Positions 1 through 64,000 of a stretch of 64,000 bases of DNA are shown one piece after another. Below the pieces are notes generated by a model, which saw nothing but the letters and a program-made list of their open reading frames with translations, was not told where the DNA came from and did no database searches. The stretch lies in the IMG/VR virus record IMGVR_UViG_3300045999_010033, positions 1-64,000 of that record; one strand, written 5' to 3'. The DNA comes from a virus. Each line of letters starts with the position of its first letter. Positions within the stretch are counted from its first letter, which is position 1. The translations under genes were made by a program, and so were the position numbers.

Positions 1-48
1 TATTGTTAACCATAAATTTATGGTTAACAATAAACCAATAAAACTTTA

Positions 49-513
49 CTATTGTTTTCTAAACAAACCCTCTAAAGATGAAACCTTATTTCCGTTATTA
101 TCATTTAACTGCCTTTCGTAATACAATTGTTTGAGAGTTTGTAAATCTCGCGAGTTTTGATTAACAAGCCTATTATTTTGATAAGTTGCGTTTTGTAAAA
201 TATCAATTTTCTGATTTAATAGTCTTATAGAATCAAGTGTAGAGCCCGTAAAATTATATTGATTTTCTATAATGACATCAACCTTTTCATGCAAAAGGTT
301 TTGTCCAGTTTTTACACTATCTATTTTTTGGTCAATCGTAGAAACATTTGTTCTTATTGTACTTACATCAGTAAGCCCTTTTACGAAATTAGGAAATAGC
401 AGGTAAACCATTCCCAAAGTGATAAGTAATGTTGTAGTATATAGGATAATGGTATCCATAAACTCCTTCTTACTCATTTTAATAAAATCAAAATTAAAAG
501 ATTTCCAATTCAT
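49..513 (-). CDS. hypothetical membrane-anchored coiled-coil protein
   Basis: ORF track; N-terminal hydrophobic segment then Q/N/L-rich region; part of the minus-strand gene tiling. Confidence 0.5.
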   Translation of the reverse strand: MNWKSFNFDFIKMSKKEFMDTIILYTTTLLITLGMVYLLFPNFVKGLTDVSTIRTNVSTIDQKIDSVKTGQNLLHEKVDVIIENQYNFTGSTLDSIRLLNQKIDILQNATYQNNRLVNQNSRDLQTLKQLYYERQLNDNNGNKVSSLEGLFRKQ

Positions 514-546
514 AGAAGTGTGCGTTTTATATAAGTATTTAATTCT

Positions 547-1194
547 TTAAGAATTTTTCCATTGAGAATTTTCTTGTCTGCAAGACATGTGATCGGCCCA
601 ATGAATAATGTATGGCAATTCGGTTTTCAATCTAAAATCTTCGTTGTATACTATAAAATATTTTTCATTTGCTTTATTATAAAGTCCATCTGCCAAAAAG
701 ATTCCGAGCATTTCTTTTTCTGTGTAAGAGATACCATACTTGTTTAGTAACCAAACTGCGCGATGGGTAACATCAAGATAATGCAGTTCTGGATTGTGTA
801 TAAAATATTCATTTTTCTTTCTTTGTGCCCATTCATCAGTTTGAGGCAAATAATTTGGGTTAACACCATCTCCCAACTTTCCTAAATCGTGATGTAGTGC
901 GGCAAAAAATAATTCTTCATCTGTAAAATCCACAAATCCACCACCATCTTCAAATAATTTTTTCATCTTAAAGGCGTTTTTCGCAACATTCATCACATGG
1001 TCTACATATCCACCGATATATGCATTGTGAAAGTGTAATTTACCACTCGCAGGTGCAACCGCCAACTCTTTTCCCAATTCGGATTCACTGTACATGAACA
1101 GCAATCGTTCCAATCTCTCACCTTTAAATACTTTTTTTACGAATCCTATAAATCCTTCGTATGCCTCTAATAACTCTTTTTCTGTTTTTTTCAT
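547..1194 (-). CDS. HD-domain phosphohydrolase
   Basis: H..H and 'ALHHDLGK' HD motif followed by conserved D; 215 aa. Confidence 0.55.
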   Translation of the reverse strand: MKKTEKELLEAYEGFIGFVKKVFKGERLERLLFMYSESELGKELAVAPASGKLHFHNAYIGGYVDHVMNVAKNAFKMKKLFEDGGGFVDFTDEELFFAALHHDLGKLGDGVNPNYLPQTDEWAQRKKNEYFIHNPELHYLDVTHRAVWLLNKYGISYTEKEMLGIFLADGLYNKANEKYFIVYNEDFRLKTELPYIIHWADHMSCRQENSQWKNS

Positions 1195-1244
1195 TTTATA
1201 ACTTTTTATAGTACAATATACAAAAAATTTTTGAAAAAACCAAA

Positions 1245-1568
1245 TTATTGATATAGCTCTTTTTTGGTAAGTATTTGGTAAATAATCTCCACTTCTTCTT
1301 CGGTAGTTAATGCTGGAAGATCATCATCAAACATAAAAATAGAATATACGTGATTTCCATCATCATCTATAAATTCACCATTTTCGGAAGACCACATATG
1401 TGGATAGTAATCATCTACCTTTAGAAAGTCCTCTTCGCTGGCATCGACTAATGGTATAATCCAATACCAATAGTTTTCGCCTGATTCATCATCCTTTACA
1501 TCTATTTTGAAGCACTTCCATTTTCTAAAACTTGCATCAGTTATTGGAGTTTGTGGGACGGTTATCAT
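1245..1568 (-). CDS. hypothetical protein
   Basis: ORF track; tiles with neighbours. Confidence 0.45.
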   Translation of the reverse strand: MITVPQTPITDASFRKWKCFKIDVKDDESGENYWYWIIPLVDASEEDFLKVDDYYPHMWSSENGEFIDDDGNHVYSIFMFDDDLPALTTEEEVEIIYQILTKKELYQ

Positions 1569-1571
1569 ACA

Positions 1572-1790
1572 TTACCATTTACCTAATGGACACCCCTTTT
1601 CTGCGGGAGTGAAAACTTTTGATTTTAAAACGCAGCCACATTCGGAACACACATACACGCCAACCGAATTTTTCTTTTTCTTTTCGCATTTATTACAAAT
1701 TTCTAAACGTTTGGCCGCCAATTCGTTTTGCTCATCATTTGGGCTTAATTGGATTGCCCATGATTTTAGTATTTCTTCTACTTTGTTCAT
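1572..1790 (-). CDS. zinc-ribbon protein
   Basis: CNKC...CSECGC cysteine pairs. Confidence 0.5.
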   Translation of the reverse strand: MNKVEEILKSWAIQLSPNDEQNELAAKRLEICNKCEKKKKNSVGVYVCSECGCVLKSKVFTPAEKGCPLGKW

Positions 1791-2092
1791 ACAACTTTTT
1801 GTTTAATTGATTGAATACGTGCACATATTTCAAACATTTCTAATTCTATAAATTTTTCTTGCAACCAGCTCAATAGTTCTTTGTAATCATTGCGATGTAC
1901 AACTATGTAAGCCGGCAATCCATGTATTTTCATTAAAACTAATTCCTTTGCCGATTTATTTTTATAAAACCTTTCTATGATATCAACTATGGAAACCAAT
2001 ACACCGAATGGAATAGTTTGACGCTCTTTCAAGAAATCCCAATTATACTTTATCCACGCTCCTTCAATTTTTTCTAAGGCTTTTATATTCAT
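1787..2092 (-). CDS. hypothetical protein
   Basis: ORF track; 4-nt overlap with downstream gene. Confidence 0.45.
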   Translation of the reverse strand: MNIKALEKIEGAWIKYNWDFLKERQTIPFGVLVSIVDIIERFYKNKSAKELVLMKIHGLPAYIVVHRNDYKELLSWLQEKFIELEMFEICARIQSIKQKVV

Positions 2093-2216
2093 AAATGACT
2101 TTTATACAATTCCAATATGGATTCGGACTAGACCAATTTGAATACCCTGTACTTGTTACATACCAATTCATAGTAACCTATTTTATATTAAATATTTGAA
2201 ATTAAAAATTATTTGT

Positions 2217-3044
2217 TTATCTTCTTATTCTACCCTTCATCACAAATACTCTGATATCGGAATCATCTTCGGCAATTGTAACTTTGCCGGACACCATTGA
2301 CTTTAATTTAGATTTTACGTTCTTAACGATATTTTTATCAATTATATTATTTCTATCCCGTTCCGCACCCCATATAACATCTATCAATTTTATATCATTT
2401 AATAATAGTTCATCCCAAGAATCAGGATTATCATCAAACCCAAAATTAAATGCATCTGCCAATTCACTTTTATTTTGTTCAGCAAACTTTTCAGCAAGCT
2501 GTATATACCTTTCTACATATTTTCTTAAAATTTCACCACGATTTTTAACATTCTTTTTAGATTTATCTGATGTGTAGTATTTAAATAGTTTAGCTCCGTT
2601 TATATCATCTAAAATAGATTTTAATTTACTATCCTGCTCAAGAAACTCCCACCAATCCAAAAAAACATTACCAATCAATGATGCCCAACGTCTACCCTGT
2701 TCATCTGGTTCGGACATTATATCATCATCGCCTTTAATTAATAAAGTACCCTCCAAATAAAACATAACGCCAGAGTTCCAAATACCGGGTATATCTACTC
2801 GCATAGATGCATTTGGTACGCGGGTCATACAACTTATAGACTTTTTAGTACCCTGAAGTGAGTCCAATTGGTCTAACTTTTTTATACTTGTAATGTGAAA
2901 CGCCCGAACACGTTTACCTTCATTCAATATTTTTGCAATCTTTGGTGTAAATGGAAATTTACGTGAATACGCAAATGTATATGCTTTCGATACCCACTTC
3001 ACATCGGTTACTGTCTCACTCAATAAATCTTTCAGTCTTATCAT
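2217..3044 (-). CDS. hypothetical protein
   Basis: 275-aa ORF on coding strand. Confidence 0.5.
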   Translation of the reverse strand: MIRLKDLLSETVTDVKWVSKAYTFAYSRKFPFTPKIAKILNEGKRVRAFHITSIKKLDQLDSLQGTKKSISCMTRVPNASMRVDIPGIWNSGVMFYLEGTLLIKGDDDIMSEPDEQGRRWASLIGNVFLDWWEFLEQDSKLKSILDDINGAKLFKYYTSDKSKKNVKNRGEILRKYVERYIQLAEKFAEQNKSELADAFNFGFDDNPDSWDELLLNDIKLIDVIWGAERDRNNIIDKNIVKNVKSKLKSMVSGKVTIAEDDSDIRVFVMKGRIRR

Positions 3045-3200
3045 ACAAATAAATATAAGGGGGTTGGGGGAATTAATTCGTCGTTAGGATTACAACATTT
3101 TTTCAAACCGATATATATCGTCTAAACCAATCCATCGGCACAATCACTATCCATCCTCGCCAAAGCAACCATGCCAACACAAGGATACAAATTAAGGCTC

Positions 3201-4235
3201 TCATCGGCGAAACAATTTACGCAATCCGCGGAATATAAGCCCAACCGGAGTAGTGAGGCCCAGAAAACGAATTGCAGTATTTGCAACACCAACCGCACGG
3301 TCCACAATAGTACGACGACCTCCCTCATCAACCGGAGAGGCAGGAGCAGTATCTTCGGCAGCCGGTGGGGTCGTATCCGAAGTAGAATCGGCAGCCCCAA
3401 TGGCGGTCACCACATCGGCACCGGCATTGCCACGTTCGGTTGGTCCACTATCCACTCCCGCAAGACGAGTTTCCTTGCGTACCCTTTGGCGATTCGGGTC
3501 GGGGCCTTGCGCCGGCGGTACTTCCGTAATGGCGGAAACAATCAGGTCGGATTCCCCAACACCTTCGGGTAGTACACCATCAAAGTAGATATCGCCAATA
3601 CGATTAAAATCTACACGTAGGTCGGCAAGACGTTCCGACACACGCTTAACTATTTCGGCAATTCCATTGTAATCAATCCTGCCACCCTCGGCCGGTGGAG
3701 CAATCTTTAATGTGGCGTAGGAGTAATCCGCACCCAATCCCAAATCCGATAACCTCCACCTGTCAGCGGGCCTTTCGGCAGATGGGCTAATAGTCCAATT
3801 TATTTGCTCCAGAATCCCCTTTGGCACCGGACCAGGGTCATCATACGACCAATCCACTTCCGTCACCCCAGCGGTACGGAGAACGAATTCCTGTTGGGCC
3901 GCAAGCCCTTGTAGACCTGAAACATCTACCTTTATGATTGGTACGGCATCACCCATAGGGGCAGCCAGTCCGGATACTGTCTTTACTTCGCCATTGCGGG
4001 TGTACCAATAGTGTGGGTCACCGCCCTCTCGCGCAGCAGAAAGACTCGCGAGTGTTTTCGGGCTAACAAGCAGCCGCCCCGCGCACTCCACAATAATTCC
4101 ATCTGCCTCCAATAGGGGTAGGAGTTCACGTTCCGGCGAAAGACCGATGGCAAGTGGGGTTACTGCCGGAGGATTGGCAGCCACGAGCACTTCATCACCT
4201 ACCCGGCTATACCTTTGTGGATTTTGCCTTATCAT
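3201..4235 (-). CDS. hypothetical protein encoded in GC-rich island
   Basis: 344-aa ORF; local GC visibly far above genome background; Ala/Gly/Pro-rich. Confidence 0.5.
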   Translation of the reverse strand: MIRQNPQRYSRVGDEVLVAANPPAVTPLAIGLSPERELLPLLEADGIIVECAGRLLVSPKTLASLSAAREGGDPHYWYTRNGEVKTVSGLAAPMGDAVPIIKVDVSGLQGLAAQQEFVLRTAGVTEVDWSYDDPGPVPKGILEQINWTISPSAERPADRWRLSDLGLGADYSYATLKIAPPAEGGRIDYNGIAEIVKRVSERLADLRVDFNRIGDIYFDGVLPEGVGESDLIVSAITEVPPAQGPDPNRQRVRKETRLAGVDSGPTERGNAGADVVTAIGAADSTSDTTPPAAEDTAPASPVDEGGRRTIVDRAVGVANTAIRFLGLTTPVGLIFRGLRKLFRR

Positions 4236-4461
4236 TTCTTAACCATTTTAATGTTTCTCGGTAGCGTGCAGTTTCGCCCTTCCGCCCCCACTCACCTGTC
4301 AATACCCTCCTTTGCATGGCTGGATACACACCCATATCAATGGCTTGTAGTATGTATCGGGTTGGGTCTTCTTTTATACGTAATCCGGACGGAATGAACG
4401 TCGCGAGGCCGACCGTGCACCCAAAGCCGTTTGCTATCTTCTTATATTCTTCTTCTCTCAT
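4207..4461 (-). CDS. hypothetical protein (GC-rich island)
   Basis: ORF track; overlaps neighbours by a few codons. Confidence 0.35.
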   Translation of the reverse strand: MREEEYKKIANGFGCTVGLATFIPSGLRIKEDPTRYILQAIDMGVYPAMQRRVLTGEWGRKGETARYRETLKWLRNDKAKSTKV

Positions 4462-4931
4462 CCTTTTAATTTCATTACCACTTCGTTACCACTAATCTTT
4501 GTTACGGCTTTGGGAAACGCCCTTTTGATATACTGTCCATATAGCCGGGTACGGCGGTCATCGGCAATCCACCGTATAGTATCCGGCGCCCCGTCCTTTC
4601 GAATTTCGTCACGTAGTATCGCAACTATCGTAGCCATTACCCGGTATAGTTCACCACGGTTTGTATCTCCATACCTACTCATCTTCGGGTCCCCTGCAGA
4701 AACCGTATCTATTCTGAAATCCACATACCACTCAACCGTATTCTTCACCTTCGATACGGTTTTACGTTTCAAGCTAATCGTCATCGTATATTGCACACCC
4801 GAATCGGTGGTAAACTCCCAATCCTTCATAGTGCCTCCCGAATACACCATATCGTACTCGTATGGTTTGGCCGAACCCTCTCCGGTCTCCCATAGTATTC
4901 TAATTGGTATCAATCCTTTAAGCCGTATCAT
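4458..4931 (-). CDS. hypothetical protein (GC-rich island)
   Basis: 157-aa ORF; moderately GC-rich. Confidence 0.5.
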   Translation of the reverse strand: MIRLKGLIPIRILWETGEGSAKPYEYDMVYSGGTMKDWEFTTDSGVQYTMTISLKRKTVSKVKNTVEWYVDFRIDTVSAGDPKMSRYGDTNRGELYRVMATIVAILRDEIRKDGAPDTIRWIADDRRTRLYGQYIKRAFPKAVTKISGNEVVMKLKG

Positions 4932-5139
4932 CCCTTGCGTTTTCTATAAATATCTTCCTTATAGGTTTTTTACTCCCCAAAAAAATTTTAGCCCGGATGG
5001 GGTGTGAGCCGAAAGGGAATAGAAGCCAAAAACCTTTTGTTTCAAAAAGTGTTTCCATATGGGAAAAAATTACCCGAAATATTTTCACCGATTAGGCCCG
5101 GTTTATATTTATATTTATTTTTCCAGTTACATGAAATTC

Positions 5140-5290
5140 GGTTCAAGTAAATATAAGGGGTGCAAATGAATATAAGTGTTAGATTTATATAAATTAAATA
5201 TAAGGGGTGCAAATGAATATAAGCGGTGCAAATGAATATAAGGGGTGAAAATAAATATAAAAATCGCAAGTGAAAATCGTGGGCATAAGA
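5140..5290. repeat. iteron-like direct repeat array (unit AAATATAAGGGGTGCAAATGAATATAAG, 3 copies plus degenerate copies)
   Basis: 28-nt unit perfectly repeated at about 5148 and 5196, third partial copy at 5224, further GGTGAAAAT/GTGAAAATCG degenerate copies. Confidence 0.7.
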
Positions 5291-5355
5291 ATACCGCCAG
5301 CGTATTATGCCGGCGGTTCATCCCTATATGGGAGCATGTTATATGTAGTAGGATA

Positions 5356-5574
5356 TCACATATCCTTAATCATGTCCAGATACATTTGGTTAAGCTCTCC
5401 AGTATCGGTATAACTATATTGTCGCATCATATCCCTTGCCGTATCCAATGCTTCGGGTTTGGGTGCCGTCTTACCTATGTTATACTCCTTCATCCATTCT
5501 GCTTCGGAAAGGGTGATATCTGGCTCTATCGTTCGCATTATATTTAATTTCGCTTTATTTGTATCCGATTTCAA
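5356..5574 (-). CDS. hypothetical protein
   Basis: ORF track. Confidence 0.4.
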   Translation of the reverse strand: MKSDTNKAKLNIMRTIEPDITLSEAEWMKEYNIGKTAPKPEALDTARDMMRQYSYTDTGELNQMYLDMIKDM

Positions 5575-6214
5575 TTGATTCGAAATTTATTTTGTTTATT
5601 AATATATTACTTCTGATTGCCTGCCTTTTGCATCTATTCCATTCGAAGAGAGAATATGAATAGCCTCTCTTACTTCGTCCAGTTCTTTTGAGGCCGTCCA
5701 TTTTGGCTTTCCGTCCTGCAATCTTTTTATCTTTCTCATTAGAACTACTTCTGCTTCCTTTAGCTTTTTTAGTGCGTAAGTCTCTGTTACCATCTGGCTT
5801 GCCATTTAGTTTATTCTTAATATAGTCCCAGCAAGCTGGTCCGTGCAATGATTCGTTTTGTCGTGCTTCTAATTCATAGGGATTACTTTCATAGTCCGCA
5901 TCAGGGTCGTATTTGGTCAATAGTGGTTGTAATTGGTGTGTCCATTCGTGAATACAAGTGCTTATTAGGTCTGCCACAGTATCGAATGTGTCCCAATAGA
6001 TGTAAATTTCATTATCTACTGGGTCATATTCACCGTGATAATGATAGTCCGAGTCCAAGTCTATGGACTTTTGTATGTACCATTTTGGTAAGTGTTTCTT
6101 TCTTTTGTTTGTTCCGAGTGTACGTCTGCACCAACGCAGGGCCATATTGGCAATACTTACTGCCTTTCGGCGGCCTATTTTATCTATTTTTGTGTTAAGA
6201 TAAATTTTAGGCAT
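5555..6214 (-). CDS. putative zinc metallopeptidase (HExxH, SprT-like)
   Basis: 'CIHEWTHQL' HExxH motif; basic C-terminal tail. Confidence 0.5.
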   Translation of the reverse strand: MPKIYLNTKIDKIGRRKAVSIANMALRWCRRTLGTNKRKKHLPKWYIQKSIDLDSDYHYHGEYDPVDNEIYIYWDTFDTVADLISTCIHEWTHQLQPLLTKYDPDADYESNPYELEARQNESLHGPACWDYIKNKLNGKPDGNRDLRTKKAKGSRSSSNEKDKKIAGRKAKMDGLKRTGRSKRGYSYSLFEWNRCKRQAIRSNILINKINFESIEIGYK

Positions 6215-6337
6215 AACAAATATAAATTAAAAAGCGGCCGAACTAATAATATAGTCCGACCGCTTGTAGTAAATTGGACTGCCGTTATCGGAAGTAACAG
6301 CGTGTCCGTTGCCGGTCGATTAACGAGCGGGCTTTCA

Positions 6338-6498
6338 TCATTGTGCAATAGCGCCGGCAGGTAGAATGGTGTCAACTACAACTGAGTCTGTACCAGTGGT
6401 GTCCATTACTACTACTGCCGTGTCGGTTGCGGTTACGGCTTCACTTGATTGACCACATGATACGAAGGTCATAGATGCTACTGCGAAGATTGCGAAGA
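6338..6498 (-). CDS. small secreted lipoprotein (about 58 aa, below ORF-track cutoff)
   Basis: Manual translation MKTIFAIFAVASMTFVSCGQ...; signal peptide with lipobox-like FVSC. Confidence 0.4.
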
Positions 6499-6574
6499 TT
6501 GTTTTCATTTTCTTTCTTTTTTTTTTGTTTGTTAAATGTTTATAAATATACTAAAATTATTCCGATATTCCAAA

Positions 6575-6769
6575 TTAATGTTCTGCCCTATTATAGAATA
6601 GCCGTGGCTCATCGGGCGTAAGGGCCATTGCTTTGTTTCGTTGCATTTTATCGAGGAATGCTACCGCTTCATCCAGATCCATATCTACTGTCACCGGCTG
6701 ATTTGTATCTACTGCGGTGATTGTACAGCGTCCTTTTGAGTCTTGCTTAATATAAAATAGTGTATCCAT
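6575..6769 (-). CDS. hypothetical protein
   Basis: ORF track. Confidence 0.45.
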   Translation of the reverse strand: MDTLFYIKQDSKGRCTITAVDTNQPVTVDMDLDEAVAFLDKMQRNKAMALTPDEPRLFYNRAEH

Positions 6770-6772
6770 AGT

Positions 6773-7159
6773 TTAGGCTTTTGCGGGGTTTGCATTGTTA
6801 TCAATCCAATCTTCAACGTCAGCTCTTACTTGGTCAATAACATCATCAAACGAATAGTCGATACTATCTATTTCGATTTGCCTATCGTACCCCATACTCA
6901 ACTCAACTTCTGCCTCTCTTCTAAGGTCTATACGATTAAATTCATCATGCATAACACCAACCAATACATTCAAGAACGCTCCGCGTTTAAACGTTATCAG
7001 CCGATTGTCCTCATCATCTGGTGTTTCTTCTACTACATCTGCGATTTCATCTACCGCCGGCAGATCATCAATACCGTTGATAATCTTCACTACATCTTCC
7101 CGCGTAAAGATAGATGCGGGGCTTACATTTACTAATTCAATTGCGTTTTGCTTTGTCAT
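6773..7159 (-). CDS. hypothetical acidic protein
   Basis: D/E-rich 128-aa ORF. Confidence 0.5.
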   Translation of the reverse strand: MTKQNAIELVNVSPASIFTREDVVKIINGIDDLPAVDEIADVVEETPDDEDNRLITFKRGAFLNVLVGVMHDEFNRIDLRREAEVELSMGYDRQIEIDSIDYSFDDVIDQVRADVEDWIDNNANPAKA

Positions 7160-7237
7160 TGTTATATTTGTTTTATTTATTAAATTGGTTGCTCATTATA
7201 CCAATAATCATATTCATCATTCCACATTTATTCTAAT

Positions 7238-7483
7238 TTAGTCAGATTCGAACTGCATAGCAACGCCCGCCCAATACTGATGCCCTTCCGGTGTTTTGGC
7301 CCATGTGAACGATTCATTGATAAACGAATAGAACGAATTAAAATCACGATTTAAGTATTCCGATATGATATGGGGTTGGCCATAATCATCCGGCTTTGAC
7401 GATTCCGTTTCACTCAATCGTTTCAGAAACAATACTTGCAGTTTATATGGTATCATCTTCAACCATTCTAGTCCTTTCTTCAT
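7238..7483 (-). CDS. TPEGHxYW-family small protein (paralog 1 of 7)
   Basis: Shares WL..LPYKLQVLFLK...GF.W..TPEGH.YW with six tandem neighbours. Confidence 0.55.
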   Translation of the reverse strand: MKKGLEWLKMIPYKLQVLFLKRLSETESSKPDDYGQPHIISEYLNRDFNSFYSFINESFTWAKTPEGHQYWAGVAMQFESD

Positions 7484-7492
7484 ATCTTATAT

Positions 7493-7720
7493 TTATTTAT
7501 ATCTTTCATTCGCGATAAGACTCCAATAATCATGCCCTTCAGCTGTATCTGACCATGTAAACCCTCCACATATAAAATCATGAAACTCTGTAAATTCATA
7601 ATTTAAATATCCAGCGATGCTTTCCAGTCCGATGTACTTCCCGCATTCGGACAATCGTTTCAGAAACAATACTTGCAGTTTATATGGCATTGTTGCCAAC
7701 CATTCTACTCCGGTTTTCAT
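7493..7720 (-). CDS. TPEGHxYW-family small protein (paralog 2)
   Basis: Paralogy. Confidence 0.55.
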   Translation of the reverse strand: MKTGVEWLATMPYKLQVLFLKRLSECGKYIGLESIAGYLNYEFTEFHDFICGGFTWSDTAEGHDYWSLIANERYK

Positions 7721-7941
7721 ATCAATTGCGCATTATATATCTTATTCCAATATTCGTGTCCTTCCGGTGTATCACGCCATACAAACCCGGCATCTATAAA
7801 AGATTCAAACGTGTCAAAATCATAAGATAGAAAGGTAGCTATAGTCCCTTTATCTTTTGGTCGTTTGTGATTAACCCGATTCTTACAAAATAGGATTTGG
7901 TCCTCTTTACTTAATTTACCCAGCCATTCTACCGCTTTCAT
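7717..7941 (-). CDS. TPEGHxYW-family small protein (paralog 3)
   Basis: Paralogy. Confidence 0.55.
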   Translation of the reverse strand: MKAVEWLGKLSKEDQILFCKNRVNHKRPKDKGTIATFLSYDFDTFESFIDAGFVWRDTPEGHEYWNKIYNAQLI

Positions 7942-7950
7942 ATCTTATAT

Positions 7951-8190
7951 TTATTTATCTTTATGTGCAATCGTATCCCAATAATCGTGCCCTTCGGGGG
8001 TATCTTCCCACATAAATGCATGGTCAATAAACTGACTAAACGAATCATATTCAAGAATCAGATATTGCGCGATTGTCAATCCGCGCTTTGTAACCTCTCC
8101 ACGATTTCTGTGGTTTACTCTATTCTTACAAAATAGGATTTGGTCTTCTTTACTTAATTTACTCAGCCATTCTACTCCTAGCTTTCTCAT
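7951..8190 (-). CDS. TPEGHxYW-family small protein (paralog 4)
   Basis: Paralogy. Confidence 0.55.
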   Translation of the reverse strand: MRKLGVEWLSKLSKEDQILFCKNRVNHRNRGEVTKRGLTIAQYLILEYDSFSQFIDHAFMWEDTPEGHDYWDTIAHKDK

Positions 8191-8409
8191 AATATATGTT
8201 TTTATACTTTAATTAATATCCACATTGTATTGTCAAAGTCCATTGCCGATTGAACCAACCGTAAGATAATATAATCGCTTTAGTATAAACACCAGTTTCC
8301 AAAAAATGGTCTGAATGATATACAAGCTGAATATACGGAAGGATGTGCCATTCATCTCGCTTCCACACCGGCCGGCGGTAACGGCTGAAGCTTATTATAA
8401 TACCATTTT

Positions 8410-8622
8410 TCATATTCTAAAGATTTCGGCAATATCAAACCAATAATCGCCTCCTTCCGGCGTTGACTCCCAAATGAAATTTCCACTAACAAATTCGCTT
8501 ACATTATCAAATTCGGATGAAAGAATATCGGATATAGTTTTTCCTTGTGAAGCACAGTTCTTCAAAAATTGAACTTGGACTTTATACGATAGCATCTTTA
8601 AACAATCTATACCTTTTATCAT
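8410..8622 (-). CDS. TPEGHxYW-family small protein (paralog 5)
   Basis: Paralogy. Confidence 0.55.
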   Translation of the reverse strand: MIKGIDCLKMLSYKVQVQFLKNCASQGKTISDILSSEFDNVSEFVSGNFIWESTPEGGDYWFDIAEIFRI

Positions 8623-8626
8623 TTTA

Positions 8627-8848
8627 TTAACTATTTAATTTTTGATATTTGCTATGCATTCTAACCCAATATAGATGTCCTTCCGGTGTATCATTCCATC
8701 CGAATCCAGCAATTATAAAATGCGCCACATCATCAAACCCATATAGCAATTTATCCGATATATTGATATCTTGATTGGCCATATTTTTTAATATCTGAAC
8801 TTGCATCTTATATGGTAACTGCAGCAAACAATCTATTCCCTTCATCAT
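8627..8848 (-). CDS. TPEGHxYW-family small protein (paralog 6)
   Basis: Paralogy. Confidence 0.55.
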   Translation of the reverse strand: MMKGIDCLLQLPYKMQVQILKNMANQDINISDKLLYGFDDVAHFIIAGFGWNDTPEGHLYWVRMHSKYQKLNS

Positions 8849-9099
8849 TATATTCGGTATTTTGATAGTATATCACTCCAATATTGTCGGCCTTCGGGTG
8901 TGCTATTCCAAACGAATCCACGCTTCATAAAGACTTCAAAACTTCGACATTTACTTTGCAAAAAGAAAGAAATGGATCCGACATTATCAAGATTTTTTAA
9001 ATACTTAACCTGTACCGCATATGGTAATTTATTCAGATAATATAATCCGTTTTTCATTTTATATTCATTTTGCAGTCGGAGCGGGACTCGAACCCGCAA
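8848..9099 (-). CDS. TPEGHxYW-family small protein (paralog 7)
   Basis: Paralogy; N-terminus may overlap the tRNA-like element. Confidence 0.45.
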   Translation of the reverse strand: MRVRVPLRLQNEYKMKNGLYYLNKLPYAVQVKYLKNLDNVGSISFFLQSKCRSFEVFMKRGFVWNSTPEGRQYWSDILSKYRI

Positions 9100-9160
9100 C
9101 GCTAAACCGTATAGGATGAGATGACCGTTTCCTCATTATAAGCTATCCGACCGACCAGCC
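9072..9160 (-). tRNA. tRNA-like gene (T-arm GCGGG-TTCGAGT-CCCGC and acceptor GGTCGGA/TCCGACT clear; anticodon arm not resolved)
   Basis: Canonical T-loop and 7-bp acceptor pairing on minus strand; about 80 nt; anticodon undetermined. Confidence 0.45.
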
Positions 9161-9162
9161 GA

Positions 9163-9606
9163 TTACTTCAGTAATCCGGCGATTGCTTTCACTTTATCCA
9201 ACTTACTCATTGAGCCGTTTTCGATTGTAGTGAGAGCCTGCCATACCTTAAATTCATTTTCATCGTATTCCGTTACACCGGCTTCATCCATCCAAGCGAT
9301 TACGGCGTTGGCCTCGTCGATTTGGGCTTGATGTTCGGCAATCTCCTTTTGGTAATCTTCCCTAGTGATACCTACTACTTTAGCGTCATATTCTTGGAGC
9401 CAATTACCCTGCCATAATCCATCAAGCGTCTCGGCCGTTAGTACCTTACCTTTAATGGTTTTAACACGATATTTTTCTCCGATGGTATAATTTGCAGATC
9501 CCTCATTTCCAGTTACTACGATAATATCTCCTACTTTTGGCTTCTTACTCATTTTTAATTTGATTTTTAAGTTGTATATAAATTGTTTAATCCGATTTCG
9601 TTTCAT
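9163..9606 (-). CDS. paralogous protein family B, member 1 (conserved C-terminus IAWMDE.GV.EYDENEFKVWQALTTIEN.SMSKLDKVKAIAGLLK)
   Basis: Three tandem paralogs share the C-terminal 60 aa. Confidence 0.55.
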   Translation of the reverse strand: MKRNRIKQFIYNLKIKLKMSKKPKVGDIIVVTGNEGSANYTIGEKYRVKTIKGKVLTAETLDGLWQGNWLQEYDAKVVGITREDYQKEIAEHQAQIDEANAVIAWMDEAGVTEYDENEFKVWQALTTIENGSMSKLDKVKAIAGLLK

Positions 9607-9613
9607 AATTCGA

Positions 9614-10036
9614 TTATTTCAAGAGAGCGGCGATGGCCCTTACCTTGTCCATCTTACTCATTGATTCATTTTCAATTGTAGTAAGTGTCTGCCAAACCTT
9701 ATGTTCGTTTTCATCATACACATCCGTACCGGTCTCGTCCATCCAAGCAATAATGGATTGATTGTGCTCAATATCAGTTTTGAGTTTGCTAATCCTTCCG
9801 GTCAGCGTTTGGATTTCGGATTCGATTGCGGCTTTATCTACGGTGCCTGGATCACAATCTTTGTACTTCAGATTATTACCTTTCCATACTCCATCCAAGT
9901 CTCCGGCCATAAATGTGGTGGCGCCGGTATGGGCTAGGACTCGATACCTTTTACCAATAGTATAACTGTGTGAGTTTGAATTAGCCTTTACAAGTACAAT
10001 GTCTCCGACCTGAGGAAGTGCTTTTAACCTTGCCAT
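9614..10036 (-). CDS. paralogous protein family B, member 2
   Basis: Paralogy. Confidence 0.55.
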   Translation of the reverse strand: MARLKALPQVGDIVLVKANSNSHSYTIGKRYRVLAHTGATTFMAGDLDGVWKGNNLKYKDCDPGTVDKAAIESEIQTLTGRISKLKTDIEHNQSIIAWMDETGTDVYDENEHKVWQTLTTIENESMSKMDKVRAIAALLK

Positions 10037-10088
10037 ATTTGTTTTGTTTTATTTATTTAAGTTTTTGTTTTTAATTATAAGAATAGAA

Positions 10089-10487
10089 TTAACCCTTAAT
10101 CATTTGAGCAATTCGTTTCACTTTGTCAATCTTGCTGATATTCTCATCTTCCATAGCCGTCAGCACCTGCCATACCTTAAATTCATCTTCATTGAACACA
10201 TCGGAGCCGGTCATCGACATCCACGCAAGCATACTATGCCTATCTTCAATGAGTGCCTGTGCTTCGGAAATATCCTTCAAAAGTTCATCTTTGGTCATCT
10301 CCCAAATCTCTACCTGCGAAAACTTCAACCATCCACTCTCTGTTCCCGGTACAGCTGCCAATTCAGCTTTCAGAGTATTATCCGACCTATCTATACGTGT
10401 AATACTATATTTTATATCTTTACGATATCCATCCACGGTTGCGATAACTCTAATACATGCTCCGATTTTAACTTGGTCTGCTTTCAT
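10089..10487 (-). CDS. paralogous protein family B, member 3
   Basis: Paralogy. Confidence 0.55.
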   Translation of the reverse strand: MKADQVKIGACIRVIATVDGYRKDIKYSITRIDRSDNTLKAELAAVPGTESGWLKFSQVEIWEMTKDELLKDISEAQALIEDRHSMLAWMSMTGSDVFNEDEFKVWQVLTAMEDENISKIDKVKRIAQMIKG

Positions 10488-10622
10488 TTTATTTGTTTTT
10501 TGTTTGTTTTTATTTATTAGTTTTGCTCCTTATTCTCTTACCCTTTTATTTCGGAGCTGGCCTGCTTATCCTCGCCCTTTCGGACTGATACGAGTTTCTC
10601 AAGGGCACAGGTAGTTTTATAT

Positions 10623-11210
10623 TTACTCACTATCCGAGTACATAACTTTAGATTCCTTACGGTCGGACTTCGGGCCCAATTCAACATCGGCCAATTCAGC
10701 GGATGCCATTATATCGGCAGTTCCCCGCACTACATCACGCATACCAACGGGAGCGTGTCCTTTGCCGGCGATTGCTTTCACTTCACTAACCAGCTTATCT
10801 GCTTTACGAATGAAGTCACGGGCGGTTTCATCTGAAATAAACATACGCGGTTTATCAACACCCGGTCCAGTCACTTCATACAATTCATAGAAGTCCTTAC
10901 CACCAATATCCGCCGGCAAGTTCAATTCACGAACTACCTTTGTGATTTTGTAACCACGCGGAAGGCGAGAACTTACTGCTTTGGCCGTCGGCTTCTTAAC
11001 CGCCGGCTTTTTAGTGGCCGGCTTTTTAGTAGCAGCCTTTTTAGTTGCCGGTTTCTTAGCCGTAGCATTTTTAGTGGCCGCCTTCTTAGCCGCCGGCTTG
11101 ACCGCCTTCTTCGTAGCAGCCTTTTTAGTGGCCGTCTTTTTGGCCGCAGGTTTGGTAGCCTTCTTTGTAGCGGGCTTTTTAGTAGTCGTTTTTTTCACTG
11201 CTTTACTCAT
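10623..11210 (-). CDS. histone H1-like Lys/Ala-rich DNA-binding protein
   Basis: N-terminal 80 aa of (K)KPA(A/T)KKA repeats; encoded by tandem 15-nt DNA repeats at 10980-11200. Confidence 0.6.
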   Translation of the reverse strand: MSKAVKKTTTKKPATKKATKPAAKKTATKKAATKKAVKPAAKKAATKNATAKKPATKKAATKKPATKKPAVKKPTAKAVSSRLPRGYKITKVVRELNLPADIGGKDFYELYEVTGPGVDKPRMFISDETARDFIRKADKLVSEVKAIAGKGHAPVGMRDVVRGTADIMASAELADVELGPKSDRKESKVMYSDSE

Positions 11211-11227
11211 AGTAACTTTTTTATTTA

Positions 11228-11542
11228 TTAATCCATAGGAGATACCTTCGCTTCACCATCTAATGCTGCTTCATATCCTTCACGCCAAGAGATATCTTTT
11301 TCTTCCCAAATAGCATCAACCAATTCAATCATTTTCTCATCTTCAAGCTCCAATGAATAAAGCAAATCGGAAGTTTCTTTACTTACGTGCAGTATTCCAC
11401 CATCATCATCGGATTCGCCGGCACCATCGTTATATGCCTCATCCAATAGGGAATCAACGAGAATCATTACTTGTTCGGTTTCCTCACCAGTGAAACGTTG
11501 TCCAATAACCGTCTGCAATACATCGTACTTTTTACTATCCAT
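11228..11542 (-). CDS. hypothetical acidic protein
   Basis: ORF track. Confidence 0.5.
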   Translation of the reverse strand: MDSKKYDVLQTVIGQRFTGEETEQVMILVDSLLDEAYNDGAGESDDDGGILHVSKETSDLLYSLELEDEKMIELVDAIWEEKDISWREGYEAALDGEAKVSPMD

Positions 11543-12069
11543 TTTATTTGTTTTTATTTGTTTTCGTTTTTTCTGAAATCACCATACATTCCGACGAGTA
11601 TGATTGTCGGAATTATTATCACCCACCATTTCCAATTCATTACGGTGATGTTAGCAATGCTCATAGATGAGCCGAGCCATATGGACCATCCATACCTTTT
11701 AAGAAACTCTATCATTTATTTATTTTTTATTTCGTTATCAATATCTTCGAATGTAATGTCTTCATCCGCCGGCCGGAAGGTAGCAATCCATAACAGCCCC
11801 ATAAACACCGCTGGTAAAATTAGTTCACTCATTATTTTCTATTAATTCGGTTAGAGATAGCAATCAGTAAGAGGACGATTAGAAACAGAAGAAAGTTAGT
11901 CATATAGATTTATATTTGTTTTTATTAATCGGCCCAACCATCGTATTTGATGTGGGGAATTTCGGTAGCTTTCACTCTGCGAATCTTGCGGTTACGCATC
12001 TTTTTATACCACTTACCACTACGTTTAGTATTACCGTGTTTAGAAATTTGTTCAGCTTTTATTGCCATA

Positions 12070-12264
12070 TTATATTACGATTATTGTATCTTCAGCTTCA
12101 CTTTGTCCAAGCAGATAACCTGCTTTGAATCCTTTAACGAATGCCTCATAGGATATGATGCCATCATCTATTCGTTTGAATATCTCAAGCGCTTTCAGCT
12201 CTATGATATCATCACGCTTTGTGTTTCGTATGTACGTTTGTTTTTTTGATTTATCTTCACTCAT
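12070..12264 (-). CDS. hypothetical protein
   Basis: ORF track. Confidence 0.4.
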   Translation of the reverse strand: MSEDKSKKQTYIRNTKRDDIIELKALEIFKRIDDGIISYEAFVKGFKAGYLLGQSEAEDTIIVI

Positions 12265-12283
12265 ATGTTTTTATTTTTATTTG

Positions 12284-12376
12284 TAGTCAGGACAGGATTC
12301 GAACCTGTACAAAGTTATTTACTATTACCTTTGCCAGCTCGGATGCTGGTGTGTCTACCTATTTCACCACCTGACC
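12284..12376 (-). tRNA. class-II tRNA-like element (acceptor GGTCAGG/CCTGACT, D-arm, long V-arm, T-arm ACAGG-TTCGAAT-CCTGT; anticodon loop non-canonical 6 or 8 nt)
   Basis: Manual fold; one of three related copies (also 51344 and 52019). Confidence 0.5.
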
Positions 12377-12387
12377 GAACCATCCGA

Positions 12388-12765
12388 TTAGTTATCGGAG
12401 AAATCAATTCCACCGAGGATGCTATCCCCGTCGTTCATACGTGCAATCTTCTCTTTGGCATTCACACGCATTTGTTTCATAACTTCACGAAGTGACCCGC
12501 CATCTGTCATTTCATTAACACGTTCCCACGCGGCATCAATCTTCATTTGAAGAAACTCGCGAAGCGGTTTGTTTTGTGGTTCATCGTTGAGCTCCTCAAT
12601 GAAGTCCTCAAGTGATGCAACCGTTGCCATCCGAAGAGCGAGCGATTCCGTGCTATCCGGCGAATCGGCTGTAATAACGTTAGCGAGTACCATCGCCAGC
12701 TTTACACGTTGCTCATCCATTTCATTAATCAATCCCAGAATTCCACCAATGTTTTCGATATTCAT
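12388..12765 (-). CDS. hypothetical protein
   Basis: ORF track. Confidence 0.5.
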   Translation of the reverse strand: MNIENIGGILGLINEMDEQRVKLAMVLANVITADSPDSTESLALRMATVASLEDFIEELNDEPQNKPLREFLQMKIDAAWERVNEMTDGGSLREVMKQMRVNAKEKIARMNDGDSILGGIDFSDN

Positions 12766-12767
12766 AA

Positions 12768-13094
12768 TTAACCGTTTAATTTAGGTTTAAGTGTATTTAT
12801 TAATTCAGTTTCGATTCGGTGTGCTTCGGCTTTACCACGTACCACCTGAAGTACGTTCACTTCATATACTACATTCTCCTCGCCATCCCAACGTCTCATA
12901 TCACGATACAACGGCCAGTCCTTTTCCCATTCGATGCGGGCCCGGCTCACATGCTTATGGAAACGATTGATGGCTGACCATTTGAATGCCCTACCTTTAG
13001 CGACTGTAATACCAATGTATTGTTTGTTATTAATCGTATTGGTGATAAGGTATATCACGTGGTTTCTATCACTTCGTTTCTTCCTCATGCTCAT
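12768..13094 (-). CDS. GIY-YIG nuclease family protein
   Basis: 'VIYLITN...KQYIGIT' GIY-YIG signature near N-terminus; 108 aa. Confidence 0.6.
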   Translation of the reverse strand: MSMRKKRSDRNHVIYLITNTINNKQYIGITVAKGRAFKWSAINRFHKHVSRARIEWEKDWPLYRDMRRWDGEENVVYEVNVLQVVRGKAEAHRIETELINTLKPKLNG

Positions 13095-13279
13095 CCTAAT
13101 TTGATTTGTTTAGCTATCCACATCTTCCGATGAATCTTTCCGAACTTTGAACGTTCCGGCATATGTTTCAATCGACGGAAGTAGTAGTGTTTTCTTTCGC
13201 CCGTGTCGTATCGGGCACCGTTCCAATATTTACTCATAGTTACCTCGCATAGAACGCTACCCATTCTGCTTGTTTCCAA
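13091..13279 (-). CDS. hypothetical protein
   Basis: ORF track. Confidence 0.35.
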   Translation of the reverse strand: METSRMGSVLCEVTMSKYWNGARYDTGERKHYYFRRLKHMPERSKFGKIHRKMWIAKQIKLG

Positions 13280-13482
13280 GGGATATCATTTTGAGTACCT
13301 GCTCTCCATCCTGCACCTAATACCGATTTACGATTGGAGTGCCTCCCACGGATTTGGACGGCGGTTACACCATGCTCACGCTTCAACATTTCGCGGAACT
13401 CATTGATACCCTTCACATCATACATCGGAAAGGAACACAAATACTTTGAGGAACGATTCGGAATGTTTTTTGGAATATTCAT
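13240..13482 (-). CDS. hypothetical protein
   Basis: ORF track; overlaps previous ORF. Confidence 0.35.
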   Translation of the reverse strand: MNIPKNIPNRSSKYLCSFPMYDVKGINEFREMLKREHGVTAVQIRGRHSNRKSVLGAGWRAGTQNDIPWKQAEWVAFYAR

Positions 13483-13499
13483 ATATTATTTTTATATTG

Positions 13500-13736
13500 T
13501 TATTGATTACCACCTAACCACACCATAACACCAGCGTACATCTCAGCCCTCTGAAGTTCTTTCAAAACAAGGCGAGGAAGCCGTTTACGTTTCCACTTCC
13601 ATCTGAATCGGAACGCTTTAGTCCTTCGGAGTGCTTCAGCGGGTTGTTCATTCTCCACACATTCCCATACGGCCATAAGCTCTAACCACATTTGTTCGTT
13701 GGTATTCATATTTACTTTTTTAAAGGTTATCTTCAC
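13500..13736 (-). CDS. hypothetical protein
   Basis: ORF track. Confidence 0.4.
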   Translation of the reverse strand: MKITFKKVNMNTNEQMWLELMAVWECVENEQPAEALRRTKAFRFRWKWKRKRLPRLVLKELQRAEMYAGVMVWLGGNQ

Positions 13737-13951
13737 GCAGTAGCGGCGAGTGCCCTTTTAGCGGCGAGGAACGTTTTGGCCAGAGCCGTTTGATTCTTTA
13801 CGAATGTTTTGGCATCTTTCATAGATACGAAACGTTTAACAACTCCCTTAGCCACTTTCACTTCGTACACCCAATAACGATCGGGTACAAAGTTATTATC
13901 TGCGAGGCGGAGAGTGCGGATGGCTTTCTTAATATTCATTTTCGTGCTCAT
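13733..13951 (-). CDS. hypothetical basic protein
   Basis: ORF track. Confidence 0.4.
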   Translation of the reverse strand: MSTKMNIKKAIRTLRLADNNFVPDRYWVYEVKVAKGVVKRFVSMKDAKTFVKNQTALAKTFLAAKRALAATA

Positions 13952-14010
13952 AATCAGGAATTAATAATGTTATATAATAGTAATAGTAATAGAGAAAGAA
14001 AGGGAGTGGA

Positions 14011-14421
14011 TTAGATGTTAGCGATAATCCAATCGGCCTGAGCCTTATTCCGAACGTTGAAAAGTTCCTTCAAACCTTTACGAATTTCGGAATGGAATTT
14101 TTTCGGAATCACACCCATTTTAGTCGGGAACTCACGAATGAAGTCACGCATACCCAGTTCCTCATCACGGAACATATCAAAGAATTTGCGAGCCTTCACA
14201 ATCTCGCTCTTAGATTTACATTCGATTGTGGTTACACGGCCATTCCAATGTTTGAACGTAACCGTGGCGGATATCTTACCGCCCTTACGCTGCGGAATTT
14301 TTGAACCCGCGAAGTTTTTAACCGGATTAGCAGCGGCCCTCTCAAGGATAGAAGGCGAAGAAGTGGATAAGCGGAAATCTTGGAATTGTAACGTACCTTT
14401 CATATTAGAGTTTTTTATCAT
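14011..14421 (-). CDS. hypothetical protein (downstream of conserved promoter repeat copy A)
   Basis: ORF track; conserved upstream repeat at 14430-14570. Confidence 0.5.
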   Translation of the reverse strand: MIKNSNMKGTLQFQDFRLSTSSPSILERAAANPVKNFAGSKIPQRKGGKISATVTFKHWNGRVTTIECKSKSEIVKARKFFDMFRDEELGMRDFIREFPTKMGVIPKKFHSEIRKGLKELFNVRNKAQADWIIANI

Positions 14422-14429
14422 ATCACCAC

Positions 14430-14570
14430 CTCATTTGGGGATACTCCCCAAAGTTAAGGCTTATTTTTCATACTACAATGGGCTTTTTGATAAAAGTTTT
14501 CGAAATTTTTCGGGGTTTTGTTAGAAATTATCTAATGCCCCTTGATAATCAACGGCTTATGCTTCCCTGA
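14430..14570 (-). promoter_or_regulatory. conserved upstream repeat copy A (TAACTTTG -7-like element, GTTAGAAATTATCTAA and TTGATAATCAACG palindromes)
   Basis: About 130 nt conserved with 32505-32662 and 48945-49100, each immediately upstream of a minus-strand gene start. Confidence 0.6.
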
Positions 14571-14988
14571 ATATCAATGACTTACAAGGTTTTTTATAAC
14601 CAATTGATCCTCAATCTCTTATGTATGGTATCCATATAGTATAGATAAAGTATTCAATATCAACGCTTTGCGATTTTTGTTAGATATTTTCTAACTCAAC
14701 ACGATGTTTCATTGAATATTTTCTAACATTATATCCAAATCATTAAATATTTTCTAAACGGCCCATCCATTCACTTCGGCCGGTATGTATTCCTTTATAT
14801 TCATTTTGTGGCATGGCCTTATATTCATTTTTCATGTGAGGCAATCCCTTATATTTATTTTTTTTCAGCGATGGCGACGTGGGTGGGATTTTGGCTACAT
14901 ATCCCCTATCCTTTGATACCATAATTGTTTTATCTACGATTATGGAATATCACATTCGTTTTGATAGAGATGATTCGTTTTAACATGG

Positions 14989-15282
14989 TTATAGGAGTCT
15001 ATCCAATATCCCCTTAATACCTTCAGGTGTTATTTCGGATAGTTTCAATATAAATGTACGCGAAGGTATCACGTATCCATCTTTACTTGCCACTTCCATT
15101 TCGTACATAGAACCCCCATCCGCGGAGATTCTGCTCATCGCTATGTTCAACCAAACCCCGCTACTACCATGATATGCTGATATCCATTGGTATCGGTTAG
15201 GAGTTATTGTAAGTGTGGGTAGGGGAATGCCGATGGTATCATGTAGTATTAACTTATGTGGGTTATTTATAGTTAGTCTCAT
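14989..15282 (-). CDS. LTI-N-family paralog (family C, 1 of 11)
   Basis: N-terminal M..LTINN.HKL motif shared by 11 tandem genes. Confidence 0.5.
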   Translation of the reverse strand: MRLTINNPHKLILHDTIGIPLPTLTITPNRYQWISAYHGSSGVWLNIAMSRISADGGSMYEMEVASKDGYVIPSRTFILKLSEITPEGIKGILDRLL

Positions 15283-15392
15283 ATAATTGGGGGAGTATCT
15301 TGTATGTGTATTATATTATATGGGAGAGTATTCTTTTCTTATTACTACTACTATTACTATATAGATTGGAGGGGTTATTAATAGAATTATTA

Positions 15393-15950
15393 TTAGTGTA
15401 TTCCGAATCGCTGCTGCCAATAAGGTCGTAACACATTCAGCCCTATCGTATGTTCTAATGTATGCGTTGAGAATGCCGTCATTATATGCGATTTGAATGG
15501 AAGGGGTAGGGCATAGTTAGATGTTGGGTCCAGTTTCGGAATGTATCCATCATCGCTCATCAGTAGATACAGTTCCGATATCAGGGGTAACGGAGTGTCC
15601 AAATGGTGTAGCGGCATATTCCATTCCTTATAAACAGAAGTATGTGGTTGAGCCGCACCGTTGTGTATTCGGTGATGGGAAATGGATAGTCCTGCATAAC
15701 GTGTTCCATCGGAGTAGTAGAATGGTTCTCTGTTCATGTAAAGTTTATACATTACAACAGTTCCAGCTGCGGTTGGTTCGGATTCGAATATTATTATGTA
15801 ATATTGAGCGGCATCGGATTCGTATATCTTTAGATTGACTACCGGTCCTAATATTACATTTATTATGTGTCCTAGTTTATCTATATTATGTATTGTCAAT
15901 CTATTACTCATAAGTTTTTTTATTAGTGTATTCCGAATTGATTTTACCAA
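15393..15950 (-). CDS. family C paralog 2
   Basis: Paralogy (..LTIHNIDKL). Confidence 0.5.
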   Translation of the reverse strand: MVKSIRNTLIKKLMSNRLTIHNIDKLGHIINVILGPVVNLKIYESDAAQYYIIIFESEPTAAGTVVMYKLYMNREPFYYSDGTRYAGLSISHHRIHNGAAQPHTSVYKEWNMPLHHLDTPLPLISELYLLMSDDGYIPKLDPTSNYALPLPFKSHIMTAFSTHTLEHTIGLNVLRPYWQQRFGIH

Positions 15951-16351
15951 TAAGATGATAACATTTGTTTACTTATTCTATTTGGTAGGTAATCATCGTG
16001 CTTAACCAGTCTTGCAATCACTTCTGCTAATGGATTGGGTTTGGTTAAAGTAGTTAAGTACATTTTAAATTCTCTTATTTTAGGTAAGGGATTCAATTGG
16101 CCATCCTCAACATTATGTGTAGTGAATCGCATTCTAATATAAGGTTTGCCACTTGGGGATACCAATATGGTCCTTTCTATGTTTAAACTATGTTGCTTTG
16201 CGTATTTACCTTCTGCCGTATATTCGTTAAATGCTATCCAATATCTATCTTGGTCACTTCCGAAAAAAGGTGGTGATATCATGTCACCCATTTTAAAATA
16301 AATGGCACTTACCAATTTATCCATATTATATATGGTCAGCTTTTTACTCAT
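15944..16351 (-). CDS. family C paralog 3
   Basis: MSKKLTIYNMDKL. Confidence 0.5.
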   Translation of the reverse strand: MSKKLTIYNMDKLVSAIYFKMGDMISPPFFGSDQDRYWIAFNEYTAEGKYAKQHSLNIERTILVSPSGKPYIRMRFTTHNVEDGQLNPLPKIREFKMYLTTLTKPNPLAEVIARLVKHDDYLPNRISKQMLSSYW

Positions 16352-16353
16352 AC

Positions 16354-16785
16354 TTATTTAATTACATTTATTAATATGGGATGTTTACGCAAAAAGGATT
16401 TCTTATCGTATTCGATTGATGTTTTGCATTGTGGATAGTAATCATCGTCTATTATCATACTCCATATATCATCAATCAAATCGTATGGATATTTTAGTTT
16501 CAATAAAGCCATAGGCCATCGGTAGTTCAGAATGGGGTTTTGTTCTTTGAATATAGATAAAGTAATATACACACATGGTATCCCATCTATATCGGTCGGT
16601 TCTCTATCAATAGAAAATATATAAACCCGTCCATTTACCTTTTCCATAATAAATGCGTATTCCAACTCAGTCGTTTTTGAACGAATATCTAAAAGTTTGT
16701 CATCATCTTCGAAATAATAGTGCGACATTCCACCTAATATGTTAATCAAATACATTTTATTGTATATGGTTATTTTCTTACTCAT
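16354..16785 (-). CDS. family C paralog 4
   Basis: MSKKITIYNKMYL. Confidence 0.5.
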   Translation of the reverse strand: MSKKITIYNKMYLINILGGMSHYYFEDDDKLLDIRSKTTELEYAFIMEKVNGRVYIFSIDREPTDIDGIPCVYITLSIFKEQNPILNYRWPMALLKLKYPYDLIDDIWSMIIDDDYYPQCKTSIEYDKKSFLRKHPILINVIK

Positions 16786-16789
16786 ATCT

Positions 16790-17227
16790 TTATATTGAAA
16801 AACTATGACTGATATTATTCATTATTGGATTAGTATTGCCCAAATTTACTCTCATCTTCGGAATGTGGTCCTCACGACGCACCATAGTTAGTAAGTTAGC
16901 CGTAATGGGCCAATGGTCTTTTAATGATGGTAAGGCTATAGGGTATGTTCTCCTATTACGAAGTTTTGATAATACATCGGTTGTAGCTAGCTTGATATTG
17001 ATATACTTTATCGGGTGGGATGCCGATGCTGTATCTATTTGTATATTCCGAAATATAAAAAGTTCGTGTTTTTTGATTACAGTTCCCATATCATCTGCCT
17101 CTTCAAAGTATAACCAATAATACGTATCGCATTCGAGGGTACAGGTGTTATTAAACGTTAAAGGAAGTAGTGTCTTACCTTCGTCAAGTATTTTACTTAC
17201 ATTTAATATCGTCAACTTTTTACTCAT
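16790..17227 (-). CDS. family C paralog 5
   Basis: MSKKLTILNVSKIL. Confidence 0.5.
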   Translation of the reverse strand: MSKKLTILNVSKILDEGKTLLPLTFNNTCTLECDTYYWLYFEEADDMGTVIKKHELFIFRNIQIDTASASHPIKYINIKLATTDVLSKLRNRRTYPIALPSLKDHWPITANLLTMVRREDHIPKMRVNLGNTNPIMNNISHSFSI

Positions 17228-17769
17228 ATATTTTGTGTCAATGAACTATTGGGGTGTATATTTACACTACTCGTAACATTCATACTACCACTTATATTAC
17301 CATAATACGCGGGATTAACTATTTTTTTTGAATACCGCGAGGATACACTCTGTCTTGGTGTAAACGGTCCATTTAGTATTGTTGATATACTAGCAGATGT
17401 ACTCCCACTAAACATGGGTATGAAATTCTCATCATCAATCATTCCCTTTATTACATGTCCCAACACATCGGGGGCATACAATGATTCGATTGGCATTAAC
17501 CAAGTGCGTGGATTTTTAACGGTAAACGCCCGGTCTCTATATTCTAATCGAATTAGACAATTATCAGTATGATCAAATGGGTCTACACGAATTATCCTAT
17601 CTATTATAAGCCACCACTGTCCTAATACTTTATCATCATACGCACTCCAAAACAATTTATACTCATCCGGATAAACAATCACATTACGATTACGTCCATC
17701 TTCGACTGGAATAGTAGGGAATACTTTTTCTAGATTATTTATATTTAGTAACTTATTCATTGGTTTCAA
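17224..17769 (-). CDS. family C paralog 6
   Basis: MNKLLNINNLEKV. Confidence 0.5.
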   Translation of the reverse strand: MKPMNKLLNINNLEKVFPTIPVEDGRNRNVIVYPDEYKLFWSAYDDKVLGQWWLIIDRIIRVDPFDHTDNCLIRLEYRDRAFTVKNPRTWLMPIESLYAPDVLGHVIKGMIDDENFIPMFSGSTSASISTILNGPFTPRQSVSSRYSKKIVNPAYYGNISGSMNVTSSVNIHPNSSLTQNI

Positions 17770-17771
17770 AA

Positions 17772-18155
17772 TTAAACTCCACGTGGAATGTAGTCCTCTA
17801 CTCCTGCCATATTTAAAATTTCAGATACCAATCGGACGTAATTCTTTAATTTGGATATGGGTATATTAAATCGACGTGTATGAGCAATCGGATTTGTACT
17901 TCCATCTACGATTTCATTTGTATTGAAACCTATCGTAACACATCGTATCGAATCTGGACTTATATGCTGTATATACCTGCTTATGTTTACTCTACACTCT
18001 TTTATTTTAATCCCATCATTTGTTCGACATTCAAAGTATATCCAATAGAAATCTCTATCTTCTCCGCAATGGAAATTGTAAAAGTTGTCATGTGCATATG
18101 TTCGACAGGCGTGACATGCCTTCTCTATATTATTTATAGTCAATATATTGCTCAT
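17772..18155 (-). CDS. family C paralog 7
   Basis: MSNILTINNIEKA. Confidence 0.5.
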   Translation of the reverse strand: MSNILTINNIEKACHACRTYAHDNFYNFHCGEDRDFYWIYFECRTNDGIKIKECRVNISRYIQHISPDSIRCVTIGFNTNEIVDGSTNPIAHTRRFNIPISKLKNYVRLVSEILNMAGVEDYIPRGV

Positions 18156-18160
18156 ATCCT

Positions 18161-18595
18161 TTAAAGTCTTTTTAATGTTTTTAAGGCTACCTTACGAGAG
18201 AGATTGAGGTGGTCGTATTCCGTTTTCACTTTGGATTTGGGATTGATATCGTATGACGTATCCATTTTAATTAAATCCATTACTAATTCAAATGGGTCAT
18301 TCAATAGGTGCAATCCTAGTTTCCATTCTCTCACAAATTGAGGTTGCATCTGCGGTTTAGTAAGTAACCGTAACCATATACATGGGTGGCCGGTATCAAC
18401 ATCCATTTCTATGAATCTATATATGCGCAATACATAATCAATGGTCTCCCTATTGTTATTAGACATGAATATCATTCTGTATGAATCGTGTTCATCAATG
18501 ATTGGCCCAACCGTTATACCGCCTCTCATGCTGTTCATCAGTGCCAACAGTTTATGTGGATTGTTTATAGTTATTAACTTTTTCATTGGTGTCAA
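18161..18595 (-). CDS. family C paralog 8
   Basis: MKKLITINNPHKLL. Confidence 0.5.
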   Translation of the reverse strand: MTPMKKLITINNPHKLLALMNSMRGGITVGPIIDEHDSYRMIFMSNNNRETIDYVLRIYRFIEMDVDTGHPCIWLRLLTKPQMQPQFVREWKLGLHLLNDPFELVMDLIKMDTSYDINPKSKVKTEYDHLNLSRKVALKTLKRL

Positions 18596-18597
18596 AA

Positions 18598-18954
18598 TTA
18601 AAATGGCAGATCAACATTCCATTCCAAATATTCTTTTATAGCGATAACAAATGCATATGGGTTTAATATGTTTTTTGTTTGGATATCAAGTGCTGCTAAC
18701 TTTTTGGCATCATTTGCATTGTATCCATTGAATCTTATTTTTGCGGGCATTGTTGGTTCGAAGGTATGGGGCTCGATACACCATGGTCCTAACTTTGTTG
18801 AAAAGCGATTCATTCGTATAATGTAATGCTCATTTTTATACTCCACTTTAAACACATAATCTTTATCTTCTTCTATTAAGAATTGCACTATTACATTATC
18901 CGTCCAATATTGTCCTATCTTTCCTACACCATCTATAATCACTCGCGTTTTCAT
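18598..18954 (-). CDS. family C paralog 9 (divergent)
   Basis: Position in array; weak N-terminal similarity. Confidence 0.4.
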   Translation of the reverse strand: MKTRVIIDGVGKIGQYWTDNVIVQFLIEEDKDYVFKVEYKNEHYIIRMNRFSTKLGPWCIEPHTFEPTMPAKIRFNGYNANDAKKLAALDIQTKNILNPYAFVIAIKEYLEWNVDLPF

Positions 18955-18970
18955 AAACTTTTGAATATTA

Positions 18971-19291
18971 CTATTTACTACAATCTTCCATAAACTTTTC
19001 CAAGCAAGTGATAAAACCTTCCGGCCGGTGCATTAATATCATATAATTTAGAACTATGGTCTTTCCTGCTATAAATGTACCCAATTTTATTTTGTATGGG
19101 TGACGGTGCAGAAAGAGAGCTGGTGCTATTTCTACATCACGCATTAACGATACATTGTATAGTGTGCCTTTCCATTTCAGAAAGATGTCATAGGAACGTT
19201 CCATTTCTACTACCTCAATTACAGATAAGTTTTCTGTCCAAAGTTCGGAATATTTAAGTTTACGTATTCCATTTATTGTTAGCTTCCCCAT
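18971..19291 (-). CDS. family C paralog 10
   Basis: MGKLTINGIRKLK. Confidence 0.5.
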   Translation of the reverse strand: MGKLTINGIRKLKYSELWTENLSVIEVVEMERSYDIFLKWKGTLYNVSLMRDVEIAPALFLHRHPYKIKLGTFIAGKTIVLNYMILMHRPEGFITCLEKFMEDCSK

Positions 19292-19294
19292 ATC

Positions 19295-19588
19295 TTATAT
19301 ATTCGGCATCATTTCAGCAATTGTGTTTACAACCCCTGCTAATTTATCCGGTGATAATAATTCTGATTTAGAAATTTTATCCTGCCATAGACCACAAGAT
19401 ACATTATACGTTTCATCTATGTTTGGCGCTCTACTCAATTTCAATTCATACCACTTATTCCTATGCCCTTTTAGATAAAAAAGAATAATATAACAATCAT
19501 CCTTTATTTGAACTGCGGAAGTTACTACATTACTATGATTAATCCTGTCGGTAATACTCCCGATGTTTTCTATTGTAAGCATAATCAA
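19295..19588 (-). CDS. family C paralog 11
   Basis: MIMLTIENIGSI. Confidence 0.5.
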   Translation of the reverse strand: MIMLTIENIGSITDRINHSNVVTSAVQIKDDCYIILFYLKGHRNKWYELKLSRAPNIDETYNVSCGLWQDKISKSELLSPDKLAGVVNTIAEMMPNI

Positions 19589-20910
19589 TATTTGAATCCA
19601 ATTCGTGTAGGTTCTTCACTCTTATACTCTGCTTCGTTTATATTATAAATTTCGGTAAGGGTCATTGGTGTAGTAGTCGTATGACTGATACCCAAATGAT
19701 TTATCAAATTTTGTGCATCATCAGCAGGAAGTGCATCAAATTTGTGTTCAGCAATCAAACGACCTTTACGAAGTAGTGCCGTATCAATTTTTCGTTTATC
19801 CATATTGAATGTTGCTACAATCTGAATGTTAAGAATGTCAGAAAGAATACCATCGGTTAGGTTTAGGATATTAGATACACCCGTCGAACCATTTGTGTTC
19901 CTATCGGTAATAACACGTTCCGCATCTTCGATAAACAGAACGGAGTCCGAGTTCTGAATAAGAAACGGAGTCATTTCCGGCGATGTAATGAAGTCCGCAA
20001 GGTATGGTGGAATAAATAGGACACGCTTACCTTCTATCTTAGAAGCAAGATATTTAAGGTAGTGAGTCTTTCCAGTGCCAGGTACACCATGCAGTAGAAC
20101 CAGCCCTTTACCTTTTGTTTTGTTTAACTGTGTAATAATCTTTGTATGGATTGGAACGAAGTCCTTCCCATAGTTCAATTGAATATCCAATGTAGTTTGG
20201 GGTAGTTCAAATGGTGCAGTAGTATAACCACGTTGGGTTGACATAACCAAATGTACATTGTTAATTTTAACCTTTAGCTTTCTGAAGGCTGATTTCATAA
20301 TATCAACTGCCTTTTGATATTCGGCAACATCTCCATTAGAATGTACATAACAATATCCATTATCTCTATCAACTCGATTAGTGTTTTTGTATTCAATTGG
20401 ACTGAGTGATATTACAATATAACCCGATTTTGTTTTCTTTTCTAAAATATACTCAGTTGTCCAGTGCTTTTTATCAATAGCACAATCCTTTGAAAATATA
20501 ACATTGTAACCATTAGCTATTAATCCATCGTATGCTTTTGCACTATCGAAGCCGGTATCCATATCCGATTCGGCTTCAAAGAAGTGTGTTATAACATTGC
20601 CGGTTTCAGTATAAATGTAATTGCTTATTGGGAACGACCCGGCCTCTACTGGTTTATAAAATGTACTATTAGTAACGGGCAATGTTGTCATTGAATGTAG
20701 TTTTTCTTCCAACCTAAATAATTTGCTTGACTCTTCTCCACTTTCTATCATTGATTCCATTTTACTCAAATTTTTTATAAACTCACGCGTATCGGTTCTA
20801 TCGAGATGTGGCTCGGTATGTATTTTCTCAGCTAAATTCATCGTATCCATAATGATTGATTTACTCAAAGATACGAAAATTTCCGTAAAAAACAAAATCC
20901 CTTTATTCAA
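19585..20910 (-). CDS. classic AAA-family ATPase
   Basis: Walker A 'GVPGTGKT', Walker B 'LFIED', second region of homology 'ALLRKGRL'. Confidence 0.6.
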   Translation of the reverse strand: MNKGILFFTEIFVSLSKSIIMDTMNLAEKIHTEPHLDRTDTREFIKNLSKMESMIESGEESSKLFRLEEKLHSMTTLPVTNSTFYKPVEAGSFPISNYIYTETGNVITHFFEAESDMDTGFDSAKAYDGLIANGYNVIFSKDCAIDKKHWTTEYILEKKTKSGYIVISLSPIEYKNTNRVDRDNGYCYVHSNGDVAEYQKAVDIMKSAFRKLKVKINNVHLVMSTQRGYTTAPFELPQTTLDIQLNYGKDFVPIHTKIITQLNKTKGKGLVLLHGVPGTGKTHYLKYLASKIEGKRVLFIPPYLADFITSPEMTPFLIQNSDSVLFIEDAERVITDRNTNGSTGVSNILNLTDGILSDILNIQIVATFNMDKRKIDTALLRKGRLIAEHKFDALPADDAQNLINHLGISHTTTTPMTLTEIYNINEAEYKSEEPTRIGFKY

Positions 20911-21004
20911 AGGGATTCATTTTACTTTTTTCTATTTATACGTTTGGATATTTTTGCCATACGTTTTCTACTTTTAGCCTTTCGTTGGCGATGGGTAAGC
21001 GTTT

Positions 21005-21343
21005 TCATATCATGTATGGTTTAGCGTGTTTATTAACTATCATTTGCTCATTAACGTTTAACCCATCTTTGTATATAGTTGCTATCGGACGTTTATATTT
21101 ATCTAAATTTCTTGAGGATATTTTCACTTTATCGCCGGGTTTCAATATAGTTTCAAGATAAGCCTTAGCCTTTTGGGCCGATTCTTTTAAAATAGGGTCT
21201 TCCGACTTAAGTTCATCAGAATTTATACCATAGAAACGTATATTCGTTTCCCATGTCATATAAAATCCCAAATCAATTTTAGCTTTAATCGTATCGCCAT
21301 CTATTACTTTAATGATTTCTGCGTTGTAATTGTATAATTCCAT
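21005..21343 (-). CDS. staphylococcal-nuclease-like (thermonuclease) protein
   Basis: 'VIDGDTIK' SNase signature; 112 aa. Confidence 0.5.
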   Translation of the reverse strand: MELYNYNAEIIKVIDGDTIKAKIDLGFYMTWETNIRFYGINSDELKSEDPILKESAQKAKAYLETILKPGDKVKISSRNLDKYKRPIATIYKDGLNVNEQMIVNKHAKPYMI

Positions 21344-21364
21344 TTACGTTTTAGTATAAATATC

Positions 21365-21550
21365 TTATTCAACTACTTTTTGATATAGTTTTTGAATTAA
21401 TACCGTCGGAAGCATCATGGGCCATAAGAGCACCCATCCCAAAGGAAGAAGCCAATCGCCATCGGTATCAATCTTTCTGATTGCTCCATTTACAAAGGCG
21501 TATACAATACCACCTATAAACCAAATCATTGCTAATGTTTCTGTTGACAT
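21365..21550 (-). CDS. small membrane protein
   Basis: Two hydrophobic helices. Confidence 0.4.
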   Translation of the reverse strand: MSTETLAMIWFIGGIVYAFVNGAIRKIDTDGDWLLPLGWVLLWPMMLPTVLIQKLYQKVVE

Positions 21551-21560
21551 AATTTTTATT

Positions 21561-21800
21561 TTAATCGTTTATCGTTTCTAATTCTTCTATCTTGTTTACA
21601 AATATATATTCGTTTGTTTGTGTATTCTTAAATATGTGTTCTGCATTGTAGCACTTTTTTAATAGTTCTATCCCATCACTATCTAATTCTTTTTTTAGTT
21701 TTTCTGCTTTCAATACGTGGACCACTTCGTAAAGTATATCGTTTATCTTTGTAAGATTTGGTTTTCTCATTTCCAAAATATTTGTATAAGAATAATACAC
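21561..21800 (-). CDS. hypothetical protein
   Basis: ORF track. Confidence 0.4.
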   Translation of the reverse strand: MYYSYTNILEMRKPNLTKINDILYEVVHVLKAEKLKKELDSDGIELLKKCYNAEHIFKNTQTNEYIFVNKIEELETIND

Positions 21801-22108
21801 ACTGCTAAAAACAAAGTAAGTAATGTTTTTATAGTGAACGGCTCTTTAAAAAATATCTCTGTCAGAATTGTAAAGACAAATATACCAATAGCGAAACCTA
21901 TAAGACGAGATGGCCACACCTGTCCATCAAATGATAGGACAAAGCATTCAACTGATTTGATGTATAAGAATGTAAGTGGCAGAGATAGTAAGTATACTGC
22001 TATCGGATAGCGTTCATACCAATTCCATTTGATATTCCCTTGTAATTGGAAATATGTTAGTATTTGGGCAAGTATTGCGTAGCAAATGCCCACTCCTAAT
22101 TTACTCAT
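21767..22108 (-). CDS. integral membrane protein
   Basis: Multiple hydrophobic segments. Confidence 0.45.
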   Translation of the reverse strand: MSKLGVGICYAILAQILTYFQLQGNIKWNWYERYPIAVYLLSLPLTFLYIKSVECFVLSFDGQVWPSRLIGFAIGIFVFTILTEIFFKEPFTIKTLLTLFLAVCIILIQIFWK

Positions 22109-22124
22109 AACCTTTTTTATTTTA

Positions 22125-22310
22125 TTATTCGAAGTCTTCCTCTTCTTCTATGCCGTATCCACTATTAATGTCATCATTGTAAATGATATCTTCAATTTGT
22201 TCCGCATCTTCAAAAACACTATCTAACAATTTGTGATAAATGCCATCATCGTCAATGGACTTTAGATTTTCTTTTATTTTGCCCACTATCTTTAGTATTT
22301 CTTTTTTCAT
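22125..22310 (-). CDS. hypothetical acidic protein
   Basis: ORF track. Confidence 0.35.
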   Translation of the reverse strand: MKKEILKIVGKIKENLKSIDDDGIYHKLLDSVFEDAEQIEDIIYNDDINSGYGIEEEEDFE

Positions 22311-22635
22311 CCGTTTTAGATTTTTCTATAAGTATTTGCAAATCACGAATTTTCGCGCATAGTTCATATTCCTCTATCGAAAGAAAATAATTCATAGCTT
22401 TATCAAGTGTGATATCGGCGTTTTCTTTCCGAACAATAAGAACAATGTTTTCTACAAAATTTGTGATTAGAATAGCTTGTGTAAAATCTAAATTTTTGTT
22501 TATTAGTATTTCTATGTAACGAACTAACTCGGAATGTATAATATACCTATTGGCCTTCAACCAACTTGATATTGGTTGATTACCCAAATCAATGTGCAAC
22601 ACGGCCGGGTCATTTACTTCATCCGATTTTTTCAC
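22252..22635 (-). CDS. hypothetical protein
   Basis: ORF track; overlaps previous ORF, one of the two may be mis-called. Confidence 0.4.
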   Translation of the reverse strand: MKKSDEVNDPAVLHIDLGNQPISSWLKANRYIIHSELVRYIEILINKNLDFTQAILITNFVENIVLIVRKENADITLDKAMNYFLSIEEYELCAKIRDLQILIEKSKTDEKRNTKDSGQNKRKSKVH

Positions 22636-22855
22636 TACGTTTACTTTTTGAATTTAAGTATAAATAAGATAAAAAGAATAGAATTGAAATGGAATAAAAA
22701 ATTATATCGGTTTTCCAATATGACCCTGTCCAATCCAAAACAATTTTGAATAGTATATCGAACCCGAATGGATTGAAAAACATTGCTAACATCAGAAACG
22801 ATGTCTTTAACAATTCCATGTAATTTGTTTTTATTTGTTTTATTTTTACTCTCAC
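22619..22855 (-). CDS. small membrane protein
   Basis: Hydrophobic. Confidence 0.4.
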   Translation of the reverse strand: MRVKIKQIKTNYMELLKTSFLMLAMFFNPFGFDILFKIVLDWTGSYWKTDIIFYSISILFFLSYLYLNSKSKRSEKIG

Positions 22856-22930
22856 CCTCGTCCATTTGATTTGCGTTTCGTGAATAATACTATAACTTTA
22901 GTATAAGTATAATACATTATACAATACTAT

Positions 22931-23167
22931 CTATATTCCATCGGACGAATCATCTTCTCGCATTTCTTCTTCGTAAAGATTTGCCATTTGTATAACACCA
23001 TCTCTCCAAGTTTCTTCGGAAAACTGACATCCAATTGCCAATCTACGAAATACCTCCAGCAATTCATTTATATCCATATCTGAATATGCTTTTGTAATTT
23101 TAATTTCTTCGCCATATACATTTGCTGAAAATTCAGCTGGTGGATTCGGAAATCTATTTAAAATCAT
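22931..23167 (-). CDS. hypothetical protein
   Basis: ORF track. Confidence 0.45.
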   Translation of the reverse strand: MILNRFPNPPAEFSANVYGEEIKITKAYSDMDINELLEVFRRLAIGCQFSEETWRDGVIQMANLYEEEMREDDSSDGI

Positions 23168-23218
23168 AGTTTTGTTTTTTGTGGGGTCGGCGATATTACC
23201 GACCCCATTGTTATTGTA

Positions 23219-24169
23219 TTACTTATTCAAGTTCAAAATAAACCCACCACCATTATCCGATGTTACAACGCTTGGTACATTACTACCGCCTGCCCTCCAA
23301 GCTTCAATCCATTGTTGTTGGATAAGCATCGGTGTAAGAGTTTGCTGCTTCAATCGGTTTGATTCCGCTTCGGCCTTTGCTCGGGTCAGCATAGATTGTG
23401 CTTCACCTTCTGCTTGCGCCACTTTAATTTTGGCTTCAGCCTCAGCGGTTTTCACATCGTTCTCTGCTTTGAGAGCGGCTTGTACTGCATTGTTTTTAGC
23501 ATTGATTGCGTTTTTGAAAGTTTCAGGATAAATAAGGTTAGATGTAAACTGATTAACAATAAATCCTTCATTCAATAATTGTGTTTCCAAAATACGTCTT
23601 ACTTCAACTTCATAGTTTTGACGGTTTCCAATAAGCTCATCCGCCGTATATTTGTTAGTAGCCAGTCGGAACGCATCAAATACTGCGGTTTTCAAAAAGC
23701 CTTCTTCGATTTGATCCAAGCTTCTACGATACTTTGAAAAGATTTGAGGAACTTTCTCACGTTTTACCGAATAGTTAATAATAGGTGATACGTGGAACTC
23801 CGAACCATCCTTTGAGTTTACGATAAATGAATTATCACCGGTATATTCTTTGTGTTGAATAAATGTAGGGAACTCATAGATATTATGCGTAATCGGATTA
23901 TAGAATACCATACCGGTTACTTCGGTGACATCACTTACGCCTTTGTTATCACCATACAAATTCACTTTAACACCAACATGCCCTGCATCAATTCGTTCAC
24001 ACGATGCAAAAAGCAAAATAGAAATCAAAATACCAAGTACTGCTGCGAAAATAACCTTTACCATTTTTTTAATTTTTAATTGTTGTTTTAATTTTTCTTG
24101 TTTTATTTCTTCTTCTTGCTCTTTTTGTCGGCGAGCATACCTTTGTTCGAAACTTTCATAATTAGCCAT
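23219..24169 (-). CDS. SPFH/band-7 (prohibitin/HflK-like) membrane protein
   Basis: N-terminal TM helix, band-7 core, C-terminal coiled coil 'KVAQAEGEAQS...AKAEAESNRLKQQ'. Confidence 0.65.
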   Translation of the reverse strand: MANYESFEQRYARRQKEQEEEIKQEKLKQQLKIKKMVKVIFAAVLGILISILLFASCERIDAGHVGVKVNLYGDNKGVSDVTEVTGMVFYNPITHNIYEFPTFIQHKEYTGDNSFIVNSKDGSEFHVSPIINYSVKREKVPQIFSKYRRSLDQIEEGFLKTAVFDAFRLATNKYTADELIGNRQNYEVEVRRILETQLLNEGFIVNQFTSNLIYPETFKNAINAKNNAVQAALKAENDVKTAEAEAKIKVAQAEGEAQSMLTRAKAEAESNRLKQQTLTPMLIQQQWIEAWRAGGSNVPSVVTSDNGGGFILNLNK

Positions 24170-24171
24170 AA

Positions 24172-24453
24172 TTAACTTTCTTTAACGTTTTCTTCTTTTT
24201 TGTTTTTTATTTGGTTTAATTCTGCTTCAACTGTACTATGGATTCCATCCGAACTCCATATATCATATGCAAATAAGTAGACGGTATAGAATATCAGTAT
24301 AATGCCCAAAAAGGCACTGATGCTATTAAGTGCAGTATCACTTGCAGTTAGGCCGGGGAAAATCACAAACTCAAACATAATGAGTATTGCGAATATTTTC
24401 AATACCGTGCTAATAACTTTCTGCACTGCTTTTCTTTTTAAGAATTCTTTCAT
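24172..24453 (-). CDS. small membrane protein
   Basis: Two TM helices. Confidence 0.45.
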   Translation of the reverse strand: MKEFLKRKAVQKVISTVLKIFAILIMFEFVIFPGLTASDTALNSISAFLGIILIFYTVYLFAYDIWSSDGIHSTVEAELNQIKNKKEENVKES

Positions 24454-24459
24454 TGTTTT

Positions 24460-24660
24460 TTATTTTCTTTTACGATTATCAATACTCATAGGAAAATATG
24501 GAATACCATCCAATACGATAGAGTGTACCACGTGACCAGTTTCTTCATTTTTGAATACGTTTGCCTTTTCAGGGTATGCTGTCCATATCAATCCATCCAA
24601 AGCCACTTTATCTTCGGACAATCTTTTGAATGTTTTTAGTTCAATAGTTTCTTGCGCCAT
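24460..24660 (-). CDS. hypothetical protein
   Basis: ORF track. Confidence 0.4.
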   Translation of the reverse strand: MAQETIELKTFKRLSEDKVALDGLIWTAYPEKANVFKNEETGHVVHSIVLDGIPYFPMSIDNRKRK

Positions 24661-24673
24661 TTTTTTTGTTTTG

Positions 24674-24883
24674 TTATATAAAAAGTTTAATTAATAAAAT
24701 AAAGTATATAAAGTTCGTTGGGCCAATAAACCAAAAGAACACATCCCTTCGGTTTTGGCGTTGTTCGGGTGTTTTAGAATCCAACATCCATTCTGCTATT
24801 TCACCAAAGTAAAATACTGAAATTATTGGAATCCACCAAATCCATTTTGTATTGTATAGTTCTTCATACATTTGATTTACCAT
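24674..24883 (-). CDS. WWIP-motif small membrane protein (paralog of 26464..26661)
   Basis: 'KWIWWIPIISVFYFGE' vs 'KWYWWIPIIGLYFIEE'. Confidence 0.5.
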   Translation of the reverse strand: MVNQMYEELYNTKWIWWIPIISVFYFGEIAEWMLDSKTPEQRQNRRDVFFWFIGPTNFIYFILLIKLFI

Positions 24884-25449
24884 TTAATTCGTGTCTTCAC
24901 TTCGGTAATATGTTTACAAGTCTTCGGAGTTTGTTTTGAGAACATATACCCCGGACAACTACATTCCCAATATTCGTCCGCAGTAAGTGTTACCGTATAA
25001 TAGTCCGTGCCATTTGAAGATTTGACTATATATGGTCTATTTTCCGAAACGACGAGTGGTATATTACTCAAATCCATCGTAGATTTATTTAGCTTTACAT
25101 AGTTTGGATAGTCGGTATTTCCTTTTAAGAAATTGATAAACATATTGTATAATCCACAAACTTCAGAATAAAACAGTCCTACCGACTGGACATTACTTTT
25201 ATAAAAGGGTAGATAAGTATCGTGCCATATACCGGAGTGCCCCGCCCCTCTAAGGCACACTCTAATATGAAGTTTTTCATTTTTCCAATCCATTGCACAT
25301 AAAAGCGCATCCACACGTTCATCTTCAGGAAAAATCCAAAATGAATCAGGAGCCGCATTCCGGTCTGCGATTACAATACGAAACCCATTTTGTGTCTTTT
25401 TTGGTTCGGCGTAATCTGCCAACTTTTGAAATCCTATCGGTTTGTTCAT
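24877..25449 (-). CDS. SWIM zinc-finger protein
   Basis: 'CSCPGYMFSKQTPKTCKHITEV' CxC...CxH SWIM signature at C-terminus. Confidence 0.55.
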   Translation of the reverse strand: MNKPIGFQKLADYAEPKKTQNGFRIVIADRNAAPDSFWIFPEDERVDALLCAMDWKNEKLHIRVCLRGAGHSGIWHDTYLPFYKSNVQSVGLFYSEVCGLYNMFINFLKGNTDYPNYVKLNKSTMDLSNIPLVVSENRPYIVKSSNGTDYYTVTLTADEYWECSCPGYMFSKQTPKTCKHITEVKTRIKW

Positions 25450-25691
25450 ACATTGTTATTTTTTACCGAGTTCATAAAACGTGCTTTCGGGTCGTCAAAC
25501 ATATTGGAAAATTCACTATCTAACTTTCCAGCTTCATATGCCGCATCGGCCAATTCCATACGTTGGTCTTCCTCCATTTGTTTGGCGTGTTCAAAGATGT
25601 TAGGCCTTTCTCCTTGTGGAGTACCGTACTCTACTTTGTAAAGATGTTCGAATAACCATTCAACTGCCGTTTGCTTTTTAATTTCTGACAT
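25446..25691 (-). CDS. hypothetical protein
   Basis: ORF track. Confidence 0.4.
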   Translation of the reverse strand: MSEIKKQTAVEWLFEHLYKVEYGTPQGERPNIFEHAKQMEEDQRMELADAAYEAGKLDSEFSNMFDDPKARFMNSVKNNNV

Positions 25692-25705
25692 AAAAAATAT
25701 TTTAA

Positions 25706-26035
25706 TTATAAAAGTTTATTCCATACCAATCTTTCTGCTATGAATTTAAGGAAAGCGATAAATGTATCCGATGTCTTTATACTATCGAGATCAATAGATG
25801 CATCCTGAACAACATACGTTCCAACATTTCCGCTGCCTCTCTCACATTTTTTTACATTAAAAGAATTTACCTTCCAGTTAAACTCAAACCATAAAGCGTG
25901 TCCGTTAAATATATCATGCACATCTTCATATACCCATACATTATTATTCCATGTCTCTGCTTCAATACGGCATTCTACATTATCAATTCGGAATCTAGCA
26001 TCATGTATCTTGTTAAAGTTGTTAATAGTCACCAT
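25706..26035 (-). CDS. hypothetical protein
   Basis: ORF track. Confidence 0.45.
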   Translation of the reverse strand: MVTINNFNKIHDARFRIDNVECRIEAETWNNNVWVYEDVHDIFNGHALWFEFNWKVNSFNVKKCERGSGNVGTYVVQDASIDLDSIKTSDTFIAFLKFIAERLVWNKLL

Positions 26036-26119
26036 AGTGTTAATTTTTTAATATTAAATACGTTAACATAGTCACCAATGCAATTAATCCCCAAAACGAT
26101 TGGTCTTTTAGATATCGTT

Positions 26120-26464
26120 TCATTTACGTTTCTTTTTAGATTTTGCTTCTATAATATGTTTACAATCTCTGCCTCGTCCGAAAGCATGGGCGGGACAGTT
26201 ACAAGTCCAAAAATCATCATCGGATTTCACTTCATAGATTTCACCTTTACTACCAACATAATGCCATTCGCCATTTGGTTTACGTTTCGGTGTTTCTGGT
26301 TTCGGTTGGATAGTTTCTTTAATCCACAATTTTTCCAATTCATTCCAACTATACTGCCGACTAACCTCAATCCACTTTCCATTTGCGATGATGTACCATC
26401 TCCCACTTACGGGGCCCTGAACACAAGTGGGAGGATAAAAACTTTTGAACTTTTCCATAAACAC
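26120..26464 (-). CDS. SWIM zinc-finger protein (second copy)
   Basis: 'CNCPAHAFGRGRDCKHIIEA'. Confidence 0.55.
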   Translation of the reverse strand: MFMEKFKSFYPPTCVQGPVSGRWYIIANGKWIEVSRQYSWNELEKLWIKETIQPKPETPKRKPNGEWHYVGSKGEIYEVKSDDDFWTCNCPAHAFGRGRDCKHIIEAKSKKKRK

Positions 26465-26661
26465 TATTTAGATACTAAAAGAATTATTAGAACCAATCCC
26501 AATACGTGATATGCCATATTGAAATAAGCGATTAACATTCGTTTTACATAAACAGATGTTTCGATGGAATCAAATACCCATCCGGACATTTCCTCAATGA
26601 AGTATAGCCCGATTATGGGAATCCACCAATACCATTTAGTATTTAGTATTTCCGTTTTCAT
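26464..26661 (-). CDS. WWIP-motif small membrane protein
   Basis: Paralog of 24674..24883. Confidence 0.5.
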   Translation of the reverse strand: MKTEILNTKWYWWIPIIGLYFIEEMSGWVFDSIETSVYVKRMLIAYFNMAYHVLGLVLIILLVSK

Positions 26662-26824
26662 ATAATTTATTATTTAATCCTTTTAAGATATTCCTTTTTA
26701 ATATGGATTTGTTTGATTGATTCGGTTTGATTTGCTAATTGTGCCACCTTTGAAAAGGAGATACCCTTCAGTTGAAAGGTATCTCCGTTCATAGTGGTTA
26801 CTACGATATCAAATAGTGTTTTCA

Positions 26825-27073
26825 TTAGTTATGCTTCATTCCCTTCATAACTCCATACCCTTGCCGAGCGGCCAATCTATTGATATTGTCAGCAATGTCT
26901 TTTGGTACGACTTGAATTGTGTTACCGGTTTTGTGATTGGTGACCGGAATACCACCAACTTGTTCAACGGTAGAACAATTAACGCAGGATTTGTAGCCAT
27001 ACTTAACGAGTCGAAGTTTGGGCATCTTACCACCACATTTGATGCACGTAGTCATTTCAAGTTTTACTTTCAT
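26825..27073 (-). CDS. C4 zinc-finger protein (DksA/TraR-like)
   Basis: CIKCGG...17 aa...CVNC. Confidence 0.45.
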   Translation of the reverse strand: MKVKLEMTTCIKCGGKMPKLRLVKYGYKSCVNCSTVEQVGGIPVTNHKTGNTIQVVPKDIADNINRLAARQGYGVMKGMKHN

Positions 27074-27104
27074 ACAAAAAGATTTATAAGTTTTATAAAA
27101 TAAT

Positions 27105-28598
27105 TCACTTCAATTTAGAACGAATCTCATCGAAGGTAATCCGATTGTGGAATGTACCATCTTTGTAGATAGTATTCAACGCACCATGTCGTTCTTCTTC
27201 CCAAGATACTTTATCCTTCAGTTCATAGTTTTTATGATGAAGTTTACCCAATGAATCGGATTCCATTACTTCAACTACCTGCAACAAACCAGTAGCAGAT
27301 TTCTTTGTACCATCATCGGTGATAGGGTCTTTGAAGATTTCTCTACCTTCTTCGTTCACTTCAACATAAGTAGCCTTCATAGCGAAACCGAATGTATCGC
27401 GTGTGTTGTACTGATATGTGAATGAACCCACACCGAACACAATGTTAGTCGAAGCGAATCCCTTACTAGCGAGCCTTTGGCAAATTTCCTCAGCCCTCTC
27501 AAGCGTAATAGAGTCACCATAGATTGCTCCAATGTGAGGGTCTAATACTTTGTAACCCTGCTCATTGATTGTACCGCCAAACACATCCCAAAGCAATTCA
27601 ATCACACCTTTATATGAAGGATGTGTTGCTTGTTCCGCCGAGTACATATCAGGCTTTGTGTTTAAACCACACACAATATCGGTAGGATTACCACTATCAG
27701 GTCTGATTACCAATTTACCATCACGTGCCATAATCTTATCTTTCAGTACAACAACGTGCTCCGTACATACTTTCCACAAGTCCCAAGTATCGGATACAAC
27801 CGAAAGGATACCGGTGGGATATGTGTCCAACAATCTACTGAACGTTCCGATTTCATCATCTTTACTACCTGCACACATTACACTATGTTCGGTTGCATTT
27901 ACACTACCAACAACCATACCTTTTGCTCCATAGAATTTGCGAGCACCGTGAATTACTGGAAGACTATCCGACCCCAAGAACGATGTGGCATGTCCAAGAC
28001 CAGAACTGATTGTTACATCAATACTATCAAGACCACGCATTGAGAAGTCATGTGCCTGCCAATCAACAAACCACGCACGTTCCTTGTCCGTTTTATCCTG
28101 CCACTTCGTCAATACTTTACGATATTGATGTGCTATGGTAGCGGATGTCATAGGCTTCCAAAGCAAGTTAGAAATAATAGTTTCCAAATAGTTCGTAATC
28201 CAATAGAAATCGGGGTGAGTATTACGAATGGTCAGAACCGGCACCTTAATAGGAACGGTAGTACCTTCGGTGATTGCTTTCACTTCAATCGGAAGATAAC
28301 CCAAATCGTGCAACCTTTCAAAGTGCGAAACATCATAGTCAGTACCAAGGTAAAGACTCAGTTCCTCTTTGATTTCAGCGATAACTACATCCTTTGGCTG
28401 ACTGAAAAATTCCTTTTCAAAAGCCTCGTGGATTTCCATCATAACCATTTGCTGTCCAAACGATACGACTTCATCACATCCTTTAGGAGCGTGTTTGTTA
28501 CTACGCGGTGTGAAGTTTGAATATACCATAGTCGTACCTTTGGGATATTGTTGATGGTGTCCTGTCTTGTAACCGTCAGTAAGAAGAAGCGGATTCAT
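27105..28598 (-). CDS. nicotinamide phosphoribosyltransferase family protein (NAMPT/NadV-like; candidate Namat of NARP1)
   Basis: 497 aa; N-terminal 'LLTDGYKTGHHQQYP' matches the NAMPT 'DSYK.THYKQYP' signature. Confidence 0.8.
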   Translation of the reverse strand: MNPLLLTDGYKTGHHQQYPKGTTMVYSNFTPRSNKHAPKGCDEVVSFGQQMVMMEIHEAFEKEFFSQPKDVVIAEIKEELSLYLGTDYDVSHFERLHDLGYLPIEVKAITEGTTVPIKVPVLTIRNTHPDFYWITNYLETIISNLLWKPMTSATIAHQYRKVLTKWQDKTDKERAWFVDWQAHDFSMRGLDSIDVTISSGLGHATSFLGSDSLPVIHGARKFYGAKGMVVGSVNATEHSVMCAGSKDDEIGTFSRLLDTYPTGILSVVSDTWDLWKVCTEHVVVLKDKIMARDGKLVIRPDSGNPTDIVCGLNTKPDMYSAEQATHPSYKGVIELLWDVFGGTINEQGYKVLDPHIGAIYGDSITLERAEEICQRLASKGFASTNIVFGVGSFTYQYNTRDTFGFAMKATYVEVNEEGREIFKDPITDDGTKKSATGLLQVVEVMESDSLGKLHHKNYELKDKVSWEEERHGALNTIYKDGTFHNRITFDEIRSKLK

Positions 28599-28621
28599 AA
28601 TATATGTGTTTATTGTTTGAA

Positions 28622-29524
28622 TTAAATTAAGAAATTGGTAAATACATTGAACTGGTGTGTTATGATTTCATCAGCTTCAATATCTTTGTAAGAGTTTGTT
28701 GTTATAATTTTATTAAAATGTGGAGTAAGTACGTCCAAACCGGCGGAGAAGATACCGTGAGTAACTACCAAATAGATTTGAGCCGTAGGTAATTGTTCAC
28801 GTATTGCTTTAGCCAATTCAATAAAGGTACGTCCTCCATCACAAATATCATCAATGATAACATACTTTAATGGTACATCTGTCTTACTAATCGGTAGATT
28901 CGGTACTTCCGTTTTTATGATTTGCCCCGTCTTTATATCACGGATTTTATTCGCCGTAGCAATTGATTGAACTCCCAATGCTTTAGCTACATCAAATGTT
29001 TTTTTGTATGCGCCGGAATCGGGGCTTATCAAACATAATTCGTCTGGATTAAAGGTTGAGCCTGATATTTTGGATACAGCGAAGTTGATAAATTGATAGT
29101 ATGTATTGGTTGCTTTTTTAAGTCCATTCACACACGCTTCAATTACATCCGAATGTGGATCTAATACCTTAACCCTATCAAAGTCCAAAGAGTTGATAAC
29201 TGGAGAAATAACATCTTTTACATAATTGATTCCACCCTCAACAAATTTTCTATCGGAACGAGCTCCTATAAAGTAAGGAACTGATAAATCAATCTTCATT
29301 GTTTTGTTCAATCCTCTAATTGCTTTCACTCCACAAATAATCAATTCCAAATCGGAAAAGTTATTTAGACGAGATACTATCGTTACATTAGATGTACCAT
29401 GTCGGATTTTATCATGTTCGGAATTGGGAATTTCTAAACTTTGCTGCCCATCGGGGAATTTTGATACCTTATATAAAAGGTTTTCTATTCTATTTGCTGT
29501 GGGATTTGTAAGGTCTAATTTCAT
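28622..29524 (-). CDS. ribose-phosphate pyrophosphokinase family protein (Prs-like; candidate ADP-ribose pyrophosphokinase Adps)
   Basis: 300 aa; 'VIIDDICDGGRTF' PRPP-binding motif; immediately upstream of the NAMPT-like gene. Confidence 0.6.
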   Translation of the reverse strand: MKLDLTNPTANRIENLLYKVSKFPDGQQSLEIPNSEHDKIRHGTSNVTIVSRLNNFSDLELIICGVKAIRGLNKTMKIDLSVPYFIGARSDRKFVEGGINYVKDVISPVINSLDFDRVKVLDPHSDVIEACVNGLKKATNTYYQFINFAVSKISGSTFNPDELCLISPDSGAYKKTFDVAKALGVQSIATANKIRDIKTGQIIKTEVPNLPISKTDVPLKYVIIDDICDGGRTFIELAKAIREQLPTAQIYLVVTHGIFSAGLDVLTPHFNKIITTNSYKDIEADEIITHQFNVFTNFLI

Positions 29525-29529
29525 AACTT

Positions 29530-29733
29530 TTATTTTTGTTTGTTTTTACCAAGTAATCGAACTCCTGTCACTTCATCGGTCCCAACACACGAAACCGGCA
29601 TGCCATCATCGTAGACAGTGCCTATATTGAACTGGACATTATCTATATCGTATTTGTCCGAAAAATGGTCTTTCAATATTTTTCTAACTTCGGTCGCTGT
29701 TAGTTCGATTGTTATATCTTCTCTGATTTTCAT
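29530..29733 (-). CDS. hypothetical protein
   Basis: ORF track. Confidence 0.4.
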   Translation of the reverse strand: MKIREDITIELTATEVRKILKDHFSDKYDIDNVQFNIGTVYDDGMPVSCVGTDEVTGVRLLGKNKQK

Positions 29734-29912
29734 AAACTATCTTTAATTGTATTTATAAGGAATGTAATTAATAACCATATTAAAAGAATAAGGAGTACAC
29801 CAAGAACTGCTATTATAACCATACCTAATACTCTCGGACTAGTTAATCCAAGTATTAAGAGTATTACCATTATAATTGCTGCTAATACGCCGGAGTTTTT
29901 GAGTAGTTTCAT
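29730..29912 (-). CDS. small membrane protein
   Basis: Two TM helices. Confidence 0.4.
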   Translation of the reverse strand: MKLLKNSGVLAAIIMVILLILGLTSPRVLGMVIIAVLGVLLILLIWLLITFLINTIKDSL

Positions 29913-29918
29913 AATTGT

Positions 29919-31145
29919 TTATTTTTCGTGTTTCAATAAAAAAGTATTTGATATTACTTTGAATGAGATAGTTCTATCTAAACTACGAATCACTACACCC
30001 TCCCTATCAAAGTTTGGATTAAGTACCGATTTAGCATCAGCGTAACTCAACAATTCACTCACATCATTCGGTAAGATAAAGTTTGTATCTAAAACCGGCA
30101 CAGTCTCCAACCCAAAGGTATGTTCCATCGTAGCCATAAACATCGGAAGGCCATAATAGGTTTGGTTATCAATATCAAAGATGTTAAAGAACCTTACGGT
30201 CTGACCTTTTATCTTATATGGATTACCCTGAATACCCTCACCGATTAACTCACCCTGAATGGAAAGGTTCTTACCATAACTCCTAAGTTTGTTTTCCAAG
30301 TCAAGCTCTCTAGCCACCTTCCAAAATGTGTTTTCCGTTTTAGGTCGTTCAATGCCATCATCACACATAACCATACCGGGTACGAATGGTTCAGGTTCAC
30401 TCAATTCCAAATTACGGCTACACACTCCAAACACACCATCTTTGTAATAGAACGTTGCTGAACTACCATCAAGCTTTTCCGTTACATAGAACTGATGCTT
30501 TGATTGTAATCTCCAGCCTTCATATTCTTTTGTTAAGTTTTGTACACGCTCTTCATCGGTCTTTCTAATGAATGATGGGAACAACCCTTTCACTTTGCCG
30601 GATAGTTCGGCCGGTATTGGTGGCTCATATTTAGTGATACCCAACCTTTCAGTTACATCTTCACCGTCTACTATGGTGATAAGTCCTTTATATAATGTAC
30701 TATCTAACATAGTAAGTGGTAACAACAAACCTTGTGAAACCTGTCCACGCAATCGAATCGTTTTCAATCTGAATCCCTCACTACCATCTTTCATTTTCTT
30801 ATATGAAGATTTACGAAGAAACTCAAACTCATCACAAATCGGTAAGAACGAATCAACTTCACAATAAACACAAAGGTCACCCGGCTTATACTCGCCCTTT
30901 TTAGTTACTACCTTCCATCCGCCAACAACGGCAACTTCGATAGCATCCGCACCATCAATCGGTTGGATATCGGTAATCGTTCTTATACTTGCTAACTTCC
31001 TATCGGTCATAATTACGGAATTTTGTTCGTTTACAAATCTATCATTTTCGGTGAATCCGGCTGAATCGTATTCCGGCACATCATCTTCACTCATTGCTTG
31101 TAAGGCCATATCTTGCCATTCTTTCATTTCATCTTTCATATCCAT
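29919..31145 (-). CDS. ATP-dependent RNA ligase family protein (KxDG nucleotidyltransferase)
   Basis: Motif I 'TEKLDGSSATFY'; 408 aa. Confidence 0.55.
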   Translation of the reverse strand: MDMKDEMKEWQDMALQAMSEDDVPEYDSAGFTENDRFVNEQNSVIMTDRKLASIRTITDIQPIDGADAIEVAVVGGWKVVTKKGEYKPGDLCVYCEVDSFLPICDEFEFLRKSSYKKMKDGSEGFRLKTIRLRGQVSQGLLLPLTMLDSTLYKGLITIVDGEDVTERLGITKYEPPIPAELSGKVKGLFPSFIRKTDEERVQNLTKEYEGWRLQSKHQFYVTEKLDGSSATFYYKDGVFGVCSRNLELSEPEPFVPGMVMCDDGIERPKTENTFWKVARELDLENKLRSYGKNLSIQGELIGEGIQGNPYKIKGQTVRFFNIFDIDNQTYYGLPMFMATMEHTFGLETVPVLDTNFILPNDVSELLSYADAKSVLNPNFDREGVVIRSLDRTISFKVISNTFLLKHEK

Positions 31146-31330
31146 TATTTTATTTTTGAAGCGTTGTTATCTAATGGATGTATTGTGTTGCAATTTTGAC
31201 AACCTATATAAACAATCTGATATTTTTCATTGGTATCATCATCTACTTCGGTTGAAATTTTGTAATCAAACATATCGTTTTGACCACAATTACCACATAT
31301 GATGTGTAATTTAGAATGTGCCATAATAAT

Positions 31331-31681
31331 TTATTTTCCATAACCAACAAAACCAATTTCAAGTTCTTTTACATAACCTTTTTTCACTAGGTGCGGATAT
31401 ACATCATTCAACCAAAAGTTTTGAACTCTATCCAATTCCTTACTTATTTGGGCATGCATTTCATCCATTCCGAATCCAAATCCGAATCCATATCCAGATA
31501 CCGATTTACCGATTTCTTTCAGAGCCGTTTCATCATCATCGTTATACGCTTTATTGATAGCCTGAAATATATTCTCTTTCATTTCACTTGCTACCTTATC
31601 GTTATGTTCATACATTTTATCATTCCACGGCCTCGTAATCTCAATACCATACTGATTACCCAATACTTTTACCTTACTCAT
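31331..31681 (-). CDS. hypothetical protein
   Basis: ORF track. Confidence 0.45.
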   Translation of the reverse strand: MSKVKVLGNQYGIEITRPWNDKMYEHNDKVASEMKENIFQAINKAYNDDDETALKEIGKSVSGYGFGFGFGMDEMHAQISKELDRVQNFWLNDVYPHLVKKGYVKELEIGFVGYGK

Positions 31682-31692
31682 ATTTTTATATT

Positions 31693-32520
31693 TTATTTTT
31701 CGTAAACACTAAATGTACTATTCATAGGAATGATGAACGGATTGTTAGCCGTATCAATTTTGTTGCGAACCTTTTTGAATTTCAGTCCAACAATAACACC
31801 CGGCTCATCAATGTATCTCATATCGTATTCATCGCCATCAATTACTTTGTAACCCATAAATGTGGAAGGGAGTCGTTTACCTTCAAACACCATAGCTACA
31901 CGCCCTTTCCTTTCACTCAACAATCTTTCACAATCAATCATATTGTATCCGCTGAACGAATATGTGAGGTCATAGTTCGAATATTGATTTAACAAACGAA
32001 AACGTTTAGCCACCTTTGTATAATCATAAAAGGTAACGTTAGAAAACCACTCCAATATATTCTTACCATCCAATTTGAAAGATTGAGGGTCAATATCAGA
32101 TGTACCATTTATCCTTACCGAAAAACGATACCCAAGTGTATTGGCTTCCAAATGTGCTTTGGTGATTTCGGTAACCAACCATTTCATAAAAAACTCACGA
32201 TGTTCAAAGAACAATTTTGTTTTAGCGATACGAGATTTATTGATACGATTTTCTTTCACATCAATACGATTGTGACCAGATTCGGCCAAACACGCATCAC
32301 GACATTCTTTCGTACTCATTGGACACACATTGTATCCACTCACAGACGCGGGAGCAAGATACAGAATATAGGTACGTTCATTGTACTTTAATCCTTTAGC
32401 GATTTTAGATGAAGATGCTACTGAACCAAGATAGGAAAGGGCAGTCAGTTTTTTAGCTTGAGAAATGTTTGTAAATACCATATTCATAATGTGTGATTTT
32501 TTAGACATAGTGGGTCTCAT
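31693..32520 (-). CDS. hypothetical protein (likely true start at second Met, MSKKS)
   Basis: First 4 codons lie inside the conserved promoter repeat; 275 aa. Confidence 0.5.
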   Translation of the reverse strand: MRPTMSKKSHIMNMVFTNISQAKKLTALSYLGSVASSSKIAKGLKYNERTYILYLAPASVSGYNVCPMSTKECRDACLAESGHNRIDVKENRINKSRIAKTKLFFEHREFFMKWLVTEITKAHLEANTLGYRFSVRINGTSDIDPQSFKLDGKNILEWFSNVTFYDYTKVAKRFRLLNQYSNYDLTYSFSGYNMIDCERLLSERKGRVAMVFEGKRLPSTFMGYKVIDGDEYDMRYIDEPGVIVGLKFKKVRNKIDTANNPFIIPMNSTFSVYEK

Positions 32521-32662
32521 TGTGTGTTACCACACAAAGTTAGGGCATTTTGGGGACATTTCAATGGGCGTTTTGTTAAAAGTTTTCGAAATTTTTGGGG
32601 ATTTTGTTAGAAATTATCAAATAGCCATTGATAATCAACGTGTTATAACTGGTTGATTTTGG
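32505..32662 (-). promoter_or_regulatory. conserved upstream repeat copy B
   Basis: See copy A. Confidence 0.6.
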
Positions 32663-32756
32663 GGAAAATAGGATTTTTATTGAGAATCAATTGATTACAT
32701 ATGTAAAAATACTATAATAAAAAACGGATGAGCATTTACGCCCATCCGTCACATAG

Positions 32757-32990
32757 TTAGTTTTCGATCTGTTCATCTTTTGAGAATAATTCCTCATGGT
32801 ATTTTTTAAATGAATCTCTTTTATTCAAAGGATGATCATCGTGCCATTCACCAATTTCTCTATGTTCCATCTTTACAACATGGGGTGATATACAATAATT
32901 CGGATAACGTTGATTTTCTATCACTACGGGAATATCATCGCCCACTTCATCGAAATCCACAATCATAAGTTCAACCTTGTAAACTCTCAT
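32757..32990 (-). CDS. hypothetical protein
   Basis: ORF track. Confidence 0.4.
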   Translation of the reverse strand: MRVYKVELMIVDFDEVGDDIPVVIENQRYPNYCISPHVVKMEHREIGEWHDDHPLNKRDSFKKYHEELFSKDEQIEN

Positions 32991-33005
32991 AATTTATATT
33001 TTTAA

Positions 33006-33503
33006 TTAAACGTTTTGTTCTAGCTCATCAATGTAATTATCCCAACGTTTCAATTCAGCCACTTTTTTTATTCTACAATTTTTCAAATAATTGTTTATGT
33101 ATCCGATAATGTTACCAGCTCCAATCGGATTGGCGGAATGAACATAAATATCTGGGATGGGAATACCAGTATCCATACTATATTTAACCAACCACTTTGC
33201 GCAATCGTATCCGGTCTTTTCAATTATGTTATCGTAATCAATTTTGTAATTATCTTTCACGTTTCTATAATATTCCAAAATAGCGGATTCACCCAAATCG
33301 TGGTCAAAAGAAATCCTTTCAATATTTTCCAAACCATACTGATGTACTGCCATACAAAATTCATCATAACTACGAACAACAATCCAATTTTGATCCATTG
33401 GTGTTCTCATATCATCAAGATATAACCAAAATGTTTTTTTCATATAACTGTTTTTATTTTTACATATGAAACTCCAACTCCGCAGTATCAAAGTTGTAGT
33501 CAA
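33006..33503 (-). CDS. hypothetical protein
   Basis: ORF track; 3' end overlaps next gene. Confidence 0.45.
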   Translation of the reverse strand: MTTTLILRSWSFICKNKNSYMKKTFWLYLDDMRTPMDQNWIVVRSYDEFCMAVHQYGLENIERISFDHDLGESAILEYYRNVKDNYKIDYDNIIEKTGYDCAKWLVKYSMDTGIPIPDIYVHSANPIGAGNIIGYINNYLKNCRIKKVAELKRWDNYIDELEQNV

Positions 33504-34245
33504 AATTTATCGGAGGATTAACACATTCGTATCTGATATTAAGATTACTTGAATTGAACGTTTGGCAATCGTACCAATCTTTCAGTCCGATTACTTTGTG
33601 CCCCATGCCCTCATGAATATGTCCACAAAAATGTAAATGGGGTTTCACTTCACGCACTCTATGATAAAGATCGGCGCATCCAACATTTTCATTCGTGTTC
33701 AATGTTCGGTCGTTGTATCCATACATCGGAGTATGTGTTATGAGTATGTGAGTATCCATAGGAATCAAATTCCAATGTTCATTCATATCATATCCTCTAT
33801 CCGAATTAAATCCCCATCCACTTCCGAAGCTTGGTGAGTATGGAGAGCCCCATATGTTTATTCCTTCAATACAAACTGAACTATTTTCTAAATAGTGTAC
33901 ACCATTTTTCAGATTACCGAGTAATGTTTTTAACCAATGCGGCTTATCATGTTGAGCAAGTTTAACCCATTCAGTATTGTATCCATTGAATATGTGTCTA
34001 TCAATCCATTCCGACTTAACACGAAACTTTCTTTCACTATCGAACACAATGTCGTGATTACCGGCTATGAATACTTTGTATTTGTATGGTTGGTCGGATA
34101 ACCAACCGATGAAATCTTCTACTTCATCTTTTCTACCGATACTAGTGAAGTCGCCGGAATGAATAAGTATATCGCCACCGGGCAACGTCAACTCACGATG
34201 ATATGTGTGAGTATCGGATATTGCTGTTATGCGAAACTTTTTCAT
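33460..34245 (-). CDS. calcineurin-like metallophosphoesterase
   Basis: 'ISDTHTYH', 'GDFTS', 'GNHD' motifs. Confidence 0.6.
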   Translation of the reverse strand: MKKFRITAISDTHTYHRELTLPGGDILIHSGDFTSIGRKDEVEDFIGWLSDQPYKYKVFIAGNHDIVFDSERKFRVKSEWIDRHIFNGYNTEWVKLAQHDKPHWLKTLLGNLKNGVHYLENSSVCIEGINIWGSPYSPSFGSGWGFNSDRGYDMNEHWNLIPMDTHILITHTPMYGYNDRTLNTNENVGCADLYHRVREVKPHLHFCGHIHEGMGHKVIGLKDWYDCQTFNSSNLNIRYECVNPPINFDYNFDTAELEFHM

Positions 34246-34371
34246 AATTTATAATTTCATTAAATGATTTCACTCATAAATATACATTTAATTTATAGTG
34301 TTACCAAACTTGTCTAAATAAAAAAAGCAGGGAAGCCGAAGCCTCCCTGCGTATATGAATCACCAAACCTA

Positions 34372-35667
34372 TTACCAAGTAATAACCGTATCATCGGCCT
34401 GCTCTTCGGTAAAGAGAGCCTCTTCTTTTTGTTCAGCCTCTTCCGTCTTGATGTACTTCTGAATGAGCTGTTTCATAAACACACGCTCACTATCGAGTCC
34501 ACCATCGTTACTGAAGTATGGAAGGATTGCGATTTCAGCCGCCTCCATAAGAGAGAAGCCATCGTAAATCAAACCAGCTGCCTCCACATTCACACGCGAA
34601 GAAACGATAGTCGATACTTTACTCATATCGGTCTTAATCATTTCACGAGTGGTGCTAGCGATTTCAGCGAGAGCGTTCAGAGAATACTCATCGGCTTCAG
34701 GGAATTTGAACTTCAAAAGAGCAAGTTCGTTTTCCTTATCCAACAGGTCCATCTCAATCGTAACGAAACGGTCCATAATGGCACGGTCCATAATACGAGT
34801 CGAGGTGTATTCGTTACCGATGTTAGCGGTAGCGATGAAGGTAACACCATTAGCAACTTTGATAACCGGTGAACCTTCTGCCTCATCAAGACGAAGATAA
34901 CGCTGACCGGAATCAAGAACCGTCATAAGGATGTTCCACGCTTCGGGGTGAGCACGGCTAATCTCGTCAAGCAGGATGATTGCGTTCGGAGTGCTGATAG
35001 CCTTCACAAAGGCGGATTCGCTGAAGAACGTTCCATTCTCTTTGTTGAAGTGCGTATTACCTACAAGTGTTGCGCGTGGGTCCTGCGTAGCACCAAGGTT
35101 GAAATAAAAATCGGGACGTTTCAGAGAACGAACCAATGATTGAGCTGCAAGTGTCTTACCACAACCGGTAGGTCCGACCATCATAATGTTCTTACCACGA
35201 ACGGCAGAACGAATAAGATACTTCCATTTCAATTCGGTAATGAAAAGACCGGCGGGTTTAAGTTCCTTACCGGCTTCATGGATGAACTGCTTCAACTGCT
35301 CATGCGTTTCAAACGCCTCACTCACGGAGTTAACTTCGTTTTCCTGAATAGAAACTGCGGCACGTTTGAACTCATCCATATCAACAAGTTTGTAAGCAAT
35401 CTTGCCACTCGCTGTAACGTACCCACGAAGTGCCTTGCCTTCATCATGTGCTTGCTTCATTTTGGCTTTGGAAATACCGGGCACTTTAGCGGCAGGTTTA
35501 CCATTGGTATTCATCAACGCAAACGATTCTCCGAACTCAACGACCTGATAGAAATCATTCGTGTACTCAATCGATTTTTTAGCAGTTACACGCTTAGTGG
35601 TTGAACGCTTAACACTCTTTGCTGCAGTTTTACGAGATGCAGTGCTACGATTTTTTCTGATTGCCAT
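34372..35667 (-). CDS. CobS-like AAA+ ATPase (MoxR family) with basic N-terminal tail
   Basis: Walker A 'GPTGCGKT', Walker B 'ILLDEISRA'; adjacent to vWA protein. Confidence 0.6.
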   Translation of the reverse strand: MAIRKNRSTASRKTAAKSVKRSTTKRVTAKKSIEYTNDFYQVVEFGESFALMNTNGKPAAKVPGISKAKMKQAHDEGKALRGYVTASGKIAYKLVDMDEFKRAAVSIQENEVNSVSEAFETHEQLKQFIHEAGKELKPAGLFITELKWKYLIRSAVRGKNIMMVGPTGCGKTLAAQSLVRSLKRPDFYFNLGATQDPRATLVGNTHFNKENGTFFSESAFVKAISTPNAIILLDEISRAHPEAWNILMTVLDSGQRYLRLDEAEGSPVIKVANGVTFIATANIGNEYTSTRIMDRAIMDRFVTIEMDLLDKENELALLKFKFPEADEYSLNALAEIASTTREMIKTDMSKVSTIVSSRVNVEAAGLIYDGFSLMEAAEIAILPYFSNDGGLDSERVFMKQLIQKYIKTEEAEQKEEALFTEEQADDTVITW

Positions 35668-35709
35668 AAAATAACTGTTTATTGGTTGGTGATTATAATT
35701 TTATTTATA

Positions 35710-37863
35710 TTATTTTTTAAGAAACATTTCATTCATTGTCTTTGCTACTTCAAACATATTTTCAACGTTCACAAATTTAGCACCATCGCTGTAGGAACGT
35801 TTGAATATATCCCAATCTTCACTTGATTCAAATCGAGATGAGCGAATATCAGTGATGAAGTAGGATAGTACTTGAATACCCATTTCCCCCATACGCTTTA
35901 CTTGCTCGCGAGTGTGTACTGCCGCAGTATTACCTCCATAGTTCAGTTGGTTTTCACCATTGGAAATACTAAAGCAAGGTTGTCCATCGGAGAAATTCAG
36001 AAAATAACTATCCATATCATTCGATTGTGGAATAAGATACTTTTGAATCGCCTCAAAACAAAGTCCTTCCGGCGTAGTTCCATGTGGACGAAGAATTGAC
36101 ATGTACTTACAAAGCTTTTTCAAGCTATCGTAACGGCTATTGTATACCATACATACCCACGGCAATTCGGGGCTACCCGATGTAGTACGAATGGATATTT
36201 GTACATCAATGTTTCTAGCCATAATACATGCTTTGGCAATGGCGACAACTGCGGTGACGGTACGACGCATTTTTTCTCCCTGCATTGAGCCGGAGTAGTC
36301 AATTGATATGTGTAAGTTCACTTTTTTGTATTGGTCAATATGATGATTGAAAAATACACTCTCATTATCATACCCCAATGATGCAATCATACGTTTATCA
36401 ATCCTACCACTTTTAAGGCGACTGAATATAGTCTCACGGCTTTCGGCACGAACTTGTAGTTTCTTACCGAGTAATGTACCGAGTTGAATACCACGTTGAA
36501 CTTCTGCTTCATACTTTTTGTGAATCGCACCATCATACCCACGTGTTGAACATGGGAAATCTGAAGATTCAATCATATTATCGGTAAGACGTTTCACTAC
36601 GATACAATCTACACCTTTACCAACAATACGACCATCTTCGGTCAACTTCATACCAACTTTGGTCAGTTCGGTATCCGATTCTTCGATGTTCTCAAGACTT
36701 TTCAGTTCGGTCTTGCTTACATATTTTTTCTTAATTTTCCCATTCAGAAATTCTTTTTGTTTTTGAATCTTCTTTTTGAGTTGTTCAAGTGCTTTGGGGC
36801 TCAGACGAACTTGCTTACCTTTGGTATCACCATCGGATTCAACTACATCATATCCATCCAAATCATCAATAGTTTCACCATCACCACCTTCACCATCACC
36901 TTCACCATCTTCATCTTCTCCTTTTACTTTTTGACCATCTGCTGGTTTTGTATATTTCAACATTTCTGCAGTAACATCAATGGCCAAGCTCAAAGAATCG
37001 GCGGATGATTTGAGTCTACTGATGTTTTTAAGGTCAAGCAGTTGTGCAATCGTGCGAAGACCTTTCAGTTTACTCAAACTCGTTTTCTCATTGAGAAGGT
37101 TTACGATGCGGAACAAATACGAATCAATCGTTTCGTCGGTGAACTCATCGGAATCGATGCCTTTCGTAACAATTTTATCGTTGAAATAATGTTCATACAT
37201 AGATACATAGTAATCACGATACCCCGGCGCAGTTTTGTAAATCCAACTATCAATACGTCGGTCTTCAATCCAATTACTAAGATTCATAATGAATTGATAC
37301 AATTCCTCCGTCAGTTTAGCACGGGTACGAATCTTACCATTCGGATGGAACATCGCGTATTTTTGTTTGGAATACGCTCCACCGTCAAATCTAGGATTTG
37401 ATTGAAACTTGGTCACATTATCTGCCTCACCTTTGTGATCGAGTACCGAATACGCCATTTTGCTATCCGAAAATTCTCTCAACATTTTGAAATCAGAAAG
37501 AACGATATGTGAACCTTCGTGCAGTGCCAAACCCACCGATACATCGAAGTTATCATCAACATCGGCAGAAAGAATAACCTGCTGGCCATCGGTTTTGCTA
37601 TCCGATTTGGTAGCGAACGTTACTGGGATTTTCTTTCCGGTTACAATCTGAACAAAGTTTGCGATTGCTCTACGAACCGAAGCGAGTTTGTAAAGGTTAG
37701 CAGATTTTTTCATAATCTGAACTTCATCCTTTTTGTACCCCCAATCGGTGTACCGGTCATAATAGTCAAATGACCTTTCATAATCATCATACCAATAAGA
37801 TGAAGCATAAGATTTACTCCACTTATCGGTTGCCTTTTGTTTCAGGCGCGTGTAATATCCCAT
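35710..37863 (-). CDS. CobT-like von Willebrand factor A domain protein
   Basis: 717 aa; MIDAS motif 'DYSGSM' in C-terminal third; acidic linker. Confidence 0.6.
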   Translation of the reverse strand: MGYYTRLKQKATDKWSKSYASSYWYDDYERSFDYYDRYTDWGYKKDEVQIMKKSANLYKLASVRRAIANFVQIVTGKKIPVTFATKSDSKTDGQQVILSADVDDNFDVSVGLALHEGSHIVLSDFKMLREFSDSKMAYSVLDHKGEADNVTKFQSNPRFDGGAYSKQKYAMFHPNGKIRTRAKLTEELYQFIMNLSNWIEDRRIDSWIYKTAPGYRDYYVSMYEHYFNDKIVTKGIDSDEFTDETIDSYLFRIVNLLNEKTSLSKLKGLRTIAQLLDLKNISRLKSSADSLSLAIDVTAEMLKYTKPADGQKVKGEDEDGEGDGEGGDGETIDDLDGYDVVESDGDTKGKQVRLSPKALEQLKKKIQKQKEFLNGKIKKKYVSKTELKSLENIEESDTELTKVGMKLTEDGRIVGKGVDCIVVKRLTDNMIESSDFPCSTRGYDGAIHKKYEAEVQRGIQLGTLLGKKLQVRAESRETIFSRLKSGRIDKRMIASLGYDNESVFFNHHIDQYKKVNLHISIDYSGSMQGEKMRRTVTAVVAIAKACIMARNIDVQISIRTTSGSPELPWVCMVYNSRYDSLKKLCKYMSILRPHGTTPEGLCFEAIQKYLIPQSNDMDSYFLNFSDGQPCFSISNGENQLNYGGNTAAVHTREQVKRMGEMGIQVLSYFITDIRSSRFESSEDWDIFKRSYSDGAKFVNVENMFEVAKTMNEMFLKK

Positions 37864-38025
37864 AATTTAATAGATTTTTTTGGTTTGTGTGTCGATACAC
37901 AAATTTACGACAATTTTTTCAAATAACAATGGCTTTTTAAAAATATTTTTTAAGGCACTGAGAATCAATGAGTTATGTATATAACCCTGATGTAATGTAT
38001 AACTCGTTGATTTCCAATAAGCGGG

Positions 38026-38214
38026 TTATAGTGTGAAGTCCTCGTCGGAATCCACACCTTTTACCTTCATAGTTTTTTGAGGACGATTTCCAATCACTGT
38101 AATTTTTGTTGTTGGTGTAGAATTTGTTTTGTTACGCGTGTTGATGATATCTTTCAATTCAAGAATTTCTTTTTTGATTTCATCTAACAATTCTAAAACT
38201 CTTTGTTCGTTCAT
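38026..38214 (-). CDS. hypothetical protein
   Basis: ORF track. Confidence 0.4.
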   Translation of the reverse strand: MNEQRVLELLDEIKKEILELKDIINTRNKTNSTPTTKITVIGNRPQKTMKVKGVDSDEDFTL

Positions 38215-38729
38215 TTTGTATCGTTTAATTCGTTTAAGATGGAAATGATAAATTCGTAACCTTTGTTCACTTCATCTGCCCAATCATCTTTAATATCATT
38301 CCGAATGATTTTAGCCAAATGTCTTACATTACTACTATCTCCAAAATCGTACATACGTCCAGATCCGATTACTTTGCTCTTCATCATCTGCCCTCCCATC
38401 AATATCGCCATATAGTTTAAGTATATGTGTGGTTGCGCAGATTTGTAGTCCAAGCCACGTAGATAATCACAATACAATCTTGCGTTCGGCCCCAGTGTAG
38501 TGATATCAATAACACCAAGTTCTGTCAAATCATCCAATATCAAATCCGCTCTGAATAAATCAGTACGTGGTAGTCCGAATTTAGACTCGATTGTATCAAA
38601 TATATTGTATTGTACCGTCAGATATCGACCATACTCTTCGTGAGTCAATTCACCTCGCATTAACCTTTGATTGAATGGAACGGATTCTGCCTCTTTATGT
38701 TTGGCCGTAGTTGCTTCTCTTAAATTCAT
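38211..38729 (-). CDS. heme-oxygenase-like protein
   Basis: 'LREATTAKHKEAESVPF' N-terminal region and 'YLNYMAILMGGQMMKSK' resemble HO-1 proximal helix and GG distal-helix motifs. Confidence 0.5.
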   Translation of the reverse strand: MNLREATTAKHKEAESVPFNQRLMRGELTHEEYGRYLTVQYNIFDTIESKFGLPRTDLFRADLILDDLTELGVIDITTLGPNARLYCDYLRGLDYKSAQPHIYLNYMAILMGGQMMKSKVIGSGRMYDFGDSSNVRHLAKIIRNDIKDDWADEVNKGYEFIISILNELNDTK

Positions 38730-38730
38730 A

Positions 38731-39147
38731 TTATGTTGTCTGTTTTTTGTGATTAGTAACTAACTCTATTCTCACCGTTCCATCGGGATTAAACCATCCA
38801 CGTATTTGATACCGATGTTTATCTGCGTCAGATGCAGATTGTAGGTATCCTTTCAAATGTGGTGCTTCGTTTACGTCTACACTATGACCAGAATTGAATG
38901 TAAGAACATTGGTTATACGCTTGAATGGAGGAAATACGGCGATTCCATTAGGGTGTTCTTCTTCTTTGGTTTCCAAACCTTCGAATCCAATAACCCGCAT
39001 ATGGCCCGCTGCTTTGAGGTCACCCAATGCGAATTGTAAATATTCAGGCGTAACTCCTTCACGTTTAGGTTTAATCTTCTTTAAACGTTCTCTCATACCT
39101 TTAACGTGCTCTCGTGTGTAGTAGTTTCTTTTTGCTGCAAATTTCAT
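38731..39147 (-). CDS. hypothetical protein
   Basis: ORF track. Confidence 0.45.
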   Translation of the reverse strand: MKFAAKRNYYTREHVKGMRERLKKIKPKREGVTPEYLQFALGDLKAAGHMRVIGFEGLETKEEEHPNGIAVFPPFKRITNVLTFNSGHSVDVNEAPHLKGYLQSASDADKHRYQIRGWFNPDGTVRIELVTNHKKQTT

Positions 39148-39327
39148 ATTTAATTATTTAGTCCATTCTTCAATACCAAATGTAATTGCATCTTCAACGG
39201 ATAGACTCGGAGTGTCTTTCATATACTTCAATGCGTATAAAACTACTTCCGCTTGGACGCCCCATTCTTTTGCTTGCGATAGAACTTCATTTACATACTC
39301 TAATTGCTCATCCATTTTATTTATGTT

Positions 39328-39633
39328 TTAATATGATTTTTTACCAAATATATTATCGAGTCGCGTTTTAAATAACTTATACGCGTTATCAATATTGAAC
39401 CACTCCGCGGATACATAGCTGCTATCTTCATACTTATACATGAATTTTCCCAAATCATCATCCCAGTGGTGTGGAGTTCGTTCTAAATGTAATTTCAGTA
39501 CGGAATCACAAGTTTGCATGGAAATGAAATCAAACGTATAGACATCGGGTGTAGTTGTAATCCGACACATACACGCACCAAAGTCTTTTGTAGTAAAGGC
39601 TTCGATATTTTTGATTGTAAGTCTATGTTTCAT
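39328..39633 (-). CDS. hypothetical protein
   Basis: ORF track. Confidence 0.45.
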   Translation of the reverse strand: MKHRLTIKNIEAFTTKDFGACMCRITTTPDVYTFDFISMQTCDSVLKLHLERTPHHWDDDLGKFMYKYEDSSYVSAEWFNIDNAYKLFKTRLDNIFGKKSY

Positions 39634-39815
39634 CGGCTATATATTGTAAATTCTATGAATAATACCCCAATCATCCATTTGTTTCTAAATTTTTCTATAC
39701 GAAGCAGTGCTCTGACATTCAAAGGCGTTTCAATGGAAAAGATGGAAAGTCCACCCCATTCACCTAACATAATTTCGAATAAGCTGAATCTCATATTAAT
39801 CTTACCATTTATTGT

Positions 39816-40160
39816 TTATATTTTTATTAAATCAAAAACTCTATCAATGACATCTTTTGATTCTTTCAATCCTAATCCGGTCGCATCTTTCAATTCTTTA
39901 ACCGCTTGTAGCTTATGGCCAGATTTAGCATACGACATAATGGTGGTTATGGTAGAACGACTGATAACATCGTACCCCACAAACGAATGAAAATCAAATG
40001 CGGATTTCAATATAGCATCATCACTATTCGGTAGATTATCTTTTGTATCTATCAAAGTTTTCAAAATCCAAATGATTGCCGAATTATGCCCAATCTCCTT
40101 ATCGTTTGTAGGATGGGTGTATAGTGCATTAATCAAAGTTTCTTTTGTTATTTGCGCCAT
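39816..40160 (-). CDS. hypothetical protein
   Basis: ORF track. Confidence 0.45.
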   Translation of the reverse strand: MAQITKETLINALYTHPTNDKEIGHNSAIIWILKTLIDTKDNLPNSDDAILKSAFDFHSFVGYDVISRSTITTIMSYAKSGHKLQAVKELKDATGLGLKESKDVIDRVFDLIKI

Positions 40161-40161
40161 A

Positions 40162-40530
40162 TTATATTGTTTTTACTATTTCAATGAGTTTTTTGAGACA
40201 CGCTAACTCTGCTTCTTCGTATGTGTAAAAATCATACTCTCCACCTTCGTTGGGAATGTGATACCTCCAAGCGTTTCCAAGTTCGGAGTAACAAGTAATG
40301 ATTGGACTTGCTTTATACTTCTCACGAAAGAATCTGAATGCTTGTTGGTATAGCGGTGCTTCGATGTAATCGATAGAATCCCCATGGATTCTTGAATCCA
40401 ATTTCCACTCACCGCTATATTCAAACAAGTTCCAAAACCCAAAATAATCATCTGCATCAAACCCAAGTTGTTTGAGTTCATATGCTAATTCGTAAGGAAC
40501 AAAGTCTTTCATTACTTTATAATTTTTCAA
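40162..40530 (-). CDS. hypothetical protein (paralog of 46883..47278)
   Basis: Shared MKDF.P...ELKQLGFD...EAELACL.KLIEIVK. Confidence 0.5.
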   Translation of the reverse strand: MKNYKVMKDFVPYELAYELKQLGFDADDYFGFWNLFEYSGEWKLDSRIHGDSIDYIEAPLYQQAFRFFREKYKASPIITCYSELGNAWRYHIPNEGGEYDFYTYEEAELACLKKLIEIVKTI

Positions 40531-40765
40531 TTTCTTGTTTTACTTCTTGCCAATACTCTATATCAATAACATACGATTTGTCGGCAACATAAGGAACGGC
40601 AATACGTTTATATTCTTTGAGAATTGTATTAACTACAACCAATCCTTTTCTTTTCAATTCGAACTTCATCCATGCTGGCGCGCCATCCCACTCCGATAAT
40701 GTTATAGTCGCAGATGCATTGTTCATCTGTGAAATGATATCAATAGCTTGTTCTTTTGGTGTCAT
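40517..40765 (-). CDS. hypothetical protein
   Basis: ORF track. Confidence 0.4.
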   Translation of the reverse strand: MTPKEQAIDIISQMNNASATITLSEWDGAPAWMKFELKRKGLVVVNTILKEYKRIAVPYVADKSYVIDIEYWQEVKQEIEKL

Positions 40766-41064
40766 TGTTTTTCTATTTCAATTTTTACTTTTTGCCAAGC
40801 TAATAAAGATCCTGCAATAAGACCTTTAGCATGGGGGTGAAAATCTCCTGCTATTTCAAGTGATTCCTTCAAATCGTTTAATATCTCATCCACCGCTATT
40901 AATGCACACTCCTTAGCGTATTTGTTCTTTGGTACAGAATATAATTCCATAAGTTCAAGACTACCATTGAACTCCTCTCCCATTGACATTTTTTCAACCA
41001 GCTCTTTCGCTTTTTCTTTTGGTGTCATAATTTGTTTATTTTTACTCGTATGAATTTCTATCAA
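40762..41064 (-). CDS. hypothetical protein
   Basis: ORF track. Confidence 0.4.
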   Translation of the reverse strand: MIEIHTSKNKQIMTPKEKAKELVEKMSMGEEFNGSLELMELYSVPKNKYAKECALIAVDEILNDLKESLEIAGDFHPHAKGLIAGSLLAWQKVKIEIEKQ

Positions 41065-42154
41065 TGTTTACAACAAACGGAAAACGAGGTATGCCGTCCG
41101 GCGTTAAATTGAAATACTTTACAGTTGCCTGCTTACCTATGAGCTGTTTTCGGTTCTTCAACATTTCGGCAGTTTCTTCCCACGTTCCCTTTACATTTGA
41201 TTTGAAGCGTTTACCATCTTCCGTTTGGAATACAAAGTACCCAGCAGTTCCTGCTCTATTACCTTCACCCTCACAAATATCAATGATTTGGTATTCTTCA
41301 TCAATAAATGATTTGTGCTTCAATAGGTTCTTACTACGTTTGTTTTCATACTTACCATCCAAACGTAGCATCTGTCCTTCATATCCGGCTTCCACATATT
41401 GACCATACATAGCCATCAGCACTTCTTCGGTTAAGCATACGGTAGTTTCAACTCTAACACAATGCTTTTCAAAGGCATTTTTGAAATCATCAAACAAATC
41501 AACCAAAGTAATAGAACGATTCACAAACACGTCATTTACACTTGGTACATCGTAAATCCAATACTGAATGTTCTTCTCACTTTCTTCTAAATCTTCTTCG
41601 GTTGGTTTGGTTTTCTTCACTAACGAAACAATCTTATTGAAATCGTTGGCGAACTTATCGGCATACAACTCACCATCCAATATCAAATCGGGTTTGTTCT
41701 GAAATAGTTTATCCAATGATTGGCGGATATGTGGTGCGGATATAATCTCTTTACCATTACGGCTGAACATTCCATCCTTTGTAACTATACAGCGAATACC
41801 GTCCAGCTTCGGTTGAGAGTAGATAGGGTATTCGACCTTATCTTTGTAGTCCTCCCATTTTGCGGCCAACATCGGTTCAAAGTATTGCTTCTTATTTATA
41901 TGTTTGATGTTCTCAAAGTAACCACGTTCCAATTTCAATTTACGTTTAGCTTCAGCTTCTTTGAGTGCCTGCTCGTTATCCGTAGTGGCGTTTGCTCGCC
42001 CTTCATTCTTACCATACACTTCTGTCCACTCACTAATTACTTTTTTACCATCGGTTTGGCCTGATATGGTACGATACCGATTCTTTACTACTTCAATAGT
42101 CCACTCCTGCACCTTACCGCCCTTCGTGGATTTGTAAATTGTTTCTAACTTCAT
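41042..42154 (-). CDS. ATP-dependent DNA ligase (small T7-type)
   Basis: Motif I 'PKLDGIRCIV' (KxDGxR); 370 aa. Confidence 0.7.
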   Translation of the reverse strand: MKLETIYKSTKGGKVQEWTIEVVKNRYRTISGQTDGKKVISEWTEVYGKNEGRANATTDNEQALKEAEAKRKLKLERGYFENIKHINKKQYFEPMLAAKWEDYKDKVEYPIYSQPKLDGIRCIVTKDGMFSRNGKEIISAPHIRQSLDKLFQNKPDLILDGELYADKFANDFNKIVSLVKKTKPTEEDLEESEKNIQYWIYDVPSVNDVFVNRSITLVDLFDDFKNAFEKHCVRVETTVCLTEEVLMAMYGQYVEAGYEGQMLRLDGKYENKRSKNLLKHKSFIDEEYQIIDICEGEGNRAGTAGYFVFQTEDGKRFKSNVKGTWEETAEMLKNRKQLIGKQATVKYFNLTPDGIPRFPFVVNIDRNSYE

Positions 42155-42313
42155 ATGTGTCTGTATTATTATAGGCAGAATTATCCCAAACTTTGTTACA
42201 CAAAGATACGTAAAGTTGCCGATATAACCAAATAATTTTGTAACCCATTGAAAATCAATGAGTTACACTAAAAAGTAAAGTTATACCTTGACTTTTTGGG
42301 TATAAAAGTAAAG

Positions 42314-42769
42314 TTATACCTTTACCAAATGATCTGCTGCGTATGTGGCTATCGGACCAAGAGACTTGAATCTGCAGCGATATCCCATACCTTCCACAAG
42401 TCCAACGGCTTGACGGAATACTTCATTGGATTTGAATTTGGGATCTGGGTTGATGTCAATATCAATGAATTTCACTTTGGGCAAACCGGCCACTTTCAAT
42501 TCTTCGGCAGCTTCAATCGCATACCAAACTTCATTCAACAATCGAATGGAACGTGTAGGTTCTTTATCAGCTTTCCATCTACGAAAAATGACATGAGCAC
42601 CTTTACCTGGCGTATGCATCGCAACTACGATAGCATAGATTGTTCGGTCGGTAAAGTTTTGTGAGTCGCATCCAATTAGAATATCCACATCGGTATGTTC
42701 TTTAAGGTATTCTTTCATATATGGAACTAACTCGAATTCGTCTTTCTGATAAAGTTTTTTGAATTTCAT
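42314..42769 (-). CDS. hypothetical protein
   Basis: ORF track. Confidence 0.5.
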   Translation of the reverse strand: MKFKKLYQKDEFELVPYMKEYLKEHTDVDILIGCDSQNFTDRTIYAIVVAMHTPGKGAHVIFRRWKADKEPTRSIRLLNEVWYAIEAAEELKVAGLPKVKFIDIDINPDPKFKSNEVFRQAVGLVEGMGYRCRFKSLGPIATYAADHLVKV

Positions 42770-42828
42770 ACAACACGTTTTTACATTGTTACAAAGTTTT
42801 AAATTTTACATAATACAAATACTAATAG

Positions 42829-42910
42829 TACCCCGAATCGGACTCGAACCGATACGCCTTTCGGCACCGCATCCTAAGTGCGGCGTGACTGCCAATTCCA
42901 CCACCAGGGC
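42829..42910 (-). tRNA. tRNA-Leu(TAG)
   Basis: Manual fold: AC stem CCGCA/TGCGG, loop CTTAGGA, long V-arm, T-arm ATCGG-TTCGAGT-CCGAT. Confidence 0.7.
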
Positions 42911-43006
42911 AATTAAGCGGAGAGTGATGGTAACGATCCATCTTGAGTTTTACCCCAGCCTCGGTTTAGCAAACCGGCCCCTTACCTTTCGGGCAACTCT
43001 CCATTG

Positions 43007-43087
43007 TACCTCGAATCGGACTCGAACCGATACGTCTTTCGACACTTGATTTTGAGTCAAGCATGTCTACCATTCCATCACCAAGGC
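43007..43087 (-). tRNA. tRNA-Leu(CAA)
   Basis: AC stem CTTGA/TCAAG, loop CTCAAAA, long V-arm. Confidence 0.7.
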
Positions 43088-43198
43088 GAATCCTGCTCTT
43101 TTATCTACAACTTAATGTAGTCGAACATCCAACACTATAACATACGTTTTATAGTTGCTACCATTGGAGGCAGGCAGAATTGAATCTATGTTCACTGC

Positions 43199-43357
43199 TG
43201 ACAGGGTTGGATTCGAACCAACAAACCGAGATTCAGTAACGAGCACATAGTGCTGCAGCATTGTGGTCAACCCATACTCATTACCTATTTCTATATCGGC
43301 GACTGCGAGACGAGCAGCTGTGTTTGCCAAGATATTACATCGTTTCACCACCTGTCA
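43199..43357 (-). ncRNA. 159-nt tRNA-like gene with large internal insertion (acceptor TGACAGG/CCTGTCA, T-arm GTTGG-TTCGAAT-CCAAC)
   Basis: 3' half canonical; only complementary 5' acceptor strand lies 159 nt upstream, exactly 7 nt after tRNA-Ser 3' end. Confidence 0.4.
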
Positions 43358-43364
43358 ATCTATG

Positions 43365-43447
43365 CGGAGAGGAAGGGAATCGAACCCCCAAGGCTTTTAC
43401 ACCCGACTGTTTTCAAGACAGCGTCCTCGTCCATTCGGACCCTCTCC
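43365..43447 (-). tRNA. tRNA-Ser(TGA)
   Basis: Acceptor GGAGAGG/CCTCTCC, AC loop CTTGAAA, long V-arm. Confidence 0.7.
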
Positions 43448-43455
43448 ATTATAAG

Positions 43456-43528
43456 AGCGGAAGGCCGGGTACGATCCGGCAACCTCAGCCTTGGCAAGGC
43501 TGCGCTCTACCAATTGAGCTACTTCCGC
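43456..43528 (-). tRNA. tRNA-Gly(GCC)
   Basis: Acceptor GCGGAAG/CTTCCGC, D-arm AGCTCAATTGGTAGAGC, AC loop TTGCCAA. Confidence 0.75.
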
Positions 43529-43742
43529 AGTTTCCCCACCTTGAGATTACAGATGAGTAGTTATTTCGGTTTTCTATTTCTTAAAACCCGCGAGGCATCC
43601 CTCATTAAAACAGCCAACACTACTGGGAGAGATTGTGTCAGTCTCTTTATCCCACGATGTCTCACTCTAGCCGCAGACATTCTGCTAACCTATTGTTAAA
43701 TGAGTCTTAGGTCAAAGACTACTGAGTATCTCTTACTCATTG

Positions 43743-43814
43743 AGCGAGAAGTCGGAATCGAACCGACATATCCAGCTTGGAAGGCTGGAGTAATAACCGT
43801 TATACTATTCTCGC
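43743..43814 (-). tRNA. tRNA-Gly(TCC)
   Basis: Acceptor GCGAGAA/TTCTCGC, AC loop CTTCCAA. Confidence 0.75.
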
Positions 43815-43820
43815 AGTTAG

Positions 43821-43894
43821 TGGAGATGGAGGGATTCGAACCCCCGACTTTTAGAATGCAAATCTAACGCTCTAGCCAACTGAGCTACATCCCC
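43821..43894 (-). tRNA. tRNA-Ala(TGC)
   Basis: Acceptor GGGGATG/CATCTCC, AC loop TTTGCAT. Confidence 0.75.
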
Positions 43895-43933
43895 ATTGAT
43901 TATCGTTCTATGGACGTTTTTAATTTTTAATTA

Positions 43934-44323
43934 TTATAATACTTTTTCTGATTTTAGTTTTGTTTCAAATTTGTCAAATCGGGAATCAATATAAGAACGA
44001 TTTTCATCAATTCTTTTATGAATTTCCGGCTCAACCTGATCATGAACATTTTTCTGAAATTCATCAATACGTTTATGGATTTCACCCGAAACTGAATCAA
44101 TATCGCGATGTACATCAGGTAGTATGTGTTCATACACATCCCTTTTAAATTCATTGAGTTCTCTATTTGTATTTTCAAACATTGAATGCGTGTTTGAATA
44201 CACATCATCGAATCTCTTAACGTGCTTACTTACCATTATATTTGCCCTCACGATGCCGATAACCATACCAATTAGTATGACTGTAGCTATCCCAAGAACA
44301 TAGGCAATATACATTTGTTCCAT
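43934..44323 (-). CDS. membrane-anchored protein with internal repeats (start trimmed to MEQMYIAY)
   Basis: Listed ORF extends N-terminally over a tRNA-like gene; TM helix then repeated 'IHKRIDE/HRDIDS' units. Confidence 0.5.
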   Translation of the reverse strand: MEQMYIAYVLGIATVILIGMVIGIVRANIMVSKHVKRFDDVYSNTHSMFENTNRELNEFKRDVYEHILPDVHRDIDSVSGEIHKRIDEFQKNVHDQVEPEIHKRIDENRSYIDSRFDKFETKLKSEKVL

Positions 44324-44360
44324 AGTTTGTTTTCTCCTATATGTCAAAGAACGATAATCG

Positions 44361-44471
44361 TGCCCCAGGCGGGGGTCGAACCCGCACTCGCTTTCAGCGA
44401 ACAAGATTAACGCCGCGACGTGTTGAAGCTTGCGTTAAGTCTTGCATGTCTACCTATTCCATCACCAGGGC
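44361..44471 (-). tRNA. tRNA-Leu(TAA)-like gene with 26-nt insertion in the anticodon loop
   Basis: Acceptor, D-arm, AC stem CAAGA/TCTTG, V-arm TCGC-TGAAA-GCGA and T-arm all fold; loop is 33 nt CTTAA[..]AA with internal 7-bp hairpin TTAACGC/GCGTTAA. Confidence 0.5.
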
Positions 44472-44526
44472 CCATACCTACCTTAATAGGTATGTTTGTC
44501 TATAATGTAAATATAGTAAAAGTTTT

Positions 44527-45594
44527 TTAATTATCCAAATCTTTCCGAAAAGGTTTTGCGTATTTAGGGCGAATACATTTCCATATAATAGAATCGTAAT
44601 CCCTCCCATCTAACATAGAAAATAATATTGATGCATGATTATAACGGATTGCTTTGATTGCAAACTCTTTTCTGCTCAAATTTTCACTACGAATGATTGA
44701 GAATATTTCCAAATAATCACGTTTAATATTTTCAAATCTAACTACCAAGTCTTTTACGGTATCCTTTACCCACGTATCAAATTCGTCCGGCACTCTTTCC
44801 AATAACTCATTCAAATCACCACCGGTCCGCAACAATTCCCAGATATCTACATTCGAAACATTGGTGATTATCTTATGAAGTCTTACATACTCTTCACCTT
44901 TGATTTTCATTCTCTTCCCACCTTTGAAACGTATTACATAACCTTCGGCATCATTTGAAATCATATCCTTCAACTTAGTGAAGTCAGTAACACCATTGTA
45001 CTTTCTAACAACTCTTACATCGGTAAAAAGTGCTACTGATTTAGTCAAAGTTTCAAATTCAATTTCGTCCAAAGTATCTCTATCATATGCACCCAACAAT
45101 ACCAAACCCTCAAATGGGTAGCGGCAGACTATCCGATTCTCATCATATATGATTTCAAAAAGGTAAGTCCAATTTTTTCTCAATCCAGTTGTAGGATAGT
45201 TTTTCAATATAGATAATCCCTTCAACATTTCAGTTGCCTTAACGGCTTGCTCTGAAACGAATGAACCTCTCGTTGCTACTATCCAATCTCCGTTATAGTA
45301 AAATGCAATTCCTAAAGAACCGTCCATCTTTTCAAAGACTTCAAATGATTCGTTTGGAATTTCACTATTGGATAATTCTTCCATATTGAAAAATTTTGGA
45401 AATGGTTTGGCTACCACAGTGCCTTCATTATCCAAAACCAATCCACGGCAATCCAATGTAACTGCATCCCACAATCGGTCGTATTGGCACGTTCTGCTGT
45501 AATTGTAGATTGATAAAGGTAACGTTGGATGGTCTTGCTTAACTATCAATCCTCGTCCGATATAATCGTTCAATATGTTTAATGGATATTTCAT
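44527..45594 (-). CDS. RNA ligase family protein (KxDG; Rnl2/DRB0094-like)
   Basis: 'FEKMDGSLGIAFY' motif I; 355 aa; upstream of Pnk-like kinase. Confidence 0.6.
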   Translation of the reverse strand: MKYPLNILNDYIGRGLIVKQDHPTLPLSIYNYSRTCQYDRLWDAVTLDCRGLVLDNEGTVVAKPFPKFFNMEELSNSEIPNESFEVFEKMDGSLGIAFYYNGDWIVATRGSFVSEQAVKATEMLKGLSILKNYPTTGLRKNWTYLFEIIYDENRIVCRYPFEGLVLLGAYDRDTLDEIEFETLTKSVALFTDVRVVRKYNGVTDFTKLKDMISNDAEGYVIRFKGGKRMKIKGEEYVRLHKIITNVSNVDIWELLRTGGDLNELLERVPDEFDTWVKDTVKDLVVRFENIKRDYLEIFSIIRSENLSRKEFAIKAIRYNHASILFSMLDGRDYDSIIWKCIRPKYAKPFRKDLDN

Positions 45595-45995
45595 AATTTT
45601 ACACTAAAACGTTTCCGCATTTTTTCCAAAGTCTCATCCGGTACACCATGTACGGATTTATTACCATGTCTATTTTCTACAATCAATGATACAACGGTGT
45701 ATCCATAGCTCTTTGCTAACTTCAAATATGGTTCAAGTTCCCTTTCGGTAGTTGCCGTATTGGATACTACAATCTCTTGTCCATACTGAGTCGTTTCACT
45801 CATTTGCATCAATTCCTCAACACGCTTTTGACAATCCAAATGGGCTTCATGCAATTTCGAAGCGTCAAAATTGTAGTTACCGTTTGAATCGTAAAAGTAT
45901 TGGTCTGCCTCAAACACATTATTTGAAAACATATATTTAGCAAATGAGCTTTTACCACTACCGGGTAAACCACGTAATATGATTAATGTTTTCAT
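45591..45995 (-). CDS. polynucleotide 5'-kinase (T4 Pnk kinase-domain-like)
   Basis: 'MKTLIILRGLPGSGKSSFA' closely resembles T4 Pnk N-terminus 'MKKIILTIGCPGSGKSTWA'; 134 aa. Confidence 0.65.
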   Translation of the reverse strand: MKTLIILRGLPGSGKSSFAKYMFSNNVFEADQYFYDSNGNYNFDASKLHEAHLDCQKRVEELMQMSETTQYGQEIVVSNTATTERELEPYLKLAKSYGYTVVSLIVENRHGNKSVHGVPDETLEKMRKRFSVKL

Positions 45996-46009
45996 ATGCT
46001 CTTTTTATA

Positions 46010-46348
46010 TTATTGTATAGATAAAAGATAAGTTTTTAATTTTTTCAAAACAACTTCGATGTTAAATGCTATTCGATATGGTCGTTTTAAACGGTGTTCA
46101 TCTATATTAATGTAAGTCACACGATGCCATCCCATAGCAAATAGCTGATATGTTCCATCGGAAAGGGGAGTTTTATATAAGATAACTTCCACAATCGGTC
46201 CGAAGGAGTTATTCTGTGCGTATGGTATATTTCTAAACCTAAATGCATAGCTAGGTCTACCTGCTACAAGCACTTCACCTACACTTTCTATTACGTGCCC
46301 ATCGCACTCCATTCCAACTGCCCTATCAATATTTTTTATGATTAACAT
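46010..46348 (-). CDS. hypothetical protein (paralog pair D, member 1)
   Basis: ML.IKNIDR..GM.C.G...YQLFAMGW..V. Confidence 0.5.
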   Translation of the reverse strand: MLIIKNIDRAVGMECDGHVIESVGEVLVAGRPSYAFRFRNIPYAQNNSFGPIVEVILYKTPLSDGTYQLFAMGWHRVTYINIDEHRLKRPYRIAFNIEVVLKKLKTYLLSIQ

Positions 46349-46357
46349 TTGTGAAAT

Positions 46358-46687
46358 TTATTTGTGTGATTCAATCCAATGTTGTAACTTCTTCAATACA
46401 GTTTTAATTCTACCAGCCAAACAATGGGCATGACGTATGTCGGATTCATCAACGTAAATAAACGTTACTTTCTGCCATCCCATAGCAAATAGTTGATACT
46501 TTCCATCAGAATTAGGAACTCTCTCCAATACAACTTCAACGATTGGACCACGAAGGCTACTCTGAACCCAAGGTATATCAAATTTAAATGTGTATCTAGT
46601 TTTGGATGCGTTTTGTCCAGCATCCATTACATCAATCCCATTACAAAACATTCCGATAATCCTATCAATATTTTTTATAACTAGCAT
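46358..46687 (-). CDS. hypothetical protein (paralog pair D, member 2)
   Basis: Paralogy. Confidence 0.5.
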   Translation of the reverse strand: MLVIKNIDRIIGMFCNGIDVMDAGQNASKTRYTFKFDIPWVQSSLRGPIVEVVLERVPNSDGKYQLFAMGWQKVTFIYVDESDIRHAHCLAGRIKTVLKKLQHWIESHK

Positions 46688-46703
46688 TTTTGCAATTTAT
46701 TTA

Positions 46704-46886
46704 TCAGATGTACTTACTAATATCTTCTTTCTCAATCTCCACTATCGAGTCATCAAGGATTTCTTTGTTATCGTGTCCGACTACAATGGCGGTATAGAAC
46801 TTGCCATCCAGTTCATAGACTTGATAAGCTGAGTCTTTTACCCATTCCCCTTCTCCAATTAAGGTTGCTTTATCTAGGTTTATCAT
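46704..46886 (-). CDS. hypothetical protein
   Basis: ORF track. Confidence 0.4.
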   Translation of the reverse strand: MINLDKATLIGEGEWVKDSAYQVYELDGKFYTAIVVGHDNKEILDDSIVEIEKEDISKYI

Positions 46887-47278
46887 TGTTTTTGTTTTAC
46901 TATTTCAATGAGTTTACGGAGACAAGCAAGTTCTGCTTCTTCTTGTCCATCAAAACTCCCAACCCAAATAGATTCATCTTTATTTTCATCTTGAATCCAT
47001 ATTTCGTACACCTTAGAAAAGGTATCAGGCATTTCAATTACTACTGATTTTCTATACCTAACAAAACTAATAAATAGCCCATAGTTCTTACGAAAGAATC
47101 TGAATGACTGTGAAAATGTTGGACTGAGAGTTATACCATCGCCTTGTCTATCAAAAGACTTTGAATAAAACTTTTTGTTTAGGAAATGTGCAAAACACGG
47201 TTCATCAAACCCAAGTTGCTTCAACTCAAACGCATCTTTGAATGGGATAAAATCTTTCATTGTTTTTGTTTTAGTCAA
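46883..47278 (-). CDS. hypothetical protein (paralog of 40162..40530)
   Basis: Paralogy. Confidence 0.5.
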   Translation of the reverse strand: MTKTKTMKDFIPFKDAFELKQLGFDEPCFAHFLNKKFYSKSFDRQGDGITLSPTFSQSFRFFRKNYGLFISFVRYRKSVVIEMPDTFSKVYEIWIQDENKDESIWVGSFDGQEEAELACLRKLIEIVKQKQ

Positions 47279-47449
47279 TTAAATTTAAAATCGCTACATA
47301 AAGAGCGTAAACGATAACACATAAAACTAAAATCACAATAATCATCATCGTTTCATACGGATATGTTTTTTCACTAATAAGCAATAACCCAAACACTAAT
47401 AATACCAAAAATGTGTAAAATGCTGCTTTAAGTTTCTTTTTCATAACTT

Positions 47450-48112
47450 TTATTTATATTTTTCTACTGATTCATGATGGTCGAAACTCATTAGGCTTTT
47501 GATTGGTTGCCTTCTCATACGGGTAGCAATTTCACTTACCGAAATCGGCCTCAAACCATTACCGTCCACACCAACATCCATCATTTTACCTGGTCCAATT
47601 CTACTAGCCATAGGTAAATGAACGTGTCCATGCAAATGAATTGCACCATTGGCCATTTGGTCCCAACTGGCAATAGGAAAGTGCATCAGTACAAACAATT
47701 CACTACTAACAAGCGGAGTACCCACATTCCGTTTTACAGTTAAATGTAAGTATTTGTTTACGGAACTGAAATGTGATTGACATCCTTCTTTGTTTCTCTC
47801 AATATGATGGTCGTGGTTTCCGGTGATGATGTGAATGTTCTTACATACGATACGATTACGGAAGGCTTCGATTTGCTCAAACCCACCAAAACTCCAATCG
47901 CCCAAATGAAAAAGAATATCATCTTGTCCGACTTCGGCGTTGATGTTATTCACCAATGTATCGTTCATTTCATCCAATGATTTGAAATCTCTACACGTCA
48001 CCGGGTCTTTCCATTGTGTTGTAGTGGAACAGATGTTGGCGTGATTGTAGTGTGTATCAGATGTGAACCACAATTGTTGACCTTTATTTAAACTTATTTT
48101 CATTTGTTTCAT
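47450..48112 (-). CDS. calcineurin-like metallophosphoesterase
   Basis: 'FTSDTHYNH', 'GDWSFGG', 'GNHDHH' motifs. Confidence 0.6.
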   Translation of the reverse strand: MKQMKISLNKGQQLWFTSDTHYNHANICSTTTQWKDPVTCRDFKSLDEMNDTLVNNINAEVGQDDILFHLGDWSFGGFEQIEAFRNRIVCKNIHIITGNHDHHIERNKEGCQSHFSSVNKYLHLTVKRNVGTPLVSSELFVLMHFPIASWDQMANGAIHLHGHVHLPMASRIGPGKMMDVGVDGNGLRPISVSEIATRMRRQPIKSLMSFDHHESVEKYK

Positions 48113-48296
48113 CTTTTAATACAATGATTTCTTTTACTTTCACCGGCCAAATAGGCATCCTATCAATCGTTACCTGCATATGCCCATGTAACGGATTCAC
48201 TCCGCACGATTGGCAGATACCAGTGATTCTTTGACCGGGCCACTTTGGATGGAGTACACTAATACGTTTACCAACCAAATTCAAATCGTTTCTCAT
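48084..48296 (-). CDS. hypothetical protein
   Basis: ORF track. Confidence 0.4.
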   Translation of the reverse strand: MRNDLNLVGKRISVLHPKWPGQRITGICQSCGVNPLHGHMQVTIDRMPIWPVKVKEIIVLKDETNENKFK

Positions 48297-48306
48297 AATA
48301 ATGTGT

Positions 48307-48960
48307 TTATCGCTCTTTAAGTTCTAATGAATCTAAGCTGAAGGGGCAGTACAGCAAAGTTGGATTCTTTTTCTGAATATCAACATTAGGATACTTCTTT
48401 TTGAACTCTATAACATCAAATCTATTAGTAATAAGATGAAATCCATTTTTAGTTGGAATTTCCGCAATACATTTATATCCTTCCGGTCTTAATACGTTGA
48501 TAAATGCCCGGATATCTTCTCTAACAATTTCATCCTTTGTATCAATATCGATAATCCAACGCTTCTCATAAGTTTTCAGTTGCCCAACAACCGAATCAAA
48601 TAAGTTGTTTTGAACGAACTGACCATCTTTGAGTCTTTGTGCCAAAGCCATCATCATATCCAATGAAACATCTTTATGATTTTGTTTCTGAATATGGATG
48701 TAGGCACGTGCTTTAAACATCTCACAAAGTTGGATTATTTCATCATAACGTTTTTCCAAATATTGAATACTGGAAACGCAATATGTTTTTATTGTACGAA
48801 CCGATTGGTGATTATCCCTTTCACCTTCGGGCTGGTCCTTCTTTCTTTTGAAGATATACAACATATAAAAGTCACCCTCGTTATCGAAGTTCAGCAAAGG
48901 TTTGATTAATTCGATATTGTTTATCATACTATACGATTTTTTAGACATAGTGGGTCTCAT
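48307..48960 (-). CDS. hypothetical protein (likely start at MSKKS)
   Basis: N-terminal codons in promoter repeat copy C. Confidence 0.5.
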   Translation of the reverse strand: MRPTMSKKSYSMINNIELIKPLLNFDNEGDFYMLYIFKRKKDQPEGERDNHQSVRTIKTYCVSSIQYLEKRYDEIIQLCEMFKARAYIHIQKQNHKDVSLDMMMALAQRLKDGQFVQNNLFDSVVGQLKTYEKRWIIDIDTKDEIVREDIRAFINVLRPEGYKCIAEIPTKNGFHLITNRFDVIEFKKKYPNVDIQKKNPTLLYCPFSLDSLELKER

Positions 48961-49100
48961 TGTGTATTACTACACAAAGTTAGGGCATTCTGTGCTAATA
49001 AACAAACCTATTTGTTGAATTTTTTCTAAATTTTTGAGGACTTTGTTAGAAAAAATCTAATAGTCATTGATTATCAACGAGTTATAACTCATTGATATTC
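48945..49100 (-). promoter_or_regulatory. conserved upstream repeat copy C
   Basis: See copy A. Confidence 0.6.
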
Positions 49101-49145
49101 TATGAATTATAACGTCTATTGATAATCAATGACTTACGTGGAGAA

Positions 49146-49604
49146 TTATCCCAAATAATCGAATTTTTTGATTATCTTTTTTAAGATTGCCGAATATCCA
49201 CTTGACTGGGAATATATTTTATCTAAATAGGATAGATACTCGGTTCGATTGGATATACTACGTTTTTGTATAAAACGGTCTTGCCACATTTTGTAATCCT
49301 TAACAGAATCTTTCCAACTGAAAAATGTAGCGTATCCACGATTAGATCCAGTGGCCAACGTCTCCCTCACTTTCGGATACTTCATTCCGAATAGATTGTT
49401 ATTTAATTTGAAGACTGTAGATTTAAAATGCCCACTTTCTAAAACAGCTTGTGCAAATACTACTTCGGGATATTTAATCCCATTTGCTATCAATTCACTC
49501 CACAATAATTCATAATTAGGAGGAGTATTCCGCGAGTTGTTCGCAGCGAAGCTCGTAAACAATAAAGGTAAGACGAGCAAACAAACAGTGATGATTTTTT
49601 TCAT
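49146..49604 (-). CDS. mannosyl-glycoprotein endo-beta-N-acetylglucosaminidase-like peptidoglycan hydrolase (candidate endolysin)
   Basis: Signal peptide; 'FAQAVLESGHFKS...NNLFGMK' glucosaminidase (FlgJ-type) signature. Confidence 0.6.
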   Translation of the reverse strand: MKKIITVCLLVLPLLFTSFAANNSRNTPPNYELLWSELIANGIKYPEVVFAQAVLESGHFKSTVFKLNNNLFGMKYPKVRETLATGSNRGYATFFSWKDSVKDYKMWQDRFIQKRSISNRTEYLSYLDKIYSQSSGYSAILKKIIKKFDYLG

Positions 49605-49656
49605 GCGCTTTTTGTTTTGATTAAAAATATGCCATCATTGTGACATTTATATTGAG

Positions 49657-49731
49657 TTGGGTGTGCCAGATTCGAACTGGCGATTTCTTGCTCCCAAAGC
49701 AAGCGCGATAACCGGACTACGCTAACACCCA
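49657..49731 (-). tRNA. tRNA-Pro(TGG)
   Basis: AC stem CTTGC/GCAAG loop TTTGGGA; T-arm GCCAG-TTCGAAT-CTGGC. Confidence 0.7.
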
Positions 49732-49780
49732 GTGTTTAAGTATTAAATATAAGTATTTTTTTGGATTAAACCAAAACTGA

Positions 49781-50515
49781 TTACCATTGTTTTTGAGATG
49801 TAACCAGGAATTGGTGAGCCGGTTGACCCGTGTTGGGGCTAACCCACGATAACCAAGATCCAGTTATTTGTTGAGGAGCCGGGCCTATTACTGATTTATA
49901 TGGAATACGTGCAATCAACGGCCCTTTAATTGTCAAACTACCCGTTGACCAAATGTATAATACAGAATTAGCAGGTAGTATATCTATTGGTGCTTTCCTT
50001 ATTAGGAATACACGCGTATCAGTTCCGGCAGTTGGGAAGCGGTTCATCTGTCCAATTCTTTCACCAACTGCGGTAGAGGCGGTTGCATTAGATGCCGTTG
50101 TATAATATAATGCGTAACTTTGTGTTACTGCACTTCTGGCTACAAGCGAATATCCAATAATATAATTGCCTTGTGGTATTACCGATGCTGTCATAGCAAA
50201 CGCAAATGGTGCACCCCAACTCGTACTACCAGTAGTAGGACCGGTTATTTGTGCATCGGTGTGACCATACTTCACCATACCATTCAATGCCGAAAATACT
50301 GCATTATACGATGCCGAGTTCACTTGAACAAAATCACCAACACTTGCCGAATCATAACTTGCGGTATTTGCCGACGAAAGTGCTGCACGAATTGCATCAG
50401 ATACTACCGATTGTGTTGCAGCCGCCCCTACGTTCATCACCATTCTGCCGATTCCGCTTTGATTATTCATTGATAATCCGCCGCCGGCTCCAGTATTTGA
50501 AAACTTTATGGGCAT
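49781..50515 (-). CDS. Gly/Ala/Ser/Thr-rich protein (possible structural/fibre-like)
   Basis: 244 aa, low complexity. Confidence 0.45.
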   Translation of the reverse strand: MPIKFSNTGAGGGLSMNNQSGIGRMVMNVGAAATQSVVSDAIRAALSSANTASYDSASVGDFVQVNSASYNAVFSALNGMVKYGHTDAQITGPTTGSTSWGAPFAFAMTASVIPQGNYIIGYSLVARSAVTQSYALYYTTASNATASTAVGERIGQMNRFPTAGTDTRVFLIRKAPIDILPANSVLYIWSTGSLTIKGPLIARIPYKSVIGPAPQQITGSWLSWVSPNTGQPAHQFLVTSQKQW

Positions 50516-50560
50516 CTCTTTTCCTTTATAATAGGTATAATGGAATTGAGAAAAAATGGT

Positions 50561-50633
50561 AGTCCCATCGTGATTCGAACACGAAACCTACGCTTTAGAA
50601 GAGCGTCGCTCTAATCCTGTTGAGCTATGGGAC
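50561..50633 (-). tRNA. tRNA-Arg(TCT)
   Basis: AC stem ACGCT/AGCGT loop CTTCTAA. Confidence 0.7.
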
Positions 50634-50653
50634 CATAAAAGATAATTATCTTT

Positions 50654-50727
50654 TGGCGGTTCGTAGGGGTTACGCTCCCCTGCCTTCGCAGTGACAGTGC
50701 GATATTCTACTATTATACTAACGAACC
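50654..50727 (-). tRNA. tRNA-Asp(GTC) with non-canonical T-loop (AGCGTAA) and encoded CCA
   Basis: Acceptor GGTTCGT/ACGAACC perfect, AC stem TCGCA/TGCGA loop CTGTCAC. Confidence 0.6.
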
Positions 50728-50734
50728 AAAACTG

Positions 50735-50817
50735 AGCCGAGAGCCGGATTCGAACCGGCGTGTCCTTGCGGATCCTGATTACAAGTCAGGTGCAATCGGC
50801 CACTATGCGACCTCGGC
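50735..50817 (-). tRNA. class-II (long V-arm, Tyr-like body) tRNA with anticodon TGT
   Basis: Perfect AC stem CCTGA/TCAGG, loop CTTGTAA; D-arm GCA-TAGTGGCCGAT-TGC nearly identical to tRNA-Tyr at 55439. Confidence 0.6.
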
Positions 50818-51027
50818 TTATATTATCTTACAATACTATATACAACCGTCAACATCCAACCATCTCCATTGCTGTTGGTATGTACTGATTCAATCTTTAT
50901 TGTGTTTGGTCCAAATTCTGCAACCCATGCATCAAATTGCCGATTCAATTCATCACCAGCAAAGGTGCCGCGTTTTCCACTTGTAAATACTTTAATCATA
51001 TACTTTTATTTTTATTTTCTGCGTCAG

Positions 51028-51152
51028 GGTGGGGAATCGAACCCCACACTCTCATACCAGGAGCTATGCCTAGAGTTACATCACGTATAGTGTTTTCACA
51101 CATCCCCTATATTATGCGACGGCCTTAACGTTTACCCATTACGTCACCTGAC
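51028..51152 (-). ncRNA. 125-nt tRNA-like gene with internal insertion
   Basis: 5' GTCAGGT-GA-CGT-AATGGGTAA-ACG (acceptor + D-arm) and 3' TGGGG-TTCGATT-CCCCA-CCCTGAC separated by about 50 extra nt. Confidence 0.4.
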
Positions 51153-51343
51153 TACCACTTCTATTTAATTTTGAATAGCCTATCGAAGAATCGTTTTAGA
51201 GTCGGTTTTAGTTTTCGATTTCTTTTTAGCTCTTCTTGATACGCTATTACTTCCAATACCTCATCAAACCTAATTGGAGTTCCTCTACGGACATCATCGG
51301 ATAACTTTTCTAATCTTTCGTTTTTCATTTTTTTATTGTTCAG

Positions 51344-51439
51344 TAGTCAGGACACGAATCGAATCTGTATTTAGGATTGTTTAATCGGGCTTCATACCGT
51401 ACCTACCTTTCGGTGCGTCTACCGTTCCGCCACCTGACT
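51344..51439 (-). pseudogene. degenerate copy of the AGTCAGG class-II tRNA-like element
   Basis: Acceptor AGTCAGG/CCTGACT and D-arm intact, T-stem and AC arm disrupted. Confidence 0.4.
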
Positions 51440-51446
51440 ATTTTAT

Positions 51447-51701
51447 TTATATCCACTTAATACGATTTTCTGTGTCCATCCATTGTTGGAATTGATTTTT
51501 GTTAACCAAACACGTTCTCTTTTCTTCACCAAACATATTATTCATTGTAATTGATGTATCAGGGACAGAAATCAAACACTCAACAATCAAATGATCCCCT
51601 ATCTCACCATGTTCATCATCATAATCTTTTTCTTTCCATCCTAAAATTTCCAAAACGTATTTATTATCTATTCTAATGAATTTTAAAAGACTTTTTTCCA
51701 T
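51447..51701 (-). CDS. hypothetical protein
   Basis: ORF track. Confidence 0.45.
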   Translation of the reverse strand: MEKSLLKFIRIDNKYVLEILGWKEKDYDDEHGEIGDHLIVECLISVPDTSITMNNMFGEEKRTCLVNKNQFQQWMDTENRIKWI

Positions 51702-51702
51702 G

Positions 51703-52011
51703 TTATTTAGTTTTTGCGATTTCTACATTCAAAGCATTATTGAGCAATGAATACAATTTTGATGTAAAATCTCTCGAAAAGATTGACATCCAATTCATCT
51801 CTGTTTCCAACTCCTCAATAGATTCACGAATACTATCTTGATATCCTTTATGGTTAGTCACAATCCACAATGCAAGATTATTAATTCTTACTTTAAGTGA
51901 CTCGGATAAACATCCGTTATTTTGCATCATACAAAAAACTTGGTCTGCCCATTCATTACCACCAGTATCAAACAACTTGTTTTTGTCAGTGTATTTTTTC
52001 ATAATAATCAA
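51703..52011 (-). CDS. hypothetical protein
   Basis: ORF track. Confidence 0.45.
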   Translation of the reverse strand: MIIMKKYTDKNKLFDTGGNEWADQVFCMMQNNGCLSESLKVRINNLALWIVTNHKGYQDSIRESIEELETEMNWMSIFSRDFTSKLYSLLNNALNVEIAKTK

Positions 52012-52018
52012 TTTTTAG

Positions 52019-52096
52019 TAGTCAGGACAGGATTCGAACCTGCATGGTCACTCCTTTGTGTACACCGCGAGCTGCGTTACCATTCGCCACCTGACT
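52019..52096 (-). tRNA. AGTCAGG class-II tRNA-like element (no canonical anticodon stem found)
   Basis: Acceptor AGTCAGG/CCTGACT, D-arm GCG-AATGGTAA-CGC, T-arm GCAGG-TTCGAAT-CCTGT. Confidence 0.45.
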
Positions 52097-52240
52097 AACC
52101 ATAGGAAAGAAGAAGATGGTCGCGTGGACAACTTCTTTTACGATTGGCGTTACTTAGGTGAATACCTCCCAACTCCGATTATATCAGCCGGTATTCACTC
52201 TCGTGCTGTTGATATAATCATTCCCCAATCAACCTATTTG

Positions 52241-52313
52241 TACTCCCGACCGGAATCGAACCGGCATCTTCAGATCGAAAATCTGACGAACTCAACCATT
52301 ATTCGACGGGAGC
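52241..52313 (-). tRNA. tRNA-Glu(TTC)
   Basis: AC stem TCAGA/TCTGA loop TTTTCGA. Confidence 0.65.
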
Positions 52314-52362
52314 AATTGTTATACAATGATAAGGAATTTATTTGTATATTCCAAATCTATGT

Positions 52363-52438
52363 GGGTAACTAATGGGGTACGATCCCATAATCTTCTGCTT
52401 CACAAACAGACGCTTTATTCCATTTAAGCGATAGCTAC
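52363..52438 (-). tRNA. tRNA-His(GTG) with extra 5' G(-1)
   Basis: AC stem TCTGT/GCAGA loop TTGTGAA; T-loop ATCGTAC. Confidence 0.7.
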
Positions 52439-52447
52439 CATATAAAG

Positions 52448-52519
52448 AGGCGGGAGTAGGAATCGAACCTACCTAAGAGGGGTTGCAGTCCTCCACCTGA
52501 GCCACTCGGCCATCCCGCC
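52448..52519 (-). tRNA. tRNA-Cys(GCA)
   Basis: Acceptor GGCGGGA/TCCCGCC; AC loop CTGCAAC. Confidence 0.65.
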
Positions 52520-52525
52520 AGCCTA

Positions 52526-53086
52526 TTACCTATCCATTATGATTTTAGCAAAATTCGTATCAACCTTCACTCTCTCTATCAATTGCTGCGATGTCATATT
52601 TTTAGCTTCTTCCAATATCTTGTCCTTTTGGCTTGCTATACCCAAATCCACCTGTGCTTCCTTTGCCATTGATTTCAATTCAGTAACTACAAAGGTAGAA
52701 AGTTCATGCGGTATTTGTTTAGCCGCCGAATCCGTAGTAAGGAATTGCATCGTACCACCGCCGGCTATGATTAGTAATGTTTCTTTCTTTGTAGGAGTAA
52801 ACATATAACCCGCCCAAGTAATCAAAGATAAAACCAAAGTAACATAAAATATACTTGAGATGTATCGTTTTAACATTTTTGCCGAACGAACCTCAGGATG
52901 TGTTTTTTCTTCTTCTTCGGTTTTACAATTACCATCAGAAATTTGACTCATTAAATGCATCGCCGCACCTATCATCGCAATAAATGCAAAAATAGCCATC
53001 CACGTAAAAATATCACTTGCTACATCGAAGAAAGTCCTAACAGAATCTGCACGAGTTACCCAATAAAAAATAGAATACCAATTCAT
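52526..53086 (-). CDS. integral membrane protein
   Basis: Three predicted TM helices. Confidence 0.5.
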   Translation of the reverse strand: MNWYSIFYWVTRADSVRTFFDVASDIFTWMAIFAFIAMIGAAMHLMSQISDGNCKTEEEEKTHPEVRSAKMLKRYISSIFYVTLVLSLITWAGYMFTPTKKETLLIIAGGGTMQFLTTDSAAKQIPHELSTFVVTELKSMAKEAQVDLGIASQKDKILEEAKNMTSQQLIERVKVDTNFAKIIMDR

Positions 53087-53105
53087 AACATTTGATTTTA
53101 AAAAA

Positions 53106-53348
53106 TTAAACTAATTTATTTGCGATTTTCAAAATTGTTTCCTCATCTTCTTTTGTTAGTTTCCACGCATTTCCAATGAGTTTGCTTACTTGCGCATCAA
53201 ATTCACTAACGGATACATCATCCGGATGAACTCCACCCATTTGCTTTGGAACATATCCATCTTCATACAATGCGTCTGCTAACTCTTGCTTTTCATATCG
53301 GGCTAAACCGAAAATAAGGTCATCAACATCAATTTCAATACTTGCCAT
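53106..53348 (-). CDS. hypothetical protein
   Basis: ORF track. Confidence 0.45.
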   Translation of the reverse strand: MASIEIDVDDLIFGLARYEKQELADALYEDGYVPKQMGGVHPDDVSVSEFDAQVSKLIGNAWKLTKEDEETILKIANKLV

Positions 53349-53358
53349 AACTTTTATT

Positions 53359-53880
53359 TTATTTATTTAGTTTACTAATACACTCATCAACTTTGTCACG
53401 CAACCTACCACCATTTCCGTGGTCACCATTCACCTGAACGTGTCTCCATTGTGGAACACGCATCCATTTGAATTGGCCGGCGAGATTCAAATCATCAATG
53501 GCAATCCAATTTTTCACTCCGTTATCCTTTACCCATTTACGAATTTCTGCCGCACGTTCCCATTCGATTGGTGGACGGCTCATTTTCTTCCATAGGTCTT
53601 GATGTGTGGTGATATCAATCAACAAGTGACCAGGTATTCCAAAGTGTTCAAATACTCGTTTCATTTGGATAAAACTGAAATGCTTTCTCCAATCCGAGCT
53701 CAATACAAGTCGTGCATCAGTCTCACGAAGAACTTTGTGTAGAGCCTGGCAATCTTCCTCTACCCATCTGTATGGGATTTTGAACAATTGTGAACCGGCG
53801 TGCAGTTCAACACGGCCCGTTCCCCATGTTCCCCATGCCAATGGGCCATCAACATCAATGAATATGATTTTATTGTTCAT
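53359..53880 (-). CDS. HAD-family phosphatase (T4 Pnk 3'-phosphatase-domain-like)
   Basis: 'IIFIDVDGPLA' DxDG(T/P) motif I at N-terminus. Confidence 0.55.
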   Translation of the reverse strand: MNNKIIFIDVDGPLAWGTWGTGRVELHAGSQLFKIPYRWVEEDCQALHKVLRETDARLVLSSDWRKHFSFIQMKRVFEHFGIPGHLLIDITTHQDLWKKMSRPPIEWERAAEIRKWVKDNGVKNWIAIDDLNLAGQFKWMRVPQWRHVQVNGDHGNGGRLRDKVDECISKLNK

Positions 53881-54559
53881 CTTTTTTAGTTTTTAATCTC
53901 AAGTCACCAAACTTACTATTGGCGAGCAAGTCATCGTAATCTTTGTATCCTTGCTCTCTCGCCCATTCATCGCTTTTCTTTTGGCGATACTCTTTTACTT
54001 TCTCCGGGTCTTTCATTTGCTCAACACTCTCAAACCCTAAATCACGTGCACATTCCGATTCGCACCATCCATGTGAACCGATTTCTATATTGATTGGAAG
54101 GTCGGTTTCCAATGATTCGATGAAATTTTCAAATTGATTTGCAGCTACAAATGGCATTGAGTAACTACCTTCGGAAACAGCGTATCCGCTTTCATCTTCA
54201 CTATCGAATATCTCAATCCTACCCATACGATACCTTTCACCGAATAATGAAAATACACCATAGCCAACGGTAGAGTAACTGAACCGACCCGGATGACTTA
54301 CCCCTTCGTTATCAATACAACCGGGGTTCACTTCCATCCAATTGGCCAATTCATTAATCAATTCTTCATCGGATAATTCTGGCGATTTACGCCTGATGTT
54401 TTTGAGAAACCATCCTAACTTACTTCTATCCACTTTCATAACAATTCGTTTTAATGTAGCCTCTGAGCGAATCGAACGCCCACCAATTGATCCGTAGTCA
54501 ATCATTCTATCCGTTAAACTAAAAGGCCGGTTAGCACGGGTTGTAAGAATCGAACTCAC
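53870..54559 (-). CDS. hypothetical protein
   Basis: ORF track; N-terminus may overlap tRNA-Arg by a few nt. Confidence 0.45.
   Translation of the reverse strand: MSSILTTRANRPFSLTDRMIDYGSIGGRSIRSEATLKRIVMKVDRSKLGWFLKNIRRKSPELSDEELINELANWMEVNPGCIDNEGVSHPGRFSYSTVGYGVFSLFGERYRMGRIEIFDSEDESGYAVSEGSYSMPFVAANQFENFIESLETDLPINIEIGSHGWCESECARDLGFESVEQMKDPEKVKEYRQKKSDEWAREQGYKDYDDLLANSKFGDLRLKTKKDEQ
54457..54528 (-). tRNA. tRNA-Arg(ACG)
   Basis: AC stem ATTGA/TCAAT loop CTACGGA; G-U-rich acceptor. Confidence 0.65.
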
Positions 54560-54603
54560 TCCTAGGGATTTGGAGTCCCATTGGCTACCATAGCCTAACC
54601 CGT
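54535..54603 (-). tRNA. tRNA-Trp(CCA) (short D-arm)
   Basis: Acceptor ACGGGTT/AACCCGT; AC loop CTCCAAA. Confidence 0.6.
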
Positions 54604-54608
54604 GTATG

Positions 54609-54682
54609 TGTTTGGAGTGAGACTCGAACTCACATCCTCTTCGGTATCAGCGAAGTGCTCCAACCAATTGAGCTATCCAAAC
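54609..54682 (-). tRNA. tRNA-Ile(GAT)
   Basis: Acceptor GTTTGGA/TCCAAAC; AC stem CTTCG/CGAAG loop CTGATAC. Confidence 0.75.
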
Positions 54683-54686
54683 ATTG

Positions 54687-54760
54687 TGACCCCGCTGCGA
54701 CTCGAACGCAGGACTCCTAAATTAAAAGTTTAGTGCTCTAACCAACTGAGCTACGAGGTC
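54687..54760 (-). tRNA. tRNA-Lys(TTT)
   Basis: AC stem CTAAA/TTTAG loop CTTTTAA. Confidence 0.75.
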
Positions 54761-54766
54761 AACTAT

Positions 54767-55291
54767 TCATTCTATATCAGAATTAGAATTGTACTGAAAC
54801 GTTATAAACGTATGTTCCAAGTACATATCATGTTCTATCTTTATATTTTCCGGAGAGATATCATAAGAACACATATCACAATTCCACAATGCTTCCCACA
54901 ATCCGGCTTTGAATTGGGCCTCATCGTTGTATTTGGTCAAACCCAATATACATCCCAACGTCGGCGGTAAATACTTTCTTTCCAATTCTTTACAATGTTC
55001 TCTATACGCTTTCCAATTCTCCGGATTTTCCATATCACTCGTCCATGCATCATGCAGTTTTTTATTCATATCCGTATCCTCTTCGCTTACCTGAATCAGG
55101 TTATTAGAGTGTAGGTATTCGGTGGACAGTGTAGGCAAATTGTTTGTTACAATGTATTCACCTACATACATTCCGAGCATATAATCAACACTAACGGAAT
55201 CAAACCACTTTTGAGTTTGGGCGATTTGCTCTTCCCTATATTCGGGCGTCTTCACTCTACGAAACAATTCATCCAATGATATTTTACGCAT
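54767..55291 (-). CDS. hypothetical protein
   Basis: ORF track. Confidence 0.5.
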   Translation of the reverse strand: MRKISLDELFRRVKTPEYREEQIAQTQKWFDSVSVDYMLGMYVGEYIVTNNLPTLSTEYLHSNNLIQVSEEDTDMNKKLHDAWTSDMENPENWKAYREHCKELERKYLPPTLGCILGLTKYNDEAQFKAGLWEALWNCDMCSYDISPENIKIEHDMYLEHTFITFQYNSNSDIE

Positions 55292-55308
55292 ATTATTATT
55301 TTTTAGTG

Positions 55309-55383
55309 GTGGAGCCTCAGGGAATCGAACCCCATCCTCCCGCTCTTCAGGCGGGCGTACGCACCAGCTATACGAAAGCTCCT
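55309..55383 (-). tRNA. tRNA-Phe(GAA) with encoded CCA
   Basis: AC stem CCCGC/GCGGG loop CTGAAGA. Confidence 0.7.
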
Positions 55384-55438
55384 GGCGGCCGCCTCTTACT
55401 ATTTCATAAGATATTTACTCAGGCATTTGGCCATGTTG

Positions 55439-55520
55439 TTGGGGTAGACGGACTCGAACCGCCGGACTCCGAAGAGAGAGCATTTACAGTGCCCCGCAAT
55501 TGCCGCTATGCGATACCCCA
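55439..55520 (-). tRNA. tRNA-Tyr(GTA)
   Basis: Class II; AC loop CTGTAAA; V-arm CTC-TTCG-GAG. Confidence 0.7.
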
Positions 55521-55526
55521 TTGTAG

Positions 55527-55598
55527 TAGAAGGTGGGAATTACGATATCCCGACCTCTTGGATGTAAACCAAGTGCTCTGCCTCTGAGCTAACCTTCT
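55527..55598 (-). tRNA. tRNA-Val(TAC)
   Basis: AC stem CTTGG/CCAAG loop TTTACAT. Confidence 0.7.
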
Positions 55599-55628
55599 CC
55601 GTTTTCCATATGTCAAAGAACATACCTG

Positions 55629-55700
55629 CGCTGATGGAGAATTACGATATCCCGACCTGAGTCTTAACAGGACCCTGCTCTACCTCTGAGCTACATCAGC
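55629..55700 (-). tRNA. tRNA-Asn(GTT)
   Basis: Acceptor GCTGATG/CATCAGC; AC loop CTGTTAA. Confidence 0.7.
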
Positions 55701-55717
55701 AAATGACAATAACGAAA

Positions 55718-55752
55718 ATACCCCCGAAACAATCAGGGGTATTTTACGCTAT
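55718..55752 (-). terminator. stem-loop (ATACCCC...GGGGTAT, 7 bp) followed by T-run on minus strand
   Basis: Seen in sequence between tRNA at 55915 and tRNA cluster. Confidence 0.35.
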
Positions 55753-55914
55753 CACAGTCTACTTATATGTTCACTATGCCCCTGCTATACATTTGTATCG
55801 AACACGCAGACTCCTTCCCACTTAATGATGGGATACGTGCGATTGATATGTTTATTAAACAGGTTCATAATTGTTTTGTTATAAGTATAAAGTATTTTCA
55901 AAAAAAGTTACCAG

Positions 55915-55985
55915 AGCGAAGCCAGAGAGTCGAACTCCATCCTGCGACCTGGAGGGCCGCCGTGCTACCGTTACACTAACTCCAC
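55915..55985 (-). tRNA. tRNA with anticodon TCC (Gly-like; loop CCTCCAG, C33)
   Basis: D-arm GTG-TAACGGTAG-CAC; G-U-rich acceptor. Confidence 0.5.
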
Positions 55986-55989
55986 TTAT

Positions 55990-57060
55990 AAAGGTGAGAT
56001 TACCCTTTGTTGAGAACAGCCTTTAGAAAGATTATTAGTTCCTCTCTTATCCACCACCTTTTGAGCGGTATCCGTTCAGTGTCGGTTAGTAATGCTAACC
56101 ACTCATTAAGTTACTGACTACTCTCTTATTACTCCCCTTCTTCTACCCTGCCGAGCAGATTCACACTTGCGGTGTTAGAAGCTTTTCGTAAGAATCACAG
56201 ACCTCTTGCGGAGGTATCGTGGCTGGGAACAACTCCCAACTATGTAGACACCTTTCATCCGTAACTGATGGGCACTTATGCTTCATTTTGATTTTATAGT
56301 TTTGCTACCAAATGCAAGTATAAAGTTGGTTTGTAGATTGATTCAGGTAGTGGCCCATCTGCCAGCTCCCTCACCTTTTGAGTGAGGAAATACTAAACTA
56401 CCCGATGTGATATCCCTATCACCATATTTTAAGTCTGCTTCATAACTCATGCTTTGGTAAGCGAAGGTTAAGGGCAACAACGACACCACTCGTACTTTAC
56501 CATACCTTTCGGTTTTAAGTGAACTCTAATATTGGATAACGAAATGATACGAAGGGATTAAGTTCGTACTTCTCACATATACCCTATGGGTTATTCCTAT
56601 TATCCTTCCGGATTCAAATGAACTATCTACTTAGCCCATTCACCCAGACACCTCACCTACAGCCTTGCCGTCAGTTACTAAGTCCGAGTGGTATCCCACT
56701 TGCCTACTCAACCTCTTTTGGGAGGCGCATCGGTGCTTAACCAAACACCAACACTTTATCCTACTTTCGTAGTTTATTTAACGACCATAGGCGGCCGATT
56801 TGTACTATGTAACGCGAGGTTACTATGTACTCATTTCGTAATGTAAAAGAACTTTAATGTGAACCAAACTTACGCCCTATTAAGGATACTCCGTTTATAC
56901 TACTTTCACATCTGAATCGGTAGTGCGATTTTACTAAAGATAAGTAAAGTTTTTCAAATTACCAAATCTTTATTCGTTGAACATTTTCGGTTATGTTTAT
57001 TTACACCATATAATACTTCCTACTTCTGAACAAGTTTATAAAGTTAAGTAAAGTTTTTCA
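55990..57060. ncRNA. about 1.07-kb ORF-free region flanked by tRNAs; candidate large structured ncRNA
   Basis: No ORF of 60 aa or more in any frame of ORF track; internal short repeats (CACCTTTTGAG, AAGTAAAGTTTTTCAA). Confidence 0.35.
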
Positions 57061-57079
57061 ACTTTCCAAATCTTTATAG

Positions 57080-57151
57080 TTGCGGGGGGTGGAATCGAAC
57101 CACCGTAGGCGAGGCTTATGAGACCTGCGGATAACCAACAATCTCCCCACA
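57080..57151 (-). tRNA. tRNA-Met(CAT) (or Ile-lysidine) copy 1
   Basis: AC loop CTCATAA with 4-bp stem; T-arm GGTGG-TTCGATT-CCACC. Confidence 0.55.
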
Positions 57152-57186
57152 ATGTATAAATATATATAAAGAACTATTTTTTTAGA

Positions 57187-57256
57187 TGCCCTTTTAGGAT
57201 TCGAACCTAAACTAACAGAATCAAAATCTGTTGTGCTAACCGTTACACTAAAGAGC
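57187..57256 (-). tRNA. tRNA-Gln(TTG)
   Basis: AC stem ACAGA/TCTGT loop TTTTGAT. Confidence 0.65.
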
Positions 57257-57359
57257 AATTTTCAAATCTCATTTTCGTTTGATAACTCAAAGTTAAGGAA
57301 AATTTTCCAATCTACCAAATTTTTTTGTTATCCATTGAAAATCAACGAATTGATTATAA

Positions 57360-57450
57360 TAACACATCCATCTCTTATTGACTACCATAAACACATTCTG
57401 TATGGTTTACCACATCTATAATCTATGACACATAGGAGATGGATGTGTTA
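57360..57450. repeat. 15-bp perfect inverted repeat TAACACATCCATCTC / GAGATGGATGTGTTA with about 60-nt spacer
   Basis: Seen in sequence. Confidence 0.7.
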
Positions 57451-57583
57451 AAATTTGCTCGTCTATTCCGAGCCGCCAATCAGTATCGAGTAACTAATAC
57501 GTAGCATACCACTACACTATCTGTCGAGGGAGGTGATTCCCCACAGACCTTGTGGCTTCTTTATCACCCATACCACAATAGTG

Positions 57584-57657
57584 TGGACTCTCACGGGCTC
57601 GAACCGTGGACCTAATGATTATGAGTCATTTGCTCTAACCAACTGAGCTAAGAGTCC
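57584..57657 (-). tRNA. tRNA-Met(CAT) copy 2
   Basis: Acceptor GGACTCT/AGAGTCC; D-arm AGCTCAGTTGGTTAGAGC; AC stem AATGA/TCATT loop CTCATAA. Confidence 0.75.
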
Positions 57658-57659
57658 AA

Positions 57660-57810
57660 AGTGGACGTGGTGGGAGTCGAACCCACGTCTTGATAAGAAA
57701 TCCTACCACCAACGTATCACAAGTTTATTCCTACATTCGGGTTGGACACCTATCTAACATTCTCACACCGTGTTAGCCGACGGTGATAGTGGTTCGATTC
57801 GGCCACTATG
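57660..57810 (-). pseudogene. tRNA-like remnants (T-arm GTGGG-TTCGACT-CCCAC at 3' side; class-II D-arm-like GCATAGTGGCCGAAT at 5' side)
   Basis: Fragments resemble the class-II tRNAs elsewhere but no consistent acceptor pairing. Confidence 0.3.
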
Positions 57811-58132
57811 CCACATAGAGAATCACATTCTATTTTAATCCCACGATGTGTGCGGGAGCGGTTACGCAGCTACTGCGTACTCAGCGTTGGCGTATGTGTT
57901 GCCAGTTATTCTTCGATACAATATTAAGGGATAGTATCATTTCCCTACTTGTGATGGTAACACTCACATACCAATCAATTACCAATACACGCCCATATTT
58001 ATAAGAACTATATATCTCCCATTTTTGGTCGATAACCAAAGTTACTACTTTTTTTTGGATTTACCAAACATTTCGGAAAATATTTTTTAAATCGTTGAAA
58101 ATCAACCGATTACGTATTAAAAAAAGAAATAT

Positions 58133-58873
58133 CTATCGGTTTTTCCTCAAAATTAGGGCCGTTTCCATCCACTTTTTTCCTATCGGATTGACCACCGGGG
58201 CATCAACAAATCGGCGAACGACTCGTTTTACATCTGAATCCGGATTAGAAGACTCTGAGTTTTCAACAATATACAATCGGTTTCCAAATATCGTGCGATA
58301 TTCACCCAATGCAGACTGGCATTTATTCCATAACCCTTCAACAAGCTCGTTTGATATGGAACGTTCCCGCTCACTATTACGTTTCAATGCAACTTCTAAT
58401 GTAGTATTAACGAACACCATTGCCGCATCATAACCGGCGGCTTCCATTTCAGATTTACGGCCGGCAATGTAAGCCGGATTGGCACCGGTACTATCCATTA
58501 TCATTCCCAGTCGCCCTTCCATATACATCTTACGTGTCGCAGATACCATACGAAATGCCTTTTGTCGTATACCGGAGCCAGTTTTATCTCGGCCGGTATC
58601 TATTACTGATGAATAAAACTCCGGGTCTTCATCTCGTATCTTACCCAACTCCTTTGGATTGATACCATTTTTTTGTAGAAACGCCTCAAAAGCATGATCC
58701 GAATTTATTACCTTCAATCCCATGCCGGTAAGGCTTGAACGCTTCGGCAATCCAAATATCTGGTCTATGATATACGATTTACCCGAACCGGGTCCACCTG
58801 CAGTAAACACACATTTGAGTACACCACGATTGAATACTCCTTCGTTTAATAAGGGTTTTAATAGGATAGCCAT
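58133..58873 (-). CDS. P-loop nucleoside/nucleotide kinase-like protein
   Basis: 'FTAGGPGSGKSY' Walker A; 246 aa. Confidence 0.5.
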   Translation of the reverse strand: MAILLKPLLNEGVFNRGVLKCVFTAGGPGSGKSYIIDQIFGLPKRSSLTGMGLKVINSDHAFEAFLQKNGINPKELGKIRDEDPEFYSSVIDTGRDKTGSGIRQKAFRMVSATRKMYMEGRLGMIMDSTGANPAYIAGRKSEMEAAGYDAAMVFVNTTLEVALKRNSERERSISNELVEGLWNKCQSALGEYRTIFGNRLYIVENSESSNPDSDVKRVVRRFVDAPVVNPIGKKWMETALILRKNR

Positions 58874-58892
58874 ATCTTTTACATAACTATTC

Positions 58893-59045
58893 TACATCTC
58901 GTCTTTTTTGCTTTCCTTTCGGCTTAGATTTCGGGACATATCCATCATCCCATTCCTTTTTCGGTTTAGCCGGTTTAATCTTCTTTACCTTTACACGAAT
59001 TGGGGTTTCATCATCCATCCAATCCTCATAATTCCTAATTTTCAT
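58893..59045 (-). CDS. small Lys-rich protein (about 50 aa, below ORF-track cutoff)
   Basis: Manual translation MKIRNYEDWMDDETPIRVKVKKIKPAKPKKEW... Confidence 0.3.
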
Positions 59046-59094
59046 TTCTTTTCTTTGTTAAACAAATCTAATAAACTTTAATGGTATTTCAAAC

Positions 59095-59733
59095 CTATTC
59101 ATTCTCTGTAACTTGGTAATTAAAGCGGTCATCATCAGACAGACGCCATTTCGCCGTATCTTCCACAGTCCATACATGGGTGTTTATACTACGTTTGGCG
59201 GCACTTCCATATGGTTTTGTCGTAAAAAATGGAGTGAAAACCCGACAACGATTGTTCGGTTGTATCGCATAGTTACCGGAATCCAATTCAATAATGTGCC
59301 CGCATTTATGTTGGTCGGGCGTTTCGCTAAATCCATAATCGCCCGCATTGGGGTCCGCGGCTGCCCAATCAAGTGTCATTAGGTATCTCCCCCATTCCCA
59401 TTCCCCATCCCTACGACGGTATCCCATACGGCTTCCTGCCAATAGGGTGAACACCGTAACTGCCGGGTGGTATGAGAATGAATCCCAAAGCACCAGCTCA
59501 TGCAATGGGGATTGTGGGGTGTCAGGACGGCTCGCAAACGCGTGTATGGGCATCCTCCACCATAGACCTTCATCTTCCATCATGAAGTGAAATAGTGGGA
59601 CACGACCGGGTATGGATGCCATTCCAAAGACCACACACGGTAGAAGTTCGTGAGGACCATCGGGCCGGTTATCCAAAAACCCACTTCGAATCCAACATTG
59701 AATGGGCGGAATGTTTATATTAAGATATGCCAT
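59095..59733 (-). CDS. hypothetical protein
   Basis: ORF track; slightly GC-richer. Confidence 0.5.
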   Translation of the reverse strand: MAYLNINIPPIQCWIRSGFLDNRPDGPHELLPCVVFGMASIPGRVPLFHFMMEDEGLWWRMPIHAFASRPDTPQSPLHELVLWDSFSYHPAVTVFTLLAGSRMGYRRRDGEWEWGRYLMTLDWAAADPNAGDYGFSETPDQHKCGHIIELDSGNYAIQPNNRCRVFTPFFTTKPYGSAAKRSINTHVWTVEDTAKWRLSDDDRFNYQVTENE

Positions 59734-59753
59734 AATCCGATATAAATATAAGA

Positions 59754-60131
59754 TTAATCGGAATCTTCATCAATAAATGTCTTGGCATATGGGTCTGCTT
59801 TATATGGAAGTGGCTCCATGCGTTGGGGTGCAGGTGTGCCGGTGAATGGGCAGTAATTCACACGTGTTTCATATTCGCCATTGCCAATCCACATCTTTCC
59901 ATCCTCTCCCACTCGTACATATTCTACGGCCGGGCCCCATAGCCCTTTTGGTGCATGGTATGTAATGTTTTGTTGCATAGTTTCGTATTCGTTTATATTT
60001 TCGTTTGATTGTTCCCCTTGTCGAAGCCGCCTTAATTGGCCTTGGCGTTGGCTTTGTTGATTTAGTATATATTGTGTTAATAAAAAATTTTGGTTCGTTA
60101 CGACGTTGAGTATCCCCGGGCCCCTTCCCAA
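59754..60131 (-). CDS. hypothetical protein
   Basis: ORF track. Confidence 0.45.
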   Translation of the reverse strand: MGRGPGILNVVTNQNFLLTQYILNQQSQRQGQLRRLRQGEQSNENINEYETMQQNITYHAPKGLWGPAVEYVRVGEDGKMWIGNGEYETRVNYCPFTGTPAPQRMEPLPYKADPYAKTFIDEDSD

Positions 60132-60146
60132 TTTCTGAAAATCATA

Positions 60147-60404
60147 TTAATGATGTTTTTTAATTTTAAGGAGTGTTGTCAAAATTTCTTGTAATTCTTT
60201 TTCTTCAATCGAATCTAATGCGTTTCCGAGTTTACTTCCTTTTGCTAACCAAGCATATGGTTCATATTGTTCACCATCTAAATCGAAATGATATTGAAGT
60301 ATTAAATGCCATTTATCTACATCATAGTAGAATGCATCGTTATCCCGATTTGCGAACCTTTGCATCCACGCTTGTATTGCGTTTACCAGTTGTTGTTTTT
60401 GCAT
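60147..60404 (-). CDS. hypothetical protein
   Basis: ORF track. Confidence 0.4.
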   Translation of the reverse strand: MQKQQLVNAIQAWMQRFANRDNDAFYYDVDKWHLILQYHFDLDGEQYEPYAWLAKGSKLGNALDSIEEKELQEILTTLLKIKKHH

Positions 60405-60609
60405 CTTTTTTATGTGTTTTTACTCTTACCGATTTTAATGATTTACCTTCTTTCCATTCTTTTATGATATGTGGTTTCCAATTTGTTTCAACTGATATTG
60501 GGCCATTTGGAAATTTTATCAAATCATATTTCCAAATCTGCTGACAATCATCATCTGAATAAATTACTTCCCATTTGGAAGGTTGCTTGATTTGTTTCTC
60601 CGTGCTCAT
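60340..60609 (-). CDS. hypothetical protein
   Basis: ORF track; overlaps neighbour. Confidence 0.35.
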   Translation of the reverse strand: MSTEKQIKQPSKWEVIYSDDDCQQIWKYDLIKFPNGPISVETNWKPHIIKEWKEGKSLKSVRVKTHKKDAKTTTGKRNTSVDAKVRKSG

Positions 60610-61408
60610 GATTAGGTGATGGTAATTCTATTTTATCTAATATACTTAAATTATCTGCCGCAGATTGCCTCCACTTTAACGCTACCCATATCAATATTAT
60701 TATGGTTGCCGAAACTACTCCTGCTACAACTCCCTTTTTAAGGGTATTTTTCCAAGAAAATGATTCTTCAGTATCTGAATTTTCCCAATGTAAAATTGTT
60801 TCTTGTTTTTGCTCTTCGTGGTTAGCCCTTTGCTCAATTTCATCAAGTTTTTTAACAATACGTTCAAGTATTTCAGTACTCTTATCTATCGATTCTTTTG
60901 TGGATTGTCCACTTTGGAATTTCGGCTCTTCTTTTTTTATTTCAGAACGAACATCCATATTTTTTAGGGTATCATTTTCTTGCGTTGCTTTTAGCATTGC
61001 TTTATTCATAAGTGGAGTAAAGTAGACATCATCGCTATAAACTCCACATATGGCTTCGTAGATGGTTTCGGGCATGTCTCCCTTTGTTAGGTATGAATTC
61101 GCTCCCAACGCAAGCATTTTTGAAATCATCGATGCGTTATTGTGCATTGAAACGATTACTATTTTAATATCAGGATACTCTTGTTTTAATTTTGGTAGAG
61201 TTTCTATACCATCCATTATGGGCATGTTAATATCCAATAGGATAACATTGGGTGTCATATGTTTTAGTAAATGCATAAGTTGCACACCATCTCCTGCTTC
61301 TCCTATCACATCTATATTTTGATAGAACGATAATGTTGATTTTATACCCTGTCTAAATAATACATGGTCATCACATATAATAACCTTAATTTTTGATGCC
61401 GATTCCAT
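60551..61408 (-). CDS. response-regulator receiver (CheY-like REC) domain protein with C-terminal coiled coil and transmembrane helix
   Basis: 'KVIICDDHVLFRQGI...ILLDINMPIMDG...IVIVSMHNN' receiver signature (DD, phospho-acceptor D, K); C-terminal 'VVAGVVSATIIILIWVALKW' TM segment; no HTH output. Confidence 0.6.
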   Translation of the reverse strand: MESASKIKVIICDDHVLFRQGIKSTLSFYQNIDVIGEAGDGVQLMHLLKHMTPNVILLDINMPIMDGIETLPKLKQEYPDIKIVIVSMHNNASMISKMLALGANSYLTKGDMPETIYEAICGVYSDDVYFTPLMNKAMLKATQENDTLKNMDVRSEIKKEEPKFQSGQSTKESIDKSTEILERIVKKLDEIEQRANHEEQKQETILHWENSDTEESFSWKNTLKKGVVAGVVSATIIILIWVALKWRQSAADNLSILDKIELPSPNHEHGETNQATFQMGSNLFR

Positions 61409-61440
61409 TTTATAACTTCATTTTAATAAATGTACTCAAA

Positions 61441-61800
61441 TTAATTGGAATTTCCAAATTTTCTTATTGGAGCACGGTTATCTCCGGGAATTTGCTTTGG
61501 ATTAGATTCTTTTGGTTGATATATTTTGCGTGGTCCATCTGAATAATTTGGTCGGTTTGGTTGTACCGGAACTACGATGACGGGTGATCTATTCCAATAC
61601 CAGCTATTATTCCAATTCGGATATGGTTGGTTGTAATAGTAATTCGATAGTGTATTCCATCTACGATTTTTGTATATCGGTGATGAATAATATACATCAT
61701 CGGGAAAAGTATATTGACCACATCCTATGAGTCCGATTAAGATAATAAATAATATAATTTTTTTCATCTTACCTTTACATATAAATATTTCGGAATCCAA
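61441..61800 (-). CDS. predicted lipoprotein
   Basis: 'MKKIILFIILIGLIGC' signal peptide plus lipobox; Tyr/Asn/Pro-rich. Confidence 0.5.
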   Translation of the reverse strand: MDSEIFICKGKMKKIILFIILIGLIGCGQYTFPDDVYYSSPIYKNRRWNTLSNYYYNQPYPNWNNSWYWNRSPVIVVPVQPNRPNYSDGPRKIYQPKESNPKQIPGDNRAPIRKFGNSN

Positions 61801-62033
61801 ATATCAATAATAATATTGCCGTCCACAACCGATACATCATATGTGTTGTAACGATTATCATTTATCCAACCATATTCCTTAAAATAAAATATAATTATTT
61901 GTTGCTGTGTATGTTCATGCACGGCATAAAGAGCATTATCTGCATAATCAATTGTTGGATTCCAAATTAATCCTGCTTTCCAATCATTTATAAATTCCGG
62001 TAATAGTTCTTCCGGATGAATAATGATTTTCAT
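61764..62033 (-). CDS. hypothetical protein
   Basis: ORF track. Confidence 0.4.
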   Translation of the reverse strand: MKIIIHPEELLPEFINDWKAGLIWNPTIDYADNALYAVHEHTQQQIIIFYFKEYGWINDNRYNTYDVSVVDGNIIIDIWIPKYLYVKVR

Positions 62034-62169
62034 ACCAATAGTTATTTTTTACTATCATTCTCGTTTTTAGTATGGATATAATCCATTCCACCATATTTCA
62101 ACCACAATACCGATAGGGCCATTGCGGAGATTAGTATTACAATTCCTAACATAGTTATTAATATTTTAT

Positions 62170-62739
62170 CTATTTTATAATTTCATCAATGATACCAAGT
62201 TTCAAAGCTTCATCTGAACTAATAAACCAGTCCTTTTTATCTTTGTAGTTTTTATCCAACATTTCTCTTGTCATCTTTGTGTATTCCAATGTATGCTCCT
62301 CAATCATTGATTGTAGCCTCTTTGCTTCCTCCACATCTTCTTCTATATCTTTCAACTTTCCCCATACGGCGCTGCTTACTTGATGATACATATGGGTTGC
62401 TTTTTCATATGAATAACGTCTATGTCCAGTTATTGCTATCATAAATCCGCAACTCATAGCTGCACCGGTTACGACCGTATGTACTGGAACTTTTGATTTA
62501 TCCATAACACTTAATAGTCCAAAGCACTGATATACTGCACCGCCATATGAATCTATATAAAGCATAATCGGTTTGGGTTTGTAAGTCATACCATATAATT
62601 CTGCTAACTTAGCCAAGTCAGCATCTTCATCATTAATATCAATAATTGCCTTTGTGATTTCGTTAATCGAATCTTGGTCTACTTGTTTGGCCAAGTATAA
62701 GTTTCTTTCTTTTGGGATTGGTAATTGTGGTAATGCCAT
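62170..62739 (-). CDS. clpP: ClpP-family serine protease
   Basis: 'GAAMSCGFMI' Ser motif and 'MYHQ' His region of ClpP fold; 189 aa. Confidence 0.65.
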   Translation of the reverse strand: MALPQLPIPKERNLYLAKQVDQDSINEITKAIIDINDEDADLAKLAELYGMTYKPKPIMLYIDSYGGAVYQCFGLLSVMDKSKVPVHTVVTGAAMSCGFMIAITGHRRYSYEKATHMYHQVSSAVWGKLKDIEEDVEEAKRLQSMIEEHTLEYTKMTREMLDKNYKDKKDWFISSDEALKLGIIDEIIK

Positions 62740-62764
62740 AACTTTTGTTTTAATTTATTTCGTA

Positions 62765-62908
62765 AGCTTTTGGTGAAGGTAATCCGCTATATTCACAGAA
62801 TAGTTCTTCTCTTTGTTTTTCCAGCTCAGTTTTGATGTGTTCAGGAAAATACACACCATCGCTTTCCATATCTGATAATGCTAGGTTGTTCGTATTTTGA
62901 TTTTTCAT
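62765..62908 (-). CDS. small hypothetical protein (about 48 aa)
   Basis: Manual translation MKNQNTNNLALSDMESDGVYFPEH... Confidence 0.3.
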
Positions 62909-62920
62909 TTTAGTTTTTAT

Positions 62921-63083
62921 TTATTAGCGAATCCGTAAATACCCATCCGAAAAATAAAATTCCGATGGGCAGATTTACCGAATAACCTAATGCTACGGAT
63001 AATCCCAGCCCAATGACAAGTTTACAAGATTTTAATCCATCTTTAATAATTCGTTTGTACCAATACTCGTAATGGTTTTGCAT
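62921..63083 (-). CDS. small membrane protein (about 54 aa)
   Basis: Manual translation MQNHYEYWYKRIIKDGLKSCKLVIGLGLSVALGY... Confidence 0.3.
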
Positions 63084-63095
63084 AACTTTTGTTTT

Positions 63096-63983
63096 TTAAT
63101 TTGAAAGGGGAAGTTTAATTGCCGGATGTGATTGGTAATTTAATATCTTAATATCGTTTGGTTTATAACACTCCCAATTATCTTTCTTGCAAAGGTAATC
63201 AGGTAATTTATCCAATTTAGGCAAATCATACGGCGTTCTTGTCAATTGCTCTTTCAATCCATCTATGTGATTGAGATAGATGTGACAATCTCCCAAATTA
63301 CCAATCACTTCTTCGGGAATCATATTGACTTCTTTGGCGATAATTTCTAATAGAAGTGCGTAGGATGCGATGTTGAATGGGAGCCCCAATCCCACGTCCA
63401 CTGACCTCTGTGACCAAATTAAAGAGATTGCTCTGGTTGGTATATTATGTTCTGATAATTGTTTTTCTGTGTAATAGAACCTGTAATCTTGAGGTAGCTT
63501 ATCTTTATCAATTACTCCTAAATGCTTATCCATCAACTTCACTCTCTCTGTCTCGTCTAACTCTCTCGTATAAAATTGAAACGAGTAGTGACACGGTGGC
63601 AAGACCATCTGGTCGAGTTCTCCAACATTCCAAGCACTCACAAGTATCCTCCTACTATCAGGGTCTGTCTTCAGTAGGTGAATCGCGTTTGCGATTTGGT
63701 CTGTATATTCGCCCGAACCATTATAATAATCTGCCCAGCTTCTCCATTGGTTACCGTAGATTGGTCCTAATTCTCCCCACATCTTTGCAAACTCATCATC
63801 GGTTTTGATTTTGTTGATGAATTGTTCTTTTGTAAAATGGACATAATTAGGATACCCACTATTAAACTCTAATCCATCAACTTTAAAGTGTTTCTCTCTA
63901 TCATAGAAGGTAATTGATGATATTTGAGTATTTTTATACCGTTTATAAGCATCCCCATCCCAAATATGGCATCCATTATCCAC
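63096..63983 (-). CDS. thyA: thymidylate synthase
   Basis: 'LPPCHYSFQFY' active-site Cys motif, 'WNVGELDQM', length 295 aa. Confidence 0.85.
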   Translation of the reverse strand: MDNGCHIWDGDAYKRYKNTQISSITFYDREKHFKVDGLEFNSGYPNYVHFTKEQFINKIKTDDEFAKMWGELGPIYGNQWRSWADYYNGSGEYTDQIANAIHLLKTDPDSRRILVSAWNVGELDQMVLPPCHYSFQFYTRELDETERVKLMDKHLGVIDKDKLPQDYRFYYTEKQLSEHNIPTRAISLIWSQRSVDVGLGLPFNIASYALLLEIIAKEVNMIPEEVIGNLGDCHIYLNHIDGLKEQLTRTPYDLPKLDKLPDYLCKKDNWECYKPNDIKILNYQSHPAIKLPLSN

Positions 63984-64000
63984 AAGATACTTAATGTTTG

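What the first reader, a model, noticed from the sequence alone, without database searches (positions are those of the whole stretch)
14989..19588. Tandem array of 11 divergent paralogous genes (M..LTI-N..KL family)
Eleven consecutive minus-strand genes (97-185 aa) share an N-terminal signature (MSKKLTIYNMDKL, MSNILTINNIEKA, MGKLTINGIRKLK and similar). Their lengths vary and the rest of each protein is highly diverged. This is a hallmark of rapidly evolving host-interaction or anti-defence gene families in large phages. No catalytic motif is recognisable.
Basis: seen in the sequence. Interest (0 to 1): 0.65.

Follow-up and report, generated by a model that had tools for sequence, protein, structure and literature searches.

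The report
Amplified small-protein family in jumbo phage
Eleven neighbouring genes in this uncultured giant phage are diverged copies of one small, non-enzymatic protein that has no annotation anywhere; related phages carry it in arrays of up to 15 copies, and its function is still unknown.

The parts
19295..19582 (-). g11, 95 aa (MLTIENIGS...). This is the canonical short form of the family and the first gene after the ATPase, with a 2-nt gap.
   Evidence: AF2 pLDDT 92.4, alpha-beta5-alpha. Leave-one-out E 1.6e-8. Foreign-only HMM E 5e-12.
18971..19291 (-). g10, 106 aa (MGKLTINGIRKLK...).
   Evidence: Pairwise with g9 E 2e-5. Leave-one-out E 2.7e-4. Foreign-only HMM E 1e-9.
18598..18954 (-). 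g9, 118 aa (MKTRVIIDGVGKIG...).
   Evidence: The L034 ortholog starts MSKRLTINGIEKI. Leave-one-out E 5.6e-5.
18161..18586 (-). g8, 141 aa from the ATG (MKKLITINNPHKL...); long form.
17772..18155 (-). g7, 127 aa (MSNILTINNIEKA...); long form.
17224..17760 (-). g6, 178 aa from the ATG (MNKLLNINNLEKV...). Long form with a Ser/Asn-rich C-terminal tail; orthologs keep the motif NGPFxPRxG..RYS.
16790..17227 (-). g5, 145 aa (MSKKLTILNVSKIL...); its start overlaps the end of g6 by 4 nt.
16354..16785 (-). g4, 143 aa (MSKKITIYNKMYL...). It carries an internal deletion in strain contig L001.
15944..16351 (-). g3, 135 aa (MSKKLTIYNMDKL...); the modelled long member.
15393..15911 (-). g2, 172 aa from the ATG (MSNRLTIHNIDKL...); absent from strain contig L001.
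14989..15282 (-). g1, 97 aa (MRLTINNPHKL...). Short form, set 110 nt apart from g2; absent from L036.
   Evidence: Leave-one-out E 6.6e-11. Absence in L036.
15387..15433 (.). Direct repeat D5, copy 1, at the 3' end of g2. It is 81% identical to copy 2 and shares a 17-nt identical core.
   Evidence: The L001 deletion of g2 has its breakpoints in these repeats.
15917..15963 (.). Direct repeat D5, copy 2, at the 3' end of g3 plus the g3-g2 spacer.
19585..20850 (-). Classical-clade AAA+ ATPase (about 421 aa from the ATG MDTMNLAE...). It lies immediately upstream and is probably the first gene of the same operon.
   Evidence: PF00004. Best PDB sequence matches are Afg2, Cdc48, Rpt and Bcs1. Synteny is conserved in L034, L036, L039 and L040.
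20866..20918 (-). Hairpin terminator (20895-20918) followed by a TAnnTTTG box (TATCTTTG, 20866-20873) 16 nt before the ATPase start codon. This is the probable start of the ATPase-plus-array transcription unit.
   Evidence: The same layout occurs in L034 and L039, with compensatory changes in the hairpin stem.
46358..46687 (-). Dispersed family member, 109 aa (MLVIKNIDRIIG...); forms a tandem pair with 46010-46348.
   Evidence: Foreign-only HMM E 8.7e-16..
46010..46348 (-). Dispersed family member, 112 aa (MLIIKNIDRAVG...).
   Evidence: Foreign-only HMM E 3.5e-13.
39328..39633 (-). Dispersed family member, 101 aa (MKHRLTIKNIEAF...).
   Evidence: jackhmmer E 3e-10. Foreign-only HMM E 1.5e-10.
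25706..26035 (-). Probable dispersed family member, 109 aa (MVTINNFNKIHD...); the weakest of the four.
   Evidence: Foreign-only HMM E 2e-4. Motif match.

Best explanation
The array is a local expansion of a phage-specific, previously undescribed multigene family. I call it the MLTIxNIxKL family here.

Shown:
- Each gene encodes one small soluble domain, a two-layer alpha-beta5-alpha sandwich. Its first residues (Met-Leu-Thr-Ile, then an Asn that caps helix 1) belong to the fold.
- The 11 genes sit with 2 nt between the ATPase stop and the first array gene.
- A conserved terminator-plus-promoter element precedes the ATPase.
- Copies are gained and lost by recombination between short repeats at gene ends.
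- The copies then diverge quickly under relaxed, not abolished, purifying selection.

Inferred:
- The genes are probably transcribed together with the upstream classical AAA+ ATPase from a Bacteroidota-type promoter.
- The proteins are non-enzymatic binding modules. A constant core, including the N-terminal strand and helix, holds the fold, while variable surfaces and tails recognise different partners.
- The partners are most plausibly host proteins, such as defence or housekeeping factors that differ between host strains.
- The array would then act as a repertoire of specific binders or inhibitors that the phage can expand, shrink and reshuffle.
For: Homology and family limits.

No enzyme or known family.

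Phage-restricted and amplified:
- Only 19 hits to the long-form profile among 1.84 billion representatives.
- 386 unannotated clusters for the short form.
- Arrays of 9-15 genes in IMG/VR contigs, 24 of 49 pattern loci confirmed.
- No confirmed member among 120 pattern loci from cellular genomes.

Fast divergence against the flanks. dN/dS of 0.19-0.72 against 0.05-0.39.

Copy-number polymorphism, including a repeat-mediated g2 deletion.

Isoelectric points span 4.6-10.2, as expected for diversified surfaces.

Operon signals.

Precedents for panels of specific inhibitors and for adaptive amplification in phages:
- T4 Ip1, Ip2 and Ip3 each block a different GmrSD (PMC12373910).
- Segmental amplification of T4 tifA overcomes toxIN (PMC9391042).
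Against: - No target, interaction or phenotype is known, so the binder role rests only on fold class and evolutionary pattern.
- Gene-wide dN/dS is below 1, so diversifying selection is not demonstrated.
- Expression timing is unknown.
- The extreme conservation of the first ten residues across hundreds of otherwise divergent copies is more than most folds need. It could point to a shared partner or signal, as in rivals 1 and 2.
- The host assignment to Bacteroidota is only suggested by promoter-like motifs.
Confidence: 0.4

Rival explanations
1. The proteins are packaged internal or ejected virion proteins. In this view the conserved N-terminal decapeptide is a capsid-targeting signal shared by a polymorphic set of cargo proteins that enter the host with the DNA, as with T4 internal proteins or the virion paralog families of phiKZ and SPN3US.
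For: - The N-terminal block is 2-4 times better conserved than the rest across 87 divergent members.
- Most members start exactly at MLTI.
- T-even ip genes are recognised by just such an N-terminal signal and form polymorphic loci (PMC12373910).
- Giant-phage virions contain paralog families of 2-20 members (PMC5694885).
Against: - The motif has no conserved Glu or other candidate cleavage residue. Position 5 or 11 is E in only some members.
- AF2 places residues 1-13 inside the fold at pLDDT 81-93, running into helix 1, so it is not a detachable peptide.
- The bodies are homologous to each other, unlike T4 Ips.
- Neighbouring genes are nucleotide-metabolism and auxiliary genes, not morphogenesis genes.
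- There is no Pfam match to the giant-phage inner-head family pfam12699 that SPN3US paralog family A resembles (PMC5694885).
Confidence: 0.15
2. The proteins are adaptors, regulators or substrates of the adjacent classical AAA+ ATPase. Each paralog would deliver a different client to the unfoldase, or cap it, and the conserved N-terminus would be the common docking element.
For: - The first array gene starts 2 nt after the ATPase stop and appears to be in the same operon.
- This synteny is kept in L034, L036, L039 and L040.
- Arrays lie 1-5 kb from the ATPase homolog in L010, L011 and L059.
- The ATPase belongs to the Cdc48/Afg2/Rpt/Bcs1 unfoldase clade, which commonly uses adaptor proteins (established knowledge).
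Against: - In the phages of L012 and L018 the arrays (13 and 27 copies) are not within 10 kb of the ATPase.
- Four window members are dispersed 6-27 kb away from it.
- The slot downstream of the ATPase holds unrelated cargo in other phages, including a different paralog family in L010 and L011. The adjacency may therefore reflect a plasticity hotspot.
Confidence: 0.12
3. The proteins are subunits of a homo- or hetero-oligomeric phage-built assembly. Paralogs would pair through their beta-sheets as CapZ alpha/beta or the RWD pair Spc24/Spc25 do, forming a scaffold in the infected cell rather than targeting host proteins.
For: The best structural matches are domains that heterodimerise with a paralog (CapZ alpha/beta, Spc25, Med14/Med17) or homodimerise (type III secretion chaperones). 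Many co-expressed paralogs would permit combinatorial pairing.
Against: - Structural assemblies normally need fixed stoichiometry and conserved interfaces. Here copy number differs between near-identical strains (9, 10 or 11) and members are lost without replacement.
- Divergence is far higher than for the flanking genes.
Confidence: 0.1
4. The expansion is largely neutral or selfish. Repeat-prone DNA duplicates by unequal recombination, and most copies are dispensable and decaying.
For: - Conserved 34-57-nt DNA repeats sit at gene 5' ends, and a repeat-flanked deletion is observed.
- g4 carries an internal deletion in L001.
- dN/dS is raised.
- The window holds several other tandem paralog sets.
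Against: - All 11 reading frames are intact.
- dN/dS is below 1 for every gene, and often 0.2-0.5.
- The array persists, in partly conserved gene order, in phages whose ATPase is only 56% identical.
- The fold is predicted confidently for both the most divergent short member and a long member.
Confidence: 0.08

Closest known systems
T-even phage internal proteins (Ip1, Ip2, Ip3 and the polymorphic ip loci)
   Same: Both are sets of small, non-essential-looking proteins recognised by a shared N-terminal signature, encoded in variable clusters. For T4, each protein inhibits a different variant of one host defence, GmrSD (PMC12373910).
   Different: - T4 Ips share only a 10-20-residue capsid-targeting peptide that the prohead protease cleaves off, and their bodies are unrelated (PMC5694885).
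- Here the whole proteins are homologous.
- The N-terminus is part of the fold.
- No cleavage-type residue is conserved.
- Packaging has not been tested.
Virion paralog families of giant phages (phiKZ and SPN3US families A and B)
   Same: Both are lineage-specific families whose copy number varies from 2 to 20 between related giant phages (PMC5694885).
   Different: Those proteins are larger, are detected in virions, often carry propeptides longer than 100 residues, and SPN3US family A resembles pfam12699. The present family has no Pfam match, is 95-178 aa long, and sits among auxiliary and nucleotide-metabolism genes.
Adaptive gene amplification in viruses (T4 dmd-tifA segmental amplification)
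   Same: Both involve tandem copies generated by recombination at short homologies around a small inhibitor gene (PMC9391042). Here the g2 indel lies between 47-nt repeats.
   Different: The T4 amplifications are recent, identical copies that raise dosage. The copies here are old and only 15-30% identical, so any benefit would come from diversity rather than dosage.
CapZ alpha/beta heterodimerisation domain, and RWD or type III secretion chaperone-like alpha+beta sandwiches
   Same: All share an alpha-beta5-alpha topology with an antiparallel sheet packed by an N-terminal and a C-terminal helix, and all have non-catalytic protein-binding roles.

Membership tests
T4-type internal proteins (capsid-targeting-sequence proteins) | An N-terminal 10-20-residue targeting peptide that ends at a prohead-protease site (Leu/Ile-x-Glu in T4). 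| tested here: not met
   The consensus M(xxx)LTIxN(I)xKL has no conserved Glu. Residues at the candidate positions vary among E, D, S, H, G and R.
T4-type internal proteins (capsid-targeting-sequence proteins) | The tag is separable from bodies that are otherwise unrelated. | tested here: not met
   The bodies are homologous. AF2 builds residues 1-13 into the domain at pLDDT 81-93.
T4-type internal proteins (capsid-targeting-sequence proteins) | The protein is physically packaged in the capsid and injected. | not testable with these tools
   This needs virion proteomics of a cultured relative, and none exists in INPHARED.
F-actin capping protein (CapZ alpha/beta) | Sequence membership in the Pfam capping-protein families and the three-domain architecture. 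| tested here: not met
   No Pfam hit at E<=1. The proteins consist only of the roughly 90-125-residue alpha-beta5-alpha unit.
F-actin capping protein (CapZ alpha/beta) | Fold of the alpha-beta5-alpha dimerisation domain. | tested here: met
Type III secretion class I chaperones (CesT/SycH-like) | Sequence family membership plus a secretion-system gene context. | tested here: not met
Giant-phage inner-head paralog family (pfam12699) | A match to the Pfam model. | tested here: not met
   No match for any of the 11 members.
KwaB (DUF4868, Kiwa defence) | A score above the family cut-off across the domain. | tested here: not met
   Only g4 and its ortholog hit, at 15 bits and E 0.0024, covering residues 3-59 against profile positions 129-186 of 320. 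None of the other members scanned individually hit. I treat this as chance.
DNA-mimic anti-restriction proteins (Ocr/ArdA type) | A strongly acidic protein surface. | tested here: not met
   The array members have pI 5.7-9.5, and the wider family 4.6-10.2 with a median of 7.8.
Any curated family (Pfam, PHROGs, NCBIfam, PDB sequences) | A significant profile match. | tested here: not met
   All 386 related clusters are labelled 'hypothetical' and carry no Pfam domain.

The most novel reading that the evidence does not exclude
The invariant N-terminal decapeptide may be a common handle, while the rest of the small sandwich is a diversifying recognition surface. The handle could serve for loading into the capsid, or for docking on the phage AAA+ unfoldase. 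The phage clade would then carry a combinatorial, antibody-like repertoire of dozens of binders per genome, which either ride in with the DNA or feed chosen host proteins to an unfoldase. Repeat-mediated cassette gain and loss would let the repertoire track host-strain diversity.
Probability: 0.12. Interest if true: 0.8.

Novelty: new member of a known kind. Interest (0 to 1): 0.5.

Why it matters
Large phages are full of small genes of unknown function, and tandemly amplified families are good places to look for new host-manipulation or counter-defence proteins. This family has several properties that make it worth following up:
- It is unannotated in every library I searched.
- It is confined to a clade of uncultured jumbo phages.
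- It reaches dozens of copies per genome.
- It has a confidently predicted fold.

It is therefore a well-defined target for structural and interaction screens. If the members prove to be specific inhibitors, the family would be a new source of anti-defence proteins. It would also be an example of repertoire-style diversification in phages. If they are ATPase adaptors, they would reveal how a phage-encoded unfoldase selects its clients.

Tried and rejected
- Near-identity DNA search of the locus against deposited phages gave no match.
- tblastn of a long and a short member against the same collection gave no match.
- Pfam, PHROGs, NCBIfam and PADLOC scans gave nothing meaningful. The single KwaB hit of g4 was traced and dismissed.
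- The profile search against PDB sequences gave nothing below E 0.6.
- Foldseek against viral predicted structures (BFVD) gave nothing below E 1e-3.
- The afdb50 fold library was unavailable.
With g11 alone it found no relative in IMG/VR.
- Pairwise hhalign between subfamilies using window sequences alone was only weakly supportive, with P 5e-4 to 0.013. Homology of g1, g9, g10 and g11 was settled only after adding relatives.
- jackhmmer started from one L010 member did not converge on the family.
- The sigma-70 promoter scan was below shuffle expectation and uninformative.
- A cadherin-repeat protein (P0031) in the exhaustive search is a repeat artefact.
- I considered a DNA-mimic role and rejected it on pI.
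- I considered the idea that these are immunity proteins for the upstream SNase. I did not favour it, because L010 has its array but no SNase homolog in the roughly 21-kb locus.


Full report
**What is at the locus.** The window is a fragment of an uncultured jumbo phage.
- It carries 24 tRNA genes and a tmRNA.
- It also carries NAMPT, RNA and DNA ligases, and a MoxR/CobT-like pair.
- It has no near relative among deposited phage genomes.
- Its proteins occur on a 221-kb metagenome contig.

Between 14989 and 19582, eleven minus-strand ORFs follow each other. Gaps run from -4 to 16 nt, except 32 nt before g2 and 110 nt before g1. Using the family register M-x-x-x-L-T-I-x-N, the likely starts of g2, g6, g8 and g11 are internal ATGs. 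This gives lengths of 95-178 aa.

**Is the family real?**
- Seven long members (g2-g8) match each other over their full length in BLASTP, with E-values of 1e-16 to 1e-4.
- With window sequences alone, the short members g1, g9, g10 and g11 were linked only weakly.
- Relatives settled the question. An exhaustive profile search of 1.84 billion representatives found only 19 hits. About ten of these were diverged homologs with the same N-terminus.
- The contigs of those homologs carry further arrays that mix short and long forms.
- With these sequences, leave-one-out profiles recover g1 (6.6e-11), g11 (1.6e-8), g9 (5.6e-5) and g10 (2.7e-4). No unrelated ORF scores above them.
- The cleanest test uses a profile built from 81 IMG/VR sequences and no window sequence. 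It ranks the 11 array genes and four dispersed genes (46358, 46010, 39328, 25706) as the top 15 of 213 window ORFs. The E-value jumps from 0.032 to 0.24 after the fifteenth.

**The N-terminal signature.**
- The first ten alignment columns have a mean pairwise identity of 0.57 in the array and 0.53 in 87 diverse members. Elsewhere the values are 0.11-0.29.
- A motif regex, written after seeing the data, matches 0.2% of shuffled ORFs but 10 of 11 array genes.
- Identical amino acids use identical codons somewhat more often in this block (0.61 against 0.45). The pairs are not independent, so I give this little weight.
- DNA repeats of 34-57 nt at 66-82% identity mark the 5' ends of the genes.

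**Structure.**
- AlphaFold2 with family alignments gave confident models for g3 (135 aa, pLDDT 86.8, pTM 0.81) and g11 (95 aa, pLDDT 92.4, pTM 0.82).
- Both models have an N-terminal extended segment and helix, five antiparallel strands and a C-terminal helix. The long forms add loops and a low-confidence tail.
- The conserved MLTIxN..KL segment runs from the extended N-terminus into helix 1 and is modelled with high confidence. It is therefore part of the domain.
- These are non-catalytic interaction folds. The scores show resemblance in fold class, not family membership.
- Foldseek against viral predicted structures found nothing significant.

**Distribution.**
- Pfam, PHROGs, NCBIfam, PADLOC and PDB sequences gave no meaningful match.
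- A degenerate DNA pattern for MLTIxNIxKL retrieved 49 IMG/VR loci, and 24 of them contain profile-confirmed members.
- These members usually sit in tandem arrays of 9-15 genes. Two arrays of 13 and 14 genes lie on one 101-kb contig.
- The same pattern retrieved 120 loci from bacterial and archaeal genomes, and none contained a confirmed member.
- A profile search of the 5.8-billion-protein collection returned 386 clusters, all labelled hypothetical and none with a Pfam domain. The candidate pool in that search is limited by a word index.
- tblastn against deposited phage genomes found nothing.
- The family therefore looks specific to a clade of uncultured jumbo phages. The 127-178-aa long form seen in g2-g8 is a rarer offshoot of a roughly 100-aa canonical form.

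**Context and transcription.**
- The gene upstream is a 421-aa AAA+ ATPase of the classical clade. Its best PDB sequence matches are Afg2, Cdc48, Rpt and Bcs1.
- A staphylococcal-nuclease homolog precedes the ATPase.
- The ATPase stop and the g11 start are 2 nt apart.
- Upstream of the ATPase lies a hairpin followed by a T-run, and then a TAnnTTTG box 16 nt before the start codon. The same layout occurs in L034 and L039, with compensatory changes in the stem.
- TAnnTTTG is the Bacteroidota -7 promoter element (my own knowledge). In this window 19 of its 55 minus-strand occurrences fall in the 17% of sequence that is non-coding.
- I infer one transcription unit from the ATPase through the array, and a Bacteroidota host. 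Both points are inferences.
- The order nuclease, ATPase, array is conserved in L034, L036, L039 and L040.
- Arrays lie 1-5 kb from the ATPase homolog in L010, L011 and L059.
- In the phages of L012 and L018 the arrays lie more than 10 kb from the ATPase.
- The slot downstream of the ATPase holds unrelated genes in other phages.

**Evolution.**
- Between the window and L034, the nuclease and ATPase are 87% and 85% identical in amino acids. In contrast g11, g9, g10 and g6 are 58%, 45%, 40% and 39% identical, and the remaining members that still hit are at most 34%.
- Between closer strains (window against L036), Nei-Gojobori dN/dS is 0.19-0.72 for array genes and 0.05-0.39 for ten flanking genes. 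Selection is therefore purifying but relaxed, or mixed with positive selection at some sites. It never exceeds 1 gene-wide.
- Copy number differs between strains: 11 in L003, 9 in L001, 10 in L036, at least 12 in L034 plus L035, and at least 13 in L040.
- In L001, g2 is missing precisely between two 47-nt direct repeats at the 3' ends of g3 and g2. In the same contig g4 has an internal deletion.
- L036 lacks g1.

**Interpretation.** The following points are shown directly:
- This is a real family, apparently restricted to phages.
- Its members share a single fold.
- It is tandemly amplified.
- It diverges quickly.
- Its copy number is polymorphic through recombination.

Function is inferred. 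The fold class, the lack of any catalytic signature, the wide spread of isoelectric points and the evolutionary pattern fit a repertoire of small binding or inhibitor proteins best. Known phage precedents include the T4 internal proteins, each specific for one GmrSD variant (PMC12373910), and adaptive amplification of the ToxN inhibitor tifA (PMC9391042). I give this reading about 0.4.

The unusually conserved N-terminus keeps two other readings open. One is a packaging signal, as in T4 internal proteins (PMC5694885). The lack of a conserved cleavage residue and the integration of the segment into the fold argue against it. The other is a docking element for the neighbouring ATPase, against which the incomplete linkage argues. 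Oligomeric scaffold subunits and largely neutral expansion are less likely.

**Verdict.** This is a new family within a known kind of phenomenon, namely the lineage-specific amplified accessory families of large phages.

Noticed in passing
window 7238-9057 (minus strand): A second tandem array: seven paralogous genes of 69-81 aa (motif G.EWL..LPYK.QV.FLKN ... F.W..TPEGH.YW), interrupted by an unrelated 66-aa ORF at 8213-8413.
   Followed up: partly
window 9163-10487 (minus strand): Three tandem paralogs of 132-147 aa that share a conserved C-terminal half (...AWMDE.G...DENEFKVWQ.LT..E..SMSK.DKV.AIA.LLK).
   Followed up: no
window 2217-3044; L010 11562-15406; L011 11561-15153: A different family with its own conserved N-terminus (MI[KR]LKD[IL]LxE). 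It has one 275-aa member in the window. In L010 and L011 an array of 6-7 members lies downstream of the ATPase after one intervening gene, close to the position the studied array occupies in the window. The LxE ending resembles a T4-type prohead-protease site.
   Followed up: partly
window 24877-25449 and 26120-26458: Paralog pair with a C-terminal SWIM-like zinc-finger pattern (CxCP....C.H). The pair flanks the dispersed family member at 25706-26035.
   Followed up: no
window 42828-57994: A block of 24 tRNA genes ending in a tmRNA (57661-57994) with tag peptide GNTYANAEYAVAA. Phage-encoded tmRNA is uncommon.
   Followed up: no
window 12283-12376 and 12768-13094: ARAGORN reports a tRNA-like gene with an abnormal two-base anticodon. 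It lies near an ORF that matches GIY-YIG and other homing-endonuclease PHROGs, so it may be a disrupted or intron-containing tRNA.
   Followed up: no
window, non-coding stretches on the minus strand (e.g. 14449-14456, 20866-20873, 32535-32542, 48975-48982): TAnnTTTG boxes, often TAACTTTG, lie 15-47 nt upstream of start codons, and 19 of 55 occurrences fall in the 17% of sequence that is non-coding. This suggests Bacteroidota-type promoters and hence a Bacteroidota host. A SusC-like TonB-dependent receptor is encoded on the related contig L044 (7999-11259).
   Followed up: partly
window 20919-21004 (minus strand); L039 about 7080-7165: A short, very basic reading frame (...RQRKAKSRKRMAKISKRINRKK*) between the nuclease gene and the terminator hairpin is conserved in L034, L036 and L039. 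It is not among the genes called for L001, L034, L036 or L039.
   Followed up: no
L036 compared with window 9163-24169: Strong mosaicism between strains. Genes upstream of the ATPase are 71-78% identical in DNA, while the ATPase is 94% and the genes downstream of the array are 85-97% identical. This indicates recombination breakpoints around the ATPase-array unit.
   Followed up: partly
window 17224-17400 (g6 tail), end of g5; P0025-P0028: Long-form members of the g6 type share a conserved C-terminal tail motif (NGPFxPRxG..[TS]RYS ... FYG.I). Several, including g5, end in ISHS[FI]x[IP]. This may be a short linear motif.
   Followed up: no
L034 2661-3023: A 4HBT thioesterase gene is inserted inside the array of a related phage, between the g11 and g10 orthologs. 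The same gene lies downstream of the ATPase in L012-L021.
   Followed up: no
L061 9080-10567; L083 2789-3667: Related jumbo-phage contigs encode a tryptophan-halogenase homolog (E 2e-113) and a UvdE UV-endonuclease next to their arrays.
   Followed up: no

What the first reader, a model, noticed from the sequence alone, without database searches (positions are those of the whole stretch)
27105..29524. PRPP-synthetase-like + NAMPT-like gene pair resembling the phage NAD+ reconstitution pathway NARP1 (Adps + Namat)
The two adjacent minus-strand genes encode a Prs-family enzyme (PRPP-binding motif VIIDDICDGG) and a full-length NAMPT-family enzyme (DGYKTGHHQQYP signature). No NMNAT/NatV-like gene sits nearby. 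In the described NARP1 system, a Prs homolog (ADP-ribose pyrophosphokinase) and a NAMPT homolog (nicotinamide ADPR transferase) together rebuild NAD+ from ADP-ribose plus nicotinamide. This counters NAD+-depleting defences such as Thoeris, DSR and SIR2-type systems. Sequence alone cannot distinguish Prs from Adps or NAMPT from Namat. The adjacency in a phage is the tell-tale arrangement.
Basis: partly seen in the sequence, partly recalled or inferred. Interest (0 to 1): 0.8.

Follow-up and report, generated by a model that had tools for sequence, protein, structure and literature searches.

The report
Phage NAD+ rebuilding gene pair (NARP1)
Two adjacent genes in an uncultured large phage carry the published sequence signatures of the known NARP1 enzymes Adps and Namat, which rebuild NAD+ from the fragments left by bacterial NAD+-destroying defences; it is a clean new example of a known system, not a new one.

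Summary
Two intact minus-strand ORFs, 23 nt apart, lie at exactly the stated coordinates: a 300-aa Prs-family protein (28622-29524), followed by a 497-aa Nampt-family protein (27105-28598).

- **Nampt-like protein:** it carries the Namat adenine-clamp motif GSFTYQYNTRD, identical to crystallised SPbetaL1 Namat. It scores 513 bits to that structure against 226 to human NAMPT. NARP2-type phage Nampts have GGGLLQ..RD at this site.
- **Prs-like protein:** it has the Adps-type PP loop (DDICDGGRTF), the catalytic lysine (K193) and the ADPR-adenine contacts (F23, R89, F94). Its C-terminus is short. It scores below the Prs family cut-off, as validated Adps enzymes do, and groups with them (100% bootstrap) apart from five cellular Prs.
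- **Other pathway components:** Pfam found no Nmnat, Nudix, Macro, RyR or NADAR domain in any of 132 ORFs. No PnuC or NadR family appeared either.

Enzyme activity and the anti-defence role are inferred, not shown. About 157 kb of the 221-kb genome could not be read. Verdict: a new member of a known kind (NARP1 occurs in about 4% of phages), so interest is low to moderate. A GOLLD RNA, a tmRNA and a tRNA array were noticed nearby.

The parts
28622..29524 (-). adps: ADP-ribose pyrophosphokinase (ADPR-PP synthetase), a Prs-fold protein of 300 aa. Key residues are F23, R89 and F94 (ADPR adenine contacts), H124, D169, K193 (catalytic lysine), D225-D226, PP loop C228-T233 and lid F234.
   Evidence: ORF. 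TIGR01251 scores 84.9 bits, below the cut-off of 113; validated Adps score 82-106 and E. coli Prs scores 423. An NJ tree places all 14 phage Adps-like sequences, including 4 validated ones, apart from 5 cellular Prs with 100% bootstrap. Residue mapping to the ICP1 Adps structure paper is, using PMC13586617.
27105..28598 (-). namat: nicotinamide ADP-ribose transferase, a Nampt-fold protein of 497 aa. The catalytic core is D8, Y10, F185, R188, D211, H238, R299 and D301. The selectivity clamp is the SCH motif GSFTYQYNTRD (residues 391-401) plus the SCL residues K35-H36.
   Evidence: ORF. The best PDB matches are 9w5x/9w5w at 513 bits, and the aligned stretch of that chain is 100% identical to SPbetaL1 gp191. 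Human NAMPT scores 226 bits and Xanthomonas Nampt about 200. The motif and contact residues are aligned. The motif definition is in PMC12774641.
28599..28621 (-). A 23-nt A/T-rich spacer between adps and namat, with no terminator and no obvious Shine-Dalgarno sequence. The two genes are probably co-transcribed.
   Evidence: Sequence. The consensus scan found no minus-strand terminator anywhere in 26400-31800 and fewer promoter-like sites than in shuffles (11 against 19.8). Co-transcription is an inference.

Best explanation
The two genes are a minimal two-gene NARP1 module of an uncultured large phage (about 221 kb). When a host NADase effector (SIR2, TIR, SEFIR and similar) cleaves NAD+ into ADP-ribose and nicotinamide, the upstream enzyme (Adps) transfers the beta-gamma pyrophosphate of ATP onto the 1'' hydroxyl of ADP-ribose, giving ADPR-PP. 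The downstream enzyme (Namat) then replaces that pyrophosphate with nicotinamide and regenerates NAD+ directly, without NMN and without an Nmnat. This keeps NAD+ available for phage replication and blunts NAD+-depletion defences. What is shown here: the gene arrangement, the family and subfamily placement, and conservation of every published catalytic and specificity residue except one that also varies among validated Adps. What is inferred from characterised homologues: the two reactions and the anti-defence role.
For: (1) Arrangement. adps lies directly upstream of namat on the same strand with a 23-nt gap, as in Bas63, SPbetaL1, FADO and Grayson. Osterman et al. found a Namat next to 97% of Adps-clade genes.

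(2) Namat overall similarity. The best solved structure is SPbetaL1 Namat at 513 bits, against 226 for human NAMPT and about 200 for Xanthomonas Nampt. Identity is 42-55% to NARP1-linked Namats, including validated SPbetaL1, FADO, DyoEdafos and Gary. It is 29-32% to NARP2-type Nampts (VH7D, which is KVP40-like, and Klebsiella VAC13). Across 2045 phage records the hits are clearly two-tiered.

(3) Namat motif. The diagnostic SCH motif GSX-phi-X-phi-X-phi-TRD (PMC12774641) is present as GSFTYQYNTRD, identical to the crystallised enzyme. NARP2 Nampts have GGGLLQQLDRD or GGGLLQEVTRD. The SCL position equivalent to R40 is K35 followed by H36, the Lys-plus-next-residue arrangement described for Bas63 and also seen in Gary (FNKH). 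All NAM, NMN and AMP contact residues and the catalytic His are conserved.

(4) Adps residues. The residues that contact ADPR and ATP in ICP1 Adps (F18, R87, F92, H121, D161, K185, D212, D213, C215, D216, S220, F221) correspond to F23, R89, F94, H124, D169, K193, D225, D226, C228, D229, T233 and F234. The PP loop DDICDGGRTF is of the Adps type. The five cellular Prs have DD[MI]I[DS]T[GA]GT[LIM]. There are 64 residues after the lid against 84 in E. coli Prs, consistent with loss of the alpha11-alpha12 module.

(5) Adps family scores and tree. TIGR01251 scores 84.9 bits, below the cut-off of 113 and inside the range of validated Adps (81.7-106). E. coli Prs scores 423. The NJ tree groups it with validated Adps at 100% bootstrap.

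(6) Absence of other pathway components. No Nmnat, Nudix, Macro, RyR or NADAR domain occurs in 132 ORFs of the window, and no PnuC or NadR family appeared in the same scans.

(7) Conservation. A relative whose Namat is 76% identical and whose Adps is 56% identical keeps the two genes together.
Against: There is no biochemical or genetic evidence for these particular proteins. The Adps is divergent: 27-35% identical to validated Adps, and pairwise BLAST alone does not separate it from E. coli Prs (64.7 bits against 55-115 bits to validated Adps). PHROG 619 is also not discriminating, because E. coli Prs scores 193 bits on it. The ICP1 lid residue F223 is E236 here, although it also varies in validated SPbetaL1, FADO and DyoEdafos Adps. 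The SCL loop is two residues longer than in SPbetaL1. The tree is a small NJ tree with only five cellular Prs, four of them partial sequences taken from PDB alignments. Namat enzymes keep Nampt activity on PRPP in vitro, so some NMN production cannot be excluded. About 157 kb of the genome was not available, so an Nmnat elsewhere cannot be ruled out. The source contig was not found in the searchable collections.
Confidence: 0.88

Rival explanations
1. This is conventional salvage of the NARP2 type. The Prs-like enzyme makes PRPP, the Nampt-like enzyme makes NMN from nicotinamide plus PRPP, and an Nmnat encoded elsewhere in the unread 157 kb, or the host's NadR/NadD, completes NAD+ synthesis.
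For: Both proteins belong to the Prs and Nampt superfamilies. Namat homologues can still make NMN from PRPP in vitro. Only 64 kb of about 221 kb could be checked for an Nmnat.
Against: The Nampt-like protein has the adenine clamp that NARP2 Nampts lack, and it is only 29-32% identical to them. The Prs-like protein fails all Prs family cut-offs. It also has the remodelled Adps PP loop and sits in the Adps clade. NARP2 as defined is Nampt plus Nmnat and has no Prs homologue. No Nmnat was found in the window. [quoted passage not shown]
Confidence: 0.04
2. The enzymes carry out NARP1 chemistry, but their main role is housekeeping for the phage rather than counter-defence. They would recycle ADP-ribose or nicotinamide released by the phage's own NAD+-consuming reactions, for example ADP-ribosylation or the RNA-repair enzymes clustered around them.
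For: The pair sits inside a set of RNA-repair genes: a PHA02142-type RNA ligase, cREC_REC, metallophosphoesterases, Rnl1, a PNK-like kinase and HAD_SAK_2. The same neighbours flank NARP1 in a relative. Some bacteria carry NARP1 outside mobile elements, which suggests it can have non-defence roles.
Against: No NAD+-consuming enzyme was found in the window: no Tpt1/KptA, no ART, and no NAD-dependent ligase (the phage DNA ligase is of the ATP-dependent type). Every NARP1 tested so far acts as an anti-defence system. Clustering with RNA repair is equally well explained by an anti-defence or early-gene island.
Confidence: 0.07
3. The genes are decayed or inactive remnants with no current function.
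For: None, beyond the lack of experimental data.
Against: Both ORFs are full length, and every catalytic and substrate-contact residue that could be tested is conserved. The identical locus was recovered in an independent sequencing run (Logan SRR35487087). Homologues at 54-93% identity are abundant.
Confidence: 0.01

Closest known systems
NARP1 (Adps + Namat) of Bacillus phage SPbetaL1, Escherichia phage Bas63, Bacillus phage FADO and Vibrio phage ICP1 (Osterman et al. 2024, bioRxiv 10.1101/2024.02.11.579819; PMC12774641; PMC13586617)
   Same: It is a two-gene module in the same order and on the same strand. The Namat clamp motif GSFTYQYNTRD is identical to SPbetaL1. The Namat catalytic core is conserved. 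The Adps PP loop, lid F, catalytic Lys and ADPR-adenine contacts are conserved, and the C-terminal PRPS module is missing.
   Different: The Adps is only 27-35% identical to validated enzymes. It belongs to a separate, mostly metagenomic sub-clade whose closest cultured member is Leptolyngbya phage Lbo-JY46 (43% identity). It has an Arg at the PP-loop position where ICP1 has Ala219, and E236 in place of lid residue F223. The SCL loop is two residues longer than in SPbetaL1, with Lys-His instead of Arg. The host and phage lineage are uncultured. Nothing has been tested experimentally.
NARP1-AP (Adps + Macro-domain phosphatase Adpp + Namat) of Vibrio phage Gary (bioRxiv 10.64898/2026.01.28.702374)
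   Same: The Adps and Namat core is the same. The Namat SCL is 'NKH', as in Gary. Gary is the validated Adps with the highest pairwise identity to the window protein (35%).
   Different: No Macro-domain gene lies within or near the pair, or anywhere in the 64-kb window. A relative (L015) does carry a Poa1p-like Macro gene between adps and namat. The window version is therefore predicted not to handle ADPR-1''-phosphate produced by aRES systems.
NARP2 (Nampt + Nmnat) of Vibrio phage KVP40
   Same: It uses a Nampt-fold enzyme and has the same end product, NAD+.
   Different: NARP2 Nampts lack the aromatic clamp (GGGLLQ..RD), are only about 30% identical to the window protein, are not paired with a Prs homologue, and need an Nmnat. 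None of this matches the window.
Cellular PRPP synthetase (Prs/PRPS, classes I and III) and cellular Nampt
   Same: The folds are the same. The catalytic Lys, His and Asp-Asp residues (Prs) and the D/Y/F/R/D/H/R core (Nampt) are conserved.
   Different: The Prs family models score far below their cut-offs, the PP loop is remodelled, and the C-terminal regulatory and filament module is absent. The Nampt-fold protein has gained an adenine-binding clamp.

Membership tests
NARP1 | A Prs-family gene and a Nampt-family gene lie next to each other on the same strand (within 10 genes in Osterman et al.) | tested here: met
   The two ORFs are 23 nt apart on the minus strand, with the Prs-like gene upstream.
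NARP1 / Namat | Selectivity-clamp helix motif GS-X-phi1-X-phi2-X-phi3-TRD with aromatic X residues (PMC12774641) | tested here: met
   GSFTYQYNTRD at residues 391-401, identical to SPbetaL1 Namat. NARP2 Nampts show GGGLLQQLDRD or GGGLLQEVTRD.
NARP1 / Namat | Selectivity-clamp loop (beta1-beta2) with Arg, Lys or Tyr at the stacking position, or stacking by the following residue | tested here: met
   K35 aligns with R40 of SPbetaL1 and is followed by H36. Validated Gary Namat has the same 'NKH'. The stacking geometry itself was not modelled.
NARP1 / Namat | Nampt-like catalytic core (SPbetaL1 D13, Y15, F189, R192, D215, catalytic His, R306, D308) | tested here: met
   D8, Y10, F185, R188, D211, H238, R299 and D301 are all conserved.
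NARP1 / Namat | Groups with Adps-associated Namats rather than Nmnat-associated Nampts | tested here: met
   513 bits to the Namat structure against 226 to human NAMPT. 368-516 bits to NARP1 Namats against 173-193 to NARP2 Nampts. Hits across phages are bimodal. This rests on similarity scores; no formal tree was built for this protein.
NARP1 / Adps | Member of the Adps clade, separate from cellular Prs | tested here: met
   In the NJ tree (247 columns, 200 bootstraps) the 14 phage sequences, including validated SPbetaL1, FADO, Gary and DyoEdafos Adps, split from 5 cellular Prs with 100% support. The TIGR01251 score of 84.9 lies in the Adps range of 82-106, against 423 for E. coli Prs. The outgroup sample is small.
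NARP1 / Adps | Remodelled PP loop and lid for the ATP donor (ICP1 C215-S220, F221), catalytic beta-hairpin Lys185, and ADPR-adenine contacts F18, R87 and F92 (PMC13586617) | tested here: met
   C228-D229-G230-G231-R232-T233-F234, K193, F23, R89 and F94. The second lid residue F223 is E236 here, but it is also not conserved in validated SPbetaL1, FADO and DyoEdafos Adps.
NARP1 / Adps | Loss of the C-terminal alpha11-alpha12 module of PRPS | tested here: met
   There are 64 residues after the PP-loop lid against 84 in E. coli Prs, within the Adps range of 44-70. This was judged from the alignment only, not from a structure.
NARP1 | Enzymology: ADPR + ATP gives ADPR-PP, then ADPR-PP + nicotinamide gives NAD+, with ADPR-PP preferred over PRPP | not testable with these tools
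   This needs purified proteins and LC-MS.
NARP1 | Rescues the phage from NAD+-depleting defences (SIR2-HerA, DSR1/2, type I Thoeris, SEFIR) | not testable with these tools
   This needs infection or co-expression assays.
NARP2 | An Nmnat (NatV-like) is encoded in the same genome, and the Nampt lacks the adenine clamp | tested here: not met
   No CTP_transf_like or NUDIX protein occurs among the 132 ORFs of the window, and the clamp is present. The remaining 157 kb or so of the genome could not be read.
NARP1-AP | A Macro-domain ADPR-1''-phosphate phosphatase (Adpp) lies within two genes of the NARP1 pair | tested here: not met
   The neighbours are ORFs of 51, 82, 67 and 60 aa with no Pfam domain. 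There is no Macro domain anywhere in the window. There is no homologue of the Macro protein of relative L015.
NARP3 | A PnuC-like transporter plus a NadR-like bifunctional enzyme (PMC13464706) | tested here: not met
   No such Pfam family appeared in any ORF of the window.
RyDEP-assisted NARP1 | A RyR-domain glycosidase gene lies next to the NARP1 genes | tested here: not met
   No RyR domain appeared in the Pfam scans. Very divergent homologues could have been missed.
Canonical Prs (ribose-phosphate diphosphokinase) | Passes the curated Prs family cut-offs and has the DD[MI]I[DS]T[GA]GT PP loop and the C-terminal module | tested here: not met
   All 11 NCBIfam Prs models score below their cut-offs; the best is TIGR01251 at 84.9 against 113. 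Pfam Pribosyl_synth scores 22 against 27. The PP loop is of the Adps type.

The most novel reading that the evidence does not exclude
In this phage lineage NARP1 may not be a free-standing module. It may belong to a conserved gene set together with RNA-repair enzymes: a PHA02142-type RNA ligase, a cREC 'cyclic-phosphate processing' receiver protein, a metallophosphoesterase and a PNK-like kinase. In a relative that set also includes a Poa1p-like Macro phosphatase and a nucleoside-deoxyribosyltransferase-like protein. The same homologues flank NARP1 in the window (spread over about 20 kb) and in a 171-kb relative (packed into about 6 kb). RNA-repair genes also lie near the NARP genes in several of the cultured phages I looked at (Gary, DyoEdafos, Grayson, FADO). 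The novel reading is a functional coupling. One form would be recycling of ADP-ribose derivatives produced during NAD+-dependent RNA-end processing. Another would be a co-regulated dual counter-measure against tRNA-cleaving and NAD+-depleting abortive-infection systems. The alternative is mere co-location in an early-gene region.
Probability: 0.1. Interest if true: 0.55.

Novelty: new member of a known kind. Interest (0 to 1): 0.25.

Why it matters
It adds a confidently assigned NARP1 module from an uncultured phage of about 221 kb whose few detectable relatives are freshwater cyanophages. This extends the known reach of NAD+ reconstitution as a counter-defence. It also predicts that the phage's hosts use SIR2, TIR or SEFIR-type NAD+ depletion. 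The case shows that the 2026 structure-derived signatures (the Namat GSXxXxXxTRD clamp and the Adps DD-I-C-D-G-G-x-T-F PP loop with lid) are enough to re-annotate 'ribose-phosphate pyrophosphokinase / nicotinate phosphoribosyltransferase' pairs in metagenomic phages. The Adps belongs to a large and divergent metagenomic sub-clade: 7331 database proteins had E no greater than 0.001, many at 54-58% identity on contigs of 160-240 kb. That sub-clade would be a useful additional target for biochemistry. The finding does not change what is known about the pathway.

Tried and rejected
- **Near-identical DNA search.** Megablast of the 2.4-kb locus against 50,697 phage records found nothing. No close cultured relative exists.
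- **Finding the source contig.** I searched for an exact 38-mer so that I could read the rest of the genome for an Nmnat. It gave 0 hits in IMG/VR viral contigs and 0 in JGI metagenome contigs. The look-up of encoding contigs returned only an 11.9-kb Logan contig that lies wholly inside the window region. The whole-genome Nmnat check therefore remains open.
- **Pairwise BLAST to separate Adps from Prs.** This was rejected as uninformative: E. coli Prs scores 64.7 bits, which falls between validated FADO (55.5) and SPbetaL1 (75.1) Adps.
- **PHROG 619 as an Adps marker.** Rejected, because E. coli Prs scores 193 bits on it against 219 for the window protein.
- **The 'K-x-R-D-x-x-T-G' beta-hairpin motif as Adps-specific.** Rejected, because the archaeal class III Prs of Sulfolobus has it too.
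- **Neighbouring gene in phage VH7D.** I checked the 409-aa gene next to the VH7D Nampt as a possible NatV. It has no Pfam domain, so I had no NatV reference sequence and relied on Pfam profiles instead.
- **Promoter and terminator scan.** It gave no evidence for a dedicated promoter or terminator.
- **Structure prediction and fold search.** I considered these and did not run them. A crystal-structure homologue at 50% identity with an identical motif already answers the Namat question. No Adps chain was found in the PDB sequence copy to compare against.
Full report
**1. Observation**

The ORF listing shows two intact minus-strand ORFs at exactly the reported coordinates. One is 28622..29524 (300 aa) and the other is 27105..28598 (497 aa). 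Both start with ATG and are separated by a 23-nt A/T-rich spacer.

The 497-aa protein matches several family models strongly:
- Pfam NAPRTase (E 2e-40) and NAMPT_N (E 2.7e-9)
- NCBIfam PRK09198, 536 bits against a cut-off of 405
- PHROG 448, E 1e-191

The 300-aa protein matches PHROG 619 (E 1.4e-64). It reaches only sub-threshold scores on Pfam Pribosyl_synth and Pribosyltran and on all eleven NCBIfam Prs models. The best of these is TIGR01251 at 84.9 bits against a cut-off of 113.

**2. Context**

Essentially all genes in the window run on the minus strand. The window carries:
- 24-26 tRNA genes
- a tmRNA
- a full-length GOLLD RNA
- RNA ligases, an ATP-dependent DNA ligase, thymidylate synthase, ClpP and a heme oxygenase

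A protein 100% identical to the 300-aa ORF is recorded on a 221,095-bp JGI contig. Relatives at 54-58% identity sit on contigs of 160-243 kb. The same locus was assembled independently from run SRR35487087.

There is no near-identical DNA in 50,697 phage records. The few detectable relatives of window proteins are freshwater cyanophages and one 484-kb uncultured phage. Leptolyngbya phage Lbo-JY46 has an Adps at 43% identity, and Microcystis phage Mel-JY01 matches the 717-aa protein. This is therefore an uncultured large phage, possibly a cyanophage. The host assignment is an inference.

**3. Is the Nampt-like protein a Namat or a Nampt?**

A 2026 structural study of SPbetaL1 Namat (PMC12774641) shows otherwise. 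Specificity for ADPR-PP comes from an adenine 'selectivity clamp' with two parts. One is a helix motif, GS-X-phi-X-phi-X-phi-TRD, with aromatic residues at the X positions. The other is a variable beta1-beta2 loop that supplies an Arg, or a Lys or Tyr followed by the stacking residue.

The window protein reads GSFTYQYNTRD at residues 391-401, identical to the crystallised enzyme. NARP2-type Nampts from Vibrio phage VH7D (KVP40-like) and Klebsiella phage VAC13 read GGGLLQQLDRD and GGGLLQEVTRD. The loop position equivalent to R40 is K35 followed by H36. This is the same 'NKH' as in Vibrio phage Gary, whose NARP1-AP operon is validated.

All nicotinamide, NMN and AMP contact residues and the catalytic histidine are conserved: D8, Y10, F185, R188, D211, A235, H238, R299, D301, G361, D362, G391, S392, F393, Y397, T399, R400 and D401.

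Overall similarity agrees with the motif evidence:

| Comparison | Score |
|---|---|
| PDB 9w5x/9w5w (its aligned stretch is 100% identical to SPbetaL1 gp191) | 513 bits |
| Human NAMPT | 226 bits |
| Xanthomonas Nampt | about 200 bits |
| NARP1-linked Namats | 42-55% identity |
| NARP2 Nampts | 29-32% identity |

A spread listing over 2045 phage records shows two clear tiers.

**4. Is the Prs-like protein an Adps or a Prs?**

Pairwise BLAST does not decide this. E. coli Prs scores 64.7 bits, which lies between validated FADO (55.5) and SPbetaL1 (75.1) Adps. PHROG 619 does not discriminate either, because E. coli Prs scores 193 bits on it. Three other tests do discriminate.

(a) *Calibration on the cellular Prs model TIGR01251*:

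| Protein | TIGR01251 bits |
|---|---|
| E. coli Prs | 423 |
| SPbetaL1 Adps (validated) | 106 |
| Gary Adps (validated) | 99.9 |
| FADO Adps (validated) | 96.5 |
| Window protein | 84.9 |
| DyoEdafos Adps (validated) | 81.7 |

(b) *Neighbour-joining tree.* The tree used 247 trimmed columns and 200 bootstraps. It contained 14 phage Adps-like proteins and five cellular Prs (E. coli, B. subtilis, M. jannaschii, S. solfataricus, T. volcanium). All phage proteins, including the window protein and the four validated Adps, fall on one side of a split with 100% support.

(c) *Structural determinants.* The 2026 structures of Vibrio phage ICP1 Adps (PMC13586617) define the determinants, and the window protein has them:
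- ADPR-adenine contacts F18, R87 and F92 correspond to F23, R89 and F94.
- H121 and D161 correspond to H124 and D169.
- The catalytic beta-hairpin K185 corresponds to K193.
- D212 and D213 correspond to D225 and D226.
- The remodelled PP loop and lid C215-F221 correspond to C228-D-G-G-R-T-F234.

In the alignment every phage Adps has DD[IL][CS][DS][GFY][GA]x[TS]F, whereas all five cellular Prs have DD[MI]I[DS]T[GA]GT[LIM]. The window protein is of the Adps type. Its C-terminus is short, with 64 residues after the lid against 84 in E. coli Prs. That is consistent with loss of the alpha11-alpha12 module, which the authors call a signature of the family. The one departure is lid residue F223, which is E236 here. 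That position also varies in validated SPbetaL1, FADO and DyoEdafos Adps.

**5. Other pathways**

NARP2 needs an Nmnat. NARP1-AP needs a Macro phosphatase next to the pair. RyDEP-assisted NARP1 needs a RyR-domain protein. NARP3 is PnuC plus NadR.

I scanned all 132 minus-strand ORFs of at least 45 aa against Pfam. Every ORF of 140 aa or more was scanned individually, and the rest were scanned as a set. No CTP_transf_like, NUDIX, Macro, RyR, NADAR, PnuC or NadR family appeared. The immediate neighbours are small ORFs of 51, 82, 67 and 60 aa with no domain.

The window version is therefore the minimal two-gene NARP1. The remaining 157 kb or so of the genome could not be retrieved, so an Nmnat elsewhere cannot be formally excluded. 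Osterman et al. found no phage that carries both pathways.

**6. Mechanism**

The mechanism is inferred from characterised homologues. Host NADase effectors cleave NAD+ to ADPR and nicotinamide. Adps uses ATP to pyrophosphorylate the 1'' position of ADPR, giving ADPR-PP. Namat then exchanges the pyrophosphate for nicotinamide and regenerates NAD+ without passing through NMN.

No minus-strand terminator occurs between 31.8 and 26.4 kb. Promoter-like matches are fewer than in shuffled sequence. The pair is therefore probably co-transcribed within a long leftward unit, which is also an inference.

**7. Comparison and novelty**

NARP1 was found in 859 of about 20,000 phage genomes (4.3%), and 97% of Adps-clade genes sit beside a Namat. 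My own tblastn searches found Adps-like genes in 1485 of 50,697 phage records and Namat/Nampt-like genes in 2045. This is a new member of a known kind.

What is modestly new:
- The lineage is an uncultured phage of about 221 kb with distant cyanophage affinities.
- The Adps belongs to a divergent sub-clade that is abundant in metagenomes.
- NARP1 is repeatedly associated with RNA-repair genes.

On the last point, a relative (L015; Namat 76% and Adps 56% identical) packs the following genes into about 6 kb: metallophosphoesterase, PNK-like kinase, Adps, Macro (Poa1p-like; PDB 6lfu, E 9e-6), a nucleoside-deoxyribosyltransferase-like protein, Namat, cREC and an RNA ligase. Four of these neighbours have clear homologues (52-61% identity) elsewhere in the window. 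RNA-repair genes also lie close to the NARP genes in Gary, DyoEdafos, Grayson and FADO. I did not test whether this association is statistically significant. It forms the basis of the 'novel case'.

**8. Verdict**

- Confidence that the pair is a functional NARP1 module is about 0.88.
- Interest is about 0.25, because the system is already well described and common.

Noticed in passing
window 55991-56405 (-): A full-length GOLLD RNA (Rfam RF02032, model positions 1-416 of 416, 296.6 bits against a gathering score of 150, E 8e-84) sits inside the tRNA array, directly next to a tRNA-Gly gene. The small ORF at 56343-56489 that overlaps it is probably spurious.
   Followed up: no
window 57659-57994 (-): A phage-encoded tmRNA was found by both ARAGORN (tag peptide GNTYANAEYAVAA*) and Rfam RF00023 (68.2 bits against a gathering score of 47). 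It is immediately downstream of a tRNA-Met gene.
   Followed up: partly
window 42828-57657 (-) and 12283-12376 (-): There is a tRNA array of 24-26 genes covering most amino acids, all on the minus strand. Rfam finds two that ARAGORN missed (50657-50727 and 55629-55700). There is also an isolated 93-nt tRNA-like gene at 12283-12376 with an undetermined anticodon.
   Followed up: no
window 29919-31145, 33006-34245, 44527-45995, 47450-48112, 53359-53880 (all -): An RNA-repair gene set surrounds NARP1: a PHA02142-OB plus RNA_ligase protein (408 aa), a cREC_REC 'cyclic-phosphate processing' receiver protein, two metallophosphoesterases, a T4 Rnl1-type RNA ligase followed by an AAA_33 (PNK-like) kinase, and a HAD_SAK_2 'Swiss Army Knife RNA repair' domain protein. 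Clear homologues (52-61% identity) of one metallophosphoesterase, the kinase and the cREC protein flank NARP1 in relative L015.
   Followed up: partly
locus L015 6881-7844 (ENA KRAE22-1 scaffold_53, 171 kb): In a relative, two genes are inserted between adps and namat. One is a 156-aa Macro protein like ADP-ribose-1''-phosphate phosphatase (PDB 2fg1 E 5e-8, 6lfu E 9e-6), which makes that locus a probable NARP1-AP. The other is a 163-aa Nuc_deoxyri_tr2-family protein of unknown role in this context. Neither has a homologue in the window.
   Followed up: partly
locus L013 6001-8730 (ENA k141_524149): Another relative's Adps-like gene (57% identical) has no Namat within 6 kb on either side. A NADAR-domain gene lies five genes downstream, and Thg1 and Fapy-glycosylase genes lie beyond that.
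   Followed up: no
window 38211-38729 (-): A heme-oxygenase-like gene (Pfam E 8e-10) is present. The only phage hits for several window proteins are cyanophages (Leptolyngbya phage Lbo-JY46, Microcystis phage Mel-JY01). The leaders upstream of adps and namat are A-rich and lack a Shine-Dalgarno sequence. Together these hint at a cyanobacterial host, or another host that makes little use of Shine-Dalgarno sequences.
   Followed up: partly
window 39816-40160 (-): A 114-aa ORF has a C-terminus (…KLQAVKELKDATGLGLKESKDVIDRV…) that resembles the C-terminal domain of ribosomal protein L7/L12. The Pfam Ribosomal_L12 hit (E 2.9e-6) came from the set scan, and I located the ORF by motif search.
   Followed up: partly
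window 34372-37863 (-): A MoxR/CbbQ-type AAA+ ATPase (431 aa) follows a 717-aa protein with no Pfam domain. The only phage homologues of the 717-aa protein are in a 484-kb uncultured phage (LR756508) and in Microcystis phage Mel-JY01.
   Followed up: partly
window 24877-25449 and 26120-26464 (-): Two small proteins just downstream of NARP1 end in SWIM-type zinc-finger motifs (CxCxnCxH). Pfam SWIM reaches only E 0.006 for the second. Their function is unknown.
   Followed up: no
window 58133-63983 (-): Other cargo includes a Zeta-toxin/AAA_33-like kinase (58133-58873), a response-regulator receiver-domain protein (60551-61408), a ClpP-like protease (62170-62739) and a thymidylate synthase (63096-63983). 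An ATP-dependent (not NAD-dependent) DNA ligase lies at 41042-42154.
   Followed up: no

Follow-up and report, generated by a model that had tools for sequence, protein, structure and literature searches.

Three copies of a putative composite promoter cassette in a large Bacteroidota phage

Three related regions upstream of genes

The DNA analysed here is a window of 64,000 nt, positions 1 to 64,000 of record IMGVR_UViG_3300045999_010033, from a large phage of Bacteroidota that looks lytic, very large and tRNA-rich. When 6 kb of the window were compared with the INPHARED phages by megablast, no match was returned, and tblastn with a 717-aa protein gave matches in two distant phages only. A repeat search of the window recovers one direct-repeat family of 131 nt with three copies, which we call element A (14430-14560), element B (32516-32646) and element C (48955-49085). 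Copies are 79% and 61% identical to the reference copy, and each lies upstream of a gene on the minus strand, which is the coding strand here. The first-pass annotation had described three highly similar upstream elements, and this description holds: the 131-nt family is present, every copy contains all of the motifs that had been named, and the regions upstream of the three genes have a mean column identity of 77% in a MAFFT alignment.

Element A precedes a conserved gene of unassigned function (14011..14403, minus strand), which starts at ATG 14403 (MKGTLQF..) and whose 130-aa product is 100% identical to P0001 (130 aa). Element B precedes a GP88-family gene (PF17338; 31693..32487, minus strand) with a proposed start at ATG 32487 (MNMVFTNISQAKK..), followed downstream by an RNA ligase, a PRPP-synthetase-like gene and NAMPT. 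Element C precedes a phrog_14949 gene (48307..48927, minus strand) with a proposed start at ATG 48927 (MINNIELIKPLL..), followed by a metallophosphoesterase, a PNK-like kinase and an Rnl1-type RNA ligase.

The conserved modules come in one order over about 200 bases: sites of a palindrome with the core TTGAT-N-ATCAA (pal1), a second palindrome, TTAGA-N5-TCTAA (pal2), phased A-tracts, a -33/-7 promoter, a hairpin and an A-rich leader. Their geometry is fixed in all three copies: relative to the predicted start site, pal2 is centred at about -84 and the pal1 sites at about -103, -122 and -155. The functional unit around element B exceeds the limits drawn by the first-pass annotation, extending from the distal palindrome near 32690 down to 32488, one base ahead of the real start codon. 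Transcription unit B is delimited on its 5' side by the intrinsic terminator of the gene upstream (32723..32750, minus strand; GACGGATGGGCGTAAATGCTCATCCGTT then TTTTATT), which has a 12-pair stem with 6 G-C pairs and a T-run; a terminator-like hairpin with a T-run can be read at the equivalent place in the orthologues of the related stretches L443 and L444.

Repeats of this kind could be copies of a small MITE-like mobile element that happens to carry a promoter, and units containing pal1 are indeed multi-copy and MITE-like in some Bacteroidota MAGs. However, the alignments reveal no terminal inverted repeats or target duplications bounding the three copies, 3/3 copies share one orientation directly upstream of genes, and the orthologous positions are conserved in relatives, where no empty sites were seen. 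We therefore consider a mobile element highly improbable.

The promoter core

Housekeeping-sigma promoters of Bacteroidota, as described for Bacteroides and Flavobacterium, carry a -33 TTTG and a -7 TAnnTTTG. All three elements contain TAACTTTG, which conforms to TAnnTTTG, on the minus strand (32542-32535 in B, 14456-14449 in A and 48982-48975 in C), ending 14 nt before the first ATG. It is preceded by a -33 element that reads ATTG with a 19-nt spacer in A and B and TTTG with a 20-nt spacer in C. The promoter of element B occupies 32535..32565 (ATTG at 32565-32562), while promoter and hairpin together occupy 14434..14479 in element A (ATTG at 14479-14476) and 48960..49006 in element C (TTTG at 49006-49003), all on the minus strand. 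In orthologues, the -7 boxes read TA(A/T)(C/A)TTTG.

This motif pair is overrepresented in the window. TTG-N19-TAnnTTTG has 10 matches against 1.6 expected, a count that 0/100 shuffles reach, and TTG-N20-TAnnTTTG has 5 against 1.6, so that both spacers together give 15 matches against about 3.2, an enrichment of about 5-fold. The matches are almost confined to intergenic gaps upstream of genes, tRNAs and the tmRNA. With (A/T)TTG, a spacer of 19-20 nt and TAACTTTG all present, intergenic and ahead of genes, the earlier proposal of a Bacteroidetes-type promoter stands, and a Bacteroidota sigma-A type promoter is a supported prediction for all three copies; at the sequence level, nothing in it conflicts with membership of this class. 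The ATTG found in place of TTTG at -33 in two copies counts against the explanation that we prefer below.

Between pal2 and the promoter of element B lies an A-tract block read from the sequence (CAAAATCCCCAAAAATTTCGAAAACTTTTAACAAAACGCCC; 32566..32606, minus strand), whose A-runs recur about every 10 nt and which is kept in L305, L434-L440 and L443/L444. We infer that this block may act as UP-element-like or bent DNA.

A covarying hairpin at the predicted start site

The -7 box overlaps a hairpin in each element. In element B, TTGTGTG-GTAA-CACACAA (32520..32537, minus strand) takes the TTTG of the -7 box into its 5' arm and folds as DNA at -6.3 kcal/mol (z -2.9; shuffle P 0.0005). Element A has TTTGGGGA-GTA-TCCCCAAA at 14452-14434, and element C has TTGTGTA-GTAA-TACACAA at 48977-48960, a compensatory variant of the stem in B. 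The stems of the three hairpins are 7-8 bp long, and those of element A orthologues covary (GGGGG/CCCCC in L305, GGTAC/GTACC in L434 and GTTGG/CCAAC in L437). Loop length and stem start differ among copies, which precludes a hairpin alignment in a single register, and therefore shuffles were made per sequence; the resulting per-site P values are mostly <=0.025. A stem of >=5 bp starting in TTTG is found at 7/7 of the pal1-promoters of the window, as against 7.7% of 4744 control sites.

Such covariation goes beyond a simple promoter model, and the real 5' end could lie upstream. The element, or its 3' part, would in that case be a structured RNA leader transcribed from a start further upstream, with the hairpin acting in the RNA, where it might stabilise the 5' end, direct processing or regulate translation next to the start region. 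The compensatory stems (GGGGA/TCCCC, GGGGG/CCCCC, GTGTG/CACAC, GTGTA/TACAC, GTTGG/CCAAC and GGTAC/GTACC) are compatible with this reading, as are the stem of L437 with a T.G pair, which is allowed in the coding-strand RNA, and the end of the hairpin exactly at AATGAG in most copies. Yet the 5' arm coincides with the TTTG of a -7 box that is near-perfect and has its -33 element at the correct spacing. Since transcription from Bacteroidota promoters usually starts 4-7 nt after the -7 box, that arm would not be transcribed, and no well-matching alternative promoter lies upstream. Moreover, the hairpin also follows tmRNA and tRNA promoters, where translational control is irrelevant, and a scan of the window at Rfam gathering thresholds matched no family for it, returning only tRNAs, tmRNA and GOLLD. 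An RNA leader is, on balance, rather unlikely.

A more novel reading, of low probability, is that the hairpin, with the start site in its loop, may have a structural function in the promoters of this Bacteroidota phage group. If functional, it might aid melting or escape, or pair the nascent 5' end with the promoter. The promoters of the phage N4 virion RNA polymerase offer a distant parallel, in that they too place a stem of 5-8 bp with a loop of 3-4 nt at the initiation region and conserve the structure while the stem sequence varies. The N4 hairpin, however, is positioned upstream of +1 and conserves bases in its loop, whereas the hairpin described here is fused to a canonical host-type -33/-7 promoter. 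The described Bacteroidota promoter consensus does not, to our knowledge, include a hairpin with one arm formed by the TTTG of the -7 box. If the reading is true, these would be host-sigma promoters that require a DNA hairpin, a distant counterpart of those of N4.

Leaders and start codons

The first-pass annotation had noted that the repeat runs into the first codons, and the similarity does reach ATGAGACCCACTATGTCTAAAAAATC in the 32520 and 48960 copies. It had also proposed true starts at MSKKS and a shared N-terminus produced by the repeat. The proposed starts are not supported: homologues of all three genes begin at the third ATG (32487, 48927 and 14403). Thus, 58 homologues of the 48960 gene start M-I-(D/N)-N, corresponding to window position 48927, often with a stop codon directly upstream, and GP88 homologues start at the position matching 32487. 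The second ATG reads ATA in several orthologous leaders, L443 lacks the first ATG, and AATGAG is also found behind the promoters of two untranslated genes, those for the tmRNA and tRNA-Gln. In addition, TCTAAAAAA is an A-rich tract of a kind found 7-18 nt before many start codons in this genome. Together these observations indicate that what had been read as a shared N-terminus is a shared 5' leader: the sharing of sequence is real, while its translation into a protein N-terminus is not. In element B this leader (..TGAGACCCACTATGTCTAAAAAATCACACATT; 32488..32519, minus strand), formerly read as MRPTMSKKSHI, has an A-rich TAAAAAA tract 16 nt before the real start; in element A the leader (14433-14404) contains a 3-codon mini-ORF (ATGAGGTGGTGA) and an A-rich tract.

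A widespread upstream palindrome resembling IHF sites

The sequence CGTTGATTATCAA occurs on the minus strand of each element, at 32640-32628, 14554-14542 and 49079-49067, and at <=2 mismatches has 13 matches in the window against 3.6 expected, with 0/100 shuffles reaching 13. On the minus strand of unit B, a distal pal1 core, TTGATTCTCAA (32680..32690, centre about -155), is followed by a proximal cluster, AATCAACCAGTTA / TAACACGTTGATTATCAATG (32626..32658, centres about -122 and -103). Unit C has a distal core, TTGATTATCAA (49119..49129, minus strand), directly after the stop codon of the endolysin-like gene 49146-49604, and a proximal cluster, TATCAATGAGTTA / TAACTCGTTGATAATCAATG (49065..49097, minus strand). 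In unit A the pal1 sites (14542..14614, minus strand) are TTGAGGATCAA at 14614-14604, CATTGATATTCAG at about 14584-14572 and CGTTGATTATCAA at 14554-14542.

Both this palindrome and pal2 had been put forward as operator-like, and for pal1 the claim needs revising: TTGATAATCAA is not peculiar to the three elements. It also stands before the tmRNA, tRNA-Gln, 42154 and 37863 promoters. These simpler promoters, all on the minus strand and devoid of pal2, lie at 37900..38012 (pal1 sites, ATTG-N19-TAAATTTG and a hairpin TTTGTGT..ACACAAA), at 42190..42265 upstream of a DNA-ligase gene (pal1, TTTG-N20-TATCTTTG and a hairpin), at 57270..57355 upstream of tRNA-Gln (pal1, promoter, hairpin and AATGAG) and at 58020..58112 upstream of the tmRNA gene (pal1, promoter, hairpin and AAATGGGAG). 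Beyond the window, pal1 turns up in IMG/VR (at least 95 stretches) and in genomes (at least 120 stretches), mostly of Bacteroidota, with a flank logo of T-A-A at 80-86%, and many IMG/VR contigs carry it upstream of -33/-7 promoters. Elsewhere in IMG/VR contigs and Bacteroidota MAGs it is followed by T-runs, and in host genomes many copies resemble terminator hairpins after tRNA genes.

The arms of pal1 also fit a known consensus, WATCAANNNNTTR, which is that of IHF in the form quoted in PMC9452768 from Craig & Nash 1984. Both arms (for example AATCAACGTGTTA and TATCAATGAGTTA) match it exactly, as does AATCAATTGATTA of the distal site in unit B, and the proximal cluster of that unit consists of back-to-back matches, a layout that is equal in element C and in L443/L444. 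In the window this Proteobacteria consensus has 28 matches against 8.4 +/- 3.1, with 0/100 shuffles reaching that number; about 15/28 lie in promoter-upstream gaps, and the matches include the sites of all three elements. Like the IHF sites that assist promoters, which lie at comparable distances, pal1 sites cluster 60-160 bp upstream of promoters, and in the window they are enriched about 3-fold. They differ from IHF sites in being palindromic pairs, and the Proteobacterial consensus may not be that of the Bacteroidota DNABII proteins. Phmmer searches of the six-frame translation with E. coli HU, IHF-alpha, IHF-beta and SPO1 TF1 found no HU/IHF homologue, so the window is without a DNABII gene. 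Literature searches gave no binding consensus for Bacteroides host factor A and no relevant report on the motifs, save that a list of predicted IHF sites in Dickeya includes AATCAACGAGTTA.

From this distribution, pal1 is best regarded as generic to promoters of the phage group and of Bacteroidota, with arms that fit the IHF consensus. A bolder proposal, to which we assign a low probability, is that a DNABII/IHF-like protein found throughout the Bacteroidota may recognise TAACTCRTTGATTNTCAATG and that the hairpin may be a functional promoter element, so that both would be undescribed general signals. The site would then have been put to use repeatedly, ahead of phage promoters, at host terminators and within MITE-like repeats.

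A second palindrome confined to the three regions

The first-pass annotation had suggested a motif scan of the whole genome; run on the 64-kb window, it found the pal1 and promoter motifs also elsewhere and pal2 solely in the three regions. The TTAGAAATTATCTAA-type palindrome is located on the minus strand of each element, and of the five or six sites matching TTAGAAATTATCTAA at <=2 mismatches, none lies outside these three intergenic regions. In element B it reads TTTGATAATTTCTAA (32607..32621, centre about -84), in element A it is a perfect palindrome, TTAGATAATTTCTAA (14521..14535, centre about -84), and in element C it reads TTAGATTTTTTCTAA (49046..49060, centre about -83). Element A has three extra copies on the same strand (14680..14757), at 14757-14743, 14726-14712 and 14694-14680, spaced 31-32 bp start to start. 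Of these, 3/3 are kept in L305/L306, L434, L439 and L440, while L437/L438 have two pal2 sites 32 bp apart.

Conservation in relatives distinguishes pal2 further. It is kept upstream of orthologues of the 130-aa gene (50-100% protein identity) and of GP88 (84-90%), the latter with a perfect palindrome at the equivalent place (TTAGATAATTTCTAA in L444 and TTAGATGTTTTCTAA in L443). The half-sites TTAGA and TCTAA are invariant in L300-306, L434-440 and L443-444, whereas centre (TAATT, TATTT, AATCT, TGTTT or AAATA) and flanks vary. In GP88 orthologues of 75-79% identity (L001-L011), pal1 and the promoter are present and pal2 is missing, which indicates that control through pal2 would be lineage-specific. 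The exact composite of pal1 and pal2 had 0 matches in IMG/VR; a shorter pal2 pattern matched 117 stretches there, 2 of them with a pal1 core upstream and only L359 resembling a relative, and a pattern of pal2 plus A-tract gave 10 chance matches and no relatives in a scan of one metagenome.

The invariant half-sites, the conservation in relatives and the extra copies 31-32 bp apart support a putative protein operator, and pal2 is thus the one of the two palindromes whose operator-like character is upheld, given its retention upstream of orthologues at 50-90% identity. As an operator-like site, it would be bound by a dimeric regulator. Since pal1 (about -103) and pal2 (about -84) lie far upstream of the promoter core, neither behaves as a classical overlapping operator; pal2 appears too distant for a direct block of polymerase and would fit a repressor or an activator. 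It recalls lambda-type OR/OL arrays in its 15-bp inverted repeats with invariant half-sites, in the small conserved gene downstream and in the repetition of the site every 31-32 bp, which puts the copies on one helical face, but differs from them in lying outside the promoter core and in that no repressor-like gene was identified in the window. A Pfam scan of 105 + 30 ORFs of the window found no HTH regulator, and no cognate pal2-binding protein was identified within these 64 kb. The 130-aa protein is a conceivable candidate for a pal2 binder that regulates its own gene; its AlphaFold2 model, of moderate confidence (mean pLDDT 68.5), had no Foldseek match in the PDB at E <= 0.001, so fold comparison at this confidence points to no cognate regulator. 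The window also encodes, at 60551-61408, a receiver-domain protein in which Pfam recognises no output domain. The flanks of pal2 can pair as a G/C stem (GGGG..CCCC in copy A, CCCA..TGGG in L305) in only about 5/8 copies.

The density of sites upstream of gene 14403 raises a different reading, in which this region is a replication origin or a partition-like site and elements B and C are partial copies of it. Repeats of AAATGAATATAAG at 14805-14870, with a second array at 5140-5276, resemble iterons. In orthologues the repeat unit changes (CCTAACCG, TAACG) and the layout stays, as with specificity-determining iterons, and the region combines IHF-consensus sites with multiple phased palindromes. 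Against this, B and C have neither iterons nor a pal2 array, the region adjoins no identified initiator or replication gene, and all of its modules equally fit a complex promoter. We judge an origin to be quite unlikely.

A composite regulatory cassette and its relation to PeSLs

Judged by their sequence architecture, the enrichment of their motifs, conservation in relatives and the start codons of homologues, the three repeats are probably copies of one composite regulatory cassette, each heading an independent transcription unit. Where transcription starts, which proteins bind, which way they regulate and whether copies recombine are inferred parts of this model. Host RNA polymerase with the housekeeping sigma factor would initiate a few bases after TAACTTTG, within the hairpin loop, on upstream DNA that phased A-tracts and pal1 sites may shape or bend. 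The phage-specific TTAGA-N5-TCTAA at about -84 would bind a dimeric regulator, which could couple the three units, namely the 130-aa gene and two RNA-repair/NAD-salvage operons, to one signal or infection time. In unit A the three further pal2 sites, 31-32 bp apart, might allow cooperative binding or looping. The transcript would begin with a short, untranslated, A-rich leader and be translated from the third ATG. So understood, the cassette is an orderly but fairly ordinary phage control region.

The closest known kind, by analogy of layout, is that of the PeSL promoter/terminator cassettes of T4-type phages, which are repeated in hyperplastic regions of these genomes (Arbiol et al. 2010, PMC2839356; Comeau et al. 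2014, PMC4122927). PeSLs are conserved composites of about 100 bp with a stem-loop, an AT-rich region, a host-sigma promoter, a ribosome site and a start codon (PMC2839356, PMC4122927). The cassettes are likewise repeated, conserved composite intergenic units (about 100-200 bp) that a large, apparently lytic phage carries in its accessory region. They combine upstream palindromes, an A/T-rich region, a housekeeping-sigma promoter, a translation-initiation region and a start codon, and their copies are similar enough for recombination. As in a PeSL-type composite repeat, the 131-nt family holds a promoter, an A-rich initiation tract and a start. They differ in having Bacteroidota -33/-7 promoters instead of sigma-70 -35/-10, sequence-conserved, IHF-consensus-like palindromes instead of G/C-rich terminator stems, and a phage-specific pal2 and start-site hairpin in addition, with three copies seen. 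The likeness lies in sequence layout, and recombination and terminator activity are putative in the cassettes.

In a rival reading of the PeSL kind, the cassettes could be mainly recombination modules, or terminator/promoter linkers, with ordinary regulatory content. Their sequence identity would be kept by a role in shuffling, inserting and deleting the gene cassettes of the accessory region. Besides the layout, the identity among the three copies is mosaic: over pal2 and the A-tract block (alignment columns 141-180), B agrees with A at 37/40 positions, and from the spacer before the -7 box into the leader it agrees with C at 54/59. Orthologues of phrog_14949 are found in many contexts, with or without a promoter of their own, and the hairpin version of element C is found upstream of GP88 in L444. 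On the other hand, there are just three copies in 64 kb, pal1 and pal2 fold weakly (-4 to -5.5 kcal/mol) and the terminator of unit B is a separate GC-rich hairpin. The cassette is also kept with the same orthologous genes over 50-90% protein identity, a stable association that argues for stable regulatory use over frequent shuffling. A mainly recombinational role is thus possible but less than likely. It is compatible with the regulatory cassette that we prefer, the difference being mostly one of emphasis: about 130-200 nt kept similar would allow the copies of a regulatory cassette to recombine as well, which fits their mosaic identity.

As a regulatory cassette, the repeat family offers a testable regulon for an uncultivated jumbo-type Bacteroidota phage, with three units, two of them RNA-repair/NAD-salvage operons, under one predicted operator. 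Its modular architecture could help promoter annotation in the numerous related phage contigs from freshwater and gut and could serve as a source of expression parts for Bacteroidota, and the wide spread of pal1 and the start-site hairpin are cheap leads wherever a phage-host pair of this group can be cultivated. For annotation, the analysis corrects three start codons. The starts chosen by gene callers, which speak for neither reading, differ in exact-protein look-ups, where the GP88 protein appears as 271 aa from MSKKS and the other gene as 206 aa from the third ATG.

Organization of a three-copy regulatory cassette

We identified a single three-copy family of 131-nt repeats on the minus strand (14430-14560, 32516-32646 and 48955-49085; copies A, B and C, at 79% and 61% identity in the repeat search), with 77% column identity across the aligned upstream regions. 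The copies precede a 130-aa gene, a GP88-family gene and a phrog_14949 gene, respectively. As the first-pass annotation had described, every copy carries on its coding strand the -7 box TAACTTTG, the palindrome TTAGA-N5-TCTAA (pal2) and CGTTGAT(T/A)ATCAA, which includes a second palindrome, TTGAT-N-ATCAA (pal1). Module order and distances, the latter reckoned from an assumed start site about 5 nt past the -7 box, are identical in all three elements. In 5' to 3' order along the minus strand, these comprise a distal TTGATNNTCAA core at about -155, back-to-back pal1 arms (e.g., AATCAACCAGTTA followed by TAACACGTTGATTATCAATG) at about -122 and -103, pal2 at about -84, a conserved block, CAAAAnCCCnAAAAATTTCGAAAACTTTTAnCAAAA, with A-runs about every 10 nt, the promoter elements (A/T)TTG, 19-20 nt and TAACTTTG, a 7-8 bp hairpin that takes TTTG of the -7 box as its 5' arm, and finally AATGAG, TATGnnTAAAAAA, 9-10 nt and the ATG. 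A canonical intrinsic terminator lies immediately before the start of unit B. This phage regulatory cassette is real and well organised.

In the window, TTG-N19-TAnnTTTG occurs 10 times against 1.6 expected, a count reached in 0 of 100 shuffles, and TTG-N20-TAnnTTTG 5 times against 1.6 expected. Of the 15 matches, ten fall on the coding strand, and nearly all of the ten are intergenic and ahead of genes, tRNAs or tmRNA. Both the enrichment and the placement match the -33/-7 architecture of Bacteroidota housekeeping promoters, and therefore support at the sequence level the earlier call that the cassettes carry predicted promoters of this type. The promoter type also points to a Bacteroidota host.

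Two palindromes with different distributions

Window sites within two mismatches of TTAGAAATTATCTAA all fall within the three intergenic regions. Among relatives (L-numbered stretches), pal2 is absent from 26 GP88 loci of the more distant ones and retained in the closer ones. In front of the 130-aa gene's orthologues (50-100% protein identity; L300-306 and L434-440), a proximal pal2 and three distal pal2 sites 31-32 bp apart are kept, together with the pal1 sites, A-tract block, promoter and hairpin, while the intervening sequence has diverged; a perfect TTAGA-N5-TCTAA also stands in the cassette upstream of the GP88 orthologues of L444 (90% identity) and L443 (84%). The half-sites are invariant and the 5-nt centre varies (TAATT, TATTT, AATCT, TGTTT, AAATA). 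The conserved layout upstream of orthologues, coupled with fixed half-sites and a variable centre, is the pattern of a footprint left by a dimeric DNA-binding protein, which strengthens the proposal that pal2 is operator-like and makes it the predicted operator. Since a site at -84 cannot directly block polymerase, the options are activation, anti-activation or looping. A protein binding pal2 was not found, Pfam recognising no HTH family among the approximately 135 ORFs. The 130-aa protein, encoded downstream of the richest pal2 array, was modelled with moderate confidence (pLDDT 68.5) and had no fold match.

G/C stretches flank pal2 (e.g., 32600-32650, minus strand) and are complementary in some copies, not all. 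They switch sides among relatives: GGGG..CCCC in copy A, CCCA..TGGG in L305 and GGCA..TGCC in L439.

The distribution of pal1 is much broader. Sites resembling CGTTGATTATCAA number 13 in the window against 3.6 expected, and the pal1 core, flanked by TAAC, is found ahead of four further promoters, those of tmRNA, tRNA-Gln, the DNA-ligase gene (42154) and a 717-aa gene (37863). Neither palindrome is due to chance, and pal1 is not particular to the three repeats. Up to four pal1 copies lie upstream of the GP88 orthologue in relatives. The 20-mer TAACTCRTTGATTNTCAATG has at least 95 exact occurrences in IMG/VR, many of those with context examined standing 15-80 nt upstream of a -33/-7 promoter, and at least 120 in one-genome-per-species contigs, where the matches listed are mostly from Saprospiraceae, Microscillaceae, Bernardetiaceae, Flavipsychrobacter, Sphingobacteriales, Prevotellaceae and Alistipes. 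In genomes it is also found 3' of tRNA genes, between A- and T-runs, as a terminator-like hairpin. A logo built from 143 sites not chosen by the pattern has an asymmetric flank, T-A-A-C at 69-86%. Additionally, both arms fit the IHF consensus WATCAANNNNTTR cited in PMC9452768, a proteobacterial consensus that may not be the host's; it has 28 window matches against 8.4 +/- 3.1, about 15 of them in promoter-upstream gaps. No HU/IHF gene was found within the window. We reassign pal1, from its sequence, as a generic IHF-consensus-like element, which a widespread protein, of DNABII type or another, probably binds or bends. TAACTCRTTGATTNTCAATG is common in Bacteroidota genomes (genome contigs L122-L241, e.g., L157, L197, L126, L130, L191), and besides its terminator-like occurrences it forms part of MITE-like repeats, present in multiple copies, in MAGs of Bernardetiaceae, Microscillaceae, Saprospiraceae and Flavipsychrobacter.

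Iteron-like direct repeats lie near element A (AAATGAATATAAG, 14805-14870) and at 5140-5276 (a 19-nt unit; minus strand), and at orthologous loci in L305 (~2120-2290) and L434 (~1080-1200). The layout is kept at orthologous loci and the unit changes (CCTAACCG in L434 and L440, TAACG in L359), as expected if the sites co-evolve with a binding protein. Such repeats could be an origin or a second regulator site.

A hairpin at the predicted start site

The hairpins read TTGTGTG-GTAA-CACACAA (B), TTGTGTA-GTAA-TACACAA (C) and TTTGGGGA-GTA-TCCCCAAA (A). A perfect 5-8 bp stem beginning at the first or second T of TTTG is present at all seven pal1-promoters of the window, the share among 4744 other TAnnTTT(G/A) sites in the phage DNA examined being only 7.7%. 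When the downstream 26 nt were shuffled, 12 of 14 promoters (seven from the window and seven from relatives) gave P <= 0.025, and folded as DNA the three cassette hairpins reach -5 to -7.1 kcal/mol (z -2.7 to -3.7). Stems vary between copies and orthologues with pairing kept (GGGGA/TCCCC, GGGGG/CCCCC, GTGTG/CACAC, GTGTA/TACAC, GTGTGT/ACACAC, GTTGG/CCAAC, GGTAC/GTACC). Should the -7 box serve as expected, transcription does not include the 5' arm, so the structure would work as DNA or by letting the nascent 5' end pair with the non-template strand; it would be an RNA hairpin if the real start site were further upstream.

The shared stretch is a leader

It had been proposed that the repeat runs into the first codons, explaining a shared N-terminus, and that the true starts are at MSKKS, read from the second ATG. 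The repeat does account for the shared residues, but these are not protein: homologue starts place them in an untranslated leader. The 58 homologues of the phrog_14949 gene align from M-I-(D/N)-N (window 48927), many with a stop codon immediately upstream. GP88 homologues starting M-N-T-M-K-F-T-T-I or similar align with MNMVFTNI at 32487, and L003 and L009 have an in-frame stop four codons upstream of the equivalent ATG. The recorded start of the 130-aa gene is MKGT (14403). In copy A, reading from the first ATG runs into a stop three codons on (ATGAGGTGGTGA); in L009 this ATG is out of frame, and L443 lacks it. The second ATG is replaced by ATA in L009, L439 and L440. On these observations together, a start at MSKKS is rejected and the predicted starts are placed seven codons past it. 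Moreover, AATGAG-like sequence also occurs 3' of the tmRNA and tRNA-Gln promoters.

Bacteroidota favour an A-rich initiation region without a Shine-Dalgarno sequence. TAAAAAA stands 7-18 nt upstream of the start codons of more than 20 genes (e.g., 63098, 55305, 26050, 24462, 15922, 11729), the window having 50 occurrences on its coding strand and 14 on the opposite one, and is apparently a translation-initiation signature of the phage. It often takes in the previous gene's stop codon.

Possible exchange among copies

Over pal2 and the A-tract block (alignment columns 141-180), copy B agrees with copy A at 37 of 40 positions. From the spacer ahead of the -7 box into the leader it agrees with copy C at 54 of 59, and only 6 of 20 positions match between these two high-identity blocks. 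Furthermore, L444 carries a copy-C hairpin upstream of GP88. This mosaic identity would be expected if cassettes occasionally exchange sequence, which is described for the PeSL promoter/terminator cassettes of T4-type phages (PMC2839356, PMC4122927). PeSLs are the closest known kind. Since the cassette is found with the same genes from one relative to another, its chief role seems to be regulation, not mobility. Repeated promoter/operator cassettes are already known, with few described in this host lineage; only the start-site hairpin and the phylum-wide pal1 might be new biology.

Genomic setting

All long ORFs of the 64-kb window are on the minus strand. IMG/VR contigs as long as 310-320 kb encode relatives of window proteins, and a 221-kb contig encodes a protein identical to the product of one window gene, indicating that the window is part of a large uncultivated phage. 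Among the proteins it encodes are two RNA ligases, a PNK-like kinase, phosphoesterases, NAMPT, a PRPP-synthetase-like protein, DNA ligase, thymidylate synthase and ClpP. RNA-repair and NAD-salvage genes are found in two operons (27105-34245 and 44527-48960, minus strand), each behind a pal2-bearing cassette; between them the operons hold PHA02142/Rnl-type and Rnl1-type RNA ligases, a PNK-like AAA_33 kinase, metallophosphoesterases, cREC_REC, NAMPT and a PRPP-synthetase-like gene.

The tRNA genes called by ARAGORN number 24, alongside a tmRNA; Rfam adds a few tRNAs and a GOLLD RNA. The tmRNA (57659-57994, minus strand; tag GNTYANAEYAVAA) and, among the 24-27 tRNA genes (42828-57657, minus strand), tRNA-Gln each have their own pal1, promoter and hairpin unit. 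The GOLLD RNA (RF02032; 55991-56405, minus strand, 296.6 bits, full-length model match) sits amid tRNA genes in a 1.2-kb non-coding stretch (55986-57184), with two near-identical TTTG-N20-TA(A/T)CTTTA promoters upstream (~57060 and ~56955). Non-coding stretches at 51000-51160, 51329-51446 and 52003-52239 (minus strand) have tRNA-like 5' and 3' ends (AGTCAGGTGGCG ... GGTTCGAATCCTGTCCTGACTAC) and no tRNA call by ARAGORN or Rfam; these could represent either degenerate copies or tRNA genes that carry insertions.

A phage-encoded protein with a response-regulator receiver domain (60551-61408, minus strand; PF00072, E 8e-27) carries about 160 fused residues with no recognised domain. A Lys/Ala-rich ORF made of 15-nt repeats (10623-11210, minus strand) weakly matches the histone H1-like nucleoprotein HC2 (E 3.6e-5, below the Pfam cut-off). 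Small paralogous genes form tandem families at 7400-8950 and 15876-18156 (minus strand; repeat families D3, D5, D18 and D11).
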